In this document: one piece after another, positions 1-32,000 of the stretch
Layout: the number at the start of each line of letters is the position of its first letter
Numbering within the stretch: position 1 is the first letter of the stretch
Assembly: GCA_031316235.1 (NCBI GenBank)
Contig: JALDRA010000001.1
Coordinates: forward strand, 4,020,001 to 4,052,000
Direction of reading: 5' to 3'
Source: Candidatus Scalindua sp.
GTDB lineage: Bacteria; Planctomycetota; Brocadiia; Brocadiales; Scalinduaceae
Length of the DNA: 32,000 nt
Notes under the pieces: generated by a model
Database searches by the model: none
What the model was told of the DNA's origin: nothing
What the model saw: the letters and a program-made list of their open reading frames with translations, nothing else
Position numbers and translations under genes: made by a program

Positions 1-747
1 AGCTGAACGAGAAATATTTGACGAACCTATATAGCCAGTATGAAATCCGGTATTTCTACAAAACAAATATGCTTTTGCATGCAGTCTTTCATTATTTGAA
101 TTATATGAAACTTTTATTTCTGTGTTTCTCAATTCAGAGAGAAATTCCACCGCCTTCAGATCAGTTGCTCCCATGTAAGAAGTTGTTATTACTCTAAGTT
201 GCCCACCTCTTTCAGTAAATTCTATTAATTCGTTTTCAAAAATTCGTATTCCTGTCCATTTGATAAATGAAACTAGAAAATTAATTCTATCTGAAGAAAG
301 AATTTCTTTTTTGATTTCGCTTTCAAGCGAAATACCGGCATTATTGCCAGTGAATAATTCACTTTGAGACAATCTAGTGTAAGGGGTAATTTCTTTCAAG
401 TATTTTTCAAAGTCAGAAAATCTTGCATCAATCTTCGAAAAAATAGCGGAAAGAATCTTTGCCTCTGTTCTAATCAAATCCTTATCAAACTCTTCATTGT
501 TTAATTCATCTCGTAATAGAATAATAATTTTGTTAGACAGCTCAATTTGCTTTTCAATATTGTCATCATCAGAAATTGAATTTAAGGCAACCATGATAAC
601 ATCACATAAATATTGTGATAAAAAGCCAGCCGCTTCGTTCTTATCAATTGTCGTTTCTTTTATGTAAAAAACATTTCTATCTAAATCATTCAATTTAGAT
701 GAAATCAAATTACTTACAAGCTGTTCGTAAAGTCCTTGTTGGATCAT
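1..747 (-). CDS. HKD (phospholipase-D-like) nuclease domain of a PLD-nuclease/DEAD-DEAH helicase fusion protein; N-terminal 249 codons only, the gene runs off the left edge
   Basis: Not in the ORF track because it has no stop in the window. I checked all 249 minus-strand codons from ATG 747-745 down to position 1 and found no stop. Translation starts MIQQGLYEQLVSNLISSKL and ends ...NNERLHAKAYLFCRNTGFHTGYIGSSNISRSA, which is a canonical HxK(x4)D-type/GSxN HKD motif. N-termini like this precede helicase domains in restriction-like HKD-helicase fusions. Confidence 0.6.
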   Translation of the reverse strand, partial: MIQQGLYEQLVSNLISSKLNDLDRNVFYIKETTIDKNEAAGFLSQYLCDVIMVALNSISDDDNIEKQIELSNKIIILLRDELNNEEFDKDLIRTEAKILSAIFSKIDARFSDFEKYLKEITPYTRLSQSELFTGNNAGISLESEIKKEILSSDRINFLVSFIKWTGIRIFENELIEFTERGGQLRVITTSYMGATDLKAVEFLSELRNTEIKVSYNSNNERLHAKAYLFCRNTGFHTGYIGSSNISRSA

Positions 748-898
748 AATATGGTTTTTAAAAGTTATCTACTCCTTAGGACCTGATCGTTATGCTCAAT
801 AATGTTGAGATAAATACTATAATTGAAACAATGCTTACTCGATAAATTCTCTGTCCTTAAAATTCAGTTCGACGGTAAGATAGGTAGATTCTCATAGT

Positions 899-1010
899 TA
901 TACTCATCTCATAATGGTTTTCGGAAAAAATCCGAGATAAAATTGAGCGAGTATACCTTCACCAAGATTTGATTTCCGGTAAAACCGAAAACCAAATCGG
1001 TTTTAGAATA
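899..1010 (+). repeat. Copy A of a ~108-bp double-hairpin repeat (MITE/PATE-like); core 901-1008, flanked by TA/TA
   Basis: TACTCATCTCATAATGGTTTTCGGAAAAAATCCGAGATAAAATTGAGCGAGTATACCTTCACCAAGATTTGATTTCCGGTAAAACCGAAAACCAAATCGGTTTTAGAA. Near-identical sequence recurs at 4370, 8934(rc), 12915(rc) and, diverged, at 12529(rc). Confidence 0.8.
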
Positions 1011-1086
1011 TCTACCAGCGATTATTTTATGGAATTTTACAGTATAAGTTACTCTATTTGAATCAGTTGTAATAACCAACTTTTCC

Positions 1087-1422
1087 TCAAAAAAATAATC
1101 CTATCCGCCTTGAAACCTCAAGTATATTCCATCCTTCCAGAGACGCCTTCTTGAAATTAGAGAGTATTTTTTCAGCAGTAATAGTTACCGTAGGTTGTTC
1201 GTTTGTCTGGCTGATCTCCAGTATTTCATGCCATATATGGTCATCCTGGTTCAAATTCTCCGGCTGAAGATCTTTCAGGCCGATTTCTGATGGTATAAAA
1301 AACACTTTTTCATATAAATATTTCTCAATATCCTTTAAAGAAAACAGACCACGAATAATCACTGTATCAAACTCCTTATAATTGGCTGCGTCTCTGTATT
1401 GATACGTGAATACTGTGTTCAT
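1087..1422 (-). CDS. hypothetical protein (111 aa), no recognisable motif
   Basis: ATG-initiated ORF (cat at 1420-1422) with no competing ORF. Lies between htpX and the helicase gene on the same strand. Confidence 0.4.
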   Translation of the reverse strand: MNTVFTYQYRDAANYKEFDTVIIRGLFSLKDIEKYLYEKVFFIPSEIGLKDLQPENLNQDDHIWHEILEISQTNEQPTVTITAEKILSNFKKASLEGWNILEVSRRIGLFF

Positions 1423-1582
1423 GATTGGGCCTTTTTTCCAGGATTAAGACGGATACTGTTTTTATTCTTATGTATACCCATGTGCAAAATAAACCGGCTT
1501 TCCGGACATAAAACCGACTCCAGCACAAAATAACAGATCAGGCTATTTCTTCCAGCAGTGGGCGGTACATATTGAGTCTTTT

Positions 1583-2551
1583 TTAAACCGGATCATTTTC
1601 CAATTGAGACAGATGCTTGATTCTCTTAAGCATATTCGGGTGTGTACTCAGCTTCTCCATCATCTTATCGCCAAATGTCAGACCAAGAGCGGCATGACGA
1701 ATCCTGGACAGCTCATAGGGATCAATGGTACCATCACGGTCCAGATCGAGCTGGCTCAAATCCCGCAGTTCACTCCTGGCGCGTGACGGATCATTCACAA
1801 AAAAGGCCTTAAGCCCCTCGGACTCTTTAAGCGCCTGCTTATCGATCCGTGCCGATCCATAAACCAGCTTATAGAGGGCGGACGCCATGACCGACGGCCG
1901 ATTGCCCAGGGCCACCGATCCTTTGTCGGCAAAATACTCCCTGATACGCGAGGCGTAAAGAACGAGCAGATTTGTAATAAAATAGAAAAAGAAGGCCGCC
2001 ATGCCGATCATCATGCCGCTCCCGCGGTCATCACGACGCCTACTGCCGAAAAATAAAAAATGCCATGCGAGACGATACATGATCATCGGGATAACCGACA
2101 ATATGGTGATCGTCACGACATCACGATTCCTTAAATGGCTGATCTCATGACCAATAACCGCCTTCAGCTCTTCCGGGTTCAATAAACCCATGATAGCCTC
2201 GGTTACCGCTACCCTCCCATCACGGATACCCCGCCCGAACGCAAAGGCATTGGGAATACCCATGCGTGAGATGCCCACGCGCGGCATCGGGATTTTTGCC
2301 CTGCGGGCCTGGTCTTCCACCATGTCATATAATTGAGGATGATCTTCTCTTTCAATGTATCGTACACGCATTGTCCATTCAACAATTTTTGGCCCGATCA
2401 TGAATTGAACAAACATAAACCCGAACGATATGATTAGATAGAAGCTGAAGCTGCCCCCGCCCATGCTTGTTCCAAAGACAACCACAATGGCATAGATGAT
2501 GGCAAATAATGCACCTAACAGCATATACATACGCAATTGTAAACTGATCAT
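1583..2551 (-). CDS. htpX: HtpX-type M48 zinc metalloprotease with an EF-hand-like Ca-binding loop in the C-terminal region
   Basis: 322 aa. Has N-terminal TM helices, the HEISH zinc motif (H135-H139), further TM helices, a C-terminal STHPNMLKRI motif typical of HtpX, and DLDRDGTIDPYE (aa 269-280). Confidence 0.85.
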   Translation of the reverse strand: MISLQLRMYMLLGALFAIIYAIVVVFGTSMGGGSFSFYLIISFGFMFVQFMIGPKIVEWTMRVRYIEREDHPQLYDMVEDQARRAKIPMPRVGISRMGIPNAFAFGRGIRDGRVAVTEAIMGLLNPEELKAVIGHEISHLRNRDVVTITILSVIPMIMYRLAWHFLFFGSRRRDDRGSGMMIGMAAFFFYFITNLLVLYASRIREYFADKGSVALGNRPSVMASALYKLVYGSARIDKQALKESEGLKAFFVNDPSRARSELRDLSQLDLDRDGTIDPYELSRIRHAALGLTFGDKMMEKLSTHPNMLKRIKHLSQLENDPV

Positions 2552-2982
2552 GTGATGCTCCCTCTTTAGTCACAGCAGGAGATTCCAGGCTCCTGTTCAC
2601 ATCAAAAGAGATGTGTTCATAGCCGACTCTCCCACCATGAAATAATTTTAAAGAAAACTCGCTTTGTAAATCGTGCCGGATGACGCGCTTTTATGATCCG
2701 CACCGTAAACGGGTTCATAGCCTCACCCCGCCGGAAAGTCTTCCACTTTCAGACTGAATTGTATCGGTAAATATGTGCGATGCGATCTGCAGTCAAACGA
2801 TACGCGGCTGGTCAATTCACTTCAGATGGAACCGGTCTTCACCTTTAATTTCTCTTCCAGTCATTACCATTCCCTTCTCTTTTTGTGTCCGGGCAGAGAC
2901 CCGCAATAAAAGATCCCTACTATTTTTTATGGCAGTCATTCTAAAATCTTCTGGAGCGGCAGCACTTCCCCTTTTTTTCACC

Positions 2983-3486
2983 TTAAAGCCATGGCCAGAC
3001 TTCAACCAGAATGGTATAACCAGCCACACCGGTTACCACAGCATTGACGATTGTCCAATAACCGGTAATTTTCGCTATAGACCTGTGCTGTGCCATCAAT
3101 AAGAAAAACATGAACCACAGACTTGCCCACATTAACCAGAGTACAACGAGGCCTGCGTCAGGCAAAGCAGTAAATGCAGTCGGCACCGCCACGATAGACA
3201 CCAGCAGACAATACCATCCCAATCCCTCATCTTCAAGGCTCCAGAGAGAATTAATGCCAACCCATAAATAGGTAAATCCGAACAGCAGGGACTGCATGGC
3301 ATAAAAATAAGGGGTTATTCCTTCCCCATGCAAAAAAACTGTCCTCATGGCTCCAGCAACAATGAGAATACCGGTAAACAGATTCATCGGAATCACATGC
3401 TTTGCTTTTAACTTTCCAAGAACCATCAACCCGTTCATAAATAAAACAAAACCTACATAGACTAATGCAGTACCTAACATTCCCAT
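2983..3486 (-). CDS. AmiS/UreI-family channel (urea / short-chain amide transporter family)
   Basis: 167 aa and about 6 TM helices. MLGTALVYVGFVLFMNG...MNLFTG...LLFGFTYLWVGIN...WYCLLVSIVAVPTA...LWLMWASLWF aligns by eye with H. pylori UreI (MLGLVLLYVGIVLISNG...MNFFVGG...LLFGFTYLYAAIN...WYSLFVAINTIPAA). Confidence 0.75.
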   Translation of the reverse strand: MGMLGTALVYVGFVLFMNGLMVLGKLKAKHVIPMNLFTGILIVAGAMRTVFLHGEGITPYFYAMQSLLFGFTYLWVGINSLWSLEDEGLGWYCLLVSIVAVPTAFTALPDAGLVVLWLMWASLWFMFFLLMAQHRSIAKITGYWTIVNAVVTGVAGYTILVEVWPWL

Positions 3487-3671
3487 GCGTACGCCCCACT
3501 CCTTATGATAAAATCTGTAAATAATAATGCCTTGAAGGATTTATTCCTGTGCAGAAAAATAACCACTGACAGCGGTGAATTCATCCCTGAAAAAGATAAA
3601 AAATAATTATATATGGCTAAAAGAATAAACACAATAGTATTCCCCTATTACATGAACGAAAAGGAGCAGGA

Positions 3672-4271
3672 ATGCGAAAAAGATATGGAGTTAAATTTAA
3701 ATCCCAAGTAGTCCTTGAGGCAATAAAAAACGACAAGACAATTGCTGAGTTATCAAACAAATATGAGATACACAGAGATCTTGTACAAAAATGGAAGAAA
3801 ACAGTAATAGAGGGAAGTTCAGAGCTTTTTTTGACAACAAAATCAAGAGGAGGTAAGAATAACGAAAAAGTAGTAGATGAGTTGTATAAGCAGATAGGCA
3901 AACTGAAAGTAGAAAATGATTGGCTAAAAAAAGCTATGACATTTTCAATACAGCAAAAAAGAAATTTAATAGAATGGTGGTGCCGTGAATTAAGTCTAAG
4001 CACCCAATGTGAACTGTTGTCGATCTCTAAAGGAGCCCTGTATCATGAATCTTTCACGATGGATCAATTCAGCATAGCAGTTATGTCATTTATTGATCGA
4101 CAGCATATGCAAACACCATTTTCTGGTAGCCGAAAGATGGTAGTAGAGTTAAGGAAAAATGGATATATTGTAAATAGGAAAAGGGTACAATATCATGCCT
4201 TTTTTACTCTAACGCACACCACCATTACTCCTTACCACATCAGCTTAGAGCGGTTTGAAACCTTCTCCTGA
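3672..4271 (+). pseudogene. IS3-family transposase remnant: OrfA (HTH + leucine zipper) fused in frame to the first ~80 codons of OrfB; homology ends near 4193
   Basis: MRKRYGVKFKSQVVLEAIKNDKTIAELSNKYEIHRDLVQKWKK...LYKQIGKLKVENDWLKK is IS3 OrfA-like. ...LSLSTQCELLSISKGALY...PFSGSRKMVVELRKNGYIVNRKRVQ is an OrfB N-terminus. There is no DDE domain, and the tail after RKRVQ is unrelated. SD AAGGAG lies upstream of the ATG. Confidence 0.7.
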
Positions 4272-4367
4272 AAGACTATTTCGGAGGACCTGCCCCCATC
4301 TTTCCTGTATTTCCAAATAAGGGTATTTGTTCGTGGTACACCGAGGACCGTCCCATTTATTCTTAAT

Positions 4368-4445
4368 TATACTCATCTCATAATGGTTTTCGGATAAAAT
4401 CCGAGATAAATTTGAGCGAGTATACCTTCACCAAGATTTGGTATA
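4368..4445 (+). repeat. Copy B of the double-hairpin repeat; internally deleted (core 4370-4443, 74 bp), TA/TA flanks
   Basis: Identical to the other copies through ...GAGCGAGTATACCTTCACCAAGATTTG, then jumps to the terminal GTA. The 34-bp second hairpin is missing. Lies 5 bp 3' of the hicB stop. Confidence 0.75.
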
Positions 4446-4448
4446 TCT

Positions 4449-4586
4449 TCAAAATGTTTCAATGTATTCACAGATAGTGGTTGGTTCTGGTATCGGCAAC
4501 CCGTCTTCTTTTAATCCATCTATATGAAATGAAATTGCTTCCTTGATATTTTCTTCCGCTTCCCTGACTGTCGAACCAGTAGAAAC
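4449..4586 (-). pseudogene. hicB: HicB-family antitoxin, 3' fragment (gene split by IS insertion)
   Basis: Minus-strand reading from 4586 gives VSTGSTVREAEENIKEAISFHIDGLKEDGLPIPEPTTICEYIETF*, with the stop at 4449-4451. It joins in frame to 6805-6876 once the IS and one 8-bp TSD copy are removed. Confidence 0.7.
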
Positions 4587-4613
4587 GGGTGCATTCCCAA
4601 TTTATTGTAAAAT

Positions 4614-6032
4614 TTATTTAACAATTCGAAGACTTCTCTTAAATTTTTTATTTTTAATTCTTTCCTGGTCGTCCCTTTTGTATTTTTCGATAACTTTATC
4701 GTAAGTACCGTTATATTTCGCGCATCTGATCTTGAGTATGTTATTAGCGTTTTGGATATACCACCAAGCTCCTGATCGTTTAAGCCTTGTATGGCTAATG
4801 AATTTATTGGCGCTTTCAATAGCACCGCTGCCAATGTGATATCCTCCACGCTTGGCGGAACTGTAATCCATCTTTTCACAATGATTTGTGAGATAGGTAT
4901 AAAACTTGTCAATTTTATCTTGAATATCTTGAGTTCGGGCTTTCATCTTTCCAAGACCGCCAAGCACCTCTTCATGGTAACCATAATATATTCTTGTCAG
5001 AGTCGCCTCACACCACTGTAGAGACTCTCTTGTCTCTTTTCCGTAATGGGCATTGGCTACACCATGGACATACTCCGAGCAATGGTAATAGTCGAGAATC
5101 TCTTTTGCCGAGGGAAATATTTCTTTACATCGGTTCCAGATCCAGGGAGCACCGTCTCCTATAATTCCCAGGCGTATCTTCTCGTGGGGAATAAGCCCGG
5201 CTTCTTTGATCTTAACCAAGTATTCTGCTAATTCGTGATCTGCACAAACCTGGTGCCAGCTAATTAAATGAATAATAGTTTGACCATCGATGAGATACAG
5301 TCTAAAACCTTTAATCTCTTTGTATTCTCCTTTGCCTCTTTTCCCTTTACGGGGGTGAGGACTTGGCTCGGGACGCATCGGCCCGTGGGCTCCATCCAGG
5401 GCAAGCATCATAATGGGACGACGAAACTTATCCACTGAGAGGTTTTCTATCTGCTTATCAATCTCTTCCCTGGGCGGGCAGACATCCAAAATTCCCACTT
5501 CTTGACCAATGGCATTCGTGGTCTCATGCATATGATGTTCACTCAGCTTTACTCCGGTTATTCTCTCGTAGGTTTCGCTGGCCGTCTCATAGGCCGTTTC
5601 GCTTGACAACCAGGCTTCCACATCTTGCACATCATATTGCTTCGATGATTCAGACAATCCAAGGGCTTCGTCTAAAGGATAGTATCCTAAACGACACGCT
5701 CTGCAATAAAAATAAGGCCTGGTTAATTCAAATTGTCCGGCAAGGGTTTGGATAGTCTTGGATTGTTTTCCTTGTCTTTGCATACCCTTGCCGCATTCGG
5801 GGCAATCGCAGCTTTGCTGATTCAATAAATGTCCAAATTTCCTCTCTATGAACCCAAGAATCAGTTGTCCTAATATCTCCGCTCTCTCTTCGAAAACAGC
5901 TTTTGAGATTTCTCCTAAATCTTCCATTGAGTACTCTTCCTCAATCTTATCCAATCGGGTGTCTAAAAAACCATAAAATAAAGCTCTCCAGTTATCGGAT
6001 GACTCTATCTTTCTTTTCACCACACAAGTCAA
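4614..6032 (-). CDS. DDE transposase, ISKra4-like (UPF0236-like) family
   Basis: 472 aa. Has zinc-ribbon CDCPECG...CRAC and candidate catalytic motifs LALDGAHGP, IIGDGAPWIWN and ILDYYHCSEYV. The TTG start is preceded by the strong SD AAGGGGG five nt upstream. The stop codon lies inside IRL. An identical protein is encoded at 13888-15306. Confidence 0.8.
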   Translation of the reverse strand: MTCVVKRKIESSDNWRALFYGFLDTRLDKIEEEYSMEDLGEISKAVFEERAEILGQLILGFIERKFGHLLNQQSCDCPECGKGMQRQGKQSKTIQTLAGQFELTRPYFYCRACRLGYYPLDEALGLSESSKQYDVQDVEAWLSSETAYETASETYERITGVKLSEHHMHETTNAIGQEVGILDVCPPREEIDKQIENLSVDKFRRPIMMLALDGAHGPMRPEPSPHPRKGKRGKGEYKEIKGFRLYLIDGQTIIHLISWHQVCADHELAEYLVKIKEAGLIPHEKIRLGIIGDGAPWIWNRCKEIFPSAKEILDYYHCSEYVHGVANAHYGKETRESLQWCEATLTRIYYGYHEEVLGGLGKMKARTQDIQDKIDKFYTYLTNHCEKMDYSSAKRGGYHIGSGAIESANKFISHTRLKRSGAWWYIQNANNILKIRCAKYNGTYDKVIEKYKRDDQERIKNKKFKRSLRIVK

Positions 6033-6055
6033 AAATACCCCCTTTCAAAAGACTT

Positions 6056-6721
6056 CTATCGCTCCCTGAATACATCTATGGCGAATAGTAACGCCTGACG
6101 TTCTAATACAGGCATGGATTTAAGTTTCGCTGTCCACCTTTTGGTCTTCCTCTTTATCCGTTCCCGCTCACGAAAGTTATTGCCAAGATAACGATAGTCG
6201 TGCAGTCCTACCGGAACACTATAGTTCATCCATAACCACTCCGTTGCTACGCCATGATGACAGACGGCCTGAAAAGAATGTGTCTGCCAGCTACGCAATG
6301 ATTCTTTGTATAAGGTTGACTCGTAACCGGATATCATCACCATGCAGGGAAGAGTTTTCAAAACTTCCAAAAGTTCGATGTGCTGCGCACGGCTATAGTC
6401 ATATTTATATAGCCGTCCATACTTTTTCCTTGTCTCGCGAAGATATGGTGGGTCACAATATACCAGTTCTTTTCCTGTGAAATGATAATTATTCAGATAA
6501 TTAATTGCGTCATCATGGACCAGTTCAAAACCTATTGGATGCATATTTGTCCACATCTCAACAACTTCCGAGTCAATTTCTATCCCAAAATTACTCCTGG
6601 CAGGTCGTTTGTTCCGTATAACAGCGCCACCACCCAAATGAGTCTCTATGTAGACATCATGGGGTGGCATAAGATTGATTAACTTTTGGAATACACCTCC
6701 TTTGCCGCCTGGATAATTCAT
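6056..6721 (-). CDS. D12-class (Dam-family) N6-adenine DNA methyltransferase, IS-borne, with no restriction partner visible
   Basis: 221 aa. Has the N-terminal NYPGGKG motif, ETHLGGGAV (AdoMet motif I-like) and YCDPPY (motif IV). Starts at ATG. Lies 23 bp upstream of the transposase on the same strand, inside the IRs. Confidence 0.8.
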   Translation of the reverse strand: MNYPGGKGGVFQKLINLMPPHDVYIETHLGGGAVIRNKRPARSNFGIEIDSEVVEMWTNMHPIGFELVHDDAINYLNNYHFTGKELVYCDPPYLRETRKKYGRLYKYDYSRAQHIELLEVLKTLPCMVMISGYESTLYKESLRSWQTHSFQAVCHHGVATEWLWMNYSVPVGLHDYRYLGNNFRERERIKRKTKRWTAKLKSMPVLERQALLFAIDVFRER

Positions 6722-6727
6722 GGAAGA

Positions 6728-6756
6728 ATTATCGTTGAAAACAACGAGGAAGTCAA
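6728..6756 (-). promoter_or_regulatory. Sigma70-like promoter inside the IS right end driving the methyltransferase; predicts a leaderless mRNA
   Basis: The minus strand reads GATC-TTGACT-N17-GATAAT-TCTTCC-ATG. The -35 is at 6751-6756 and the -10 at 6728-6733. Only 6 nt separate the -10 from the ATG (6721) and there is no SD. Confidence 0.5.
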
Positions 6757-6796
6757 GATCTTTTATTATATTTTACAAAAAATCGGGAATGCTCCC

Positions 6797-6876
6797 GTAG
6801 AAACACAACCGGGTAAATCCGGAACATATGCTGAATAATTGTCCGAACCTTTTTCAATGACTATTGCATAACGCAT
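6797..6876 (-). pseudogene. hicB: HicB-family antitoxin, 5' fragment
   Basis: ATG at 6876-6874. MRYAIVIEKGSDNYSAYVPDLPGCVST is a typical HicB N-terminus. It is cut by the IS at the GTAGAAAC target duplication. Confidence 0.7.
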
Positions 6877-6879
6877 TTC

Positions 6880-7068
6880 TCATCCTTTCTTTAATTTGGC
6901 TTGTTTGTAAATGCTATTCAAAGTTCCAGGCATGAGATAATCCGATAGTTTGCCAGGAACAGTGACACGCCCTTTTTTGAGGGTATGTTTATACTGTCAG
7001 TGACTTCCATAGTACTTGAATATCACTACCGGAACTCCATAACACTTCAATATTGCAATACCAAGCAA
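6880..7068 (-). pseudogene. hicA: HicA-family mRNA-interferase toxin with an in-frame TGA (nonsense) at codon 24
   Basis: Minus-strand frame reads (TTG)LGIAILKCYGVPVVIFKYYGSH-TGA(6997-6999)-QYKHTLKKGRVTVPGKLSDYLMPGTLNSIYKQAKLKKG*. The GSH(R/H)xxKH...KGRVTVPG...PGTL pattern is HicA-like. The stop lies 5 nt before the hicB ATG. Confidence 0.55.
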
Positions 7069-7081
7069 TCATCTATATAAT
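7053..7081 (+). promoter_or_regulatory. Candidate sigma70 promoter for the DUF1573 gene
   Basis: TTGCAA (7053-7058), 17-bp spacer, TATAAT (7076-7081), 67 bp upstream of ATG 7148. Confidence 0.4.
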
Positions 7082-7147
7082 AGCGCAATATCACCTTATA
7101 ATTAACCAGTTTATTCTTCCAAACAGTAAAAACCGGATTATCGTAAA

Positions 7148-8233
7148 ATGAGAAAACTGAGATATTGCATATCTTTGTCTATTGTATTTCTAACCACTTT
7201 TTTGATCTCCTTCAAAGACGTTCTCAATGCAGAGTCCTCTCCTGACGATCTTGTTAAAAAAGAGGCAGCCATCAACAACGATTTTAACGCTGGAGAAACA
7301 AACAATAATAATAACACTCACAAACAATCTCCAATAATCTTCTTCAAAACACCGAACTTCGATTTCGGTAACATCTACAATGGTGAGAAGCCGGAGCATG
7401 TATTTACCTTTGAAAACAAGGGAAAAGCAGACCTTGAAATCAGCAAAGTAGAAAGCTCTTGCGGATGCACAGCGGCAATACTGACGAATAAGACAATACC
7501 ACCCGGAGAAACAGGTGAGATAAAGACAACATTCAATTCAAGTTCTTTTCATGGAAAAGTCACAAAGAGCATAACTGTCCATAGCAATGACCCCAAAAGA
7601 TCCATTTACAAACTGACTATCTCGTGTACAGTAACGGAAGTAATAAGCGCAAATCCCAGAAGAATCAATTTCGCTTCAGTCTATATTGGCAGTGAAATGA
7701 ATAAGACAATTACCGTTACATCAGACTCTTCCTTCAACATTACTAAAATCACTTCATCAATACCCTTCCTCGATGTTTCAATCAAAGAAAAGAACGAAAA
7801 TGAATATACAATCAATGTATCATTAAAGGACAATCATGAAATTGGACGATTCAACGGCTCGATTTTTCTGGAAACTGACAACACAATCCAGCCAAAGGTA
7901 ATAATACCGGTCTTTGGAGACATAACAGGGGATATTACCATCTACCCTGAAAAACTTTATTATGGAAACATCAAAAAAGGGAGCGAAAGAACCCAGAAGG
8001 TATTTCTGAAACTTAATAGAGAAAACATAAAAATTTCTGGTATTAAAGTAGTTCCGGATTTCCTGAGCGTAAAAATTGTGGAAGATTACAGGAATAACAA
8101 TACGCAGATTCTGATTGAAGTAAAACTGCATGAGAATGCTGCTGTCGGCACATTAAACGGATTACTGGAGATCAATACAGATAGCAAAGTACAACCTGTC
8201 ATTAAAGTACCAATCGCTGGAGAAATAACGTAA
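7148..8233 (+). CDS. Secreted DUF1573-domain protein with additional Ig-like beta-sandwich repeats
   Basis: 361 aa with an N-terminal signal/TM segment. FDFGNIYNGEKPEHVFTFENKGKADLEISKVESSCGCTAA is the DUF1573 signature. The rest is beta-rich and repeat-like. Confidence 0.8.
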   Translation: MRKLRYCISLSIVFLTTFLISFKDVLNAESSPDDLVKKEAAINNDFNAGETNNNNNTHKQSPIIFFKTPNFDFGNIYNGEKPEHVFTFENKGKADLEISKVESSCGCTAAILTNKTIPPGETGEIKTTFNSSSFHGKVTKSITVHSNDPKRSIYKLTISCTVTEVISANPRRINFASVYIGSEMNKTITVTSDSSFNITKITSSIPFLDVSIKEKNENEYTINVSLKDNHEIGRFNGSIFLETDNTIQPKVIIPVFGDITGDITIYPEKLYYGNIKKGSERTQKVFLKLNRENIKISGIKVVPDFLSVKIVEDYRNNNTQILIEVKLHENAAVGTLNGLLEINTDSKVQPVIKVPIAGEIT

Positions 8234-8673
8234 ATCTGCAATAACAGAACTCCTGCCCTGCATTGCATCAAAGTAAAGGTATGAAAGTAGAACTGTCGAA
8301 AAGTAAGTTTTTTCCTATCGTACTTGCCATCCTCAGAGGTTATTTTTAAAGTCATTCGATTATGTCTGTCATGTGCAATTGAGCGAAACAGTAATTATCC
8401 TTTTATAAAAATTTTTAAAATTTACTAGAAAATCACTTCAAAGTAATATAAACAGTTAATATGCTATTCATTCAACTGTTCGGTTAAGCAACAAAAACAT
8501 ACATAAAATATTCAGTAATGTCCGTTTAGGTTTTTGCGTATTTAACAGTTATGTTTTTGGAAGACTTGCTCCAAGCTTACTTTTCTTCATTATGTCCCAT
8601 GAATGGCCACACTTATGTATGAATTGAACCCAATTTTGAAACGCTGAAACGAACCATAAGTAGGTTAGGTAAA

Positions 8674-9080
8674 TCAAAACCTGCCCTTCCATATTCTTGG
8701 ATCTCGCTTAGCATGAAATATAGCGATTACAATAATCAGATCATTGTCTGTGAAGTAAAAAATTCCGTATGGAAATCTACGGATTAGAGCTCTGCGAATG
8801 TTCTTGTAAATGTTTGGGAAAATTTTTGGACTTTCTTTAATAAGATTTAGAGTCGCATCAACTTCTACCAGTAAATTTGCTCCTGATTATTTTATCTGAT
8901 TTTCGTACCAATCGTATGCATCTTCTAAATCAATACTAAAACCGATTTGGTTTTTGGCTTTTTAAAAAACCAAAGCTTGGTGAAGGTATACTCGCTCAAT
9001 TTTATCTCGGATTTTATCCGAAAACCATTATGAGATGAGTATAATTCAGCCTCGGGGCGCAAAATTATCTTATTTCTCAT
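8674..9080 (-). pseudogene. parE: ParE/RelE-family toxin, disrupted by a repeat insertion after codon 12 and by an in-frame TAA
   Basis: MRNKIILRPEAE (9080-9045), then [repeat copy C], then DLEDAYDWYENQIK-TAA(8887-8889)-SGANLLVEVDATLNLIKESPKIFPNIYKNIRRALIRRFPYGIFYFTDNDLIIVIAIFHAKRDPRIWKGRF*. RFPYxIFY...HxxRDP is the ParE signature. Removing 110 nt (8932-9041) restores the frame. Confidence 0.75.
8932..9043 (-). repeat. Copy C of the double-hairpin repeat (core 8934-9041, 108 bp), inserted inside parE
   Basis: The first 57 nt are identical to copies B and E. The second hairpin has a different sequence but is still self-complementary. Flanks are TA on one side and TT (minus strand) on the other. 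Confidence 0.85.
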
Positions 9081-9111
9081 TTTTTCCTGACAACCTAGAT
9101 TTGACTTCATT

Positions 9112-9297
9112 TCACGGAGAACCAATATTAGGATTATTGTGGTATTCTTCCAGACGTCGATCCAATTCTTTTTTCTGTGCGTCTGTAAGTTCTACTGATT
9201 CTGGTACATTTGCTATGCTGTCCCAAATATCTTCAACAAATGTAATTCGGTCTTGTATACTTAGTTTTAATACCTCAGATAATATTTCTTTTTTCAT
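9112..9297 (-). CDS. Addiction-module antitoxin (TIGR02574-like), C-terminally truncated by TGA at a conserved Trp position; the ancestral ORF would be 9070-9297
   Basis: MKKEILSEVLKLSIQDRITFVEDIWDSIA...LTDAQKKELDRRLEEYHNNPNIGSP-TGA-NEVKSRLSGKNEK-TAA. Homologues read ...G.SWEEVK.... The ancestral TAA (9070-9072) overlaps the parE ATG (9080), a typical TA arrangement. Confidence 0.6.
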   Translation of the reverse strand: MKKEILSEVLKLSIQDRITFVEDIWDSIANVPESVELTDAQKKELDRRLEEYHNNPNIGSP

Positions 9298-9550
9298 GTA
9301 CTCTCCTCTCTTCTCTATGAGATTTTAAATATAAATTATAGCAAACATTTTGTTTGTTAAATAGCAAAATTAACCAAGTCCTGAAGAACAAGCTTTGAAT
9401 GACTATACAATTTTCACGTAACAGTTAATCTGCCTATAGTACCCGTCTCTGGAACATGATTATTGGGCAGCTATCAATTCACTTTGGTGAAAGAATGGAG
9501 GTTTGTTTATAGTGCGTAATCTGAGGTTTACACAGAATTCTTGACAGACT

Positions 9551-9615
9551 CAGCCAGGAAAGAATCAGGGACCATTGTGAAAATTCCACAATTCCTTCTA
9601 ATCCTTTCCTGACTG
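9551..9615 (-). other. Long imperfect hairpin 38 bp downstream of the 529-aa gene (possible transcript 3' end or stabiliser); no U-tract
   Basis: CAGCCAGGAAAGAAT (9551-9565) pairs with ATCCTTTCCTGACTG (9601-9615), 13/15. An inner stem pairs ATTGTG (9574-9579) with CACAAT (9587-9592). Confidence 0.3.
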
Positions 9616-9652
9616 TTATTACGATTACTTCATCCAATCAGAATGCGTCTGA

Positions 9653-11218
9653 TCATTGAAAACAATCCAGATCTGCATCAATTACCGCAAAATAGTCTTT
9701 TAAAGTATCAGTTTTTCTGAAAAAGCTAAACCCGACCCTGCCTGATGAAAGAGAATTATCTGAACCGTTCCAAACCATTGTGCCGTTGATATAATACGTT
9801 AAGTTAGGACCTCTTGCAACGACACGCAGTAAATTCTGACCAGACTCCCAATCAGGAATCCAACCAGAATTAACTATGCCAGATGAGGATGTCCATCCCT
9901 TAAGTGCTGTAGCAACACCGCCTACAGTCTTATATACAGAATATTCCCCTGAATTTTTATACTGAAACGAATAAAAATTAGTCGGTTTTCCATTACTCCT
10001 AATGGCTCCACTAGCCCTCACTATAAGGCGGTTAGGCTCATTATTCGTTGAATAGCGATATACCAATGCACTGAAATCAAAGTTTGAATATGTAGCGTTA
10101 TAAGTAGATGTGGCTGACTTGTTACTCACACCAGATGAAAAGTATTCGTACCACCAATCATGCGGTCCAGTACCTGCTATATCTACCTCCCAGGAACCGG
10201 AATCACGAATCCAGTCTGGCGCTTTATCATTGTATGACCAGTGTTCTTCAAAGCCTGCACATCCACCACCTCCACAAGCCGTATATTGGAAATAAGCAGA
10301 TTTCCAGGTACCTTCCGATTTATACCAAAGCCGTACGTAAACCGTGCTTCCATCTTCTGGTATTCCGCTTACAGTGTAGGATGTGAGTTCTCCTATATCT
10401 CTGTTAAGAATATCCTTCCCACCCCGTTTAGTTCCAACATGCAGCCACCACTGACTTACTGGAATTCCATTGGATGTCCAGTTAAAGGACACATCACCGC
10501 AAGTTAATCTCGAATTTTCTGCCGGACTGTATAACCAAGGGGTACTATTCCCACAATCTGGTTTGTAAGTATAGTCGTTAAATTGCCATGAACCATTACT
10601 CTCTTTATACCATAGACGTACATACAACGTTCCATTGGAAGGAATATTATTTACTATTTGACAACCACCTGTCACTGATCCGGCAAATATATCTCCATAT
10701 GGAGAATTAGCTAATGACGCCTGACTTGTCCCTACCCCCAGCCAATAGACAGTACCACTGCATTCATTCCAGCAAAATTGTTCAGTAGTATTACAAATTT
10801 GTGTGCCTGGTATCGGACTCGTAATCTCCTGTTTACATCCCTTTCCACTCTGTGTTTGATAAGTATAATCTTTTTTATACCACGTGTTGCGTTTTCGCCA
10901 CCATAATCTTACGTATAAAGTATTCCCATTTAGAGGTACCCCTGATACCGTTGCTGATGTGTTTGTTCCTACTGACTGATCGTATTTGTCTCCTCGTGTT
11001 GACTTGCTTGTTCCAGTACCGATCATAAGCCAATACGTATCCACACCTGTGCCCGAACTCCACGTAAATGTAACAGCTGTTTTCGTTAATGTTGAACCTG
11101 GTAATGGACTTGTCATCGCTGGATCTGCCGCCCAGGCTAGCTTATCTGTTGAAGATAAACAAAATACTATTAGAACGAAACCTGCAATTGCAGTAAATCT
11201 TCCTAATTTTATTCCCAT
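9653..11218 (-). CDS. Secreted protein: signal peptide, three tandem ~90-aa repeats, C-terminal ConA-like lectin/glucanase (LamG/DUF1080-like) domain
   Basis: The track ORF starts at TTG 11242. I prefer ATG 11218, which has GGAG 8 nt upstream and gives MGIKLGRFTAIAGFVLIVFCLSSTDKLAWA/ADP. The three repeats each end in LYVRLWW/YK...W...Y.Y (GNTLYVRLWWRKRNTWYKKDYTYQ, NGTLYVRLWYKESNGSWQFNDYTYK, GSTVYVRLWYKSEGTWKSAYFQYT). The C-terminus, NLLRVVARGPNLTYYINGTMVWNGSDNSLSSGRVGFSF, is jelly-roll-like. Confidence 0.75.
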   Translation of the reverse strand: MGIKLGRFTAIAGFVLIVFCLSSTDKLAWAADPAMTSPLPGSTLTKTAVTFTWSSGTGVDTYWLMIGTGTSKSTRGDKYDQSVGTNTSATVSGVPLNGNTLYVRLWWRKRNTWYKKDYTYQTQSGKGCKQEITSPIPGTQICNTTEQFCWNECSGTVYWLGVGTSQASLANSPYGDIFAGSVTGGCQIVNNIPSNGTLYVRLWYKESNGSWQFNDYTYKPDCGNSTPWLYSPAENSRLTCGDVSFNWTSNGIPVSQWWLHVGTKRGGKDILNRDIGELTSYTVSGIPEDGSTVYVRLWYKSEGTWKSAYFQYTACGGGGCAGFEEHWSYNDKAPDWIRDSGSWEVDIAGTGPHDWWYEYFSSGVSNKSATSTYNATYSNFDFSALVYRYSTNNEPNRLIVRASGAIRSNGKPTNFYSFQYKNSGEYSVYKTVGGVATALKGWTSSSGIVNSGWIPDWESGQNLLRVVARGPNLTYYINGTMVWNGSDNSLSSGRVGFSFFRKTDTLKDYFAVIDADLDCFQ

Positions 11219-11589
11219 TTTCTTCTCCTTTTTTGATTTCAATACCTATAAATATGCATCGTTACAAAGCCAACAACCTTCTTTTATACACAACCTCCCT
11301 TAATTACGTCTTCAAAACAGAGGATGGGGTTCATTATACAATGGAAACAATAGGTATAGAAGATACTATTGCTGAACTTGAGAACAGCATCATGATTGTT
11401 AAAATAGATCCAATAAAAGTTCTTTTCATATATATCCTGTTAAAAACAAAGCGGTAAAAGGGTCACCGTATTTAAGCATTAACAGACTTCCGAAAATTGT
11501 AATTCTTACTTGTGTCAAGGAAACCCAAAATTGAATTTTAAGAAGGCGATAGATCATGTAATGATTCGTGTTAATAGGCAGGTGCGGAT

Positions 11590-11682
11590 TTACCGAGATC
11601 GTACTGACTCATACCGATTGTCATCCTCTATCTTTAAATATTCTGCGTAGGTCATTTTTTTATGTTCTGCTGGAGAAATCAT
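11590..11682 (-). pseudogene. Possible N-terminal fragment of a Uma2-family (DUF820) endonuclease gene
   Basis: The short minus-strand ORF ...MTYAEYLKIEDDNRYE... resembles the Uma2 N-terminus (T.EEYL.LE....YE). Only about 30 codons remain before a stop. Confidence 0.2.
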
Positions 11683-11852
11683 AAAGTGCCTTTCCTGTAT
11701 AATGGTGTATCCAGACAAAAGTTGGAAATTGGCAGACAAACATTGTGAATAACCTATCCGAATTGGACGAATTTGTCAAATAGATACGGGATAACTGTTA
11801 AATCAAAACAGAAAGGTCCTGATAGGAGCTATGTAAAAATATCAATAAGAAT

Positions 11853-11880
11853 TTGACAATTATGCTCAAATTGTGATAAT
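11853..11880 (+). promoter_or_regulatory. Near-consensus sigma70 promoter (extended -10) upstream of the SOR-like gene
   Basis: TTGACA (11853-11858), 16-bp spacer containing TGT, then GATAAT (11875-11880). The spacer contains ACAATT-N7-AATTGT dyad symmetry. It lies 95 bp upstream of ATG 11975, which has a GGAG SD. Confidence 0.55.
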
Positions 11881-11974
11881 AGAGAGTAGAATTTTCTCTT
11901 TGCGCAAGGAGTTTCATTCAATGCATAAGCGTGTAAGTGAAGAGTAACTTTTTTAATCTGAGAGGAGAGTTGAT

Positions 11975-12406
11975 ATGTCAAATAGAAGAGAATTCATGAA
12001 AACAACAGCGGCAATTGCTGTCGGCGCAGTTGTTGGTAATGTATCGCCTGTAATGGCCGCTGGTTCCTGTTCGTTCCCTGCGGGGATTGTTTATAGCAGT
12101 GAGAAACCGGGGAAATGGTCTGGCAAGGAAAAAGGCCATGCACCTGTTGTTACTGTTGAAGGAAATAAAGTGACGGTAACCACGAAGCACGGTATGTCAG
12201 ACGCACATTATATTGTCAGACATACGGTCGTTTCTCAAGATGGAGAGGTTATAGGGGAAAAGACTTTTTCTTCATCAGATACAGAGGCAAAATCAGAATT
12301 TGAATTACCAGGAGGCGTCTCCAGATATGCGTGGGTGCGGTCCACACTGTATGCAACCAGTTTCTGCAACCTGCATGACCTCTGGGTTACACAGTTTAAG
12401 GCATAG
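11975..12406 (+). CDS. Tat-signal superoxide reductase-like protein (neelaredoxin/desulfoferrodoxin centre-II domain)
   Basis: Twin-arginine motif SNRREFMK followed by an h-region and AAG. Fe ligand pattern: KEKGHAP, HGMSDAH (H-x6-H spacing as in P. furiosus HPNTTEH), and CNLHDLW (compare CNIHGLW). Confidence 0.8.
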   Translation: MSNRREFMKTTAAIAVGAVVGNVSPVMAAGSCSFPAGIVYSSEKPGKWSGKEKGHAPVVTVEGNKVTVTTKHGMSDAHYIVRHTVVSQDGEVIGEKTFSSSDTEAKSEFELPGGVSRYAWVRSTLYATSFCNLHDLWVTQFKA

Positions 12407-12526
12407 CAGATACCGATGAATCTGGGTTTCTTTCAGATCTCATAGGGCACGGCAGCTGAATCGCCGTATTCTTTGAGGCCGGTGGTTTAATTCCAGTGCC
12501 CTTATACATGTAACGGTCAGTGAGCA

Positions 12527-12640
12527 TATACTAAAACCGAACTGGTTTCAGATTTTTTATAAAAAGCAAAGCCAGTTTGCGGGTACATTAGTTCCATTTT
12601 TTCCCGGATTGCATCCGAAAACCATTACAGGATGAGTATA
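12527..12640 (-). repeat. Copy D of the double-hairpin repeat, a diverged subfamily (core 12529-12638, 110 bp), TA/TA flanks
   Basis: The ends are conserved (TACTCATCCTGTAATGGTTTTCGGATGCAATCCGGG... and ...CGGTTTTAGTA). The interior is diverged but still self-complementary (ACCGAACTGG...CCAGTTTGCGGGT). Confidence 0.65.
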
Positions 12641-12675
12641 TCCTTCCAGATTCCATTGAATCGAGATAACAGACC

Positions 12676-12861
12676 ATGGTAACCTATAATTACATACTTA
12701 TTGCGATTGCTCTTATTGCAGGGCTTGTTGTTCTTAAAATCTTCTTTAAGACGATGAGATTTCTTTTCATGATCGTTTTCTTTATCATCATCGCCGGGGT
12801 GGTGGTTTACTGTATACCTCCTCTTCGTGAGTACCTCTCAGGGTTCGTCAATCTGCAATAA
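12676..12861 (+). CDS. Hypothetical small membrane protein (61 aa, 2 predicted TM helices)
   Basis: ATG-initiated ORF with a hydrophobic composition and no SD. Bracketed by repeat copies D and E. Confidence 0.3.
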   Translation: MVTYNYILIAIALIAGLVVLKIFFKTMRFLFMIVFFIIIAGVVVYCIPPLREYLSGFVNLQ

Positions 12862-12912
12862 TTTCATTACCGTTTTATCGGACCCTTACTTAATACATAG
12901 CGGTTGAACTAA

Positions 12913-13024
12913 TATACTAAAACCGATTTGGTTTTCGGTTTACCGGGAATCAAATCTTGGTTGCAGTTATACTCGCTCAATTTTATCTCGGATTTTATCC
13001 GAAAACCATTATGAGATGAGTATA
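12913..13024 (-). repeat. Copy E of the double-hairpin repeat (core 12915-13022, 108 bp), TA/TA flanks; overlaps the 3' end of the Fe-S protein gene
   Basis: Full-length copy. The last 4 codons and the TAA stop of ORF 13009-13788 are encoded by the repeat. Confidence 0.85.
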
Positions 13025-13788
13025 AATAACTCAACGAAGCTTTCCACGAGATAAGCAAGGTATTCGATATCAATATAGTCCTCGGCATTGCTGTCAAGGA
13101 AGAGTCTGCAGCTTGCCTCATATTCTTCATCGGCATCCCAGAAGCACAGATAGAGCGGCACACGTGGTAAGAGGTCAAATCTGCAGATATAATCAGCCTT
13201 TATCTTTCCCCGTTCTTCACTCCCCTCAAACTCACTGCAGCGGACTTTCAGGCCGTTCAAGTTACTGTTAAAGGTTTCAGCGATCTTCTCTTCCGACTTT
13301 TTCTGGAATGCCTTGACATGAGATGCCGTATTCCTGAAACTTCCCAATGTAACCCAGTCTCCAGACAATGGCCGTTTTCCCATTCTGATAATGTAGTCAT
13401 ATATTATGATCTTCGTCCAGGAATCCTTACAGTACTCATCGTTTTCAAACAGGCCGTCTTTCCGTACTTCATAAATTCTGTCCACCAGCTTGAGTGTAAT
13501 GGTTTCTCTTTCATTCCGGTTTTCATAACGGGCTCCGACAGAAAGAGCAGACTCATTAAAATTTATCTGCCTGACCTCCCGTTCCAGCTCATCACTGACA
13601 CGTCCGTAATTGTCGTCCATTGTTGCACCCGGCCTACAGGATCTTTCCTCATTATATTCTTCCTGAGCATAAGGGCAATCCGACAGATTCCGTTTTGCAT
13701 TGTTCACCTTCAGTGCAAAAGCCATGCACGTCAGCTCTCCGCAGTCCCCACAGTTTGACTTAGGTAATTTCTTAAGTATCTCAATCAT
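13009..13788 (-). CDS. Fe-S protein with an N-terminal RnfB/CFeSP-type 4Fe-4S domain (DUF3786-like C-terminal region); C-terminus remodelled by repeat insertion
   Basis: LPKSNCGDCGELTCMAFALKVNNAKRNLSDCP gives C-x2-C-x4-C-x16-C. ATG start at 13788. 259 aa. Confidence 0.6.
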   Translation of the reverse strand: MIEILKKLPKSNCGDCGELTCMAFALKVNNAKRNLSDCPYAQEEYNEERSCRPGATMDDNYGRVSDELEREVRQINFNESALSVGARYENRNERETITLKLVDRIYEVRKDGLFENDEYCKDSWTKIIIYDYIIRMGKRPLSGDWVTLGSFRNTASHVKAFQKKSEEKIAETFNSNLNGLKVRCSEFEGSEERGKIKADYICRFDLLPRVPLYLCFWDADEEYEASCRLFLDSNAEDYIDIEYLAYLVESFVELFILIS

Positions 13789-13887
13789 AAAATAACTTCC
13801 TGAATTTATTGGTAAATTGTGCTCATAAAAGAAAAATATTGTCTTTTATAGAAGCAAAACGGGTGCATTCCCAATTTATTGTAAAAT

Positions 13888-15306
13888 TTATTTAACAATT
13901 CGAAGACTTCTCTTAAATTTTTTATTTTTAATTCTTTCCTGGTCGTCCCTTTTGTATTTTTCGATAACTTTATCGTAAGTACCGTTATATTTCGCGCATC
14001 TGATCTTGAGTATGTTATTAGCGTTTTGGATATACCACCAAGCTCCTGATCGTTTAAGCCTTGTATGGCTAATGAATTTATTGGCGCTTTCAATAGCACC
14101 GCTGCCAATGTGATATCCTCCACGCTTGGCGGAACTGTAATCCATCTTTTCACAATGATTTGTGAGATAGGTATAAAACTTGTCAATTTTATCTTGAATA
14201 TCTTGAGTTCGGGCTTTCATCTTTCCAAGACCGCCAAGCACCTCTTCATGGTAACCATAATATATTCTTGTCAGAGTCGCCTCACACCACTGTAGAGACT
14301 CTCTTGTCTCTTTTCCGTAATGGGCATTGGCTACACCATGGACATACTCCGAGCAATGGTAATAGTCGAGAATCTCTTTTGCCGAGGGAAATATTTCTTT
14401 ACATCGGTTCCAGATCCAGGGAGCACCGTCTCCTATAATTCCCAGGCGTATCTTCTCGTGGGGAATAAGCCCGGCTTCTTTGATCTTAACCAAGTATTCT
14501 GCTAATTCGTGATCTGCACAAACCTGGTGCCAGCTAATTAAATGAATAATAGTTTGACCATCGATGAGATACAGTCTAAAACCTTTAATCTCTTTGTATT
14601 CTCCCTTGCCTCTTTTCCCTTTACGGGGGTGAGGACTTGGCTCGGGACGCATCGGCCCGTGGGCTCCATCCAGGGCAAGCATCATAATGGGACGACGAAA
14701 CTTATCCACTGAGAGGTTTTCTATCTGCTTATCAATCTCTTCCCTGGGCGGGCAGACATCCAAAATTCCCACTTCTTGACCAATGGCATTCGTGGTCTCA
14801 TGCATATGATGTTCACTCAGCTTTACTCCGGTTATTCTCTCGTAGGTTTCGCTGGCCGTCTCATAGGCCGTTTCGCTTGACAACCAGGCTTCCACATCTT
14901 GCACATCATATTGCTTCGATGATTCAGACAATCCAAGGGCTTCGTCTAAAGGATAGTATCCTAAACGACACGCTCTGCAATAAAAATAAGGCCTGGTTAA
15001 TTCAAATTGTCCGGCAAGGGTTTGGATAGTCTTGGATTGTTTTCCTTGTCTTTGCATACCCTTGCCGCATTCGGGGCAATCGCAGCTTTGCTGATTCAAT
15101 AAATGTCCAAATTTCCTCTCTATGAACCCAAGAATCAGTTGTCCTAATATCTCCGCTCTCTCTTCGAAAACAGCTTTTGAGATTTCTCCTAAATCTTCCA
15201 TTGAGTACTCTTCCTCAATCTTATCCAATCGGGTGTCTAAAAAACCATAAAATAAAGCTCTCCAGTTATCGGATGACTCTATCTTTCTTTTCACCACACA
15301 AGTCAA
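13888..15306 (-). CDS. DDE transposase, ISKra4-like (identical protein to 4614-6032)
   Basis: The track shows an identical 472-aa translation. Confidence 0.8.
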   Translation of the reverse strand: MTCVVKRKIESSDNWRALFYGFLDTRLDKIEEEYSMEDLGEISKAVFEERAEILGQLILGFIERKFGHLLNQQSCDCPECGKGMQRQGKQSKTIQTLAGQFELTRPYFYCRACRLGYYPLDEALGLSESSKQYDVQDVEAWLSSETAYETASETYERITGVKLSEHHMHETTNAIGQEVGILDVCPPREEIDKQIENLSVDKFRRPIMMLALDGAHGPMRPEPSPHPRKGKRGKGEYKEIKGFRLYLIDGQTIIHLISWHQVCADHELAEYLVKIKEAGLIPHEKIRLGIIGDGAPWIWNRCKEIFPSAKEILDYYHCSEYVHGVANAHYGKETRESLQWCEATLTRIYYGYHEEVLGGLGKMKARTQDIQDKIDKFYTYLTNHCEKMDYSSAKRGGYHIGSGAIESANKFISHTRLKRSGAWWYIQNANNILKIRCAKYNGTYDKVIEKYKRDDQERIKNKKFKRSLRIVK

Positions 15307-15329
15307 AAATACCCCCTTTCAAAAGACTT

Positions 15330-15995
15330 CTATCGCTCCCTGAATACATCTATGGCGAATAGTAACGCCTGACGTTCTAATACAGGCATGGATTTAAGTT
15401 TCGCTGTCCACCTTTTGGTCTTCCTCTTTATCCGTTCCCGCTCACGAAAGTTATTGCCAAGATAACGATAGTCGTGCAGTCCTACCGGAACACTATAGTT
15501 CATCCATAACCACTCCGTTGCTACGCCATGATGACAGACGGCCTGAAAAGAATGTGTCTGCCAGCTACGCAATGATTCTTTGTATAAGGTTGACTCGTAA
15601 CCGGATATCATCACCATGCAGGGAAGAGTTTTCAAAACTTCCAAAAGTTCGATGTGCTGCGCACGGCTATAGTCATATTTATATAGCCGTCCATACTTTT
15701 TCCTTGTCTCGCGAAGATATGGTGGGTCACAATATACCAGTTCTTTTCCTGTGAAATGATAATTATTCAGATAATTAATTGCGTCATCATGGACCAGTTC
15801 AAAACCTATTGGATGCATATTTGTCCACATCTCAACAACTTCCGAGTCAATTTCTATCCCAAAATTACTCCTGGCAGGTCGTTTGTTCCGTATAACAGCG
15901 CCACCACCCAAATGAGTCTCTATGTAGACATCATGGGGTGGCATAAGATTGATTAACTTTTGGAATACACCTCCTTTGCCGCCTGGATAATTCAT
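15330..15995 (-). CDS. D12-class (Dam-family) N6-adenine DNA methyltransferase, IS-borne (identical to 6056-6721)
   Basis: Identical 221-aa translation with the YPGGKG and DPPY motifs. Confidence 0.8.
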   Translation of the reverse strand: MNYPGGKGGVFQKLINLMPPHDVYIETHLGGGAVIRNKRPARSNFGIEIDSEVVEMWTNMHPIGFELVHDDAINYLNNYHFTGKELVYCDPPYLRETRKKYGRLYKYDYSRAQHIELLEVLKTLPCMVMISGYESTLYKESLRSWQTHSFQAVCHHGVATEWLWMNYSVPVGLHDYRYLGNNFRERERIKRKTKRWTAKLKSMPVLERQALLFAIDVFRER

Positions 15996-16001
15996 GGAAG
16001 A

Positions 16002-16030
16002 ATTATCGTTGAAAACAACGAGGAAGTCAA
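16002..16030 (-). promoter_or_regulatory. IS-internal promoter for the methyltransferase (copy 2)
   Basis: Same TTGACT-N17-GATAAT-N6-ATG arrangement as at 6728-6756. Confidence 0.5.
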
Positions 16031-16122
16031 GATCTTTTATTATATTTTACAAAAAATCGGGAATGCTCCCAGCAAAACAGCAGATGATTGAACAATCTGA
16101 ACGTGAGTACACCGTAAATAGT

Positions 16123-16147
16123 AAAAAAACGCAGGAATTGAGCACTG
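16123..16147 (-). terminator. Weak candidate intrinsic terminator after nuoN
   Basis: On the minus strand, GCAG-N9-CTGC (16131-16147) is followed by G and T7 (A-run 16123-16129 on the plus strand), starting 8 nt after the nuoN stop. The stem is only 4 bp. Confidence 0.3.
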
Positions 16148-16154
16148 CCCGGCA

Positions 16155-17618
16155 TTACGGCAGCAGCACGGATTTCCGGGCTAATTCAATGATCATGGAA
16201 GGAAATATACCGAGGTGAATGGTTCCCCAGATGGTGATAATGAGAGCAAGTATGATGTAGGGTGAAAGCGAAAGCGGTGCAAAATCACGCGCAGGCTTCT
16301 TCATGTACATGACAACCGTAACACGCAGGTAATAGTAAACTGAAATGACACTGTTAATTACTCCAATTACTGCGAGGATGACAAAGCCGGACTCAACAGC
16401 GGCACTGAAGATATAAAATTTCCCCATAAAACCTGCAAAAGGCGGTATTCCAGCAAGCGAAAACATGAATATGCTCATCACTATTGCCAGGACAGGATGC
16501 TTATACCCTAAACCGCTGTAATCATCAATCTGTAAATTCTCATCTCCTTTTTTACCGAGTATCATGATCACAGCAAATGCTCCCAGATTCATGAACACAT
16601 ACACCAGGAGATAAAAGAGTATGCTCGCTGTTCCTGAACTGCCTGCCGTTATGACAGCCATCAGGACGTACCCCGCGTGTGCGATGCTGGAGTATGCAAG
16701 CATCCTTTTTATGTTTGACTGTGTAATCGCTACAACATTTCCGATTGTCATGGTAAGGGCAGCCATCACCCACAGAATTACAGACCATTTCTGCTCCAGA
16801 CCGGGCAGTGAAACCAGGAACACCCTCAGGAAGACCGCAAAAGCAGCGGCTTTCGGTCCGGCAGACATAAATGCGGTAACCGAAGTTGGAGCACCCTCAT
16901 ATACATCAGGCACCCATTTGTGAAATGGTACTGCGGCCATCTTGAAACCAAAACCAATAATCAGCAGGGACGCACCCATAACAATCATTGGATTTGAAAA
17001 TGCGTGATTATCAGTAATAAAGGTACCGATTTCTTTAATATTTGTGGTGCCGGTAGCACCATAGAGGAGAGCAATTCCATAAAGAAGAAAACAGGTCGCA
17101 AAAGCACCAAGTAAAAAATATTTGAGAGAGGACTCATTCGAATCCATTCGTTCTCTCCTGAAACCCGCTAATACGTAAAGCGATATGGACATTATCTCAA
17201 GACCAAGAAAGATTGTAATCAAGTCTGCAGCACCTGCCATCAGCATCATTCCCATTGTGGCAAAGAGTAACAATGTATAGTACTCGCCGTAATTAACCCC
17301 TTCCTGTTCCAGATAGTAAACGGACATGAGAATTACGATTGCCGTACTGATAAGAAAGATGTAATTGAAAAAGATCGAAAAGTTATCGACCACAAACGTG
17401 TCACTGAACGAATATACTGGCGAATATACGGTTGATCCTGACTGGGCAAATGTTATCAGGCCCGTAATCAGTACCGCAAGAAAGCTGAGATATCCGAGCG
17501 TTTCCTTGGGCAGCTTCTTGAAGAATACGTCTGTTATGAGCACTACCATGGCTGCAATGGTTATGAGAATGATGGGTGCAATGCTTTTTAAATCAAATGG
17601 CGGGATTGTTATTTCCAT
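16155..17618 (-). CDS. nuoN: NADH:quinone oxidoreductase subunit N
   Basis: 487-aa polytopic antiporter-like subunit, last gene of the operon. Overlaps nuoM by 10 nt. Confidence 0.9.
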
Positions 17619-19162
17619 AACGTGTCTCCCTTCAGTACAAGTTTCTTCTTCTCTTCTTCCACCCTGATGGCGGTTTTTTTGTATTTTTCATCCACCTGGG
17701 ACAAGAGATGAGTTACCGACACATCAAGCCTTGAAATTATGGGTTTTGGATAGATGCCAATCCAGAAAATAAGAATAATGATCGGCAGGATGATAGCCCA
17801 TTCCCGTATGTTTACGTCTGCCATATTTTGATTCTTTTTGTTTGAAAGCTTATTGAACATAACCCTTTGAAACATCCAGAGCATGTAACATGCCGAAAAG
17901 ATCACGCCTGTTGTCGCAAGGGCAGCATAAAGAACATTGGTCTTGAATGTGCCCAGCAGGATGAGAAATTCGCCGACAAAACCATTTAAACCCGGTAATC
18001 CGATAGAGGAGAATGTAACAATCATAAAAAAGACGGTGAAAACCGGAACCTGCTTTGCAAGTCCGCCAAAGTCTGAAATCATCCTGGTGTGTCTTCTCTC
18101 ATAAAGCATCCCGACGAGTAAGAATAACGCACCCGTACTCAACCCGTGATTCACCATCTGGAGGATACTCCCTTCCAGACCCTGGATGTTGAAAACGAAT
18201 ATACCAAGCATGACAAACCCAAGATGGCTTACACTTGAGTAGGCAATAAGCTTTTTCAGATCTTGCTGTACCATTGCCACAAGCGCACCGTATATGATTC
18301 CAATAATGGCCAGCCAGGCGATAATAGGTACGAATTGATGGCTTGCATAGGGGAACAGGGGCAGACTGAAGCGTACAAAACCATACGTCCCCATCTTCAA
18401 CAGGACCCCTGCCAATATAACACTCCCCGCAGTTGGCGCCTCTACATGCGCGTCAGGCAGCCATGTATGAAATGGAAACATGGGTACCTTGATGGCGAAG
18501 GCAAAAAAGAATGCCAGAAAAAGCCAGAATTGAATCCCCATTGGTATGTCAAGTCTATACAGCTGCAACAGATCAAACGTATGTTCTCCGGTTGCATTAT
18601 AGTTCAGAGTATGAATTGCAAGAATAGCGAGCAGCATCAGGACACTGCCGGCCATCGTATAGATAAAAAACTTTACCGTTGCATAGATCCTCCTTGGCCC
18701 CCCCCATATTCCGATTATGAGATACATCGGTATGAGCATCAGTTCCCAGAACACATAAAAAAGGAACAGGTCCAGTGAGATGAATACACCCAGCATTCCG
18801 GTTGTCAGGACAAGCATGGAGACCATGTACTCCTTTACTCTCTCCTTTACCGTCCACGAAGCCAGGATGGCCAGGCAGGTAAGAAAGCTTGTCAGGAGAA
18901 ACAGGAACAGACTGATGCCGTCAATGCCCACATGATAACTGATGCCAAACTCCCTGATCCAGGGAACCATTTCTCTGAATTGAAATTCATGCGTCTTCAG
19001 GTTGAAATTGAAGAATAAGGGAAGTGATATGACAAACGAACCGATTGCAGTAATCAGTGCAATCTGCTTGATCTTTTCCTCTTTCTTCTTATTGATAAAG
19101 AGTATCCACAAAGCGCCCACAAGCGGCAGAAAAGTAGCTACGGTCAGTATTGGAAAGTTCAT
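17609..19162 (-). CDS. nuoM: NADH:quinone oxidoreductase subunit M
   Basis: 517-aa antiporter-like subunit with [19 protein letters not shown], the ND4 signature. Confidence 0.9.
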
Positions 19163-19219
19163 TTTATAAACTCGTTTCTTCGAAAATCCATTATTTCATA
19201 TATGATTTAAACCACTTAT

Positions 19220-21166
19220 CTATAATAAAAATAAGGCAAAAATTATGATAATAATACCGCCCAGCAGCATTGAAAGTGCATAATTACGTACAAAACCGGT
19301 TTGGAAAAGCCGTAAGGCTTCACCATTCAACTTGACCAGCCTGGCAACTCCATTCACAAAGCCATCGATAATCCTGACATCTATCCATCTCCAGAGGAAA
19401 AATGAACTCTTTATTGCAGGATTCACAACCGCAGCATCATAGATCTCGTCAACATAATATTTATTCAGGAGAATCTTATAGATCAGCTTGAACCGGCCTG
19501 CTATCTGTCCCGGCAAGCCGGGCTTTTTGACATACATTACATATGATAAGGCAATTCCCACGATTGCAATGCCCGTTGAAAGGCCCATCATTGAGAACAT
19601 GAGATTATGTGAAATGTGATGTGTTTCTCCACCATCAACCACTCCTGAGTGTCCAACACCTCCCACTACGGGAGCCAGAAAACTGTTTATGGCACTCGCA
19701 GCAGGAAAACCGAGAAAACCTCCCACAGCCGAAAGCAGTGCAAGGACCATCAACGGAAGAAGCATGTTCATGGGAGATTCGTGGACGTGCTCTTCCACAT
19801 GTTTGTCCATCCTTGATTTTCCATGAAATGTCATAAAGAGAAGCCTGAACATATAGAAAGACGTCAGGAGCGCCGCAAATGCCCCCAATCCCCAGAAAAC
19901 CATATTTCCCCTGGTATAGGCTTCAAGTAAAATCTCATCCTTACTGAAAAAACCGGCAAAAGGAGGTATTCCCGCTATTGCAAGTGTTCCGATGAGAAAC
20001 GTTTTATACGTTATGGGAAGATGTTTTCTGAGTCCGCCCATCTTTCGCATGTCCTGCTCACCACCCAGGGCATGGATAACACTACCGGAACCAAGGAAAA
20101 GCAATGCCTTGAAAAATGCATGAGTGATCAGATGGAAAATACCCGTAATAAATCCCCCGACACCGCACGCCAGGAACATATACCCTATTTGACTTACCGT
20201 GGAATATGCCAGTACCCTCTTGATATCATTCTGAGCAAGACCGATAGTTGCAGCAAACAGGGCTGTTGCTCCGCCAATTACGGCTACCACGGTGAGTGAG
20301 AAAGGTGCCATGACAAACAGTACATTACACCTGACAACCATGTAAACGCCGGCTGTCACCATTGTTGCAGCGTGTATGAGGGCGCTGACCGGAGTAGGGC
20401 CCTCCATTGCATCCGGAAGCCAGGTATAGAGCGGTATCTGTGCTGATTTCCCCGTTGCCCCCAGGAACAATAAAAGTGTAATAGCAGTTGCTACCACGCT
20501 TCCCGTTGTCAAGTGTTCCGGTGCTGAATCGAAGACATCGGTGAAGTCTATCGTATGGAAAGTTACGAAAATCAGTAACATGGCCAGGATAAAACCGAAA
20601 TCTCCAATACGGTTGACGATAAAAGCCTTTTTTCCTGCACTCGATGCGGATTTCCTTTCAAACCAGTAACCAATCAGCAGATATGAACACAATCCGACTC
20701 CTTCCCAGCCGATGAACATGAGAAGAAAATTATTGGCCAGAACCAGCAGCAGCATGGAAAATGTGAACAGATTGAGGTAGGTGAAATATCGATAAAATCC
20801 TTCATCGCCATGCATATACCCTATCGAATAAACATGTATCAAAAACCCCACACCGGTAACTACCAGTATCATGACGGTTGAGAGCGGGTCAACTTGTAAC
20901 CCGGCAACAGCCGTAAATGTACCGGAGCCTATCCACGTGAAAAATTCTTTTTCAAACAGGCGCTGTTCGGGTGGAAGTTTCACCAGGTCTATGAATACAA
21001 GGATTGAGACAAAAAATGCCAGTCCAATTGCAGTACACCCGATATAGCCTATGACTGATGTGCTGAGTTTTTTACCACACAACCCGTTTACAATTGCCCC
21101 GGCAAGCGGGAGCAGCAGCACAAAACCGATTAAATTCAAAAATGATTCCCCAGGTATACTTGGCAT
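19220..21166 (-). CDS. nuoL: NADH:quinone oxidoreductase subunit L
   Basis: 648 aa with WLPDAMEGPTPVSALIHAATMV, the ND5 signature, and a long C-terminal helix region. Confidence 0.9.
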   Translation of the reverse strand: MPSIPGESFLNLIGFVLLLPLAGAIVNGLCGKKLSTSVIGYIGCTAIGLAFFVSILVFIDLVKLPPEQRLFEKEFFTWIGSGTFTAVAGLQVDPLSTVMILVVTGVGFLIHVYSIGYMHGDEGFYRYFTYLNLFTFSMLLLVLANNFLLMFIGWEGVGLCSYLLIGYWFERKSASSAGKKAFIVNRIGDFGFILAMLLIFVTFHTIDFTDVFDSAPEHLTTGSVVATAITLLLFLGATGKSAQIPLYTWLPDAMEGPTPVSALIHAATMVTAGVYMVVRCNVLFVMAPFSLTVVAVIGGATALFAATIGLAQNDIKRVLAYSTVSQIGYMFLACGVGGFITGIFHLITHAFFKALLFLGSGSVIHALGGEQDMRKMGGLRKHLPITYKTFLIGTLAIAGIPPFAGFFSKDEILLEAYTRGNMVFWGLGAFAALLTSFYMFRLLFMTFHGKSRMDKHVEEHVHESPMNMLLPLMVLALLSAVGGFLGFPAASAINSFLAPVVGGVGHSGVVDGGETHHISHNLMFSMMGLSTGIAIVGIALSYVMYVKKPGLPGQIAGRFKLIYKILLNKYYVDEIYDAAVVNPAIKSSFFLWRWIDVRIIDGFVNGVARLVKLNGEALRLFQTGFVRNYALSMLLGGIIIIIFALFLL

Positions 21167-21176
21167 TTTTATCCTC

Positions 21177-21479
21177 TTACCACTTCATTATGTTTATATC
21201 ATCAACGTTTACAGTTGATTTGTTCTTAAAGAGAGCAACTACGATTGCAAGGCCTACGGCTGCTTCTGCTGCAGCAACTGTCATGATGAAAAAAACAAAT
21301 ATCTGTCCATCCATCGAATCGTGCTGTCGAGAGAATGTTACAAAAGCCAGATTCACCGCATTCAACATCAACTCTATGGACATCAAAATGACAAGTGCAT
21401 TCCTTCTGATGAGAACACCGATTGCACCCATTGTAAAAAGAGCTCCTGACAAAACCAGATACCATGTTAAAGGGATCAC
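21177..21479 (-). CDS. nuoK: NADH:quinone oxidoreductase subunit K
   Basis: 100 aa, 3 TM helices, GTG start, ND4L-like ([11 protein letters not shown]). Confidence 0.9.
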
Positions 21480-21483
21480 GTCC

Positions 21484-22008
21484 TTATTCCTTCAGTCCTT
21501 TTTTTGTTAAAATTATAGCGCCGACAATGGCAGCAAACAGTAAGATTGATGCTATCTCAAAGGGTAAAATATAGTCTGTAAAAAGCAATTTTCCGACAAG
21601 CTGGGTGTCCCCTATTTCACTGATCTTCTCAGGGGTATATTCACCCTTTGTACCCTGAATGACTGATCTCACCATTACAATACCAACAACAGCAAATAAA
21701 ACCAGCCCGATAAACAGAGCAGTTGCTTTTTGAAATATCAGCCTGTCTTTCCCCATCTCTTCCTCAATTTTATCTACATTAAGCAGCATGATTACAAAAA
21801 CAAAAAGTACCATCACGGCACCTGCGTAGACCATTACCTGTACAGCTGCAATAAATTGAGCATGCAACAGGACGTAGAGAACCGCAAGAGAAACCATCGT
21901 CTGGATGAGAAAAATCGCACTATAAATGGGATTCTTCTGAAAGACAACACCACCTGCGCAGATGATGATGATCGTACCCATTATAATAAACAGCAAGCCC
22001 TCTAGCAT
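21484..22008 (-). CDS. nuoJ: NADH:quinone oxidoreductase subunit J
   Basis: 174 aa, ND6-like, in the expected operon position. Confidence 0.85.
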
Positions 22009-22059
22009 AATATCCGATCTCCGTGATAACGGTAATTAGTGGTTGCGTTCAAACACTAA

Positions 22060-22479
22060 TTATTTCTGCTTCTTTACAGGAGCAAGCAATCTCTCCTTAT
22101 CATAAATAAAACTGTCTCCCTCCGCGGAGGCGAGTTCGTATTCCTGTTTTAAAAAAATAGCCTCTTCCGGGCACACTTCCTGGCAATAACCGCAGAAAAT
22201 ACAGCGGAGCATGTTGATTTCATACACCTCCGCATATCGCACTCCCTGGTCATTTTCAGCACCTTCAAGACGGATACATTCAGATGGACAGACGGTAGCG
22301 CAGAGTCCGCACGCAACACACTTCTCCTTGCCATTCTGGTCCCTTTGTAACTGGTGCAGACCTCTGAAGCGCGGATAAGGGGTCCATTTCTCTTCTGGAT
22401 ACCGCATCGTTACAACACTGGAGGGGCTGAGAAAATTCTTTAAGGTAAGTGCTAACCCCTGCAATAATGGTTTTATCAT
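22060..22479 (-). CDS. nuoI: NADH:quinone oxidoreductase subunit I (2x[4Fe-4S])
   Basis: CVACGLCATVCP and CIFCGYCQEVCP. The track ORF begins at TTG 22506. ATG 22479 (MIKPLLQG...) has GAGGA 7 nt upstream, so I prefer it. Confidence 0.9.
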   Translation of the reverse strand: MIKPLLQGLALTLKNFLSPSSVVTMRYPEEKWTPYPRFRGLHQLQRDQNGKEKCVACGLCATVCPSECIRLEGAENDQGVRYAEVYEINMLRCIFCGYCQEVCPEEAIFLKQEYELASAEGDSFIYDKERLLAPVKKQK

Positions 22480-22532
22480 TAAACTTTCCTCGTACGCATT
22501 GAACAAAACCGGTAATGCTTCTCTGGTTCAAA

Positions 22533-23525
22533 CTACCCTGTCAGGACCACAACAATTCCTGTTATCAGGATATTTACTATGGCGACCGGGAGCAGAATCT
22601 TCCAACCGAAATTCATCAGCTGATCGTACCGGAACCTGGGAAAAGTGGATCGTATCCACACGAAAAAGAAAATACACAAAAACAACTTGATCAGGAACCA
22701 GACTACAGGAGGCAGAAACGGCCCCCTCCAGCCACCAAAGAAGAAGGTAACGGCAACAGCTGATACAGTTAACATGTTGGCATATTCAGCCATAAAGAAC
22801 ATTGAGAACTTCATACTGCTGTATTCAGTGTGGTATCCTGCAACCAGCTCAGTCTCCGCTTCAGGTAAATCAAAGGGACACCTGTTCACTTCCGCAACGG
22901 CACTGACAGTATACACTATAAACCCGATCGGCTGAAATATCACAAACCACCATTTTGACTGGGCATTCACAATATCAACAAGACTCAGCGATTGACTCAT
23001 CATGAGAACCCCAATCAGCGCCAGGCCTAATGAGAGTTCATAGCTGATCATCTGGGCTGAAGACCGCAGTCCCCCCAGTAAAGAATATTTGTTGCTTGAT
23101 GACCATCCAGCCAGAATAATGCCGTAAACTCCCACCGAAGTGACAGCGAGGATAAAGAGAATACCGATGTTTACGTCCGTAATAACCATATCGATGCTGT
23201 ACCCTGATATGGTTATTTTGTTCCCGAAAGGAATAACCGCAAACGACATAAGTGCCGGGACTATCGCGATGACAGGTGCTAACACAAAGATTATTTTGTT
23301 TGCCCTGGAAGGAATAATGTCTTCCTTGAACATCAATTTAAGCCCGTCTGCGATAGGCTGAAGCAACCCCTGCCACCCTACTCTCATCGGGCCGAGTCTC
23401 ACCTGCATGCGTGCCATAACTTTCCGCTCAATCCATATAAGGTAAGCTATCGTTATGAGGAGTAACCCGAAAACGATACTTATCTTAATGCTTGCAACCA
23501 CAGTAAATAAGATGGCATCCATCAT
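22533..23525 (-). CDS. nuoH: NADH:quinone oxidoreductase subunit H
   Basis: 330 aa, ND1-like (ERKVMARMQVRLGP, AEYANM). Confidence 0.9.
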   Translation of the reverse strand: MMDAILFTVVASIKISIVFGLLLITIAYLIWIERKVMARMQVRLGPMRVGWQGLLQPIADGLKLMFKEDIIPSRANKIIFVLAPVIAIVPALMSFAVIPFGNKITISGYSIDMVITDVNIGILFILAVTSVGVYGIILAGWSSSNKYSLLGGLRSSAQMISYELSLGLALIGVLMMSQSLSLVDIVNAQSKWWFVIFQPIGFIVYTVSAVAEVNRCPFDLPEAETELVAGYHTEYSSMKFSMFFMAEYANMLTVSAVAVTFFFGGWRGPFLPPVVWFLIKLFLCIFFFVWIRSTFPRFRYDQLMNFGWKILLPVAIVNILITGIVVVLTG

Positions 23526-23550
23526 ACAATCAATTTCCTTACACTGTACT

Positions 23551-23817
23551 TTATAGTTTGTTCATTCTCTGCCCGCAGCATTCTAAAATGCCGGTAGTCT
23601 CATTAATAACATTTATCTTCTGTCCGCATATCTTACACACAAAAGAAGCGCCCTGAGCAGGTTCGTGATGAACCGATGTCCAGGTTTCCATCATCCCGCC
23701 TGCCTCAACCCGTTTCATCTCCTGCCCGCAGCATACAAGCACCCCGAAACCTTCATCTACAACCTCAATCTTCTGTCTGCACACCTCGCAAAAATATATC
23801 TGCCCTTTTTTACCCAT
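23551..23817 (-). CDS. Tandem desulforedoxin-domain protein (two Fe(Cys)4 Dx modules in one chain)
   Basis: 88 aa. C10-x2-C13-x15-C29C30 and C61-x2-C64-x15-C80C81, each followed by GQ.M. This is the same spacing as D. gigas desulforedoxin (YKCELCGQ...LVCCGEDM). Lies 10 nt after nuoG and 25 nt before nuoH. Confidence 0.75.
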   Translation of the reverse strand: MGKKGQIYFCEVCRQKIEVVDEGFGVLVCCGQEMKRVEAGGMMETWTSVHHEPAQGASFVCKICGQKINVINETTGILECCGQRMNKL

Positions 23818-23827
23818 AGTATACCCT

Positions 23828-26455
23828 TTACGCTTTTGAAAGTTTTACTTTTGTATAGACGTTATCACGCAATGCGTTTACGTGTATCCACTCATAATCC
23901 TCCGGAACAAAGATCATTCCCGCCGGCAATCTGTCAGAAATCTTTGTCTTCATTTTCATCGAATCCTGAACCGACACAATCGATACCTCATCACCGCTTC
24001 TGATGTTTAATTTCCGGGCGTCACTCCTGTTGATCTCAGCGACACATTCGGGAGAAACGGAAACAAGAGATTGCGAATTCCGGGAGAAACTCCCCAGGTG
24101 ATTGAGACTGGGTCCCGTCAGCAGCACAAATGGGTAGTCTCTCTTCTTCTTCACAACCGATTTCGGCTTGAAAACCTCAAAATGGTATCTCTTTGCCTTT
24201 AACCGGTGAGCAGTAACCCAGTTAAATCCCGATCTTTTCAGACGTTCATAATCCATACCCGAGAAAATAGGAACCGTGTTTACTATTTCATCGATGATCT
24301 CTTTCAGAGATTCGTAGAATAGGGTTGCACCCATCTTTTGCGCTATGTCACAGAAAATCTGCCAATTCTGTCTCGCATTTCCCACAGGGGGAATGGCCTT
24401 GTTGAGACGTTGTACTTCCATTGCCATATTAGTAAAAGTTCCCTCTTTTTCAGCATATGTTGTCGAGGGAAGGACGACGTCTGCGCATTGTGCCGTCTCT
24501 GTTAAAAACGTATCCTGGACAACGACAAATTCCAGATTGTTGAATGCCTCTTTCACAGCTTTTCCATTCGGAAAATTTACGATTGGATTCTCCTCCACGA
24601 CAAACATCGCCTTCAGCCTGCCCTTTAATGCAAGATCAATAATACTGGTTCCATCTCCCCTGGCGATGGAATCAGAGAGTTTCACATCCCACGATTTTTC
24701 AAACCTTTTTCTTGCTGACCGGTCATCAATAGCAAGGTAACCCGGGAAAAATCCGGGAACAACTCCCATATCATTCACACCCTGGGAATTATTGTTACTC
24801 CGTGAAAAAATGAGGGAGATCTTGCCCAACTCCGCTCTCGGAGTGGTAGACTTATTAATCAGTGCACAGAGATTCATCAGGGCCCGTATCGTTTCATGGC
24901 CGGAAGGGTCTTCCTCAATATCTTTCCCGCAGATGATATAGGAATTACCGGGTTTTGCCAGTAAGGAGGCAGCCGTTGTTATGGCTTCTACCGACACTCC
25001 GGTCACCTGTGAAGACTTCTTTATCGATGTTGTTTTTAAAGAGGATTTCAGCCCTGTCAGGCCATCAGTCAATTTTTCAATCCTTTTAAGATCTACAAGT
25101 TTTCTATCGATAATCTCCTTTATCAGAGCATTAATCAGTATCGTCTGCGTACCCAGCCCATACTGTAATCGTATATCATTCTGTGCGATGCTGTCATAAC
25201 GTATCTTTCTCATGTTAGCAATGATAAGACTGGCTTTATTCAACCGTATCGCCTTTCGAGCGAGGGTTCCCACCACAGGATGAGCTTCTGAAACATCTGC
25301 CCCGACAAAAAAAAGCGTATCCGCCTTTTCCATCTCTTTCAATGAAGTTGTTGATGTGAAACCGTGCACGATAGATTTGTGAATGAGCGCATTAAGTAAA
25401 GGCACCTTGATGTTGGAGAGGTTGTCGATGTTATTAGTTCCCAGAACATTTCTACAGAACTTCTGAAAGACATAACTATCTTCATTTGTACATTTTTCTG
25501 AACCAATCCCACCAATCGATTCGCCACCATGATCGTTTTTAATTTCTTTGAATCTCCCGGCGACATAGCTGATGGCTTCATCCCACGGCACAGGGCATAA
25601 AACACCCTCTTTTCGTATTAAAGGGGTCATGATCCTCTTGTCGGAATGAATAAAATCGTGTCCGAACCGGCCCTTCAGGCAGAGATTTCCTTCGTTGTTT
25701 CCCAATGCATCATTTGATGTAATCCTGAGAACTGTGCTGTTTTTTGTGTTAATCTCAATACTACACCCGACAGCACAGTAAGGGCAGATAGACGTAGTCT
25801 TCTCCAGATCCCAGGGTCTTGCCCTGAATTTCAATGTCCTGTCCTGCCACGAACCAGTTGGACACACTGAGAGGCATCCGCCACAGAAACTACAGTCGAG
25901 GGGTTTATCAAAGGCAGTACCAATAATGGTACTGATCCCTCTGTTCTGAAAGTCTATTGCACCTACACCTTCAACATCTTTACACATCTTTACACATCTT
26001 CCGCATAAGATGCATCGGTTTGCATTAAACTCAAGAAGAGGATTGTCGCGTCTCATCGGTTTGTTCATTCTCACTGTCTTGAATCTTCCTGTGGAGAGCT
26101 TGAGATCATGGGTAATATCCTGTAACCCGCACTCTCCGGATTTATCGCATGTCGGGCAATCGAGAGGATGTTGTGCGAGCAGATATTCCATAACAGATTT
26201 CGTATACCTGACAATTTCAGGGGTTTTTGTTTTGACTTCCATCCCCTCTGATACAGGCTGAGCACAGGAAAATCTGTGCCTGGTCCGGCCACGTTCTGTC
26301 ACTTCAACCATGCAGAGCCTGCACCCTCCAAACTGTGCCAGCTTTGGATGATAGCACAAACCGGGAATATAGATACCCTTCTGTTTTGCAGCAAGAAAAA
26401 TATCAGTACCTCTCGGAACCGTTACGCTTTGTTTGTCTATTGTGAGAGTAATCAT
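23828..26455 (-). CDS. nuoG: NADH:quinone oxidoreductase subunit G (long, molybdopterin-oxidoreductase-fold C-terminal part)
   Basis: 875 aa. Has an N-terminal 2Fe-2S site (CYHP...CRLC), HPLDCPTCDKSGEC, CILCGRCVKMC, CSFCGGCLSVCP and CPYCAVGC, followed by an MopB-like domain and a C-terminal beta-barrel. Confidence 0.9.
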   Translation of the reverse strand: MITLTIDKQSVTVPRGTDIFLAAKQKGIYIPGLCYHPKLAQFGGCRLCMVEVTERGRTRHRFSCAQPVSEGMEVKTKTPEIVRYTKSVMEYLLAQHPLDCPTCDKSGECGLQDITHDLKLSTGRFKTVRMNKPMRRDNPLLEFNANRCILCGRCVKMCKDVEGVGAIDFQNRGISTIIGTAFDKPLDCSFCGGCLSVCPTGSWQDRTLKFRARPWDLEKTTSICPYCAVGCSIEINTKNSTVLRITSNDALGNNEGNLCLKGRFGHDFIHSDKRIMTPLIRKEGVLCPVPWDEAISYVAGRFKEIKNDHGGESIGGIGSEKCTNEDSYVFQKFCRNVLGTNNIDNLSNIKVPLLNALIHKSIVHGFTSTTSLKEMEKADTLFFVGADVSEAHPVVGTLARKAIRLNKASLIIANMRKIRYDSIAQNDIRLQYGLGTQTILINALIKEIIDRKLVDLKRIEKLTDGLTGLKSSLKTTSIKKSSQVTGVSVEAITTAASLLAKPGNSYIICGKDIEEDPSGHETIRALMNLCALINKSTTPRAELGKISLIFSRSNNNSQGVNDMGVVPGFFPGYLAIDDRSARKRFEKSWDVKLSDSIARGDGTSIIDLALKGRLKAMFVVEENPIVNFPNGKAVKEAFNNLEFVVVQDTFLTETAQCADVVLPSTTYAEKEGTFTNMAMEVQRLNKAIPPVGNARQNWQIFCDIAQKMGATLFYESLKEIIDEIVNTVPIFSGMDYERLKRSGFNWVTAHRLKAKRYHFEVFKPKSVVKKKRDYPFVLLTGPSLNHLGSFSRNSQSLVSVSPECVAEINRSDARKLNIRSGDEVSIVSVQDSMKMKTKISDRLPAGMIFVPEDYEWIHVNALRDNVYTKVKLSKA

Positions 26456-26457
26456 TT

Positions 26458-28305
26458 TTACTTAATTGCCATAAAATTGCATTTTTCATAACATAAGTTA
26501 CACTGGATACACTTGTCTTTGTGTATAAAGACATCTTCCTGGCGTGACCCCGTAATCGCCTGGACTGGACAATTTTTAACACAGAGCATGCATTTTGTAC
26601 ATTTGTCAGTAACAATCTCATACCGGTGGAGTGCAACACACGTTGCTGTTGGACACACCTTGTCTCTGATGTGTGCCATGTATTCGTCACGGAAATACCT
26701 GATAGTAGATTTCACCGGATTGGGGGCAGACTGTCCCAATCCGCAAAGCGACATCGTTTTCACCTCATCACACATCTGATCGAGTACTTCCATGTCTTTT
26801 TCTTCTCCCTCTCCGCTGGTAATCCGATTAAGAATATCCAGCATGAGGGTAGTGCCAATCCTGCAGGGCGGACATTTGCCACACGATTCTTTTGCGCAGA
26901 AATCAAGGAAAAATCTGGCCATATCAACCATGCACGTGGTTTCATCAACGACAACAAAACTCCCGGAACCCATCATGGCCCCCGCTTCTTTCAGTGATTC
27001 AAAATCAACAGGCGAATCCAGCAGAGATTCAGGAATACATCCTCCCGATGGTCCGCCGATCTGTACCGCTTTGAATCTTTTTCTCTTTTGTATTCCACCC
27101 CCCATACTGAATACAATATCCCGGATAGAAGTACCCATAGGTACTTCCACGAGACCCGCCTGTTTTATCTTACCTGTGAGAGAGAATATTTTCGTACCTT
27201 TACTGTTTTCTGTACCGATATTGGAAAACCAGGAAGCACCATTATTCAAGATAAGGGGAACATTAGCGAAGGTTTCCACATTATTCAGGCAGGTTGGTTT
27301 ATCCCATAACCCGGCTTCCACAGATTGGGGGGGCCTGGTTCTCGGCATTCCGCGTTTCCCCTCGATAGAAAACTGCAGCGCTGTAGACTCACCACACACA
27401 AAGGCTCCAGCTCCCTCCTTAACGGCAATGTGAAGACTGTAACCGCTTTTCAAGATATTTTTTCCCAGAAAATTCCTCTTTTCCGCCTGCTCTATCGTAT
27501 GCCTCAATCTTTTAACTGCCAGGGGATACTCAGCACGCACATAGAGGTATCCGCCAGTCGCTTTTATCGCATAGCCGGCTATAATCATTCCCTCCAATAC
27601 GGCATGCGGATCTCCTTCTAACAGGCTTCTATCCATAAATGCACCGGGATCTCCCTCATCGGCATTACAGAGTATGTACTTTTCATCAGAATCATATTTG
27701 GCACACGATCCCCATTTCCAGCCGGCAGAAAAGCCTCCCCCTCCCCTGCCTCTCAACCCCGACTTGCTCACCTCATTAATAACCTGCTCTGGCGTCATGG
27801 TTTTTATCGCTTTTTTAAGCGCCTGGTAACCGCCTCTCGCAATATATTCGTCAATACTGTCAGGTTCGATTATTCCGCAGTTCCTGGTTACGTACTTCAA
27901 TTGGCTCTTATTCACTTCAAGCTCATCAAAAAATGGCAGATCCTTATACGGAGCAACATCTTCGCCATCATGATACATCTGTGACAAGGCGTACTTCTTT
28001 ACCACTTTTCCATCTCTCACATGCTCTTCCAGGATCTGGGGGACTATACCTGCATCTACATTCTTATAAGTCACCCTTGTCCTCCCGGGAAGAATCACAT
28101 CTACCAGGACCTCCTGTGTGCACAATCCAATACACCCTGTAGGGACGATCTCCACGGAAAGCTTCTGTCTCTTCAGCTCTTCGTTTATGCTCCTTAAGAC
28201 ACCTTTCGCACCTGCGCCTAATCCACAGGTGCCCATGCCGATCATAATCTTTGTCCCTTTTGGCGCTCTCTTGTTTCGAACGCCTGAAGCTGTTTTCTTT
28301 GCCAT
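26458..28305 (-). CDS. nuoF: NADH:quinone oxidoreductase subunit F, extended HydB/HndC-like form (N-terminal thioredoxin-like domain, C-terminal 2x[4Fe-4S] ferredoxin domain)
   Basis: 615 aa. Core motifs are GRGGGGFSAGWKW and ESCGKCPPCR. The N-terminal ~110 aa reads GTCGLGAGA...TGCIGLC. The C-terminus has CTKCMLCVKNCP and CIQCNLCYEKCN. Confidence 0.9.
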   Translation of the reverse strand: MAKKTASGVRNKRAPKGTKIMIGMGTCGLGAGAKGVLRSINEELKRQKLSVEIVPTGCIGLCTQEVLVDVILPGRTRVTYKNVDAGIVPQILEEHVRDGKVVKKYALSQMYHDGEDVAPYKDLPFFDELEVNKSQLKYVTRNCGIIEPDSIDEYIARGGYQALKKAIKTMTPEQVINEVSKSGLRGRGGGGFSAGWKWGSCAKYDSDEKYILCNADEGDPGAFMDRSLLEGDPHAVLEGMIIAGYAIKATGGYLYVRAEYPLAVKRLRHTIEQAEKRNFLGKNILKSGYSLHIAVKEGAGAFVCGESTALQFSIEGKRGMPRTRPPQSVEAGLWDKPTCLNNVETFANVPLILNNGASWFSNIGTENSKGTKIFSLTGKIKQAGLVEVPMGTSIRDIVFSMGGGIQKRKRFKAVQIGGPSGGCIPESLLDSPVDFESLKEAGAMMGSGSFVVVDETTCMVDMARFFLDFCAKESCGKCPPCRIGTTLMLDILNRITSGEGEEKDMEVLDQMCDEVKTMSLCGLGQSAPNPVKSTIRYFRDEYMAHIRDKVCPTATCVALHRYEIVTDKCTKCMLCVKNCPVQAITGSRQEDVFIHKDKCIQCNLCYEKCNFMAIK

Positions 28306-28450
28306 AGTAATCTACTTAACCAGTAATTTCCATTTTCTCTCTATCCGAACACGCCCTTTCCCTCGAACGAATCTTTCCTGGCCGACACCTGTCCGGACAG
28401 ATCGACTTACCTTCTCCAGGGACGATAAGGGTGGAGTAGAAGTCCCTCCG

Positions 28451-28945
28451 CTATTTTCCTTCGTGTATTACATCTTTCACATTATCAGGGGCAAGTTTGC
28501 CATGCACATCTTCATCTATCATTGCAACGGGAGCCAGCGAGCATGCACCAAGACATGCCACCTCCTCGAGAGTAAACAATCTGTCCCTGGTGGTTGAACC
28601 AACAGGAACATCTAACACCTCGCTGAATTTTTCTACAATCTTGGGAGCCCCTTTTACGTGACATGCCGTTCCACAGCAGACCTTTATAATATGTACTCCC
28701 CGTGGTTTCAAATGAAATTGTGCATAGAATGTTGCTACACCGACGATTTCACTTGCACTCATATTCATCCGTTCTGCGACAAGATGAATAATCTGCTCCC
28801 GAAGGTATCCATAGGCCCCCTGCATCTTCTGCAAGACAGGGATTAATGCCCCACGCACGCCTTCATATTCGTCAAGAATCGCTTCTGCTTCGGAAAAATC
28901 TATTTCTTCATTCAGGTCGTTTTTTTGTATGTTTGATGCATTCAT
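28451..28945 (-). CDS. nuoE: NADH:quinone oxidoreductase subunit E (2Fe-2S)
   Basis: 164 aa with CCGTACH...CLGACSLAP. Confidence 0.9.
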   Translation of the reverse strand: MNASNIQKNDLNEEIDFSEAEAILDEYEGVRGALIPVLQKMQGAYGYLREQIIHLVAERMNMSASEIVGVATFYAQFHLKPRGVHIIKVCCGTACHVKGAPKIVEKFSEVLDVPVGSTTRDRLFTLEEVACLGACSLAPVAMIDEDVHGKLAPDNVKDVIHEGK

Positions 28946-28969
28946 AATCTGTGGTTTATTTCAATGAAT

Positions 28970-30145
28970 TTAACGATCAATTTCTCCCAGGACAATATCC
29001 AGGCTCCCTACTACGGCCACAACGTCAGCCAGCATGCGGCCAACCACCATTTTTTCCAATGCTTCTAAATTAACAAACGAGGGTGGCCTGATTTTAACCC
29101 TGTAGGGCTTCTTTGTCCCATCACTCACCAGGTAATATCCAAGCTCACCCTTGGGAGCTTCAATGCTGAAATATACCTCGCCAGCAGGTGGACAGATCCC
29201 TTCGGTAACCAGCTTGAAATGGTGTATCAATGATTCCATGCTGCTTTTCAGCTCCTCTTTCGCCGGAGGAGCAACATCCGGTACATCTGCCATATACCTA
29301 TCATTGGGAAGATTGTCCATAGCCTGTCGAATAATCTCATTGCTCTGACGCATCTCCTCAACTCGAACCGTATATCTATCGTAGACATCGCCATTCTTCC
29401 CAACCGGAACAATAAAGTCAAATTCATCATATGAAGAATAGGGTTCTGCCTTTCGTACGTCCCACTTTACTCCTGACCCTCTTATGCTCGGGCCGCTCAA
29501 CCCGTAATTAATAGCATCTTCTGCTGAGATGACTCCGACGTCTTTCGTCCTCATTAACCAGATCTTGTTTTTTGTCAAAAGAGTTTCATATTCCTTTAAT
29601 TTCGACGGAAAGATATTGATGAAGTCCCGGGTCTTCTTTATGAAATCATCAGGTAAATCTCTGGCGACACCTCCTATCCTGAAGTATGAGAGGTTCATCC
29701 GGGCACCTGCAACCATTTCAAAGAGATCGTTAATCGTTTCCCTCTCTCTGAAACAGTAAAAAAAAGCAGTCATCGCGCCGATATCAAGGGCATGGGTTGC
29801 AAACCATAAAAGATGAGATGATATTCTTGTGAGTTCACATAATAAGACTCTGATATATTGGGCTCTTTTCGGTATTTTCAGATCCAGAAGTTTCTCAACT
29901 GCAAGGACATAACCCAGATTATTTGATAAAGGAGCCAGGTAATCAAGACGATCCGTAAGAGTGATAAATTGATGGTACGTCTTATGTTCTGCAAGCTTCT
30001 CCACACCCCGATGAAGATACCCGATGTGCGGCGTAACCCTGACGACAGTCTCACCATCAAGATCGAGAACCAGCCTCAAGACACCGTGGGTGCTTGGATG
30101 CTGGGGACCCATATTTATCGTCATTACCTGTTGCGTCTCTGTCAT
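28970..30145 (-). CDS. nuoD: NADH:quinone oxidoreductase subunit D
   Basis: 391 aa with NMGPQHPSTHGVLRL and HRGVEKL. ATGA overlap with nuoC. Confidence 0.9.
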   Translation of the reverse strand: MTETQQVMTINMGPQHPSTHGVLRLVLDLDGETVVRVTPHIGYLHRGVEKLAEHKTYHQFITLTDRLDYLAPLSNNLGYVLAVEKLLDLKIPKRAQYIRVLLCELTRISSHLLWFATHALDIGAMTAFFYCFRERETINDLFEMVAGARMNLSYFRIGGVARDLPDDFIKKTRDFINIFPSKLKEYETLLTKNKIWLMRTKDVGVISAEDAINYGLSGPSIRGSGVKWDVRKAEPYSSYDEFDFIVPVGKNGDVYDRYTVRVEEMRQSNEIIRQAMDNLPNDRYMADVPDVAPPAKEELKSSMESLIHHFKLVTEGICPPAGEVYFSIEAPKGELGYYLVSDGTKKPYRVKIRPPSFVNLEALEKMVVGRMLADVVAVVGSLDIVLGEIDR

Positions 30146-30654
30146 CGTTTTACTTTTCTGTAAACATCTCTCAGCGAATTGGGTTGTCTGCCTTTCAGCG
30201 GATAATCTTTTCTCAAAGGATGTCCCTCAAAGCCGTCAGGTGTTAAGATTCTCACTAAATTAGGATGTCCCTCAAAGGTAATTCCAAACATGTCGTAGGC
30301 TTCTCTTTCATGCCAGTCTGCTGTCTTCCAGATACCGGTAACAGATCCGATAGTTGGTTTTAAAGCGGGTATTTTCACTTTCAGTCTCACTCTGTGATTT
30401 CTTTTAATTGAATAGAGGTGGTAAACCACTTCGAAGGAATTACTCTTCTCCAGAGACGTCTTATCCACACCACACAGATCGGTAAGAAAATCAAAAGCGA
30501 GTTCGCCATCGTCACGCAGGAACTGCAGAACCCGCACAATGGAGTCCCTGTCTATGCAGATGGTCAGTTCATCTCTGAAAATCTTTACAGTGAGAACAGC
30601 TCCAGGAAATCTGGACCTTAACCTGTTTTCTATAAGAGAAATGTCTTCTGACAT
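30142..30654 (-). CDS. nuoC: NADH:quinone oxidoreductase subunit C
   Basis: 30-kDa subunit motifs (ADWHEREAYDMFGI.F.GHP). The track start 30681 is a TTG, and ATG 30654 (MSEDISLI...) is more likely. The stop is TGA. Confidence 0.85.
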   Translation of the reverse strand: MSEDISLIENRLRSRFPGAVLTVKIFRDELTICIDRDSIVRVLQFLRDDGELAFDFLTDLCGVDKTSLEKSNSFEVVYHLYSIKRNHRVRLKVKIPALKPTIGSVTGIWKTADWHEREAYDMFGITFEGHPNLVRILTPDGFEGHPLRKDYPLKGRQPNSLRDVYRKVKR

Positions 30655-30710
30655 TGCAAGTCCTGATTTAAAAAAGTACAAGTAAAGTTAAGCCGGCAAA
30701 AATATCAAAA

Positions 30711-31196
30711 TCATTGAGGACCGTCATCCAGAACGGATTCCGTATCAATTCTTTTCTGTAATTCCATAATGGCATGGATCAACGCTTCGGGCCGCGGCGG
30801 GCATCCCGGCAGAAAAATATCAACAGGAATGATTTCATCTACCCCCTGCACCGTACTGTATGTATCAAATATTCCGCCCGATGTGGCACAGGCTCCCATT
30901 GCAATCACCCACTTCGGTTCCGGCATCTGATCATAAATCTTTTTCGTTACCGCCGCCATCTTATGCGTTACGGTACCCGCAACAATCATCAGATCAGATT
31001 GGCGGGGTGAAAAGCGGAAGACTTCCGCACCGAATCTCGCAAGGTCGTAGCGCGGCGCAACAACCGCCATCATCTCAATTGCACAGCATGCCAGGCCAAA
31101 AGGCATCGGCCAGATAGAGTTCTTCCTGGACCAATTTACCACCTTATTAATCGTGGTCGTGAGTATTGTATCACCAAAAACAGTCTCTAGTCCCAT
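30711..31196 (-). CDS. nuoB: NADH:quinone oxidoreductase subunit B
   Basis: 161 aa with GLACCAIEM...GACA.SGG...PGCPP (N2 cluster). The stop is TGA. Confidence 0.9.
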
Positions 31197-31543
31197 TCGA
31201 AACCACCCCTTTTCCAGATATAGGCATAGCAGACCAGCAGGATCATCATGAATACTGCCATCTCGATCAGGCCGAAAATCTTCAAGGACTTGAAAACGAC
31301 AGCCCAGGGATATAAGAAAACGACCTCAATATCAAAGATTACAAACATTATGGCAACCAGAAAAAATTTAATAGAAAATCTCTCTCTTGAACTCCCCACA
31401 GGTTCAACTCCGCATTCATAGGGAGAGAGCTTTTCTTTAGAAGGTCTCTGCCGCCCGATGATGGCTGAAATGCCGACATTGGAAAAGGCAAAAACCACTA
31501 CTACTATCAGAACTATGAGGATAGGAATATAACCGATTAACAT
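31187..31543 (-). CDS. nuoA: NADH:quinone oxidoreductase subunit A
   Basis: 118 aa, 3 TM helices, with YECG..P.G and [11 protein letters not shown] (ND3 signature). Confidence 0.9.
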
Positions 31544-31794
31544 AAGAGCTGTCGCACGTAAGTATTAATGATAAATTCATGAAACATAATAGTATAGCCG
31601 AGTCTGATCGCGTTCATAACGATGGGGAAGGTAACAAAAAAAACAGCCTTAGTCAACAAAAAATATTTAGAATCCTTCCCCTGCATATTTGTGATTTCAG
31701 GAAAAAAATTCCTTATTGCACCAGTACAATTTTTTTTCACTGAGATTGATGCGAAGCAACTGCCTTTTGTACCACTACCAGAGCGTATAGAATG

Positions 31795-31992
31795 TCAGAT
31801 CTCTTCATGTGTCACTATTCGTCCAAAATTTTCATTGAAACAGATAGCAATCACCCCTTTTCCCGTCAAATACTCTACAGGTTTTCTGCAGTTGAGTTTC
31901 GGCAGATCAAAGGTGAACCAGACAATATTTGCCTGCACCGTTTCCATGGAAATATCAAAGCCATCTTTTTTACAAGAATTCAGATAACAGAG
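31795..31992 (-). pseudogene. Possible C-terminal fragment of a threonine-aldolase/beta-eliminating-lyase-family gene, closed upstream by an in-frame TGA
   Basis: Minus frame reads TGA(31993-31995)-LCYLNSCKKDGFDISMETVQANIVWFTFDLPKLNCRKPVEYLTGKGVIAICFNENFGRIVTHEEI*. The pattern V.TNIVF...L...GV......R.VTH..I resembles LtaE C-termini. This is weak, by-eye evidence only. Confidence 0.2.
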
Positions 31993-32000
31993 TCACAGTA

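Follow-up and report, generated by a model that had tools for sequence, protein, structure and literature searches.

The 32-kb stretch of Candidatus Scalindua DNA analysed here (hereafter, the window) carries five copies of a 108-bp element, which raises the question of what this repeat is and what would have spread it. An earlier note had taken it for a non-autonomous mobile element, possibly also expressed as a structured RNA. We consider that it is a MITE which inserts at TA and whose most likely mover is an IS630-type transposase, a reading to which we give a probability of about 85%. It is an ordinary kind of element, until now undescribed in the Scalindua group, and by analogy it appears closest in logic to the pneumococcal RUP/IS630-Spn1 pair.

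All five copies were recovered at the coordinates and on the strands proposed before, and their core pattern, TAATGGTTTTCGGANNNAATCCG, has five matches in the window against 0.00 expected from 100 shuffles. Copy A is flanked by TA at 899-900 and 1009-1010, with a 3′ terminus that reads AGAA in place of AGTA; a central TA (954-955) follows its hairpin 1, at the point where other copies hold an optional 27-nt GC-rich module. The internal deletion described for copy B was confirmed: this copy, surrounded by IS fragments, has kept its terminal TA and is probably immobile, the 34 nt that it lacks having held the right-end box and the bulk of hairpin 2. Copy D, rightly regarded as diverged, is 73-78% identical to the other copies and has TA on both sides, as do all of them save for one flank of copy C, which reads TT, in agreement with the first description. 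Copy C itself lies in a convergent intergenic region. The absence of copies from the nuo half of the window was likewise confirmed, and no other repeat common to the fetched Scalindua loci was found there. The open reading frames over the window copies are only chance ones or the tail of a neighbouring DUF3786 gene (13009-13788, minus strand), whose last codons and TAA stop come from the first 14 nt of copy E.

Table. Copies of the element in the window and parts of copy A, in window positions.
Feature	Position	Strand	Details
Copy A, full-length basic MITE	899..1010, element 901-1008	+	nhmmer 110.5 bits, profile positions 1-111
Copy A, left terminal inverted repeat	901..926	+	TACT, 10 nt, TGGTTTTCGG box at 915-924
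Copy A, hairpin 1	901..953	+	TACTC..CTCA pairs with TGAG.GAGTA; tip TCGGA-AAA-TCCGA
Copy A, hairpin 2	966..998	+	GATTTGATTTCCGG pairs with CCGAAAACCAAATC
Copy A, right terminal inverted repeat	983..1008	-	box CCGAAAACCA at 985-994
Copy B, deletion derivative	4368..4445, element 4370-4443	+	profile positions 1-78
Copy C, full-length basic MITE	8932..9043, element 8934-9041	-	nhmmer 112.0 bits
Copy D, diverged full-length copy	12527..12640, element 12529-12638	-	nhmmer 100.1 bits
Copy E, full-length basic MITE	12913..13024, element 12915-13022	-	nhmmer 111.7 bits

The anatomy of the ends is richer than first thought. The perfect part of the terminal inverted repeat is indeed very short (TACT/AGTA), and the earlier note had taken this to be its whole extent. 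Nevertheless, when read from the consensus, the element ends form an imperfect 26-bp inverted repeat with 19 of 26 positions matching: both repeats begin with TACT at the tip, and positions 15-24, counted from either end, are occupied by one and the same 10-bp block, TGGTTTTCGG. A motif scan found TACT-N10-TGGTTTTCGG at both ends. In copy A, the right-hand block CCGAAAACCA is TGGTTTTCGG on the minus strand, placed at positions 15-24 from the end, while the left arm of hairpin 2 (970-979) is a further, direct copy, the TGGTTTYCGG-type box being thus present three times per element. The basic form is non-coding and A+T-rich. The two-hairpin structure proposed for it was reproduced when the 112-nt unit was folded as DNA, with H1 at positions 1-57 and H2 at 68-100 (minimum free energy -21 kcal/mol, z = -4.9). 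These hairpins would be the outcome of the internal inverted repeats of the element, hairpin 2 corresponding to an inverted pair of putative transposase-box sequences, and they do not argue for an RNA gene.

When prokaryotic species, each represented by one genome, were scanned for the pattern, at least 120 stretches were obtained, and 119 of the 120 listed belong to three Ca. Scalindua/Scalinduaceae MAGs; among the matches listed, the element therefore seems to be restricted to this group. On these stretches nhmmer yielded at least 197 profile matches, at least 129 of them full length, distributed among the three Scalindua genomes as at least 89, at least 75 and at least 27. The family is modular and comprises basic copies of ~112 bp, copies with extra GC-rich hairpin modules that reach ~170 bp, and mini-forms, the size classes being ~112, 139 and 166 bp with the TA flanks included. 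Deletion derivatives akin to copy B recur elsewhere (L004 and L025, for example), and decayed, truncated and nested copies are numerous, while the basic copies keep a mean column identity of 93% across genomes that differ at the species level. The minimal variants consist of the two ends joined directly or through a short GC hairpin (L017 at 6347, L044 at 4500, L110 at 2025, L001 at 2588-2611), and therefore the ends would be the conserved functional part. Copies are intergenic in 104 of the 109 resolvable cases. Relative to genes their orientation is unbiased (30 same, 30 opposite), and no intergenic type is favoured (60/24/20 versus a background of 379/98/96). They would build up in intergenic DNA in either orientation, we propose, since selection acts against insertions within genes.

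Insertion at TA with duplication of this dinucleotide can be read from the comparison of filled and empty sites, which the earlier note had suggested. In two loci (L007, L013) the element is nested in a ~157-bp repeat as CCTTG-TA-element-TA-CCTGGG, and five copies of that repeat have the empty CCTTG-TA-CCTGGG; a second pair is provided by L043, filled, and L026, empty (gcgaaaTAaaccc). Moreover, TA stands on both sides in 111 of the 129 full copies listed, and the flanks outside it are variable. Mobility is inferred from these sites, and the view of the repeat as a non-autonomous mobile element is upheld by the TA duplication, by the near-constant intergenic location and by at least 190 copies or fragments in the three genomes.

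As to what moves the element, the window has no IS630 copy, though a candidate partner exists in Scalindua genomes that carry the element. Four SCAELEC01 contigs start with the same 123-125 nt, made up of the C-terminus of a transposase and an end ...CCTAAAACCATTTCGTAATGAGTA|TA, and then continue into unique DNA; this IS630-family end, TACTCATTACGAAATGGTTTTAGG followed by TA, is identical to the 5′ end of the MITE at 19 of 24 positions. Overall, 19-20 of 24 positions agree between the left terminal inverted repeat of copy A, or the MITE 5′ end in general, and the right inverted repeats of IS630-family elements, which adjoin TA in the same manner, whereas only 12 of 24 agree with the left end of the IS. 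A complete IS of 1117 bp with TA on both sides is found in L123, where the transposase gene is split (215 plus 75 aa), and a degenerate copy in L077 retains a 134-aa transposase remnant; the transposase genes retrieved are split or truncated. The L077 product and its 33 homologues carry PF13358 (DDE_3), one of them being named IS630 family transposase by NCBI, and PF13358, PF13592 and PF13551 were found on P0001-P0034 and on the L123 genes. The partner would accordingly be an IS630-family IS of ~1.1 kb with a DDE_3 transposase, known from SCAELEC01, L077 and L123. The repeat, which had at first been left without a family, can in this way be assigned, and the autonomous partner that was to be sought has a terminus that matches the element, though imperfectly. 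The imperfect match leaves room for a better-matched cognate IS, or for cross-mobilisation of low efficiency.

We propose the following mechanism. The ~1.1-kb IS with the same right-end terminus, located elsewhere in the genome, would supply an IS630-family DDE transposase; this enzyme would bind the boxes, TGGTTTTCGG being the putative binding site, and would cut the element out at the TACT/AGTA tips; the excised element would then re-insert at a TA dinucleotide, which would become duplicated on both sides. The element is, like other bacterial MITEs, non-coding and shorter than ~300 bp, with terminal inverted repeats, TA duplication, many copies and an IS whose ends match it, albeit imperfectly, and TA insertion together with a DDE_3 (IS630/Tc1-type) transposase in the partner places it among the IS630-mobilised ones.

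Other readings of the same repeat have to be weighed. It had been envisaged that a single-strand transposase moves it as a palindrome-associated element, either IS200/IS605 TnpA (PATE) or a RAYT acting on REP/BIME sequences. Such transposases recognise subterminal hairpins, not inverted-repeat ends, PATEs themselves having asymmetric ends, and hairpins are indeed prominent near both ends of an element whose perfect terminal repeat is so short; GC-rich REP-like hairpins also exist in Scalindua genomes, nested in some copies. However, the two ends resemble each other in inverted orientation and contain a common 10-bp box, they match an IS630-family IS and not IS200/IS605, and a 2-bp TA duplication was demonstrated, while IS200/IS605-type insertion is not known to make any. 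The PATE alternative was hence rejected because of the inverted-repeat ends and the target duplication, and of the two mobilisation routes first put forward only the IS630/Tc1-mariner-type MITE stands. REP/BIME fares no better, since REPs are GC-rich palindromes of 20-40 nt that are not known to duplicate their target, unlike a TA-duplicating, A+T-rich element of 108 bp. Movement by a single-strand transposase is, in sum, hardly credible. The copies could also be, or have become, structured RNA genes or cis-elements (a small RNA, an mRNA-stabilising 3′ stem-loop, a terminator), in which case function would reside in the hairpins, however the element arose. The strong folding potential, obtained with DNA parameters, would fit this, as would the 92% of paired cells across 44 copies, the joint change of T3 to C and A to G at a pairing position of hairpin 1 in L007 and L013, the location of window copies A, C, D and E downstream of gene 3′ ends, and the ability of other bacterial MITEs, once transcribed, to affect mRNA (PMC2229807). 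Yet no Rfam family reached its gathering score on any copy, the best match of the E-value scan (E-value 0.5) being an unrelated snoRNA with 20.6 bits against a gathering score of 75. Covariation did not exceed that of shuffles (4 double-change pairs versus 2.6 expected, with 256 of 500 shuffles attaining the score), copies point with or against their neighbouring genes in exactly equal numbers and the intergenic types are near background, none of the window copies contains a terminator-like site, and the hairpins are lost or expanded, as in copy B, the mini-forms and the copies with extra modules, while the ends stay. An RNA role, which the earlier note had left as a possibility, is accordingly very unlikely.

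The host might, in turn, now retain a once-mobile element as a scattered set of protein-binding sites, with a regulator (of the host or domesticated) or a nucleoid protein on its three TGGTTTYCGG boxes and a role in genome organisation or regulation. The number of boxes and the high identity of basic copies across species-level different genomes speak for this, but recent amplification predicts such identity equally well. Furthermore, the genomes do not share insertion sites or conserve their position in the sample examined, other genomes being empty at orthologous sites, many copies are decayed, truncated or nested, and we know of no candidate box-binding protein apart from the transposase; we regard such retention as highly improbable.

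The MITE with an IS630-type mover, in contrast, has well-described parallels. RUP of Streptococcus pneumoniae is a precedent in its TA target and in the similarity of its terminal inverted repeats to those of IS630-Spn1, the IS630-family IS proposed to move it in trans; it measures 107 bp against 108 bp in Scalindua, both elements are non-coding, have ~100 or more intergenic copies and insert at TA, and RUP often lies in or beside other insertion sequences, which is comparable with copy B in its setting of IS fragments and with the copies found nested in a different repeat (PMC2229807). The inverted repeats differ, with 9 bp listed for RUP (PMC2229807) and ~26 bp, made of tip and internal box, in Scalindua, whose family is, unlike RUP, strongly modular with extra GC-rich hairpin modules. 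The two are likened by organisation only, and no sequence relationship would be expected with a host of another phylum (Planctomycetota, anammox). The Correia/NEMIS elements of Neisseria likewise end in TA and duplicate their target, have inverted repeats of ~24-26 bp, come in size classes (~107 and 155 bp) set apart by an internal block, and yield transcripts that fold into long stem-loops, although a cognate transposase is not established for them in that source (PMC2229807), whereas the Scalindua element has its candidate IS630 partner. Correia elements have, besides, an IHF site and promoter motifs, and here too the likeness is one of organisation only, sequence and host being unrelated. 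ERIC/IRU and BOX-type repeats are imperfect palindromes of ~100-130 bp, intergenic and able to fold as RNA, with variants that arise by insertions at fixed internal points (PMC2229807). No partner transposase is known for them, while in Scalindua the end anatomy and the IS630 partner suggest a mobilisation route. With the IS630-family IS itself (IS630/Tc1/mariner superfamily, 1117-bp partner, DDE_3 transposase) the element has TA duplication and termini in common; it encodes no protein in the window, and would be a non-autonomous derivative or a mimic, both of its ends resembling the right end of the IS instead of one left and one right.

From a broader perspective, Scalindua genomes might house an undescribed ecosystem of interacting small mobile DNAs that shapes gene expression and genome plasticity, in which some MITE copies have been co-opted. 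Its members would be the modular MITE, a ~178-bp sister family with cognate ends, the abundant ~157-bp family in which the MITE nests and the GC-rich REP-like hairpins in the MITE hairpin loops; co-option would be exemplified by copies from which a gene takes its 3′ end and stop codon, as with copy E, and by the triple TGGTTTYCGG boxes as regulator-binding sites. We hold this to be unlikely. If true, a MITE family would shape gene expression in a globally important nitrogen-cycle bacterium.

Conceptually, the element is one more example of a well-known class. Its profile can serve for masking in annotation, with the caution that gene ends can be MITE-derived (copy E), and its insertion polymorphisms can be used as markers to tell strains apart in populations of marine anammox bacteria. 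The MITE and IS630 pair, with its tip-plus-box ends and natural mini-forms that are little more than two ends, lends itself to finding out how little DNA an IS630-family transposase needs as its substrate. Finally, a short-read contig (L127) ends ~30 nt inside copy C, and Logan contigs also end at the neighbouring IS; the element explains breaks of short-read Scalindua assemblies at such points.

That the ~108-bp repeat is a MITE moved by an IS630-family element is the explanation that we hold to be highly probable (about 0.85), and the earlier proposal of a non-autonomous mobile element has proved sound: it constitutes a real, abundant and well-defined MITE family of Candidatus Scalindua, with a duplicated TA and inverted ends. 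The five window copies previously described, in both orientations, were recovered by scanning with the 20-base core pattern TAATGGTTTTCGGANNNAATCCG, which matched at exactly these five places (0.00 expected from shuffles); the internal deletion of copy B, the divergence of copy D and the irregular flank of copy C likewise held, and the window's nuo half contains nothing related to the repeat. The two-hairpin fold was also reproduced, the 112-nt unit (TA flanks included) having, as single-stranded DNA, an MFE of -21 kcal/mol (z = -4.9 relative to shuffled sequences). At window 13009-13024, copy E supplies the end of a DUF3786/Fe-S ORF (13009-13788, minus strand), namely its final four or five codons (…F-I-L-I-S) and its TAA stop; the inferred frame of this ORF before the insertion would end seven codons further on.

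Coordinates of the repeat copies and of neighbouring elements (L numbers denote fetched loci)
Feature	Location	Strand	Remark
Copy A	window 901-1008	+	coordinates confirmed
Copy B	window 4370-4443	+	34 nt of second hairpin missing
Copy C	window 8934-9041	-	one flank TT, not TA
Copy D	window 12529-12638	-	diverged, 73-78% identity
Copy E	window 12915-13022	-	coordinates confirmed
Mini-forms	L001 2588-2611; L017 6347; L044 4500; L110 2025		
~178-bp sister MITE	L011 4158-4335; L013 455-632; L051 6547-6724; L056 5116-5293 and 1039-1216; L077 1640-1817; L085 3079-3256		
~157-bp repeat	L001 314-481; L100 4157-4313; L051 4427-4582; L089 1047-1204; L019 4571-4723		many more
REP-like hairpin, alone	L008 2966-2995; L111 919-980; L016 4308-4335; L021 7960-7990		
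REP-like hairpin, nested in MITE copies	L095 5305; L046 337; L070 3941		examples
Degenerate IS copy	L077 948-1640		long-read genome
2214-bp repeat	window 4583-6796; 13857-16070		99.95% identical
IS3-like OrfAB	window 3672-4271	+	truncated
group-II-D1D4-2	window 4198-4297	-	Rfam match

Many further copies lie outside the window. When the core pattern was searched for in one genome of each of 185,579 prokaryotic species, at least 120 matching stretches emerged; 119 among those listed come from three Candidatus Scalindua/Scalinduaceae MAGs (SCAELEC01, RBC_AMX3 and a long-contig Scalinduaceae assembly), the sole other listed match, L113 in a Tepidisphaeraceae MAG, being no copy but a fortuitous match of 26 nt to the tip of the hairpin. 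With a profile derived from the window copies, 197 matches were obtained in 962 kb (the 120 loci plus the window), 129 of them full length, with at least 89, 75 and 27 in the three Scalindua genomes. The window overlaps the 120 fetched loci only within the repeat, and proteins identical to window ORFs are present in Logan assemblies of run SRR28338161. Of the 109 copies whose position could be resolved, 104 are intergenic.

The boundaries of the element are fixed by two independent comparisons of filled and empty sites. In loci L007 and L013 the element lies inside another abundant Scalindua repeat, of ~157 bp, and these filled sites read CCTTG-TA-TACTAAAACC...GATGAGTG-TA-CCTGGG, where five uninterrupted repeats read CCTTG-TA-CCTGGG; the L043 site is filled (gcgaga-TA-element-TA-aatcc) and the related L026 site is empty (gcgaaa-TA-aaccc). 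These comparisons define the element as TACTC...TAGTA, with a length of 108 bp and a duplicated TA, and TA stands on both flanks in 111 of the 129 full copies. Outside the TA the flanking sequence varies, apart from a mild preference for A-TA-T. Duplication of 3 bp (TAN), at which L007 and L013 had hinted, was rejected, since the third base is mismatched across other copies and hairpin 1 contains a compensating change for the T->C substitution. Moreover, the inverted repeats are not restricted to TACT/AGTA, as had been thought: the two ends, in the same sense TACTCATCTCATAATGGTTTTCGGAT and TACTAAAACCGATTTGGTTTTCGGTT, match at 19 of 26 positions and share an identical block, the box TGGTTTTCGG, at positions 15-24. 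The box occurs a third time, in direct orientation, as the left arm of hairpin 2, which is therefore an inverted pair of boxes. Exact protein look-ups for orthologous loci of the window returned no record for the DUF3786 protein and, for the nuoN-like and DUF1573 proteins, only short Logan contigs ending at repeats, with no strain-level empty sites of the window copies.

The end motif was also searched outside the MITE copies. Four SCAELEC01 contigs begin with an identical 123-125 nt ending ...CCTAAAACCATTTCGTAATGAGTA, followed by TA and then by unique DNA, as would be expected if an insertion sequence present in several copies broke a short-read assembly. In the long-read genome, a degenerate IS copy in L077 encodes a 134-aa remnant whose homologues (34 proteins, E values 2e-83 to 8e-13) carry PF13358 DDE_3 together with HTH_29 and HTH_33 domains, one of them being named IS630 family transposase. 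Among contigs encoding homologues, L123 holds a complete 1117-bp element with TA on both sides, its left end being TACCAGTCGTGAAATAAAATTCGAG and its right end, reverse-complemented, TACTCATGGCAAAATGGTTTTAGGC. The MITE 5' end is identical to the IS right ends at 19-20 of 24 positions and the 3' end at 16-17 of 24, whereas the IS left end agrees with either MITE end at only 11-12 of 24. A candidate for the autonomous partner that had been sought is an IS630-family element of the same genomes, with termini alike at the IS tip. The earlier note could assign the repeat to no known family; it still has no Rfam match, but the duplicated TA, the occurrence of a DDE_3 partner alongside it in these genomes, and termini common to both and located exactly at the IS tip now place it among IS630-mobilised MITEs, one of the two origins then considered. 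An IS630-family transposase is a plausible driver of the family; it would bind the TGGTTTTCGG box as its putative site and mobilise the element.

The other origin considered, an IS200/IS605-derived PATE, fails on the target duplication and the inverted ends, and a REP/RAYT reading fails on these same two features. As for the suggestion of a structured RNA, pairing in the two-hairpin model reaches 92% over 44 basic copies, a consequence of sequence conservation; the model's covariation is not above that of shuffles (4 double-change pairs vs 2.6 expected, the score being reached in 256/500 shuffles), and structural selection is therefore not claimed. RNAalifold on the 44 copies pairs the termini with each other instead of forming two hairpins, and its covariation term amounts to only -0.13. 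Nothing relevant was found in Rfam, either by a gathering-score scan of the whole window or by an E-value scan of copy A. In tandem gene pairs 30 copies have the same orientation and 30 the opposite one, and the tandem/divergent/convergent split (60/24/20) is close to the background of 379/98/96. Furthermore, a promoter/terminator scan revealed no terminator-like site in any window copy and only weak promoter-like matches (9/12), with the terminal TATACT serving as -10 hexamer. The suggestion is not upheld by these data: an RNA role may exist, though nothing in them calls for one.

Mobilisation by a transposase also fits the architecture of the family, which is modular. Besides the basic copies of ~112 bp (with TA flanks), there is a large ~139-bp class in which a GC-rich hairpin of 27 nt (AAGTCCTCGG...CCGGGGA) sits precisely at the central TA separating the hairpins; this module was not found outside the MITE and is therefore not called an independent element. 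In other copies a GC-rich hairpin (CCCGCCCGGCC...TTCGGACGGG or a longer one) occupies the hairpin-2 loop, or one occupies the hairpin-1 loop; mini-forms comprise little beyond the two ends, which either abut or are linked through a short GC hairpin, and deletion derivatives resembling copy B recur (L004, L025). The pair of ends is the part kept throughout, which is the signature of a transposase substrate and not of an RNA. The GC-rich, REP-like hairpin of the hairpin-2 loop, inserted there without TA duplication, also stands alone in intergenic DNA, and a different hairpin (CCTGCCTGTGCGTAAGGAACGCACGCAGACAGG) occurs in the hairpin-1 loop or as the sole filling of mini-forms.

Compared by organisation, RUP of Streptococcus pneumoniae comes nearest, being 107 bp long with about 108 intergenic copies and a TA target; its ends resemble IS630-Spn1, and it tends to land in insertion sequences (PMC2229807). 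Correia elements, again compared in organisation only, share the TA duplication, inverted repeats of ~24-26 bp and size classes differing by an internal block. This kind of MITE is already known and not conceptually surprising; our search of the literature on MITEs, IS630 or repeats in Scalindua and anammox bacteria found, within the library searched, no description of MITEs or of this family. The family can serve in annotating, assembling and strain-typing anammox genomes, and represents a tidy minimal-substrate system.

Other repeats accompany it. Its sister MITE family measures ~178 bp, has TACCCATCACAAATTGGTTTTCGG and TACCCATTGCAAAATGGTTTTAGG as its ends and is nearest to the IS variant of L077; the ends have the TAC tip and TGGTTTT(C/A)GG box common to the window family and the IS630-type element. 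The ~157-bp repeat, very abundant (more than 40 matches in the fetched loci) and with long inverted ends (AGTGTTTGAACGAAAACTRCCCA...), harbours the MITE nested at the same TA in L007, L013 and L067, and is absent from the window. The 2214-bp window repeat, with short inverted ends (ACGGGTGCATTCCC... / ...GGGAATGCTCCC), encodes in each copy a 472-aa UPF0236 (ISLre2-type) transposase and a 221-aa ORF partially matching D12 N6-adenine methyltransferase, and has the appearance of an insertion sequence that was active not long ago and carries a passenger gene. The truncated IS3-like OrfAB (HTH_Tnp_1 and HTH_21, without rve domain) is overlapped by the strong group-II-D1D4-2 match (67 bits, the gathering score being 36), near which there is no intact reverse-transcriptase ORF; together with copy B and the ISLre2 copy they form a small graveyard of mobile elements. 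Finally, the short-read Logan contigs L127 (window 6797-8962) and L126 of run SRR28338161, with proteins identical to window ORFs, end ~30 nt inside copy C and, in L126, at the edge of an ISLre2 copy; short-read assemblies of this organism are therefore fragmented by these repeats.

Follow-up and report, generated by a model that had tools for sequence, protein, structure and literature searches.

An Upf31-like methyltransferase-fold gene with its own promoter precedes the transposase in an ISKra4-family insertion sequence of Candidatus Scalindua and in elements of other transposase families

Introduction

What does a gene resembling a DNA adenine methyltransferase do inside an insertion sequence (IS), directly upstream of the transposase? 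The question is raised by a locus of Candidatus Scalindua sp. (GenBank assembly GCA_031316235.1), lying in a stretch of 32,000 nucleotides (contig JALDRA010000001.1, positions 4,020,001 to 4,052,000 of the forward strand) that was analysed as a whole and is called the window here; all coordinates refer to it. Adenine methylation is a familiar theme in IS biology, as the host methylase Dam controls IS10, IS50 and IS903. An earlier, sequence-only reading of the locus had accordingly described a Dam-like orphan methyltransferase, carried as a one-off cargo, with which the element could time its own transposition through methylation. Passenger genes are themselves a recognised feature of the transporter IS (tIS), of which IS220, with a methyltransferase, is given as an example (Siguier et al., as cited in PMC11891212). 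Here, we describe the element, its methyltransferase-like protein and the homologues of that protein, and weigh what the gene may do for the transposase that follows it.

The element and its two copies

The element is, with high confidence, a complete and recently transposed IS of the ISKra4 family, and its identity and anatomy are near certain. Copy 1 (4587–6796) measures 2,210 bp between the outer ends of its terminal inverted repeats (IRs). These are 27 bp long and agree at 24 of 27 positions, with GGGTGCATTCCCAATTTATTGTAAAAT at the transposase-distal end (4587–4613, plus strand) and GGGAGCATTCCCGATTTTTTGTAAAAT at the promoter-proximal end (6770–6796, minus strand), and their similarity reaches 37 nt at 84%. 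Just outside them lies a perfect 8-bp target-site duplication, GTAGAAAC, at 4579–4586 and 6797–6804. The promoter-proximal IR contains a terminator-like hairpin with a T-run (6797–6784) that points into the element.

Both genes are encoded on the minus strand, and no further open reading frame (ORF) of substance, such as one for a restriction endonuclease, is present on that strand of the element. The methyltransferase-like gene (6721 to 6056) comes first, and the transposase gene (6032 to 4614) follows after a spacer of 23 nt (6033–6055), starting at a TTG codon preceded at a distance of 5 nt by an AAGGGGG Shine-Dalgarno sequence. Since a scan of the spacer predicted neither a promoter nor a terminator, the two genes most likely form one operon, in which the transposase comes second. 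In all these points, from the length of the unit, its repeats and its duplication to the order and starts of the genes and the missing endonuclease, our measurements agree with the sequence-only reading.

The ISKra4 assignment proposed there was likewise upheld. The transposase, a DDE enzyme of 472 aa with the TTG at 6032 as its start (469 aa in the NCBI annotation, which starts at the GTG at 6023), scores 241.5 bits against the NCBIfam ISKra4 model NF033572 (cutoff 205), covering model positions 15–421 of 422, and also matches PF06782. It is 100% identical to the NCBI entry "ISKra4 family transposase [Candidatus Scalindua sp.]", and the IRs and the fixed length of the duplication, 8 bp at two independent insertions, agree with the family.

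The second of these insertions had escaped the sequence-only reading. A degenerate IR pattern matches the window four times, against 0.00 matches expected from 100 shuffles, and two of the matches bound copy 2 (13861–16070, or 13853–16078 with its duplications; minus strand), which differs from copy 1 at 1 of 2,210 positions. It contains the transposase gene (13888–15306) and the methyltransferase-like gene (15330–15995), both on the minus strand, and is flanked by a perfect 8-bp duplication, AGCAAAAC, at 13853–13860 and 16071–16078, which differs from that of copy 1. Two nearly identical copies with different duplications are direct evidence that the whole two-gene unit transposed recently. 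The sequence-only reading had named a methyltransferase-like gene outside the IRs of other copies as a result that would speak against it; in copy 2, the gene is again inside. Copy 1 has split a hicB-like antitoxin gene on the minus strand, with the 5' part at 6876–6797 and the 3' part at 4449–4586; removal of the IS and one copy of the duplication in silico yields an ORF of 69 aa that matches PF15919 (HicB_lk_antitox) with 60.2 bits.

A Dam-like core lacking the recognition domain

The 221-residue protein encoded upstream of the transposase consists of a Dam/DpnM-like, SAM-dependent core and a C-terminal helical hairpin. It shares with Dam and DpnM the fold of the catalytic core, an N-terminal GGK (within YPGGKG), a motif I of the FxGxG type (HLGGG, residues 28–32) and the motif IV DPPY (residues 90–93), motifs that include those pointed out in the sequence-only reading. 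HLGGG and DPPY are invariant in a set of 48 and in a set of 73 homologues; in the latter, with identities down to 40%, the acidic residue of motif II, GxG and DPPY are all invariant or nearly so.

The resemblance to Dam ends outside the core. The protein passes the D12-class methyltransferase model PF02086, the check proposed for it earlier, with 35.8 bits (cutoff 22), over residues 83–148 only (model positions 175–245 of 253). In a profile alignment, residues 2–69 correspond to DpnM 16–83 and residues 83–158 to DpnM 187–266, so that the roughly 100 residues of the target-recognition domain (about 84–186 in Dam and DpnM) have no counterpart. The NCBIfam Dam model TIGR00571 gives 42.4 bits against a cutoff of 114.85, and PRK10904 gives 15.9 against 441. 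A single-sequence search of the PDB found no match at E ≤ 1, and Dam and DpnM were reached by profile and fold comparison only. Given the moderate quality of the AlphaFold2 model (pLDDT 69.8 on average, four segments below 50), its use was limited to the core fold and the C-terminal helices; its best Foldseek matches are Dam, DpnM and T4 Dam (E-values from 1.7e-07 to 1e-05, TM-score about 0.53). Unlike Dam and DpnM, the protein has an additional C-terminal region of about 60 residues with a helical hairpin (residues ~183–220), modelled as helices 183–202 and 205–220, which may be of a dimerisation type. PADLOC returned generic Type II or orphan methyltransferase matches only and no defence-system assignment. 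Longer members of the family (280–340 aa) have an insert at the place where the recognition domain would be expected. The non-specific adenine methylases Hia5/Hin1523 were considered as a possible precedent for catalysis without a recognition domain and set aside; they are 281 aa long, with DPPY near residue 194, and contain a divergent recognition region.

The closest relative of the protein, and the only one that has been studied, is Upf31 of the IncP-1β plasmid pBP136. The two are 55.3% identical over query residues 1–212 (96% of the length) in an alignment that runs through RYLG-NFRERERIKRK and the terminal helices, a full-length match that places the IS protein in the Upf31 family. Their lengths are similar (221 and 225 aa), and they agree in their motifs, DPPY among them, and in the C-terminal helical domain. 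Upf31 is an autorepressor that lowers XylE activity from its promoter from 4.76 to 0.09 units and requires its C-terminal domain to do so; it shows no GATC methylation in a restriction assay and no methylation by SMRT sequencing in methylase-free Escherichia coli (PMC11997246; bioRxiv 10.1101/2024.02.05.579024). The autorepression was demonstrated in E. coli with a pBP136/R751 hybrid Upf31 (PMC11997246); according to Elg et al. (Mol Biol Evol 2025, PMC11997246), Upf31 acts by way of KorB. The IS has no such protein. The gene upf31 has been called nearly exclusive to IncP-1β without mention of IS-borne relatives (PMC11997246). Its cost in E. coli has recently been shown as well. In contrast to the IS gene, upf31 of pBP136 stands singly in the backbone of a conjugative plasmid; after it comes a resolvase gene, encoded on the opposite strand, in place of a transposase gene. 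What remains of the "Dam-like methyltransferase" is thus the catalytic core with its motifs; Dam function is not supported, in view of the missing recognition domain, the score below the Dam cutoff and the GATC-negative homologue.

A cassette shared by unrelated transposase families

A methylase–ISKra4 pair was at first the expected unit. When the transposase of the window was searched against other loci, only the closest homologues of the methylase-like protein (at least 78% identity) proved to be paired with an ISKra4 transposase, and the idea of a fixed pair was dropped, which led to the multi-family result. From metagenomes, 80 loci with close homologues of the 221-aa protein (64–95% identity) were collected, 73 of them assessable; in 71 of the 73, a DDE transposase gene lies directly downstream on the same strand, and these transposases belong to IS66, ISL3, ISKra4, IS4-like, IS1634-like and IS630 families. 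Among genome loci, the same arrangement was found in 29 of 80, including the whole clade of the query except for decayed copies. The Upf31-like gene, together with its own promoter, thus regularly precedes the transposase gene in elements of at least six unrelated families, and the view of a one-off cargo was abandoned.

The survey for the gene pair within common IRs, suggested in the sequence-only reading, gave a divided answer: the Upf31-like gene does lie inside the IRs of other elements, namely ISL3-, IS66- and IS4-like ones, including an IS66-type element where it is enclosed by IRs and duplications in five copies, whereas ISKra4 is not its fixed partner. DNA conservation across the IS families is limited to positions −54 to +655 relative to the ATG. 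This recurrence before transposases of at least six families suggests a transferable module of control and speaks against a passenger acquired by chance. A literature search, which could not reach ISfinder, found no description of an association of the Upf31-like gene with IS elements.

Promoter and operator

The best sigma-70 match of the region precedes the Upf31-like gene at 6722–6756 on the minus strand. It consists of a −35 element TTGACT (6756–6751) and a −10 element GATAAT (6733–6728) separated by 17 nt, lies about 40 nt inside the IR and is the only good promoter of the element; it agrees with the consensus at 10 of 12 positions in a consensus scan, to be read with the caveat that planctomycete promoters are little studied. 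Six more nucleotides separate the −10 element from the ATG at 6721, so that the mRNA is predicted to lack a leader. In upf31 of pBP136, the promoter is 62 nt from the ATG, compared with 35 in the IS, and that mRNA thus has a leader.

An operator-like segment of 24 nt, TTCCTCGTTGttttCAACGATAAT (6751–6728), ends with the −10 hexamer and contains the palindrome TCGTTG-N4-CAACGA (6747–6732), located between the −35 and −10 elements. The layout of TTGAC, 24 nt, 6 nt and ATG is common to IS-borne, chromosomal and plasmid members of the family. Because AT-rich repeats arising by chance dominated a generic search for the best inverted repeat in the upstream region, palindromy was analysed at this anchored position. 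Family operators have on average 6.75 of 10 complementary pairs, random 24-mers 2.56, and at least 7 pairs are found in 54% of the former and 0.55% of the latter. The palindrome is clearest in the members outside IS (mean 8.5 of 10 pairs; control with permuted partners 6.95 ± 0.37), and the operators of the IS clade are degenerate, with a mean of 5.61 that is about 2.8 sd above their control (5.30 ± 0.11). Among 49 unique IS-clade promoters, position 6 of the spacer is C in all 49 and positions 19–21 are GAT in 48–49, and of the mirror T-C at positions 5–6, the T is found in 41 of 49 and the C in 49 of 49. The conservation of the right arm is partly that of the −10 hexamer itself. The candidate operator of the upf31 promoter is an inverted CAGCATCG repeat (PMC11997246; bioRxiv 10.1101/2024.02.05.579024). 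Our predicted operator is the counterpart of the inverted repeats at this autoregulated promoter of pBP136, and a TCG...CGA core is present in both.

A proposed autoregulated cassette and its alternatives

These observations can be combined in a model to which we give an even chance: the Upf31-like gene and its promoter would form a cassette that regulates itself and subjects whichever transposase follows to negative feedback. Transcription from TTGACT-17-GATAAT would start at or beside the ATG of the Upf31-like gene, whose product would bind, as a dimer, to the palindromic operator, which occupies the spacer together with the −10 hexamer, and would thereby shut off its own synthesis. The transposase, separated by the 23-nt gap and provided with its own Shine-Dalgarno sequence and a weak TTG start, would be co-transcribed and hence shut off together with it. 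Entry into a naive cell would then be followed by a burst of transposase and later by a low level of expression, independent of copy number. Since the controlled promoter would lie in cis and move together with the gene, no contact with a particular transposase would be needed, which would explain how the cassette (about −54 to +655) came to be recombined in front of at least six unrelated DDE families. The case for autorepression, itself evenly balanced in our view, draws by analogy on one plasmid homologue of 55% identity tested in E. coli. In this form, as autorepression of the operon, the idea of a self-carried regulator of transposition survives; its Dam-style timing through GATC does not.

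That timing mechanism, in which a Dam-type methylase would act on the IS ends and the transposase promoter as host Dam does on IS10, IS50 and IS903, is extremely improbable and was largely refuted. It could point to a single GATC that abuts the −35 hexamer (6757–6760), a site that has gone in the closest relatives, L003 and L004. Both IRs of copy 1 are free of GATC, and a count in eight elements found no consistent placement in IRs or promoters; together with the loss of the promoter site, this makes an IS10/IS50-style mechanism unlikely, as do the missing recognition domain, the score under the Dam cutoff and the inability of Upf31 to methylate GATC. Nor does a neutral hitch-hiker in the tIS sense, with no role in the biology of the element, fit well, and we consider it very unlikely. 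IS with passenger genes, methyltransferases among them, are an accepted category; one locus (L097) is a derivative with most of the gene deleted, and among the ISKra4 transposases, the nearest relatives at less than about 65% identity do without it, all of which a passenger would allow. A passenger would hardly, however, keep a fixed position and orientation before the transposase in 71 of 73 loci and six families, 64–95% protein identity across unrelated elements, and a conserved promoter and operator.

A harder problem for the autorepression model is the invariance or near-invariance of catalytic and SAM-binding residues across 73 homologues. A repressor that did nothing but bind DNA would hardly be expected to show it, and it argues for a retained enzymatic or SAM-dependent step. 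The protein might thus be an active orphan N6-adenine methyltransferase of non-GATC specificity, a cargo that, by methylating the DNA of host and vector, shields the carriers of the IS from restriction after horizontal transfer or alters host gene expression. Besides the motifs, the matches to Dam/DpnM folds and profiles and to the Type II models of PADLOC would suit such an enzyme, as would the occurrence of the family on conjugative IncP-1 plasmids (129 of 179 plasmid matches are conjugative) and P2-like phages, on which orphan methylases with an anti-restriction role are usually found, and the insert of the 280–340-aa members. We nevertheless hold it to be unlikely, if deserving of serious weight, because the IS form has no recognition domain, Upf31 was SMRT-negative in methylase-free E. 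coli and did not protect GATC, and a gain in anti-restriction leaves both the position upstream of the transposase in 71 of 73 loci and the conserved operator unexplained. Repression and catalysis could also be united, which appears distinctly less probable still: the sole target of a bifunctional repressor and methyltransferase would be its own operator, where the dimer would flip, and perhaps methylate, the invariant adenine of the GAT half-sites. In the right arm, this adenine is A(−11) of the −10 element, and promoter activity would be set by occupancy together with how the site is methylated once it has been replicated, so that the element would contain a timing switch of the Dam/IS10 kind of its own. 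Such a protein would reconcile an invariant catalytic site with autorepression and with the negative genome-wide SMRT result, as a palindrome of about 20 bp would occur too seldom in the chromosome of E. coli for a motif to emerge. It would also suit the invariant G-A-T at operator positions 19–21 with its nearly invariant mirror T-C, and the conserved lysine of the N-terminal GGK, which probably corresponds to the residue making contact with the G of GATC in EcoDam structures. Against it, the conservation of the right-arm GAT is partly due to −10 function, and the reading is inferential throughout. The resulting picture, of a base-flipping methyltransferase reduced to its own operator and captured repeatedly by at least six DDE families in bacteria, and perhaps archaea, as a host-independent epigenetic or feedback switch, is accordingly a doubtful one.

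Relation to known systems and significance

IS-encoded regulators that limit transposase expression or activity are known from IS1 (InsA), the IS3 family (OrfA) and Tn5 (the inhibitor). They are helix-turn-helix proteins or truncated transposases; each serves a single IS family, and they often bind to the IRs. The autoregulated cassette proposed here would share with them a small upstream product and control independent of copy number, and would differ in its methyltransferase fold, in a predicted operator that lies in the promoter instead of the IR, and in being interchangeable between families. With host Dam control it would share an adenine-methylase-type protein tied to a site that overlaps the −10 element of a transposase promoter; here, the protein is self-encoded and its action would be GATC-independent. 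As in tIS, the IRs enclose a second gene besides that of the transposase, and this gene is mobilised as part of the element, having been duplicated along with it in our case and being present in both copies. Unlike the sporadic passengers of tIS, it is one cassette, with 64–95% identity, six transposase families, a constant upstream position and its own candidate operator.

Accessory genes common to unrelated transposon families are rare and, once understood, have exposed general rules of transposons; TnpB, shared by IS200/605 and IS607, is an example. If the Upf31-like gene encodes a portable autorepressor, it would be a new general solution to the control of transposase dosage and to induction after horizontal transfer. 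If its product is also an enzyme, it would represent a novel type of methyltransferase, one whose target is minimal or self-directed. The finding sets the enigmatic IncP-1β gene upf31 within a wider family, which comprises 1,050 clusters at 50% identity (E ≤ 1e-30), and thousands of whose entries, named "DNA adenine methylase", may be mis-described.

Anatomy and recent mobility of the element

The two-gene insertion sequence (IS) proposed by a sequence-only reading lies where that reading had placed it. At its left end, an 8-bp target duplication, GTAGAAAC (4579-4586, plus strand), is followed by the inverted repeat (IR) GGGTGCATTCCCAATTTATTGTAAAAT (4587-4613), and at its right end, the IR at 6770-6796, whose reverse complement is GGGAGCATTCCCGATTTTTTGTAAAAT, is followed by GTAGAAAC again (6797-6804). 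The IRs agree at 24 of 27 positions, with similarity reaching 37 nt at 84%, and enclose the predicted pair of minus-strand genes, a 221-aa ORF (6721..6056) and, 23 nt away, a 472-aa transposase ORF (6032..4614). A terminator-like hairpin, CGGGA-GCAT-TCCCG, with a T-run after it, lies within the promoter-proximal IR (6784-6797, minus strand).

A degenerate IR pattern has four occurrences in the window and none in 100 shuffles; two of the four mark the ends of a second copy (13861-16070), overlooked in the earlier reading, which also carries both genes. Only one of its 2,210 positions differs from copy 1, and it is flanked by a perfect 8-bp duplication of its own, AGCAAAAC, distinct from that of copy 1. 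That the copies are nearly identical yet flanked by different duplications shows recent transposition of the two-gene unit as a whole. Proteins identical to those of the IS are named in public data as from Candidatus Scalindua sp. Both duplications end in AAAC beside the transposase-distal IR (4583-4586 and 6801-6804 for copy 1; 13857-13860 and 16075-16078 for copy 2), which may reflect a target preference or, with two sites, chance.

In silico excision of copy 1 with one copy of its duplication yields a 69-aa HicB-like antitoxin ORF (PF15919, 60.2 bits), which the element splits into 6876-6797 and 4586-4449 (minus strand). Just upstream, a hicA-like toxin reading frame (6880-7065, minus strand) has an in-frame TGA (6997-6999), so the toxin may have been dead already when the antitoxin was hit, or have died because of it. 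The neighbours of copy 2 are a nuoN-like gene on one side and a DUF3786 gene on the other. Near copy 1, at a distance of about 300 bp, an IS3-family OrfA-like ORF (3672-4271; HTH_Tnp_1, HTH_21), followed by no integrase-core ORF, is probably the remnant of another IS. A 529-aa ORF with a TTG start (9653-11242, minus strand) has no Pfam match at E<=0.001.

A Dam-fold core without the recognition domain

The transposase belongs to the ISKra4 family, as had been suggested, and passes the NCBIfam ISKra4 model with 241.5 bits (cutoff 205). The 221-aa protein, previously read as a Dam-like methyltransferase, passes Pfam PF02086 over residues 83-148 only and scores 42.4 with the NCBIfam Dam model, far under the cutoff of 114.85. 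When a profile built from 48 homologues is compared with DpnM and E. coli Dam, it aligns as two blocks, query 2-69 with DpnM 16-83 and query 83-158 with DpnM 187-266; in this alignment, the Dam target-recognition domain (~100 residues) has no counterpart in the 221-aa protein. AlphaFold2 (mean pLDDT 69.8) predicts for it a Rossmann-type core, with Dam, DpnM, Mcbe1 and T4 Dam as the best PDB matches, and, unlike Dam, two long helices at the C terminus (183-202 and 205-220). The GxG (G30, G32) and DPPY (90-93) motifs are invariant across 73 homologues, down to 40% identity. Given the model scores, the missing domain, the fold and these motifs, the protein is not a Dam, but its Dam-fold catalytic core looks able to bind SAM; the earlier claim holds for the PF02086 match and the core, and fails on the recognition domain and the Dam cutoff.

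Many family members of 280-340 aa (proteins P0242-P0390) match the query as two blocks; an insert of 60-100 residues divides them at query ~62-70, the expected place of the target-recognition domain. From these alignments, the short IS and plasmid form may derive from real methyltransferases by deletion of the recognition domain.

Relatives on plasmids and phages

A tblastn search of plasmids with the 221-aa protein matches 179 records, and 129 of these are conjugative; the best is the IncP-1β backbone gene upf31.0 (pBP136, R751 relatives; 55% identity over 96% of the query). Relatives of 42-47% identity occur in P2-like Salmonella and Klebsiella phages. Elg et al. (bioRxiv 10.1101/2024.02.05.579024; Mol Biol Evol 2025, PMC11997246) investigated Upf31 of pBP136. 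They report that this predicted Dam homologue produces no GATC methylation in a dam- host and no SMRT-detectable modification in methylase-free ER2796. It represses its own promoter (XylE 4.76 to 0.09 units), an effect that depends on the last ~50 residues, for which their model suggests a role in dimerisation; an inverted CAGCATCG repeat is the suggested operator, and they describe the gene as nearly confined to IncP-1β plasmids (PMC11997246).

Upf31 itself is already described, and transporter ISs, with passenger genes that include methyltransferases, are a recognised category (PMC11891212). The Upf31-type family comprises 1,050 clusters at 50% identity (E<=1e-30), and includes a major clade found almost exclusively as the first gene of ISs, with at least six transposase families. 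No literature description of such a large family with a major IS-borne clade was found; ISfinder or REBASE may list individual elements.

Partnership with many transposase families

The sequence-only reading had raised the question of whether the methylase-ISKra4 pair always travels together, and it does not. Across 80 loci from reference genomes and MAGs, an ISKra4 transposase follows only homologues of at least 78% identity; other members of the query clade (59-73%) have, within -4 to ~180 nt downstream on the same strand, IS66-family, DDE_Tnp_1-type (IS4/ISAs1-like) or, once, ISL3 proteins. In a simple NJ tree, these methylase-like genes form one clade whatever the transposase family. A second IS66-linked clade is multi-copy in two MAGs, one of Longimicrobiales and one alphaproteobacterial; in the former, a 2,277-bp repeated unit with GTAACTACTCACCC inverted repeats holds both genes and has five different 8-bp duplications. 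IRs around both genes are also found in ISKra4-, ISL3-, IS66- and IS4-like examples. At the DNA level, only the promoter/operator and the ORF, about -54 to +655 from the ATG, are conserved across elements.

In an independent scan of 80 metagenomic loci (homologues of 64-95% identity), a recognisable transposase lies directly downstream in 63 (IS66-like 33, ISL3 16, ISKra4 8, IS4-like 6), and Pfam adds eight (two IS66, three DDE_Tnp_1, one DUF4277/IS1634-like and two DDE_3/IS630). Seven loci end too early to judge and two have nothing downstream; with a transposase in 71 of 73 assessable loci, the position upstream of one is near-obligate.

ISKra4 transposases 59-63% identical to that of the window have no methylase-like gene upstream, and in an ISKra4 relative with a 70% identical transposase (L097, 485-1969), only residues 7-29 of the Dam-like gene are left, fused in frame to the transposase. 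The latter, a natural deletion derivative, would keep the promoter and lose the regulator. From these relatives, the cassette of promoter, operator and gene was gained within one ISKra4 sub-lineage and can be lost.

Homologous elements with bacterial-type TTGACA/GATAAT promoters also occur on contigs binned to archaeal MAGs (L008, L011, L015, L019, L035; Methanophagaceae, Thermoplasmata, Heimdallarchaeota, Altiarchaeota). Either short repeat contigs were mis-binned, binning errors being possible for MAG assignments of 2-3 kb repeat contigs, archaeal ones included, or the element moves between domains.

A conserved promoter and operator

When the 75 nt that precede the start codon are aligned for all loci retrieved, IS-borne, chromosomal and plasmid members have a geometry in common: TTGAC, 24 nt, 6 nt, ATG. 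The 24-mer forms an inverted repeat, with the -10 hexamer at the end of its right arm (consensus ATCATCGTCA-N4-TGACGATGAT, or ...GATAAT), and in copy 1 the arrangement reads TTGAC TTCCTCGTTG tttt CAACGATAAT TCTTCC ATG (6756..6719, minus strand). The best-scoring sigma-70-type match of the region is TTGACT-17-GATAAT (10/12; promoter calls are consensus matches). The spacing implies a putatively leaderless mRNA; some relatives have the same promoter 20-27 nt farther upstream, with a Shine-Dalgarno sequence.

The 24-mers of 28 non-redundant promoters with this spacing have a mean of 6.75 complementary pairs out of 10, against 2.56 in random 24-mers of the same loci, and 54% reach at least 7, against 0.55%. 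Relative to a permuted-partner control, palindromy beyond base composition is modest in the IS clade (5.61 against 5.30+-0.11, n=49) and stands at 8.5 against 6.95+-0.37 in non-IS promoters (n=10). Among the 49 unique IS-clade promoters, metagenomic loci included, spacer position 6 is C in all 49 and positions 19-21 are GAT in 48-49; as aligned, these invariant positions cannot be sufficiently explained by the promoter hexamers. The TCG...CGA core agrees with the pBP136 upf31 promoter (AGCATCGCCA tttc TGACGAGACT).

Near-perfect operators accompany homologues of 46-53% identity in Aggregatibacter, Yersinia, Pseudomonas, Colwellia and others (L029-L032, L036, L038, L039, L048-L050, L052, L064), each followed by a 264-287 aa Ogg-HhH glycosylase-like gene. 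L036 (5001-9285), the one locus of the group that was scanned, adds a QueC-like gene, a PfkB-nucleoside 2-deoxyribosyltransferase fusion and an HD phosphohydrolase; from its gene content, the neighbourhood looks like an undescribed DNA-modification or defence cluster. Two other anammox genomes, Brocadiaceae S225 and Anammoxibacter (L007, 4935-5672; L017, 5001-5669), each have a solo copy that is flanked by housekeeping genes and has the promoter/operator but no transposase; these copies may have been domesticated or may be what is left of decayed elements.

A candidate autorepressor cassette

The idea that the element times its transposition by Dam-style methylation of GATC is unsupported, as neither IR contains a GATC and the recognition domain is missing. 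The lone promoter-adjacent GATC is not kept in L003 or L004, two loci with homologues.

That the cassette instead places the IS transposase under negative feedback as an autorepressor is given about an even chance, and borrows from the 55%-identical Upf31, with its promoter autorepression and undetectable methylation (PMC11997246). The main difficulty is the invariant catalytic site, which suggests a SAM-dependent step. This could be ordinary orphan methylation, or methylation or base flipping restricted to the operator; the second of these would have evaded a genome-wide SMRT motif search.

If the cassette is an autorepressor, the first-gene product would bind as a dimer at 6728-6751 and repress the single promoter of the operon, and the co-transcribed transposase, with a TTG start and its own Shine-Dalgarno sequence, would share the feedback. 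The IR hairpin (6797-6784) may shield the operon from transcription arriving from flanking DNA. Entry into a naive cell would produce a burst, followed by low expression independent of copy number. Since control would act in cis, on a promoter that travels with the gene, such a cassette would be compatible with any transposase.

Follow-up and report, generated by a model that had tools for sequence, protein, structure and literature searches.

A tandem desulforedoxin gene within the anammox complex I operon and its candidate role as an electron carrier in oxygen defence

The window analysed here, a stretch of 32,000 nucleotides from Candidatus Scalindua sp., contains a complex I operon in which all fourteen nuo genes are read from the minus strand (31543 to 16155) and in which an additional small gene, encoding a protein with two desulforedoxin (Dx) domains and called di-Dx below, is located between nuoG and nuoH (Table 1). 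The same operon order was found in Kuenenia and in 44 other genomes. The nuoG stop codon occupies positions 23828-23830 and the di-Dx ATG is at 23817, leaving a gap of 10 nt (coding strand ...AAA GCG TAA AGGGTATACT ATG...), and the di-Dx stop codon at 23551-23553 is followed after 25 nt by the nuoH ATG at 23525. These distances, and the shared strand, are exactly those given in the initial annotation of this DNA, which left unsaid only that this is the minus strand and which had also placed the gene inside the complex I operon as almost certainly co-transcribed. A Shine-Dalgarno-like AAGGG overlaps the nuoG stop and a similar motif precedes nuoH, and the spacing and these motifs together would fit co-transcription and translational coupling of di-Dx. 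No promoter or terminator signal was seen in either of the two spacers, the counts in the scanned region not being above the shuffled expectation, and an internal promoter or terminator around the ORF was rejected as nothing there exceeded chance.

Table 1. Coordinates of di-Dx, its parts and the neighbouring genes in the window
Feature	Position	Strand	Description
Whole operon	16155..31543	-	nuoA-B-C-D-E-F-G, di-Dx, nuoH-I-J-K-L-M-N; Pfam on every ORF
nuoE	28451..28945	-	164 aa; PF01257, E 2e-49
nuoF	26458..28305	-	615 aa; HydB / electron-bifurcating type; Pfam and PDB matches
nuoG-like gene	23828..26455	-	875 aa; FdsA-like over full length, catalytic Cys-His replaced
nuoG/di-Dx spacer	23818..23827	-	10 nt; AGGGTATACT on coding strand
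di-Dx gene	23551..23817	-	88 aa, two desulforedoxin domains, stop codon included; ORF list and Pfam
Dx domain 1	23710..23817	-	Residues 1-36; Cys10, 13, 29, 30; aligns to D. gigas desulforedoxin
Conserved linker	23650..23709	-	Residues 37-56; GMMETWTSVHHEPAQG; predicted short helix at 42-49
Dx domain 2 and stop codon	23551..23649	-	Residues 57-88; Cys61, 64, 80, 81; second PF06397 stretch
di-Dx/nuoH spacer	23526..23550	-	25 nt; AAGGAAA upstream of nuoH ATG
nuoH	22533..23525	-	330 aa; PF00146, E 1e-132
TAT-signal neelaredoxin-like gene	11975..12406	+	PF01880; N-terminus MSNRREFMK; possible partner pathway

The di-Dx reading frame starts with ATG and is translated as MGKKGQIYFCEVCRQKIEVVDEGFGVLVCCGQEMKRVEAGGMMETWTSVHHEPAQGASFVCKICGQKINVINETTGILECCGQRMNKL. 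Both desulforedoxin signatures that had been noticed in it are present exactly, the first as C10-x2-C13-x15-C29C30-G-Q-E-M and the second as C61-x2-C64-x15-C80C81-G-Q-R-M, M34 and C61 being separated by 26 residues. The search for the Pfam family PF06397 (Desulfoferrod_N), which had been suggested as a check, gave a match in two stretches at 69.3 bits (E 2e-19; cut-off 23 bits), and the NCBIfam model TIGR00319 scored 59.1 bits (cut-off 36); the domain match is well beyond chance. Domain 1 was aligned over residues 4-35 to residues 3-34 of the desulforedoxin of D. gigas (1CFW/1DXG) in a PDB sequence search and the two domains are about 44% identical to each other by direct sequence comparison. 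An AlphaFold2 model based on 32 homologues (mean pLDDT 80, pTM 0.67) has three short strands in each half and a helix at residues 42-49 of the linker, the latter with a lower pLDDT of 63-70. The best PDB match of the model is 1dxg_A, with an rmsd of 0.4 Å, a TM-score of 0.98 and a Foldseek identity of 44% over 36 columns of one half (which of the two is not stated in the match), and a half of di-Dx is predicted to have the Dx fold. We conclude that di-Dx is a genuine tandem Dx-domain protein. To judge from its sequence it probably binds iron as Fe(Cys)4; Dx sites are also able to bind Zn. An identity as 2Fe-SOR was ruled out, the ORF giving no match to PF01880 (SOR domain), and the full desulfoferrodoxin model TIGR00320 scored 45.5 bits, below its cut-off of 146.9.

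Each half of di-Dx shares the C-x2-C-x15-CC motif with D. gigas desulforedoxin (1DXG/1CFW), to which domain 1 is about 53% identical when compared by eye. The D. gigas protein is a homodimer of 36-aa chains with one Fe(Cys)4 per chain, whereas di-Dx has two non-identical domains in a single chain of 88 aa, and di-Dx further differs from it in the conserved linker of 20 aa with its predicted helix and in belonging to an anammox-restricted family. The physiological role of desulforedoxin is still poorly defined. PF06397 is also the N-terminal domain of desulfoferrodoxin (2Fe-SOR; 1DFX, 1VZG, 2JI1), where it forms the electron-entry centre of a ROS-detoxifying enzyme. In contrast to desulfoferrodoxin, di-Dx has no SOR domain, and the window encodes its SOR-like protein in a gene apart, with a TAT signal.

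The mean dN/dS of di-Dx, calculated from 59 distinct coding sequences, is 0.10, with domain 1 at 0.08, the linker at 0.16 and domain 2 at 0.12, which places the gene, linker included, under strong purifying selection. Among 32 aligned sequences the linker residues W46, T47, P53 and G56 are invariant, so that the linker must be more than a passive tether; its predicted helix has the conserved motif MMxTWT. G76, L78, E79, C80, C81, G82 and M85 of domain 2 are likewise invariant in this alignment; the second cysteine pair is invariant and the other cysteines are at least 90% conserved, the alignment including truncated rows. All orthologues have the N-terminus M(A/G)KKGQxYFCE in common, which supports the assigned start codon. 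In Kuenenia the ortholog (KsCSTR_45590 = KSMBR1_2477 = kustc0833, about 10.4 kDa, annotated as 'hypothetical protein') is transcribed: its expression values were 206.6 and 172.9 in two growth conditions, compared with 130.4 and 79.2 for nuoH and 226.8 and 118.5 for nuoG (PMC7438415 supplement). It belongs to one of the two nuo-type clusters of that organism (kustc0822-0841), several genes of which go up under ammonium limitation (PMC7438415). di-Dx is a real gene.

Searched with a word index, 5.8 billion proteins yielded 63 di-Dx matches (88-107 aa, or fragments), and every named match among them was from anammox bacteria, namely Kuenenia, Jettenia, Loosdrechtia, Scalindua and unclassified Planctomycetota MAGs. 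When 1.84 billion cluster representatives were scanned exhaustively with HMMER, the family came out as essentially one 50%-identity cluster, and the remaining matches had E above 1e-9 except for two giant proteins of 2,008 and 3,212 aa, each matched in many places. Among 185,579 species-representative genomes 53 di-Dx loci were found, all in Brocadiales, and one weak single-Dx match in a Chloroflexi MAG. Within the databases searched the family is restricted to anammox bacteria (Brocadiales). The nearest relatives of the window belong to the SCAELEC01 group of Scalinduaceae MAGs and share 89-92% identity with it in NuoF and 83-85% in di-Dx. Three apparent single-domain homologues (P0061-P0063) were rejected as artefacts of a miscalled start or of cut or poor-quality contigs, and at one locus (L005) a full di-Dx gene with a GTG start lies behind a miscalled single-domain homologue. 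Database entries for the family are labelled 'desulfoferrodoxin FeS4 iron-binding domain-containing protein' or hypothetical.

The covalent duplication that the initial annotation had pointed out is not unique to this family. Dx domains were also matched in tandem (71-95 aa) and four-fold (about 195 aa) arrangements and in one Dx-Dx-SOR fusion, and tandem and four-fold forms occur outside anammox; all these other proteins are less than 45% identical to di-Dx and are without the anammox linker. Covalent Dx duplication therefore arose several times, and what is specific to the anammox case is the family itself and its genomic setting rather than the duplication. None of the non-anammox tandem-Dx genes was located in a nuo operon, on contigs too short to be informative.

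The suspicion that the adjacent NuoF and NuoG are unusual was borne out for both proteins. NuoF has an N-terminal 2Fe-2S-like extension and a C-terminal 2x[4Fe-4S] ferredoxin domain in addition to the core (Pfam Complex1_51K, NADH_4Fe-4S and Fer4, the last at residues 563-611). Its highest PDB scores were to 9bov_B (756 bits), NiFe-Hyd subunit B (729), NfnB (727) and HydB (689/676), where labels such as bifurcating HydB and NfnB are the depositors' names, and it scored 409 bits against Thermus Nqo1 and 377 bits against E. coli NuoF. A full-length NuoF is kept in all 44 nuo-linked loci. The nuoG-like protein matches PF13510, PF10588, PF22117, PF00384 and PF01568, stays under the cut-off of both the Fdh-alpha and the NuoG models of NCBIfam, and has FdsA (9wxb_B/6tg9_A) as its best PDB matches. 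The FdsA segment ARVCHSPT, which we take to hold the molybdenum-ligand Cys and the catalytic His, is aligned to NIKVPLLN in the window protein; with this Cys-His pair replaced, a catalytic formate dehydrogenase site is unlikely and NuoG as an active formate dehydrogenase was set aside.

di-Dx was found between nuoG and nuoH at 45 loci in 44 species-representative genomes covering every anammox genus. The distance from nuoG has a median of 6 nt (67 loci) and the distance to nuoH is mostly 3-25 nt, or the two genes overlap, as in Kuenenia where the annotated reading frames share 8 nt. This position is retained despite foreign DNA inserted on either side: in Kuenenia a HicA/PHD toxin-antitoxin pair of about 1.2 kb lies between nuoG and di-Dx, and insertions of 0.3-1.1 kb separate di-Dx from nuoH at four other loci (L012, L014, L031 and L036). 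The Dx motif was absent at about 75 non-anammox nuoH loci in a metagenome scan, most of them with a nuoG-like match just upstream.

A gene embedded in the operon in this way, tightly spaced and holding its place on both sides of insertions, is what would be expected if di-Dx were an accessory subunit of complex I, permanently docked on the peripheral arm in analogy with the Zn subunit NDUFS6/NUMM, where it might stabilise the N/Q-module junction or add one or two redox centres. A linker that is conserved like the domains, suggesting a docking element, and transcript levels similar to those of the nuo genes point in the same direction. The known accessory subunits of complex I (Thermus Nqo15/Nqo16; NDUFS6/NUMM) resemble di-Dx in being small extra proteins of the complex I gene set, and NDUFS6 is Cys-rich and metal-binding. 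However, di-Dx has no sequence or fold relation to any of them and, unlike them, is gone from the operon in one clade; no accessory subunit of this kind has been described in solved complex I, and the PDB sequence search matched Dx and Dfx only.

Eight marine Scalindua species genomes and the metagenome contigs that match them carry di-Dx outside the nuo operon, in a cluster with the order TAT-neelaredoxin-like, NROR-like, di-Dx, Rd-Dx fusion, rubrerythrin, rubrerythrin, Dx. The NROR-like flavoprotein (457 aa, Pyr_redox_2 and Rubredoxin_C) ends 6 nt before di-Dx, the rubredoxin-Dx fusion and the Dx protein have 77 and 41 aa, and Cu-ATPase and cbb3 oxidase genes come after the cluster. In both contexts the upstream neighbour of di-Dx is an NADH-oxidising flavoenzyme, 2-10 nt away in most loci, and in the marine context the downstream genes encode iron proteins that scavenge peroxide and oxygen. 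In the tree the relocated copies group in a single clade inside Scalinduaceae, and their linker is 2-3 residues shorter. No nuoG remnant was seen upstream of them, and none of the genomes scanned had di-Dx in both contexts.

An empty nuoG-nuoH junction was observed as well. Three Scalindua-like loci returned by the metagenome scan with a Scalindua NuoH (L088-L090) have nuoG (ending GYTNVKISKTK before the stop codon) separated from nuoH by a non-coding stretch of 25-105 nt, and neither a Dx motif nor a di-Dx remnant was found at these junctions. Their NuoH is 93-100% identical to proteins of Candidatus Scalindua rubra, S. japonica and Scalindua sp. Two abundant variants have nuoG directly followed by nuoH in the 13 assemblies displayed, with more than 30 further assemblies being similar, and overall the empty junction is present in more than 15 independent assemblies of classical marine Scalindua. 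By sample name the contigs with the empty junction include samples (HAWL17) that apparently come from Saanich Inlet, and one MAG with the ROS cluster is named SI037, apparently also Saanich Inlet; this co-occurrence is circumstantial. As no genome carries both contexts and the junctions are empty, di-Dx appears to be single-copy and relocatable, and from the mutual exclusivity of the two contexts in MAGs we infer that in the classical Scalindua clade di-Dx left the nuo operon for the ROS cluster. In a separate widespread marine lineage (NuoH P0147) a TCA to TAA change at the position of linker Ser48 was found in 10/10 independent assemblies and in one species-representative MAG, with the frame of domain 2 intact.

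Absence of the gene from the operon in one clade together with a nonsense allele fixed in another makes it unlikely that di-Dx is an indispensable subunit or assembly factor of complex I. The initial annotation had named absence of the ORF from an otherwise identical operon as evidence against its interpretation, and such an operon is what classical marine Scalindua has; the survey of nuoG-nuoH junctions that it had proposed yielded di-Dx at this site in 44 genomes and an empty junction in that clade. With the gene missing without remnant from the orthologous classical Scalindua operon, the TAA in all ten assemblies of the widespread marine lineage and the location in a ROS-defence cluster in eight genomes, we regard a permanently docked accessory subunit, the main rival of our preferred reading, as rather unlikely, despite the conserved position.

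The simplest model for both gene contexts is a rubredoxin-type carrier. Our preferred reading, held tentatively, is that di-Dx is a rubredoxin-like electron carrier with two centres that is reduced by an NADH-oxidising flavoprotein module and feeds ROS scavengers. The presumed partners and the presumed direction of electron flow are as follows. di-Dx would be a cytoplasmic, anammox-specific protein whose conserved linker connects two Fe(Cys)4 centres of the desulforedoxin type. In most anammox bacteria its reductase would be the HydB-type NuoEFG module of complex I, co-translated with di-Dx, and in classical marine Scalindua it would be the NROR-like flavoprotein encoded 6 nt upstream. Electrons would then pass from di-Dx to cytoplasmic oxygen or peroxide scavengers such as rubrerythrin, and the protein would act as a detachable side outlet ('safety valve') of the NADH-oxidising module and not as a core subunit. 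A plausible docking surface for such a soluble redox partner, by analogy with bifurcating HydABC, would be the HydB-type C-terminal 2x[4Fe-4S] domain of NuoF. Among the roles suggested in the initial annotation, that of electron exit or oxidative-stress valve is independently backed by the marine ROS context, and that of assembly factor is weakened.

This arrangement can be compared with the NROR-rubredoxin-rubrerythrin/SOR/FDP pathway of Clostridium, Pyrococcus and Desulfovibrio. In the eight Scalindua genomes di-Dx stands at the position of the small carrier of that pathway, and its Fe(Cys)4 chemistry would be of the rubredoxin type, the difference being that it is a two-centre Dx protein and not a rubredoxin. 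A second difference concerns the presumed reductase, which in most anammox bacteria would be the N-module of complex I and in the pathway of the other organisms is NROR. The potentials of Dx and of Dfx centre I are about 0 mV (D. gigas, D. desulfuricans); electron transfer from NADH would therefore be strongly downhill, and such a protein would not suit a bifurcating module as its low-potential partner. A survey of ROS defence listed neelaredoxin, rubrerythrin and flavodiiron proteins in all anammox genera, found no NROR in Kuenenia and an Fdp-rubredoxin operon in Scalindua only, and does not mention the di-Dx protein (PMC10156729). The gap that it leaves in the electron donor of several genera fits a role of di-Dx as carrier.

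Several points weigh against the carrier reading, among them the ability of Dx sites to bind Zn and the dependence of the relocation on mutual exclusivity in MAGs. The position between nuoG and nuoH in 44 genomes of all genera, often with gaps of 3-6 nt or an overlap with nuoH, would equally fit a stoichiometric subunit. The relocated marine copies, with their shorter linker, could have changed function. Finally, the neelaredoxin-like proteins of the cluster and of the window have TAT signals and are probably not in the same compartment as di-Dx.

In a more far-reaching version, which we consider unlikely, complex I of anammox bacteria would be branched: the ferredoxin domain of NuoF would dock an operon-encoded soluble two-centre Fe(Cys)4 protein, and the complex would act either as an NADH:di-Dx oxidoreductase for ROS defence or as a con- or bifurcating complex I with di-Dx as its third substrate. 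If this were true, it would be the first case of a complex I whose operon also encodes a dedicated soluble redox partner, and it would explain how rubrerythrin and SOR are fed in anammox genera without NROR and rubredoxin.

The second of these forms, in which di-Dx is a third substrate or dedicated energy-metabolism carrier of a con- or bifurcating complex I that couples NADH, quinone and a one-electron carrier, draws on the neighbouring subunit. NuoF scores almost twice as high against HydB, NfnB and Bfu as against canonical NuoF and retains both extra domains, full-length at every nuo-linked locus, and the gene of the carrier lies inside the operon. The HydABC/NfnABC/Bfu enzymes (7P5H, 7Q4V, 8A6T, 7T2R, 9N5U), with which the window NuoF shares the HydB architecture (676-756 bits), use a soluble one-electron carrier; unlike in these enzymes, the HydB-type module of the window belongs to a complete 14-subunit complex I operon. 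We know of no Dx protein that serves as a Bfu partner, and a potential of about 0 mV is far too positive compared with the low-potential partner of the known Bfu enzymes. Since, moreover, the marine context is plainly one of ROS defence and di-Dx is dispensable from the operon, this reading is quite improbable.

Among the functional rivals the least supported is a metal chaperone or assembly factor, by which di-Dx would bring Fe or Zn to the Fe-S clusters of the N-module and load or repair them. To our knowledge Dx domains have no role other than as redox centres, and the eight strictly conserved cysteines form what look like two closed Fe(Cys)4 sites, unlike the labile site of a donor. A small Cys-rich protein co-expressed with Fe-S subunits would suit this function, and the Fe-S clusters of complex I are known ROS targets (PMC10175503), but the marine neighbours are redox enzymes and not Isc or Suf genes, and we consider a chaperone very improbable. 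That the ORF is a chance or decaying reading frame without function, as the nonsense codon in one lineage might suggest, is refuted by conservation (Pfam E 2e-19, order-wide conservation, dN/dS 0.1) and by transcription, and has practically no probability left.

Literature searches turned up no publication dealing with the di-Dx protein, with its tandem build, with its site inside the nuo operon or with the alternative ROS context; the Dx domain as such was already known, and it is the operon position and the alternative context for which no published discussion was found. Anammox bacteria are responsible for a substantial part of the nitrogen lost from the ocean and serve in wastewater treatment, and oxygen sensitivity limits both. 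If di-Dx is a donor to ROS scavengers that is reduced through the HydB-type N-module, respiration, NADH balance and oxygen tolerance would be connected, and complex I would gain a peripheral partner of a new type. On a conservative reading it would be a clade-specific and easily expressed 10-kDa protein with two irons. As far as the genomic evidence goes, it may be taken as a concrete and testable lead between an unusual complex I and the oxygen tolerance of anammox bacteria, for which natural 'knock-out' and 'relocation' lineages are on hand for comparison.

In the window itself, the TAT-SOR-like gene is the only gene of the ROS pathway that was found near di-Dx, at a distance of 11 kb, and its neelaredoxin-like product is 65% identical to that of the first gene of the Scalindua ROS cluster.

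The nuoG-nuoH junction, in which the tandem desulforedoxin (Dx) protein (di-Dx) is encoded, differs between lineages. In the classical Scalindua clade (L088-L090 and L166-L178) nuoG is followed directly by nuoH with a spacer of 24-106 nt, and no trace of di-Dx was found in these spacers. NuoH of this empty-junction clade shares 93-100% identity with proteins that bear the names S. rubra, S. japonica and Scalindua sp. Where di-Dx is present, DNA has been inserted repeatedly at the nuoG/di-Dx/nuoH junction, and the genes found there include a toxin-antitoxin pair and an endonuclease-like gene.

An in-frame TAA interrupts the nuo-linked di-Dx of one marine Scalindua lineage that is widespread. 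It replaces TCA, the codon for Ser in the TWTS motif, and at least 10 independent assemblies, made from different samples, have this allele. The frame of the second Dx domain is still intact, and the gene may be a recent pseudogene or may have been split into a 47-aa single Dx and an untranslated remainder.

Features in the window and at related loci from the genome and metagenome scans (L-numbers, own coordinates)
Feature	Location	Strand	Remarks
nuoF	window 26458-28305	-	HydB/Bfu (electron-bifurcating flavoprotein) type
nuoG	window 23828-26455	-	full-length alignment to NAD-dependent formate dehydrogenase FdsA
DUF3786 protein	window 13009-13788	-	putative N-terminal Fe-S motif; adjoins second repeat copy
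Neelaredoxin-like protein, 143 aa	window 11975-12406	+	PF01880; twin-arginine signal MSNRREFMK
Direct repeat, 2,214 nt	window 4583-6796 and 13857-16070		copies 99.95% identical
HicA/PHD-like toxin-antitoxin pair	L001 6875-7794		nuoG/di-Dx/nuoH junction, Kuenenia
DUF559 endonuclease-like gene	L005 5218-5841		nuoG/di-Dx/nuoH junction, lake MAG
Inserts of 0.3-1.1 kb	e.g. L014 5077-6178		downstream of di-Dx, several Brocadiaceae
TAA-bearing di-Dx	L062-L071 (1203-1478); L052 (6766-7041)		marine Scalindua lineage
Rubredoxin-Dx fusion, 77 aa	L003 6345-6578		Scalindua ROS cluster
Single Dx, 41 aa	L003 7550-7675		Scalindua ROS cluster

The Scalindua ROS cluster, the relocated di-Dx context of eight marine genomes, also encodes a rubredoxin-Dx fusion and a single Dx, so that three different Dx-domain proteins are found beside two rubrerythrins. 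Its first gene product is 65% identical to the neelaredoxin-like protein encoded in the window, for which export is predicted from the twin-arginine signal; such export of an SOR-like protein is unusual. Other Dx arrangements in the metagenomes include a Dx-Dx-SOR fusion (P0073) and proteins with a four-fold Dx that are about 195 aa long (P0068, P0070 and P0087). Two tandem-Dx genes (89 and 81 aa) lie side by side at L085 72-606; for this contig, of 622 nt, no affiliation with anammox bacteria is shown.

NuoF of the operon has a 2Fe-2S-like extension at the N-terminus and a 2x[4Fe-4S] domain at the C-terminus, and it scored about 750 bits against HydB/NfnB-type chains compared with about 400 against canonical NuoF. 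NuoG fell below the cut-off for both NCBIfam models, Fdh-alpha and NuoG; the molybdopterin-binding domains are kept (Pfam), and NIKVPLLN stands where formate dehydrogenase has the catalytic Cys-His segment ARVCHSPT. A bifurcation-type N-module within a full 14-gene complex I is worth study for its own sake.

Elsewhere in the window, a 529-aa ORF (9653-11242, minus strand) had no Pfam match. Each copy of the direct repeat carries a 472-aa ORF of UPF0236, a transposase-related family, together with an ORF of 221 aa that matches D12 adenine-methyltransferase in part. The repeat is probably a mobile element, and its second copy is located about 85 nt downstream of nuoN.
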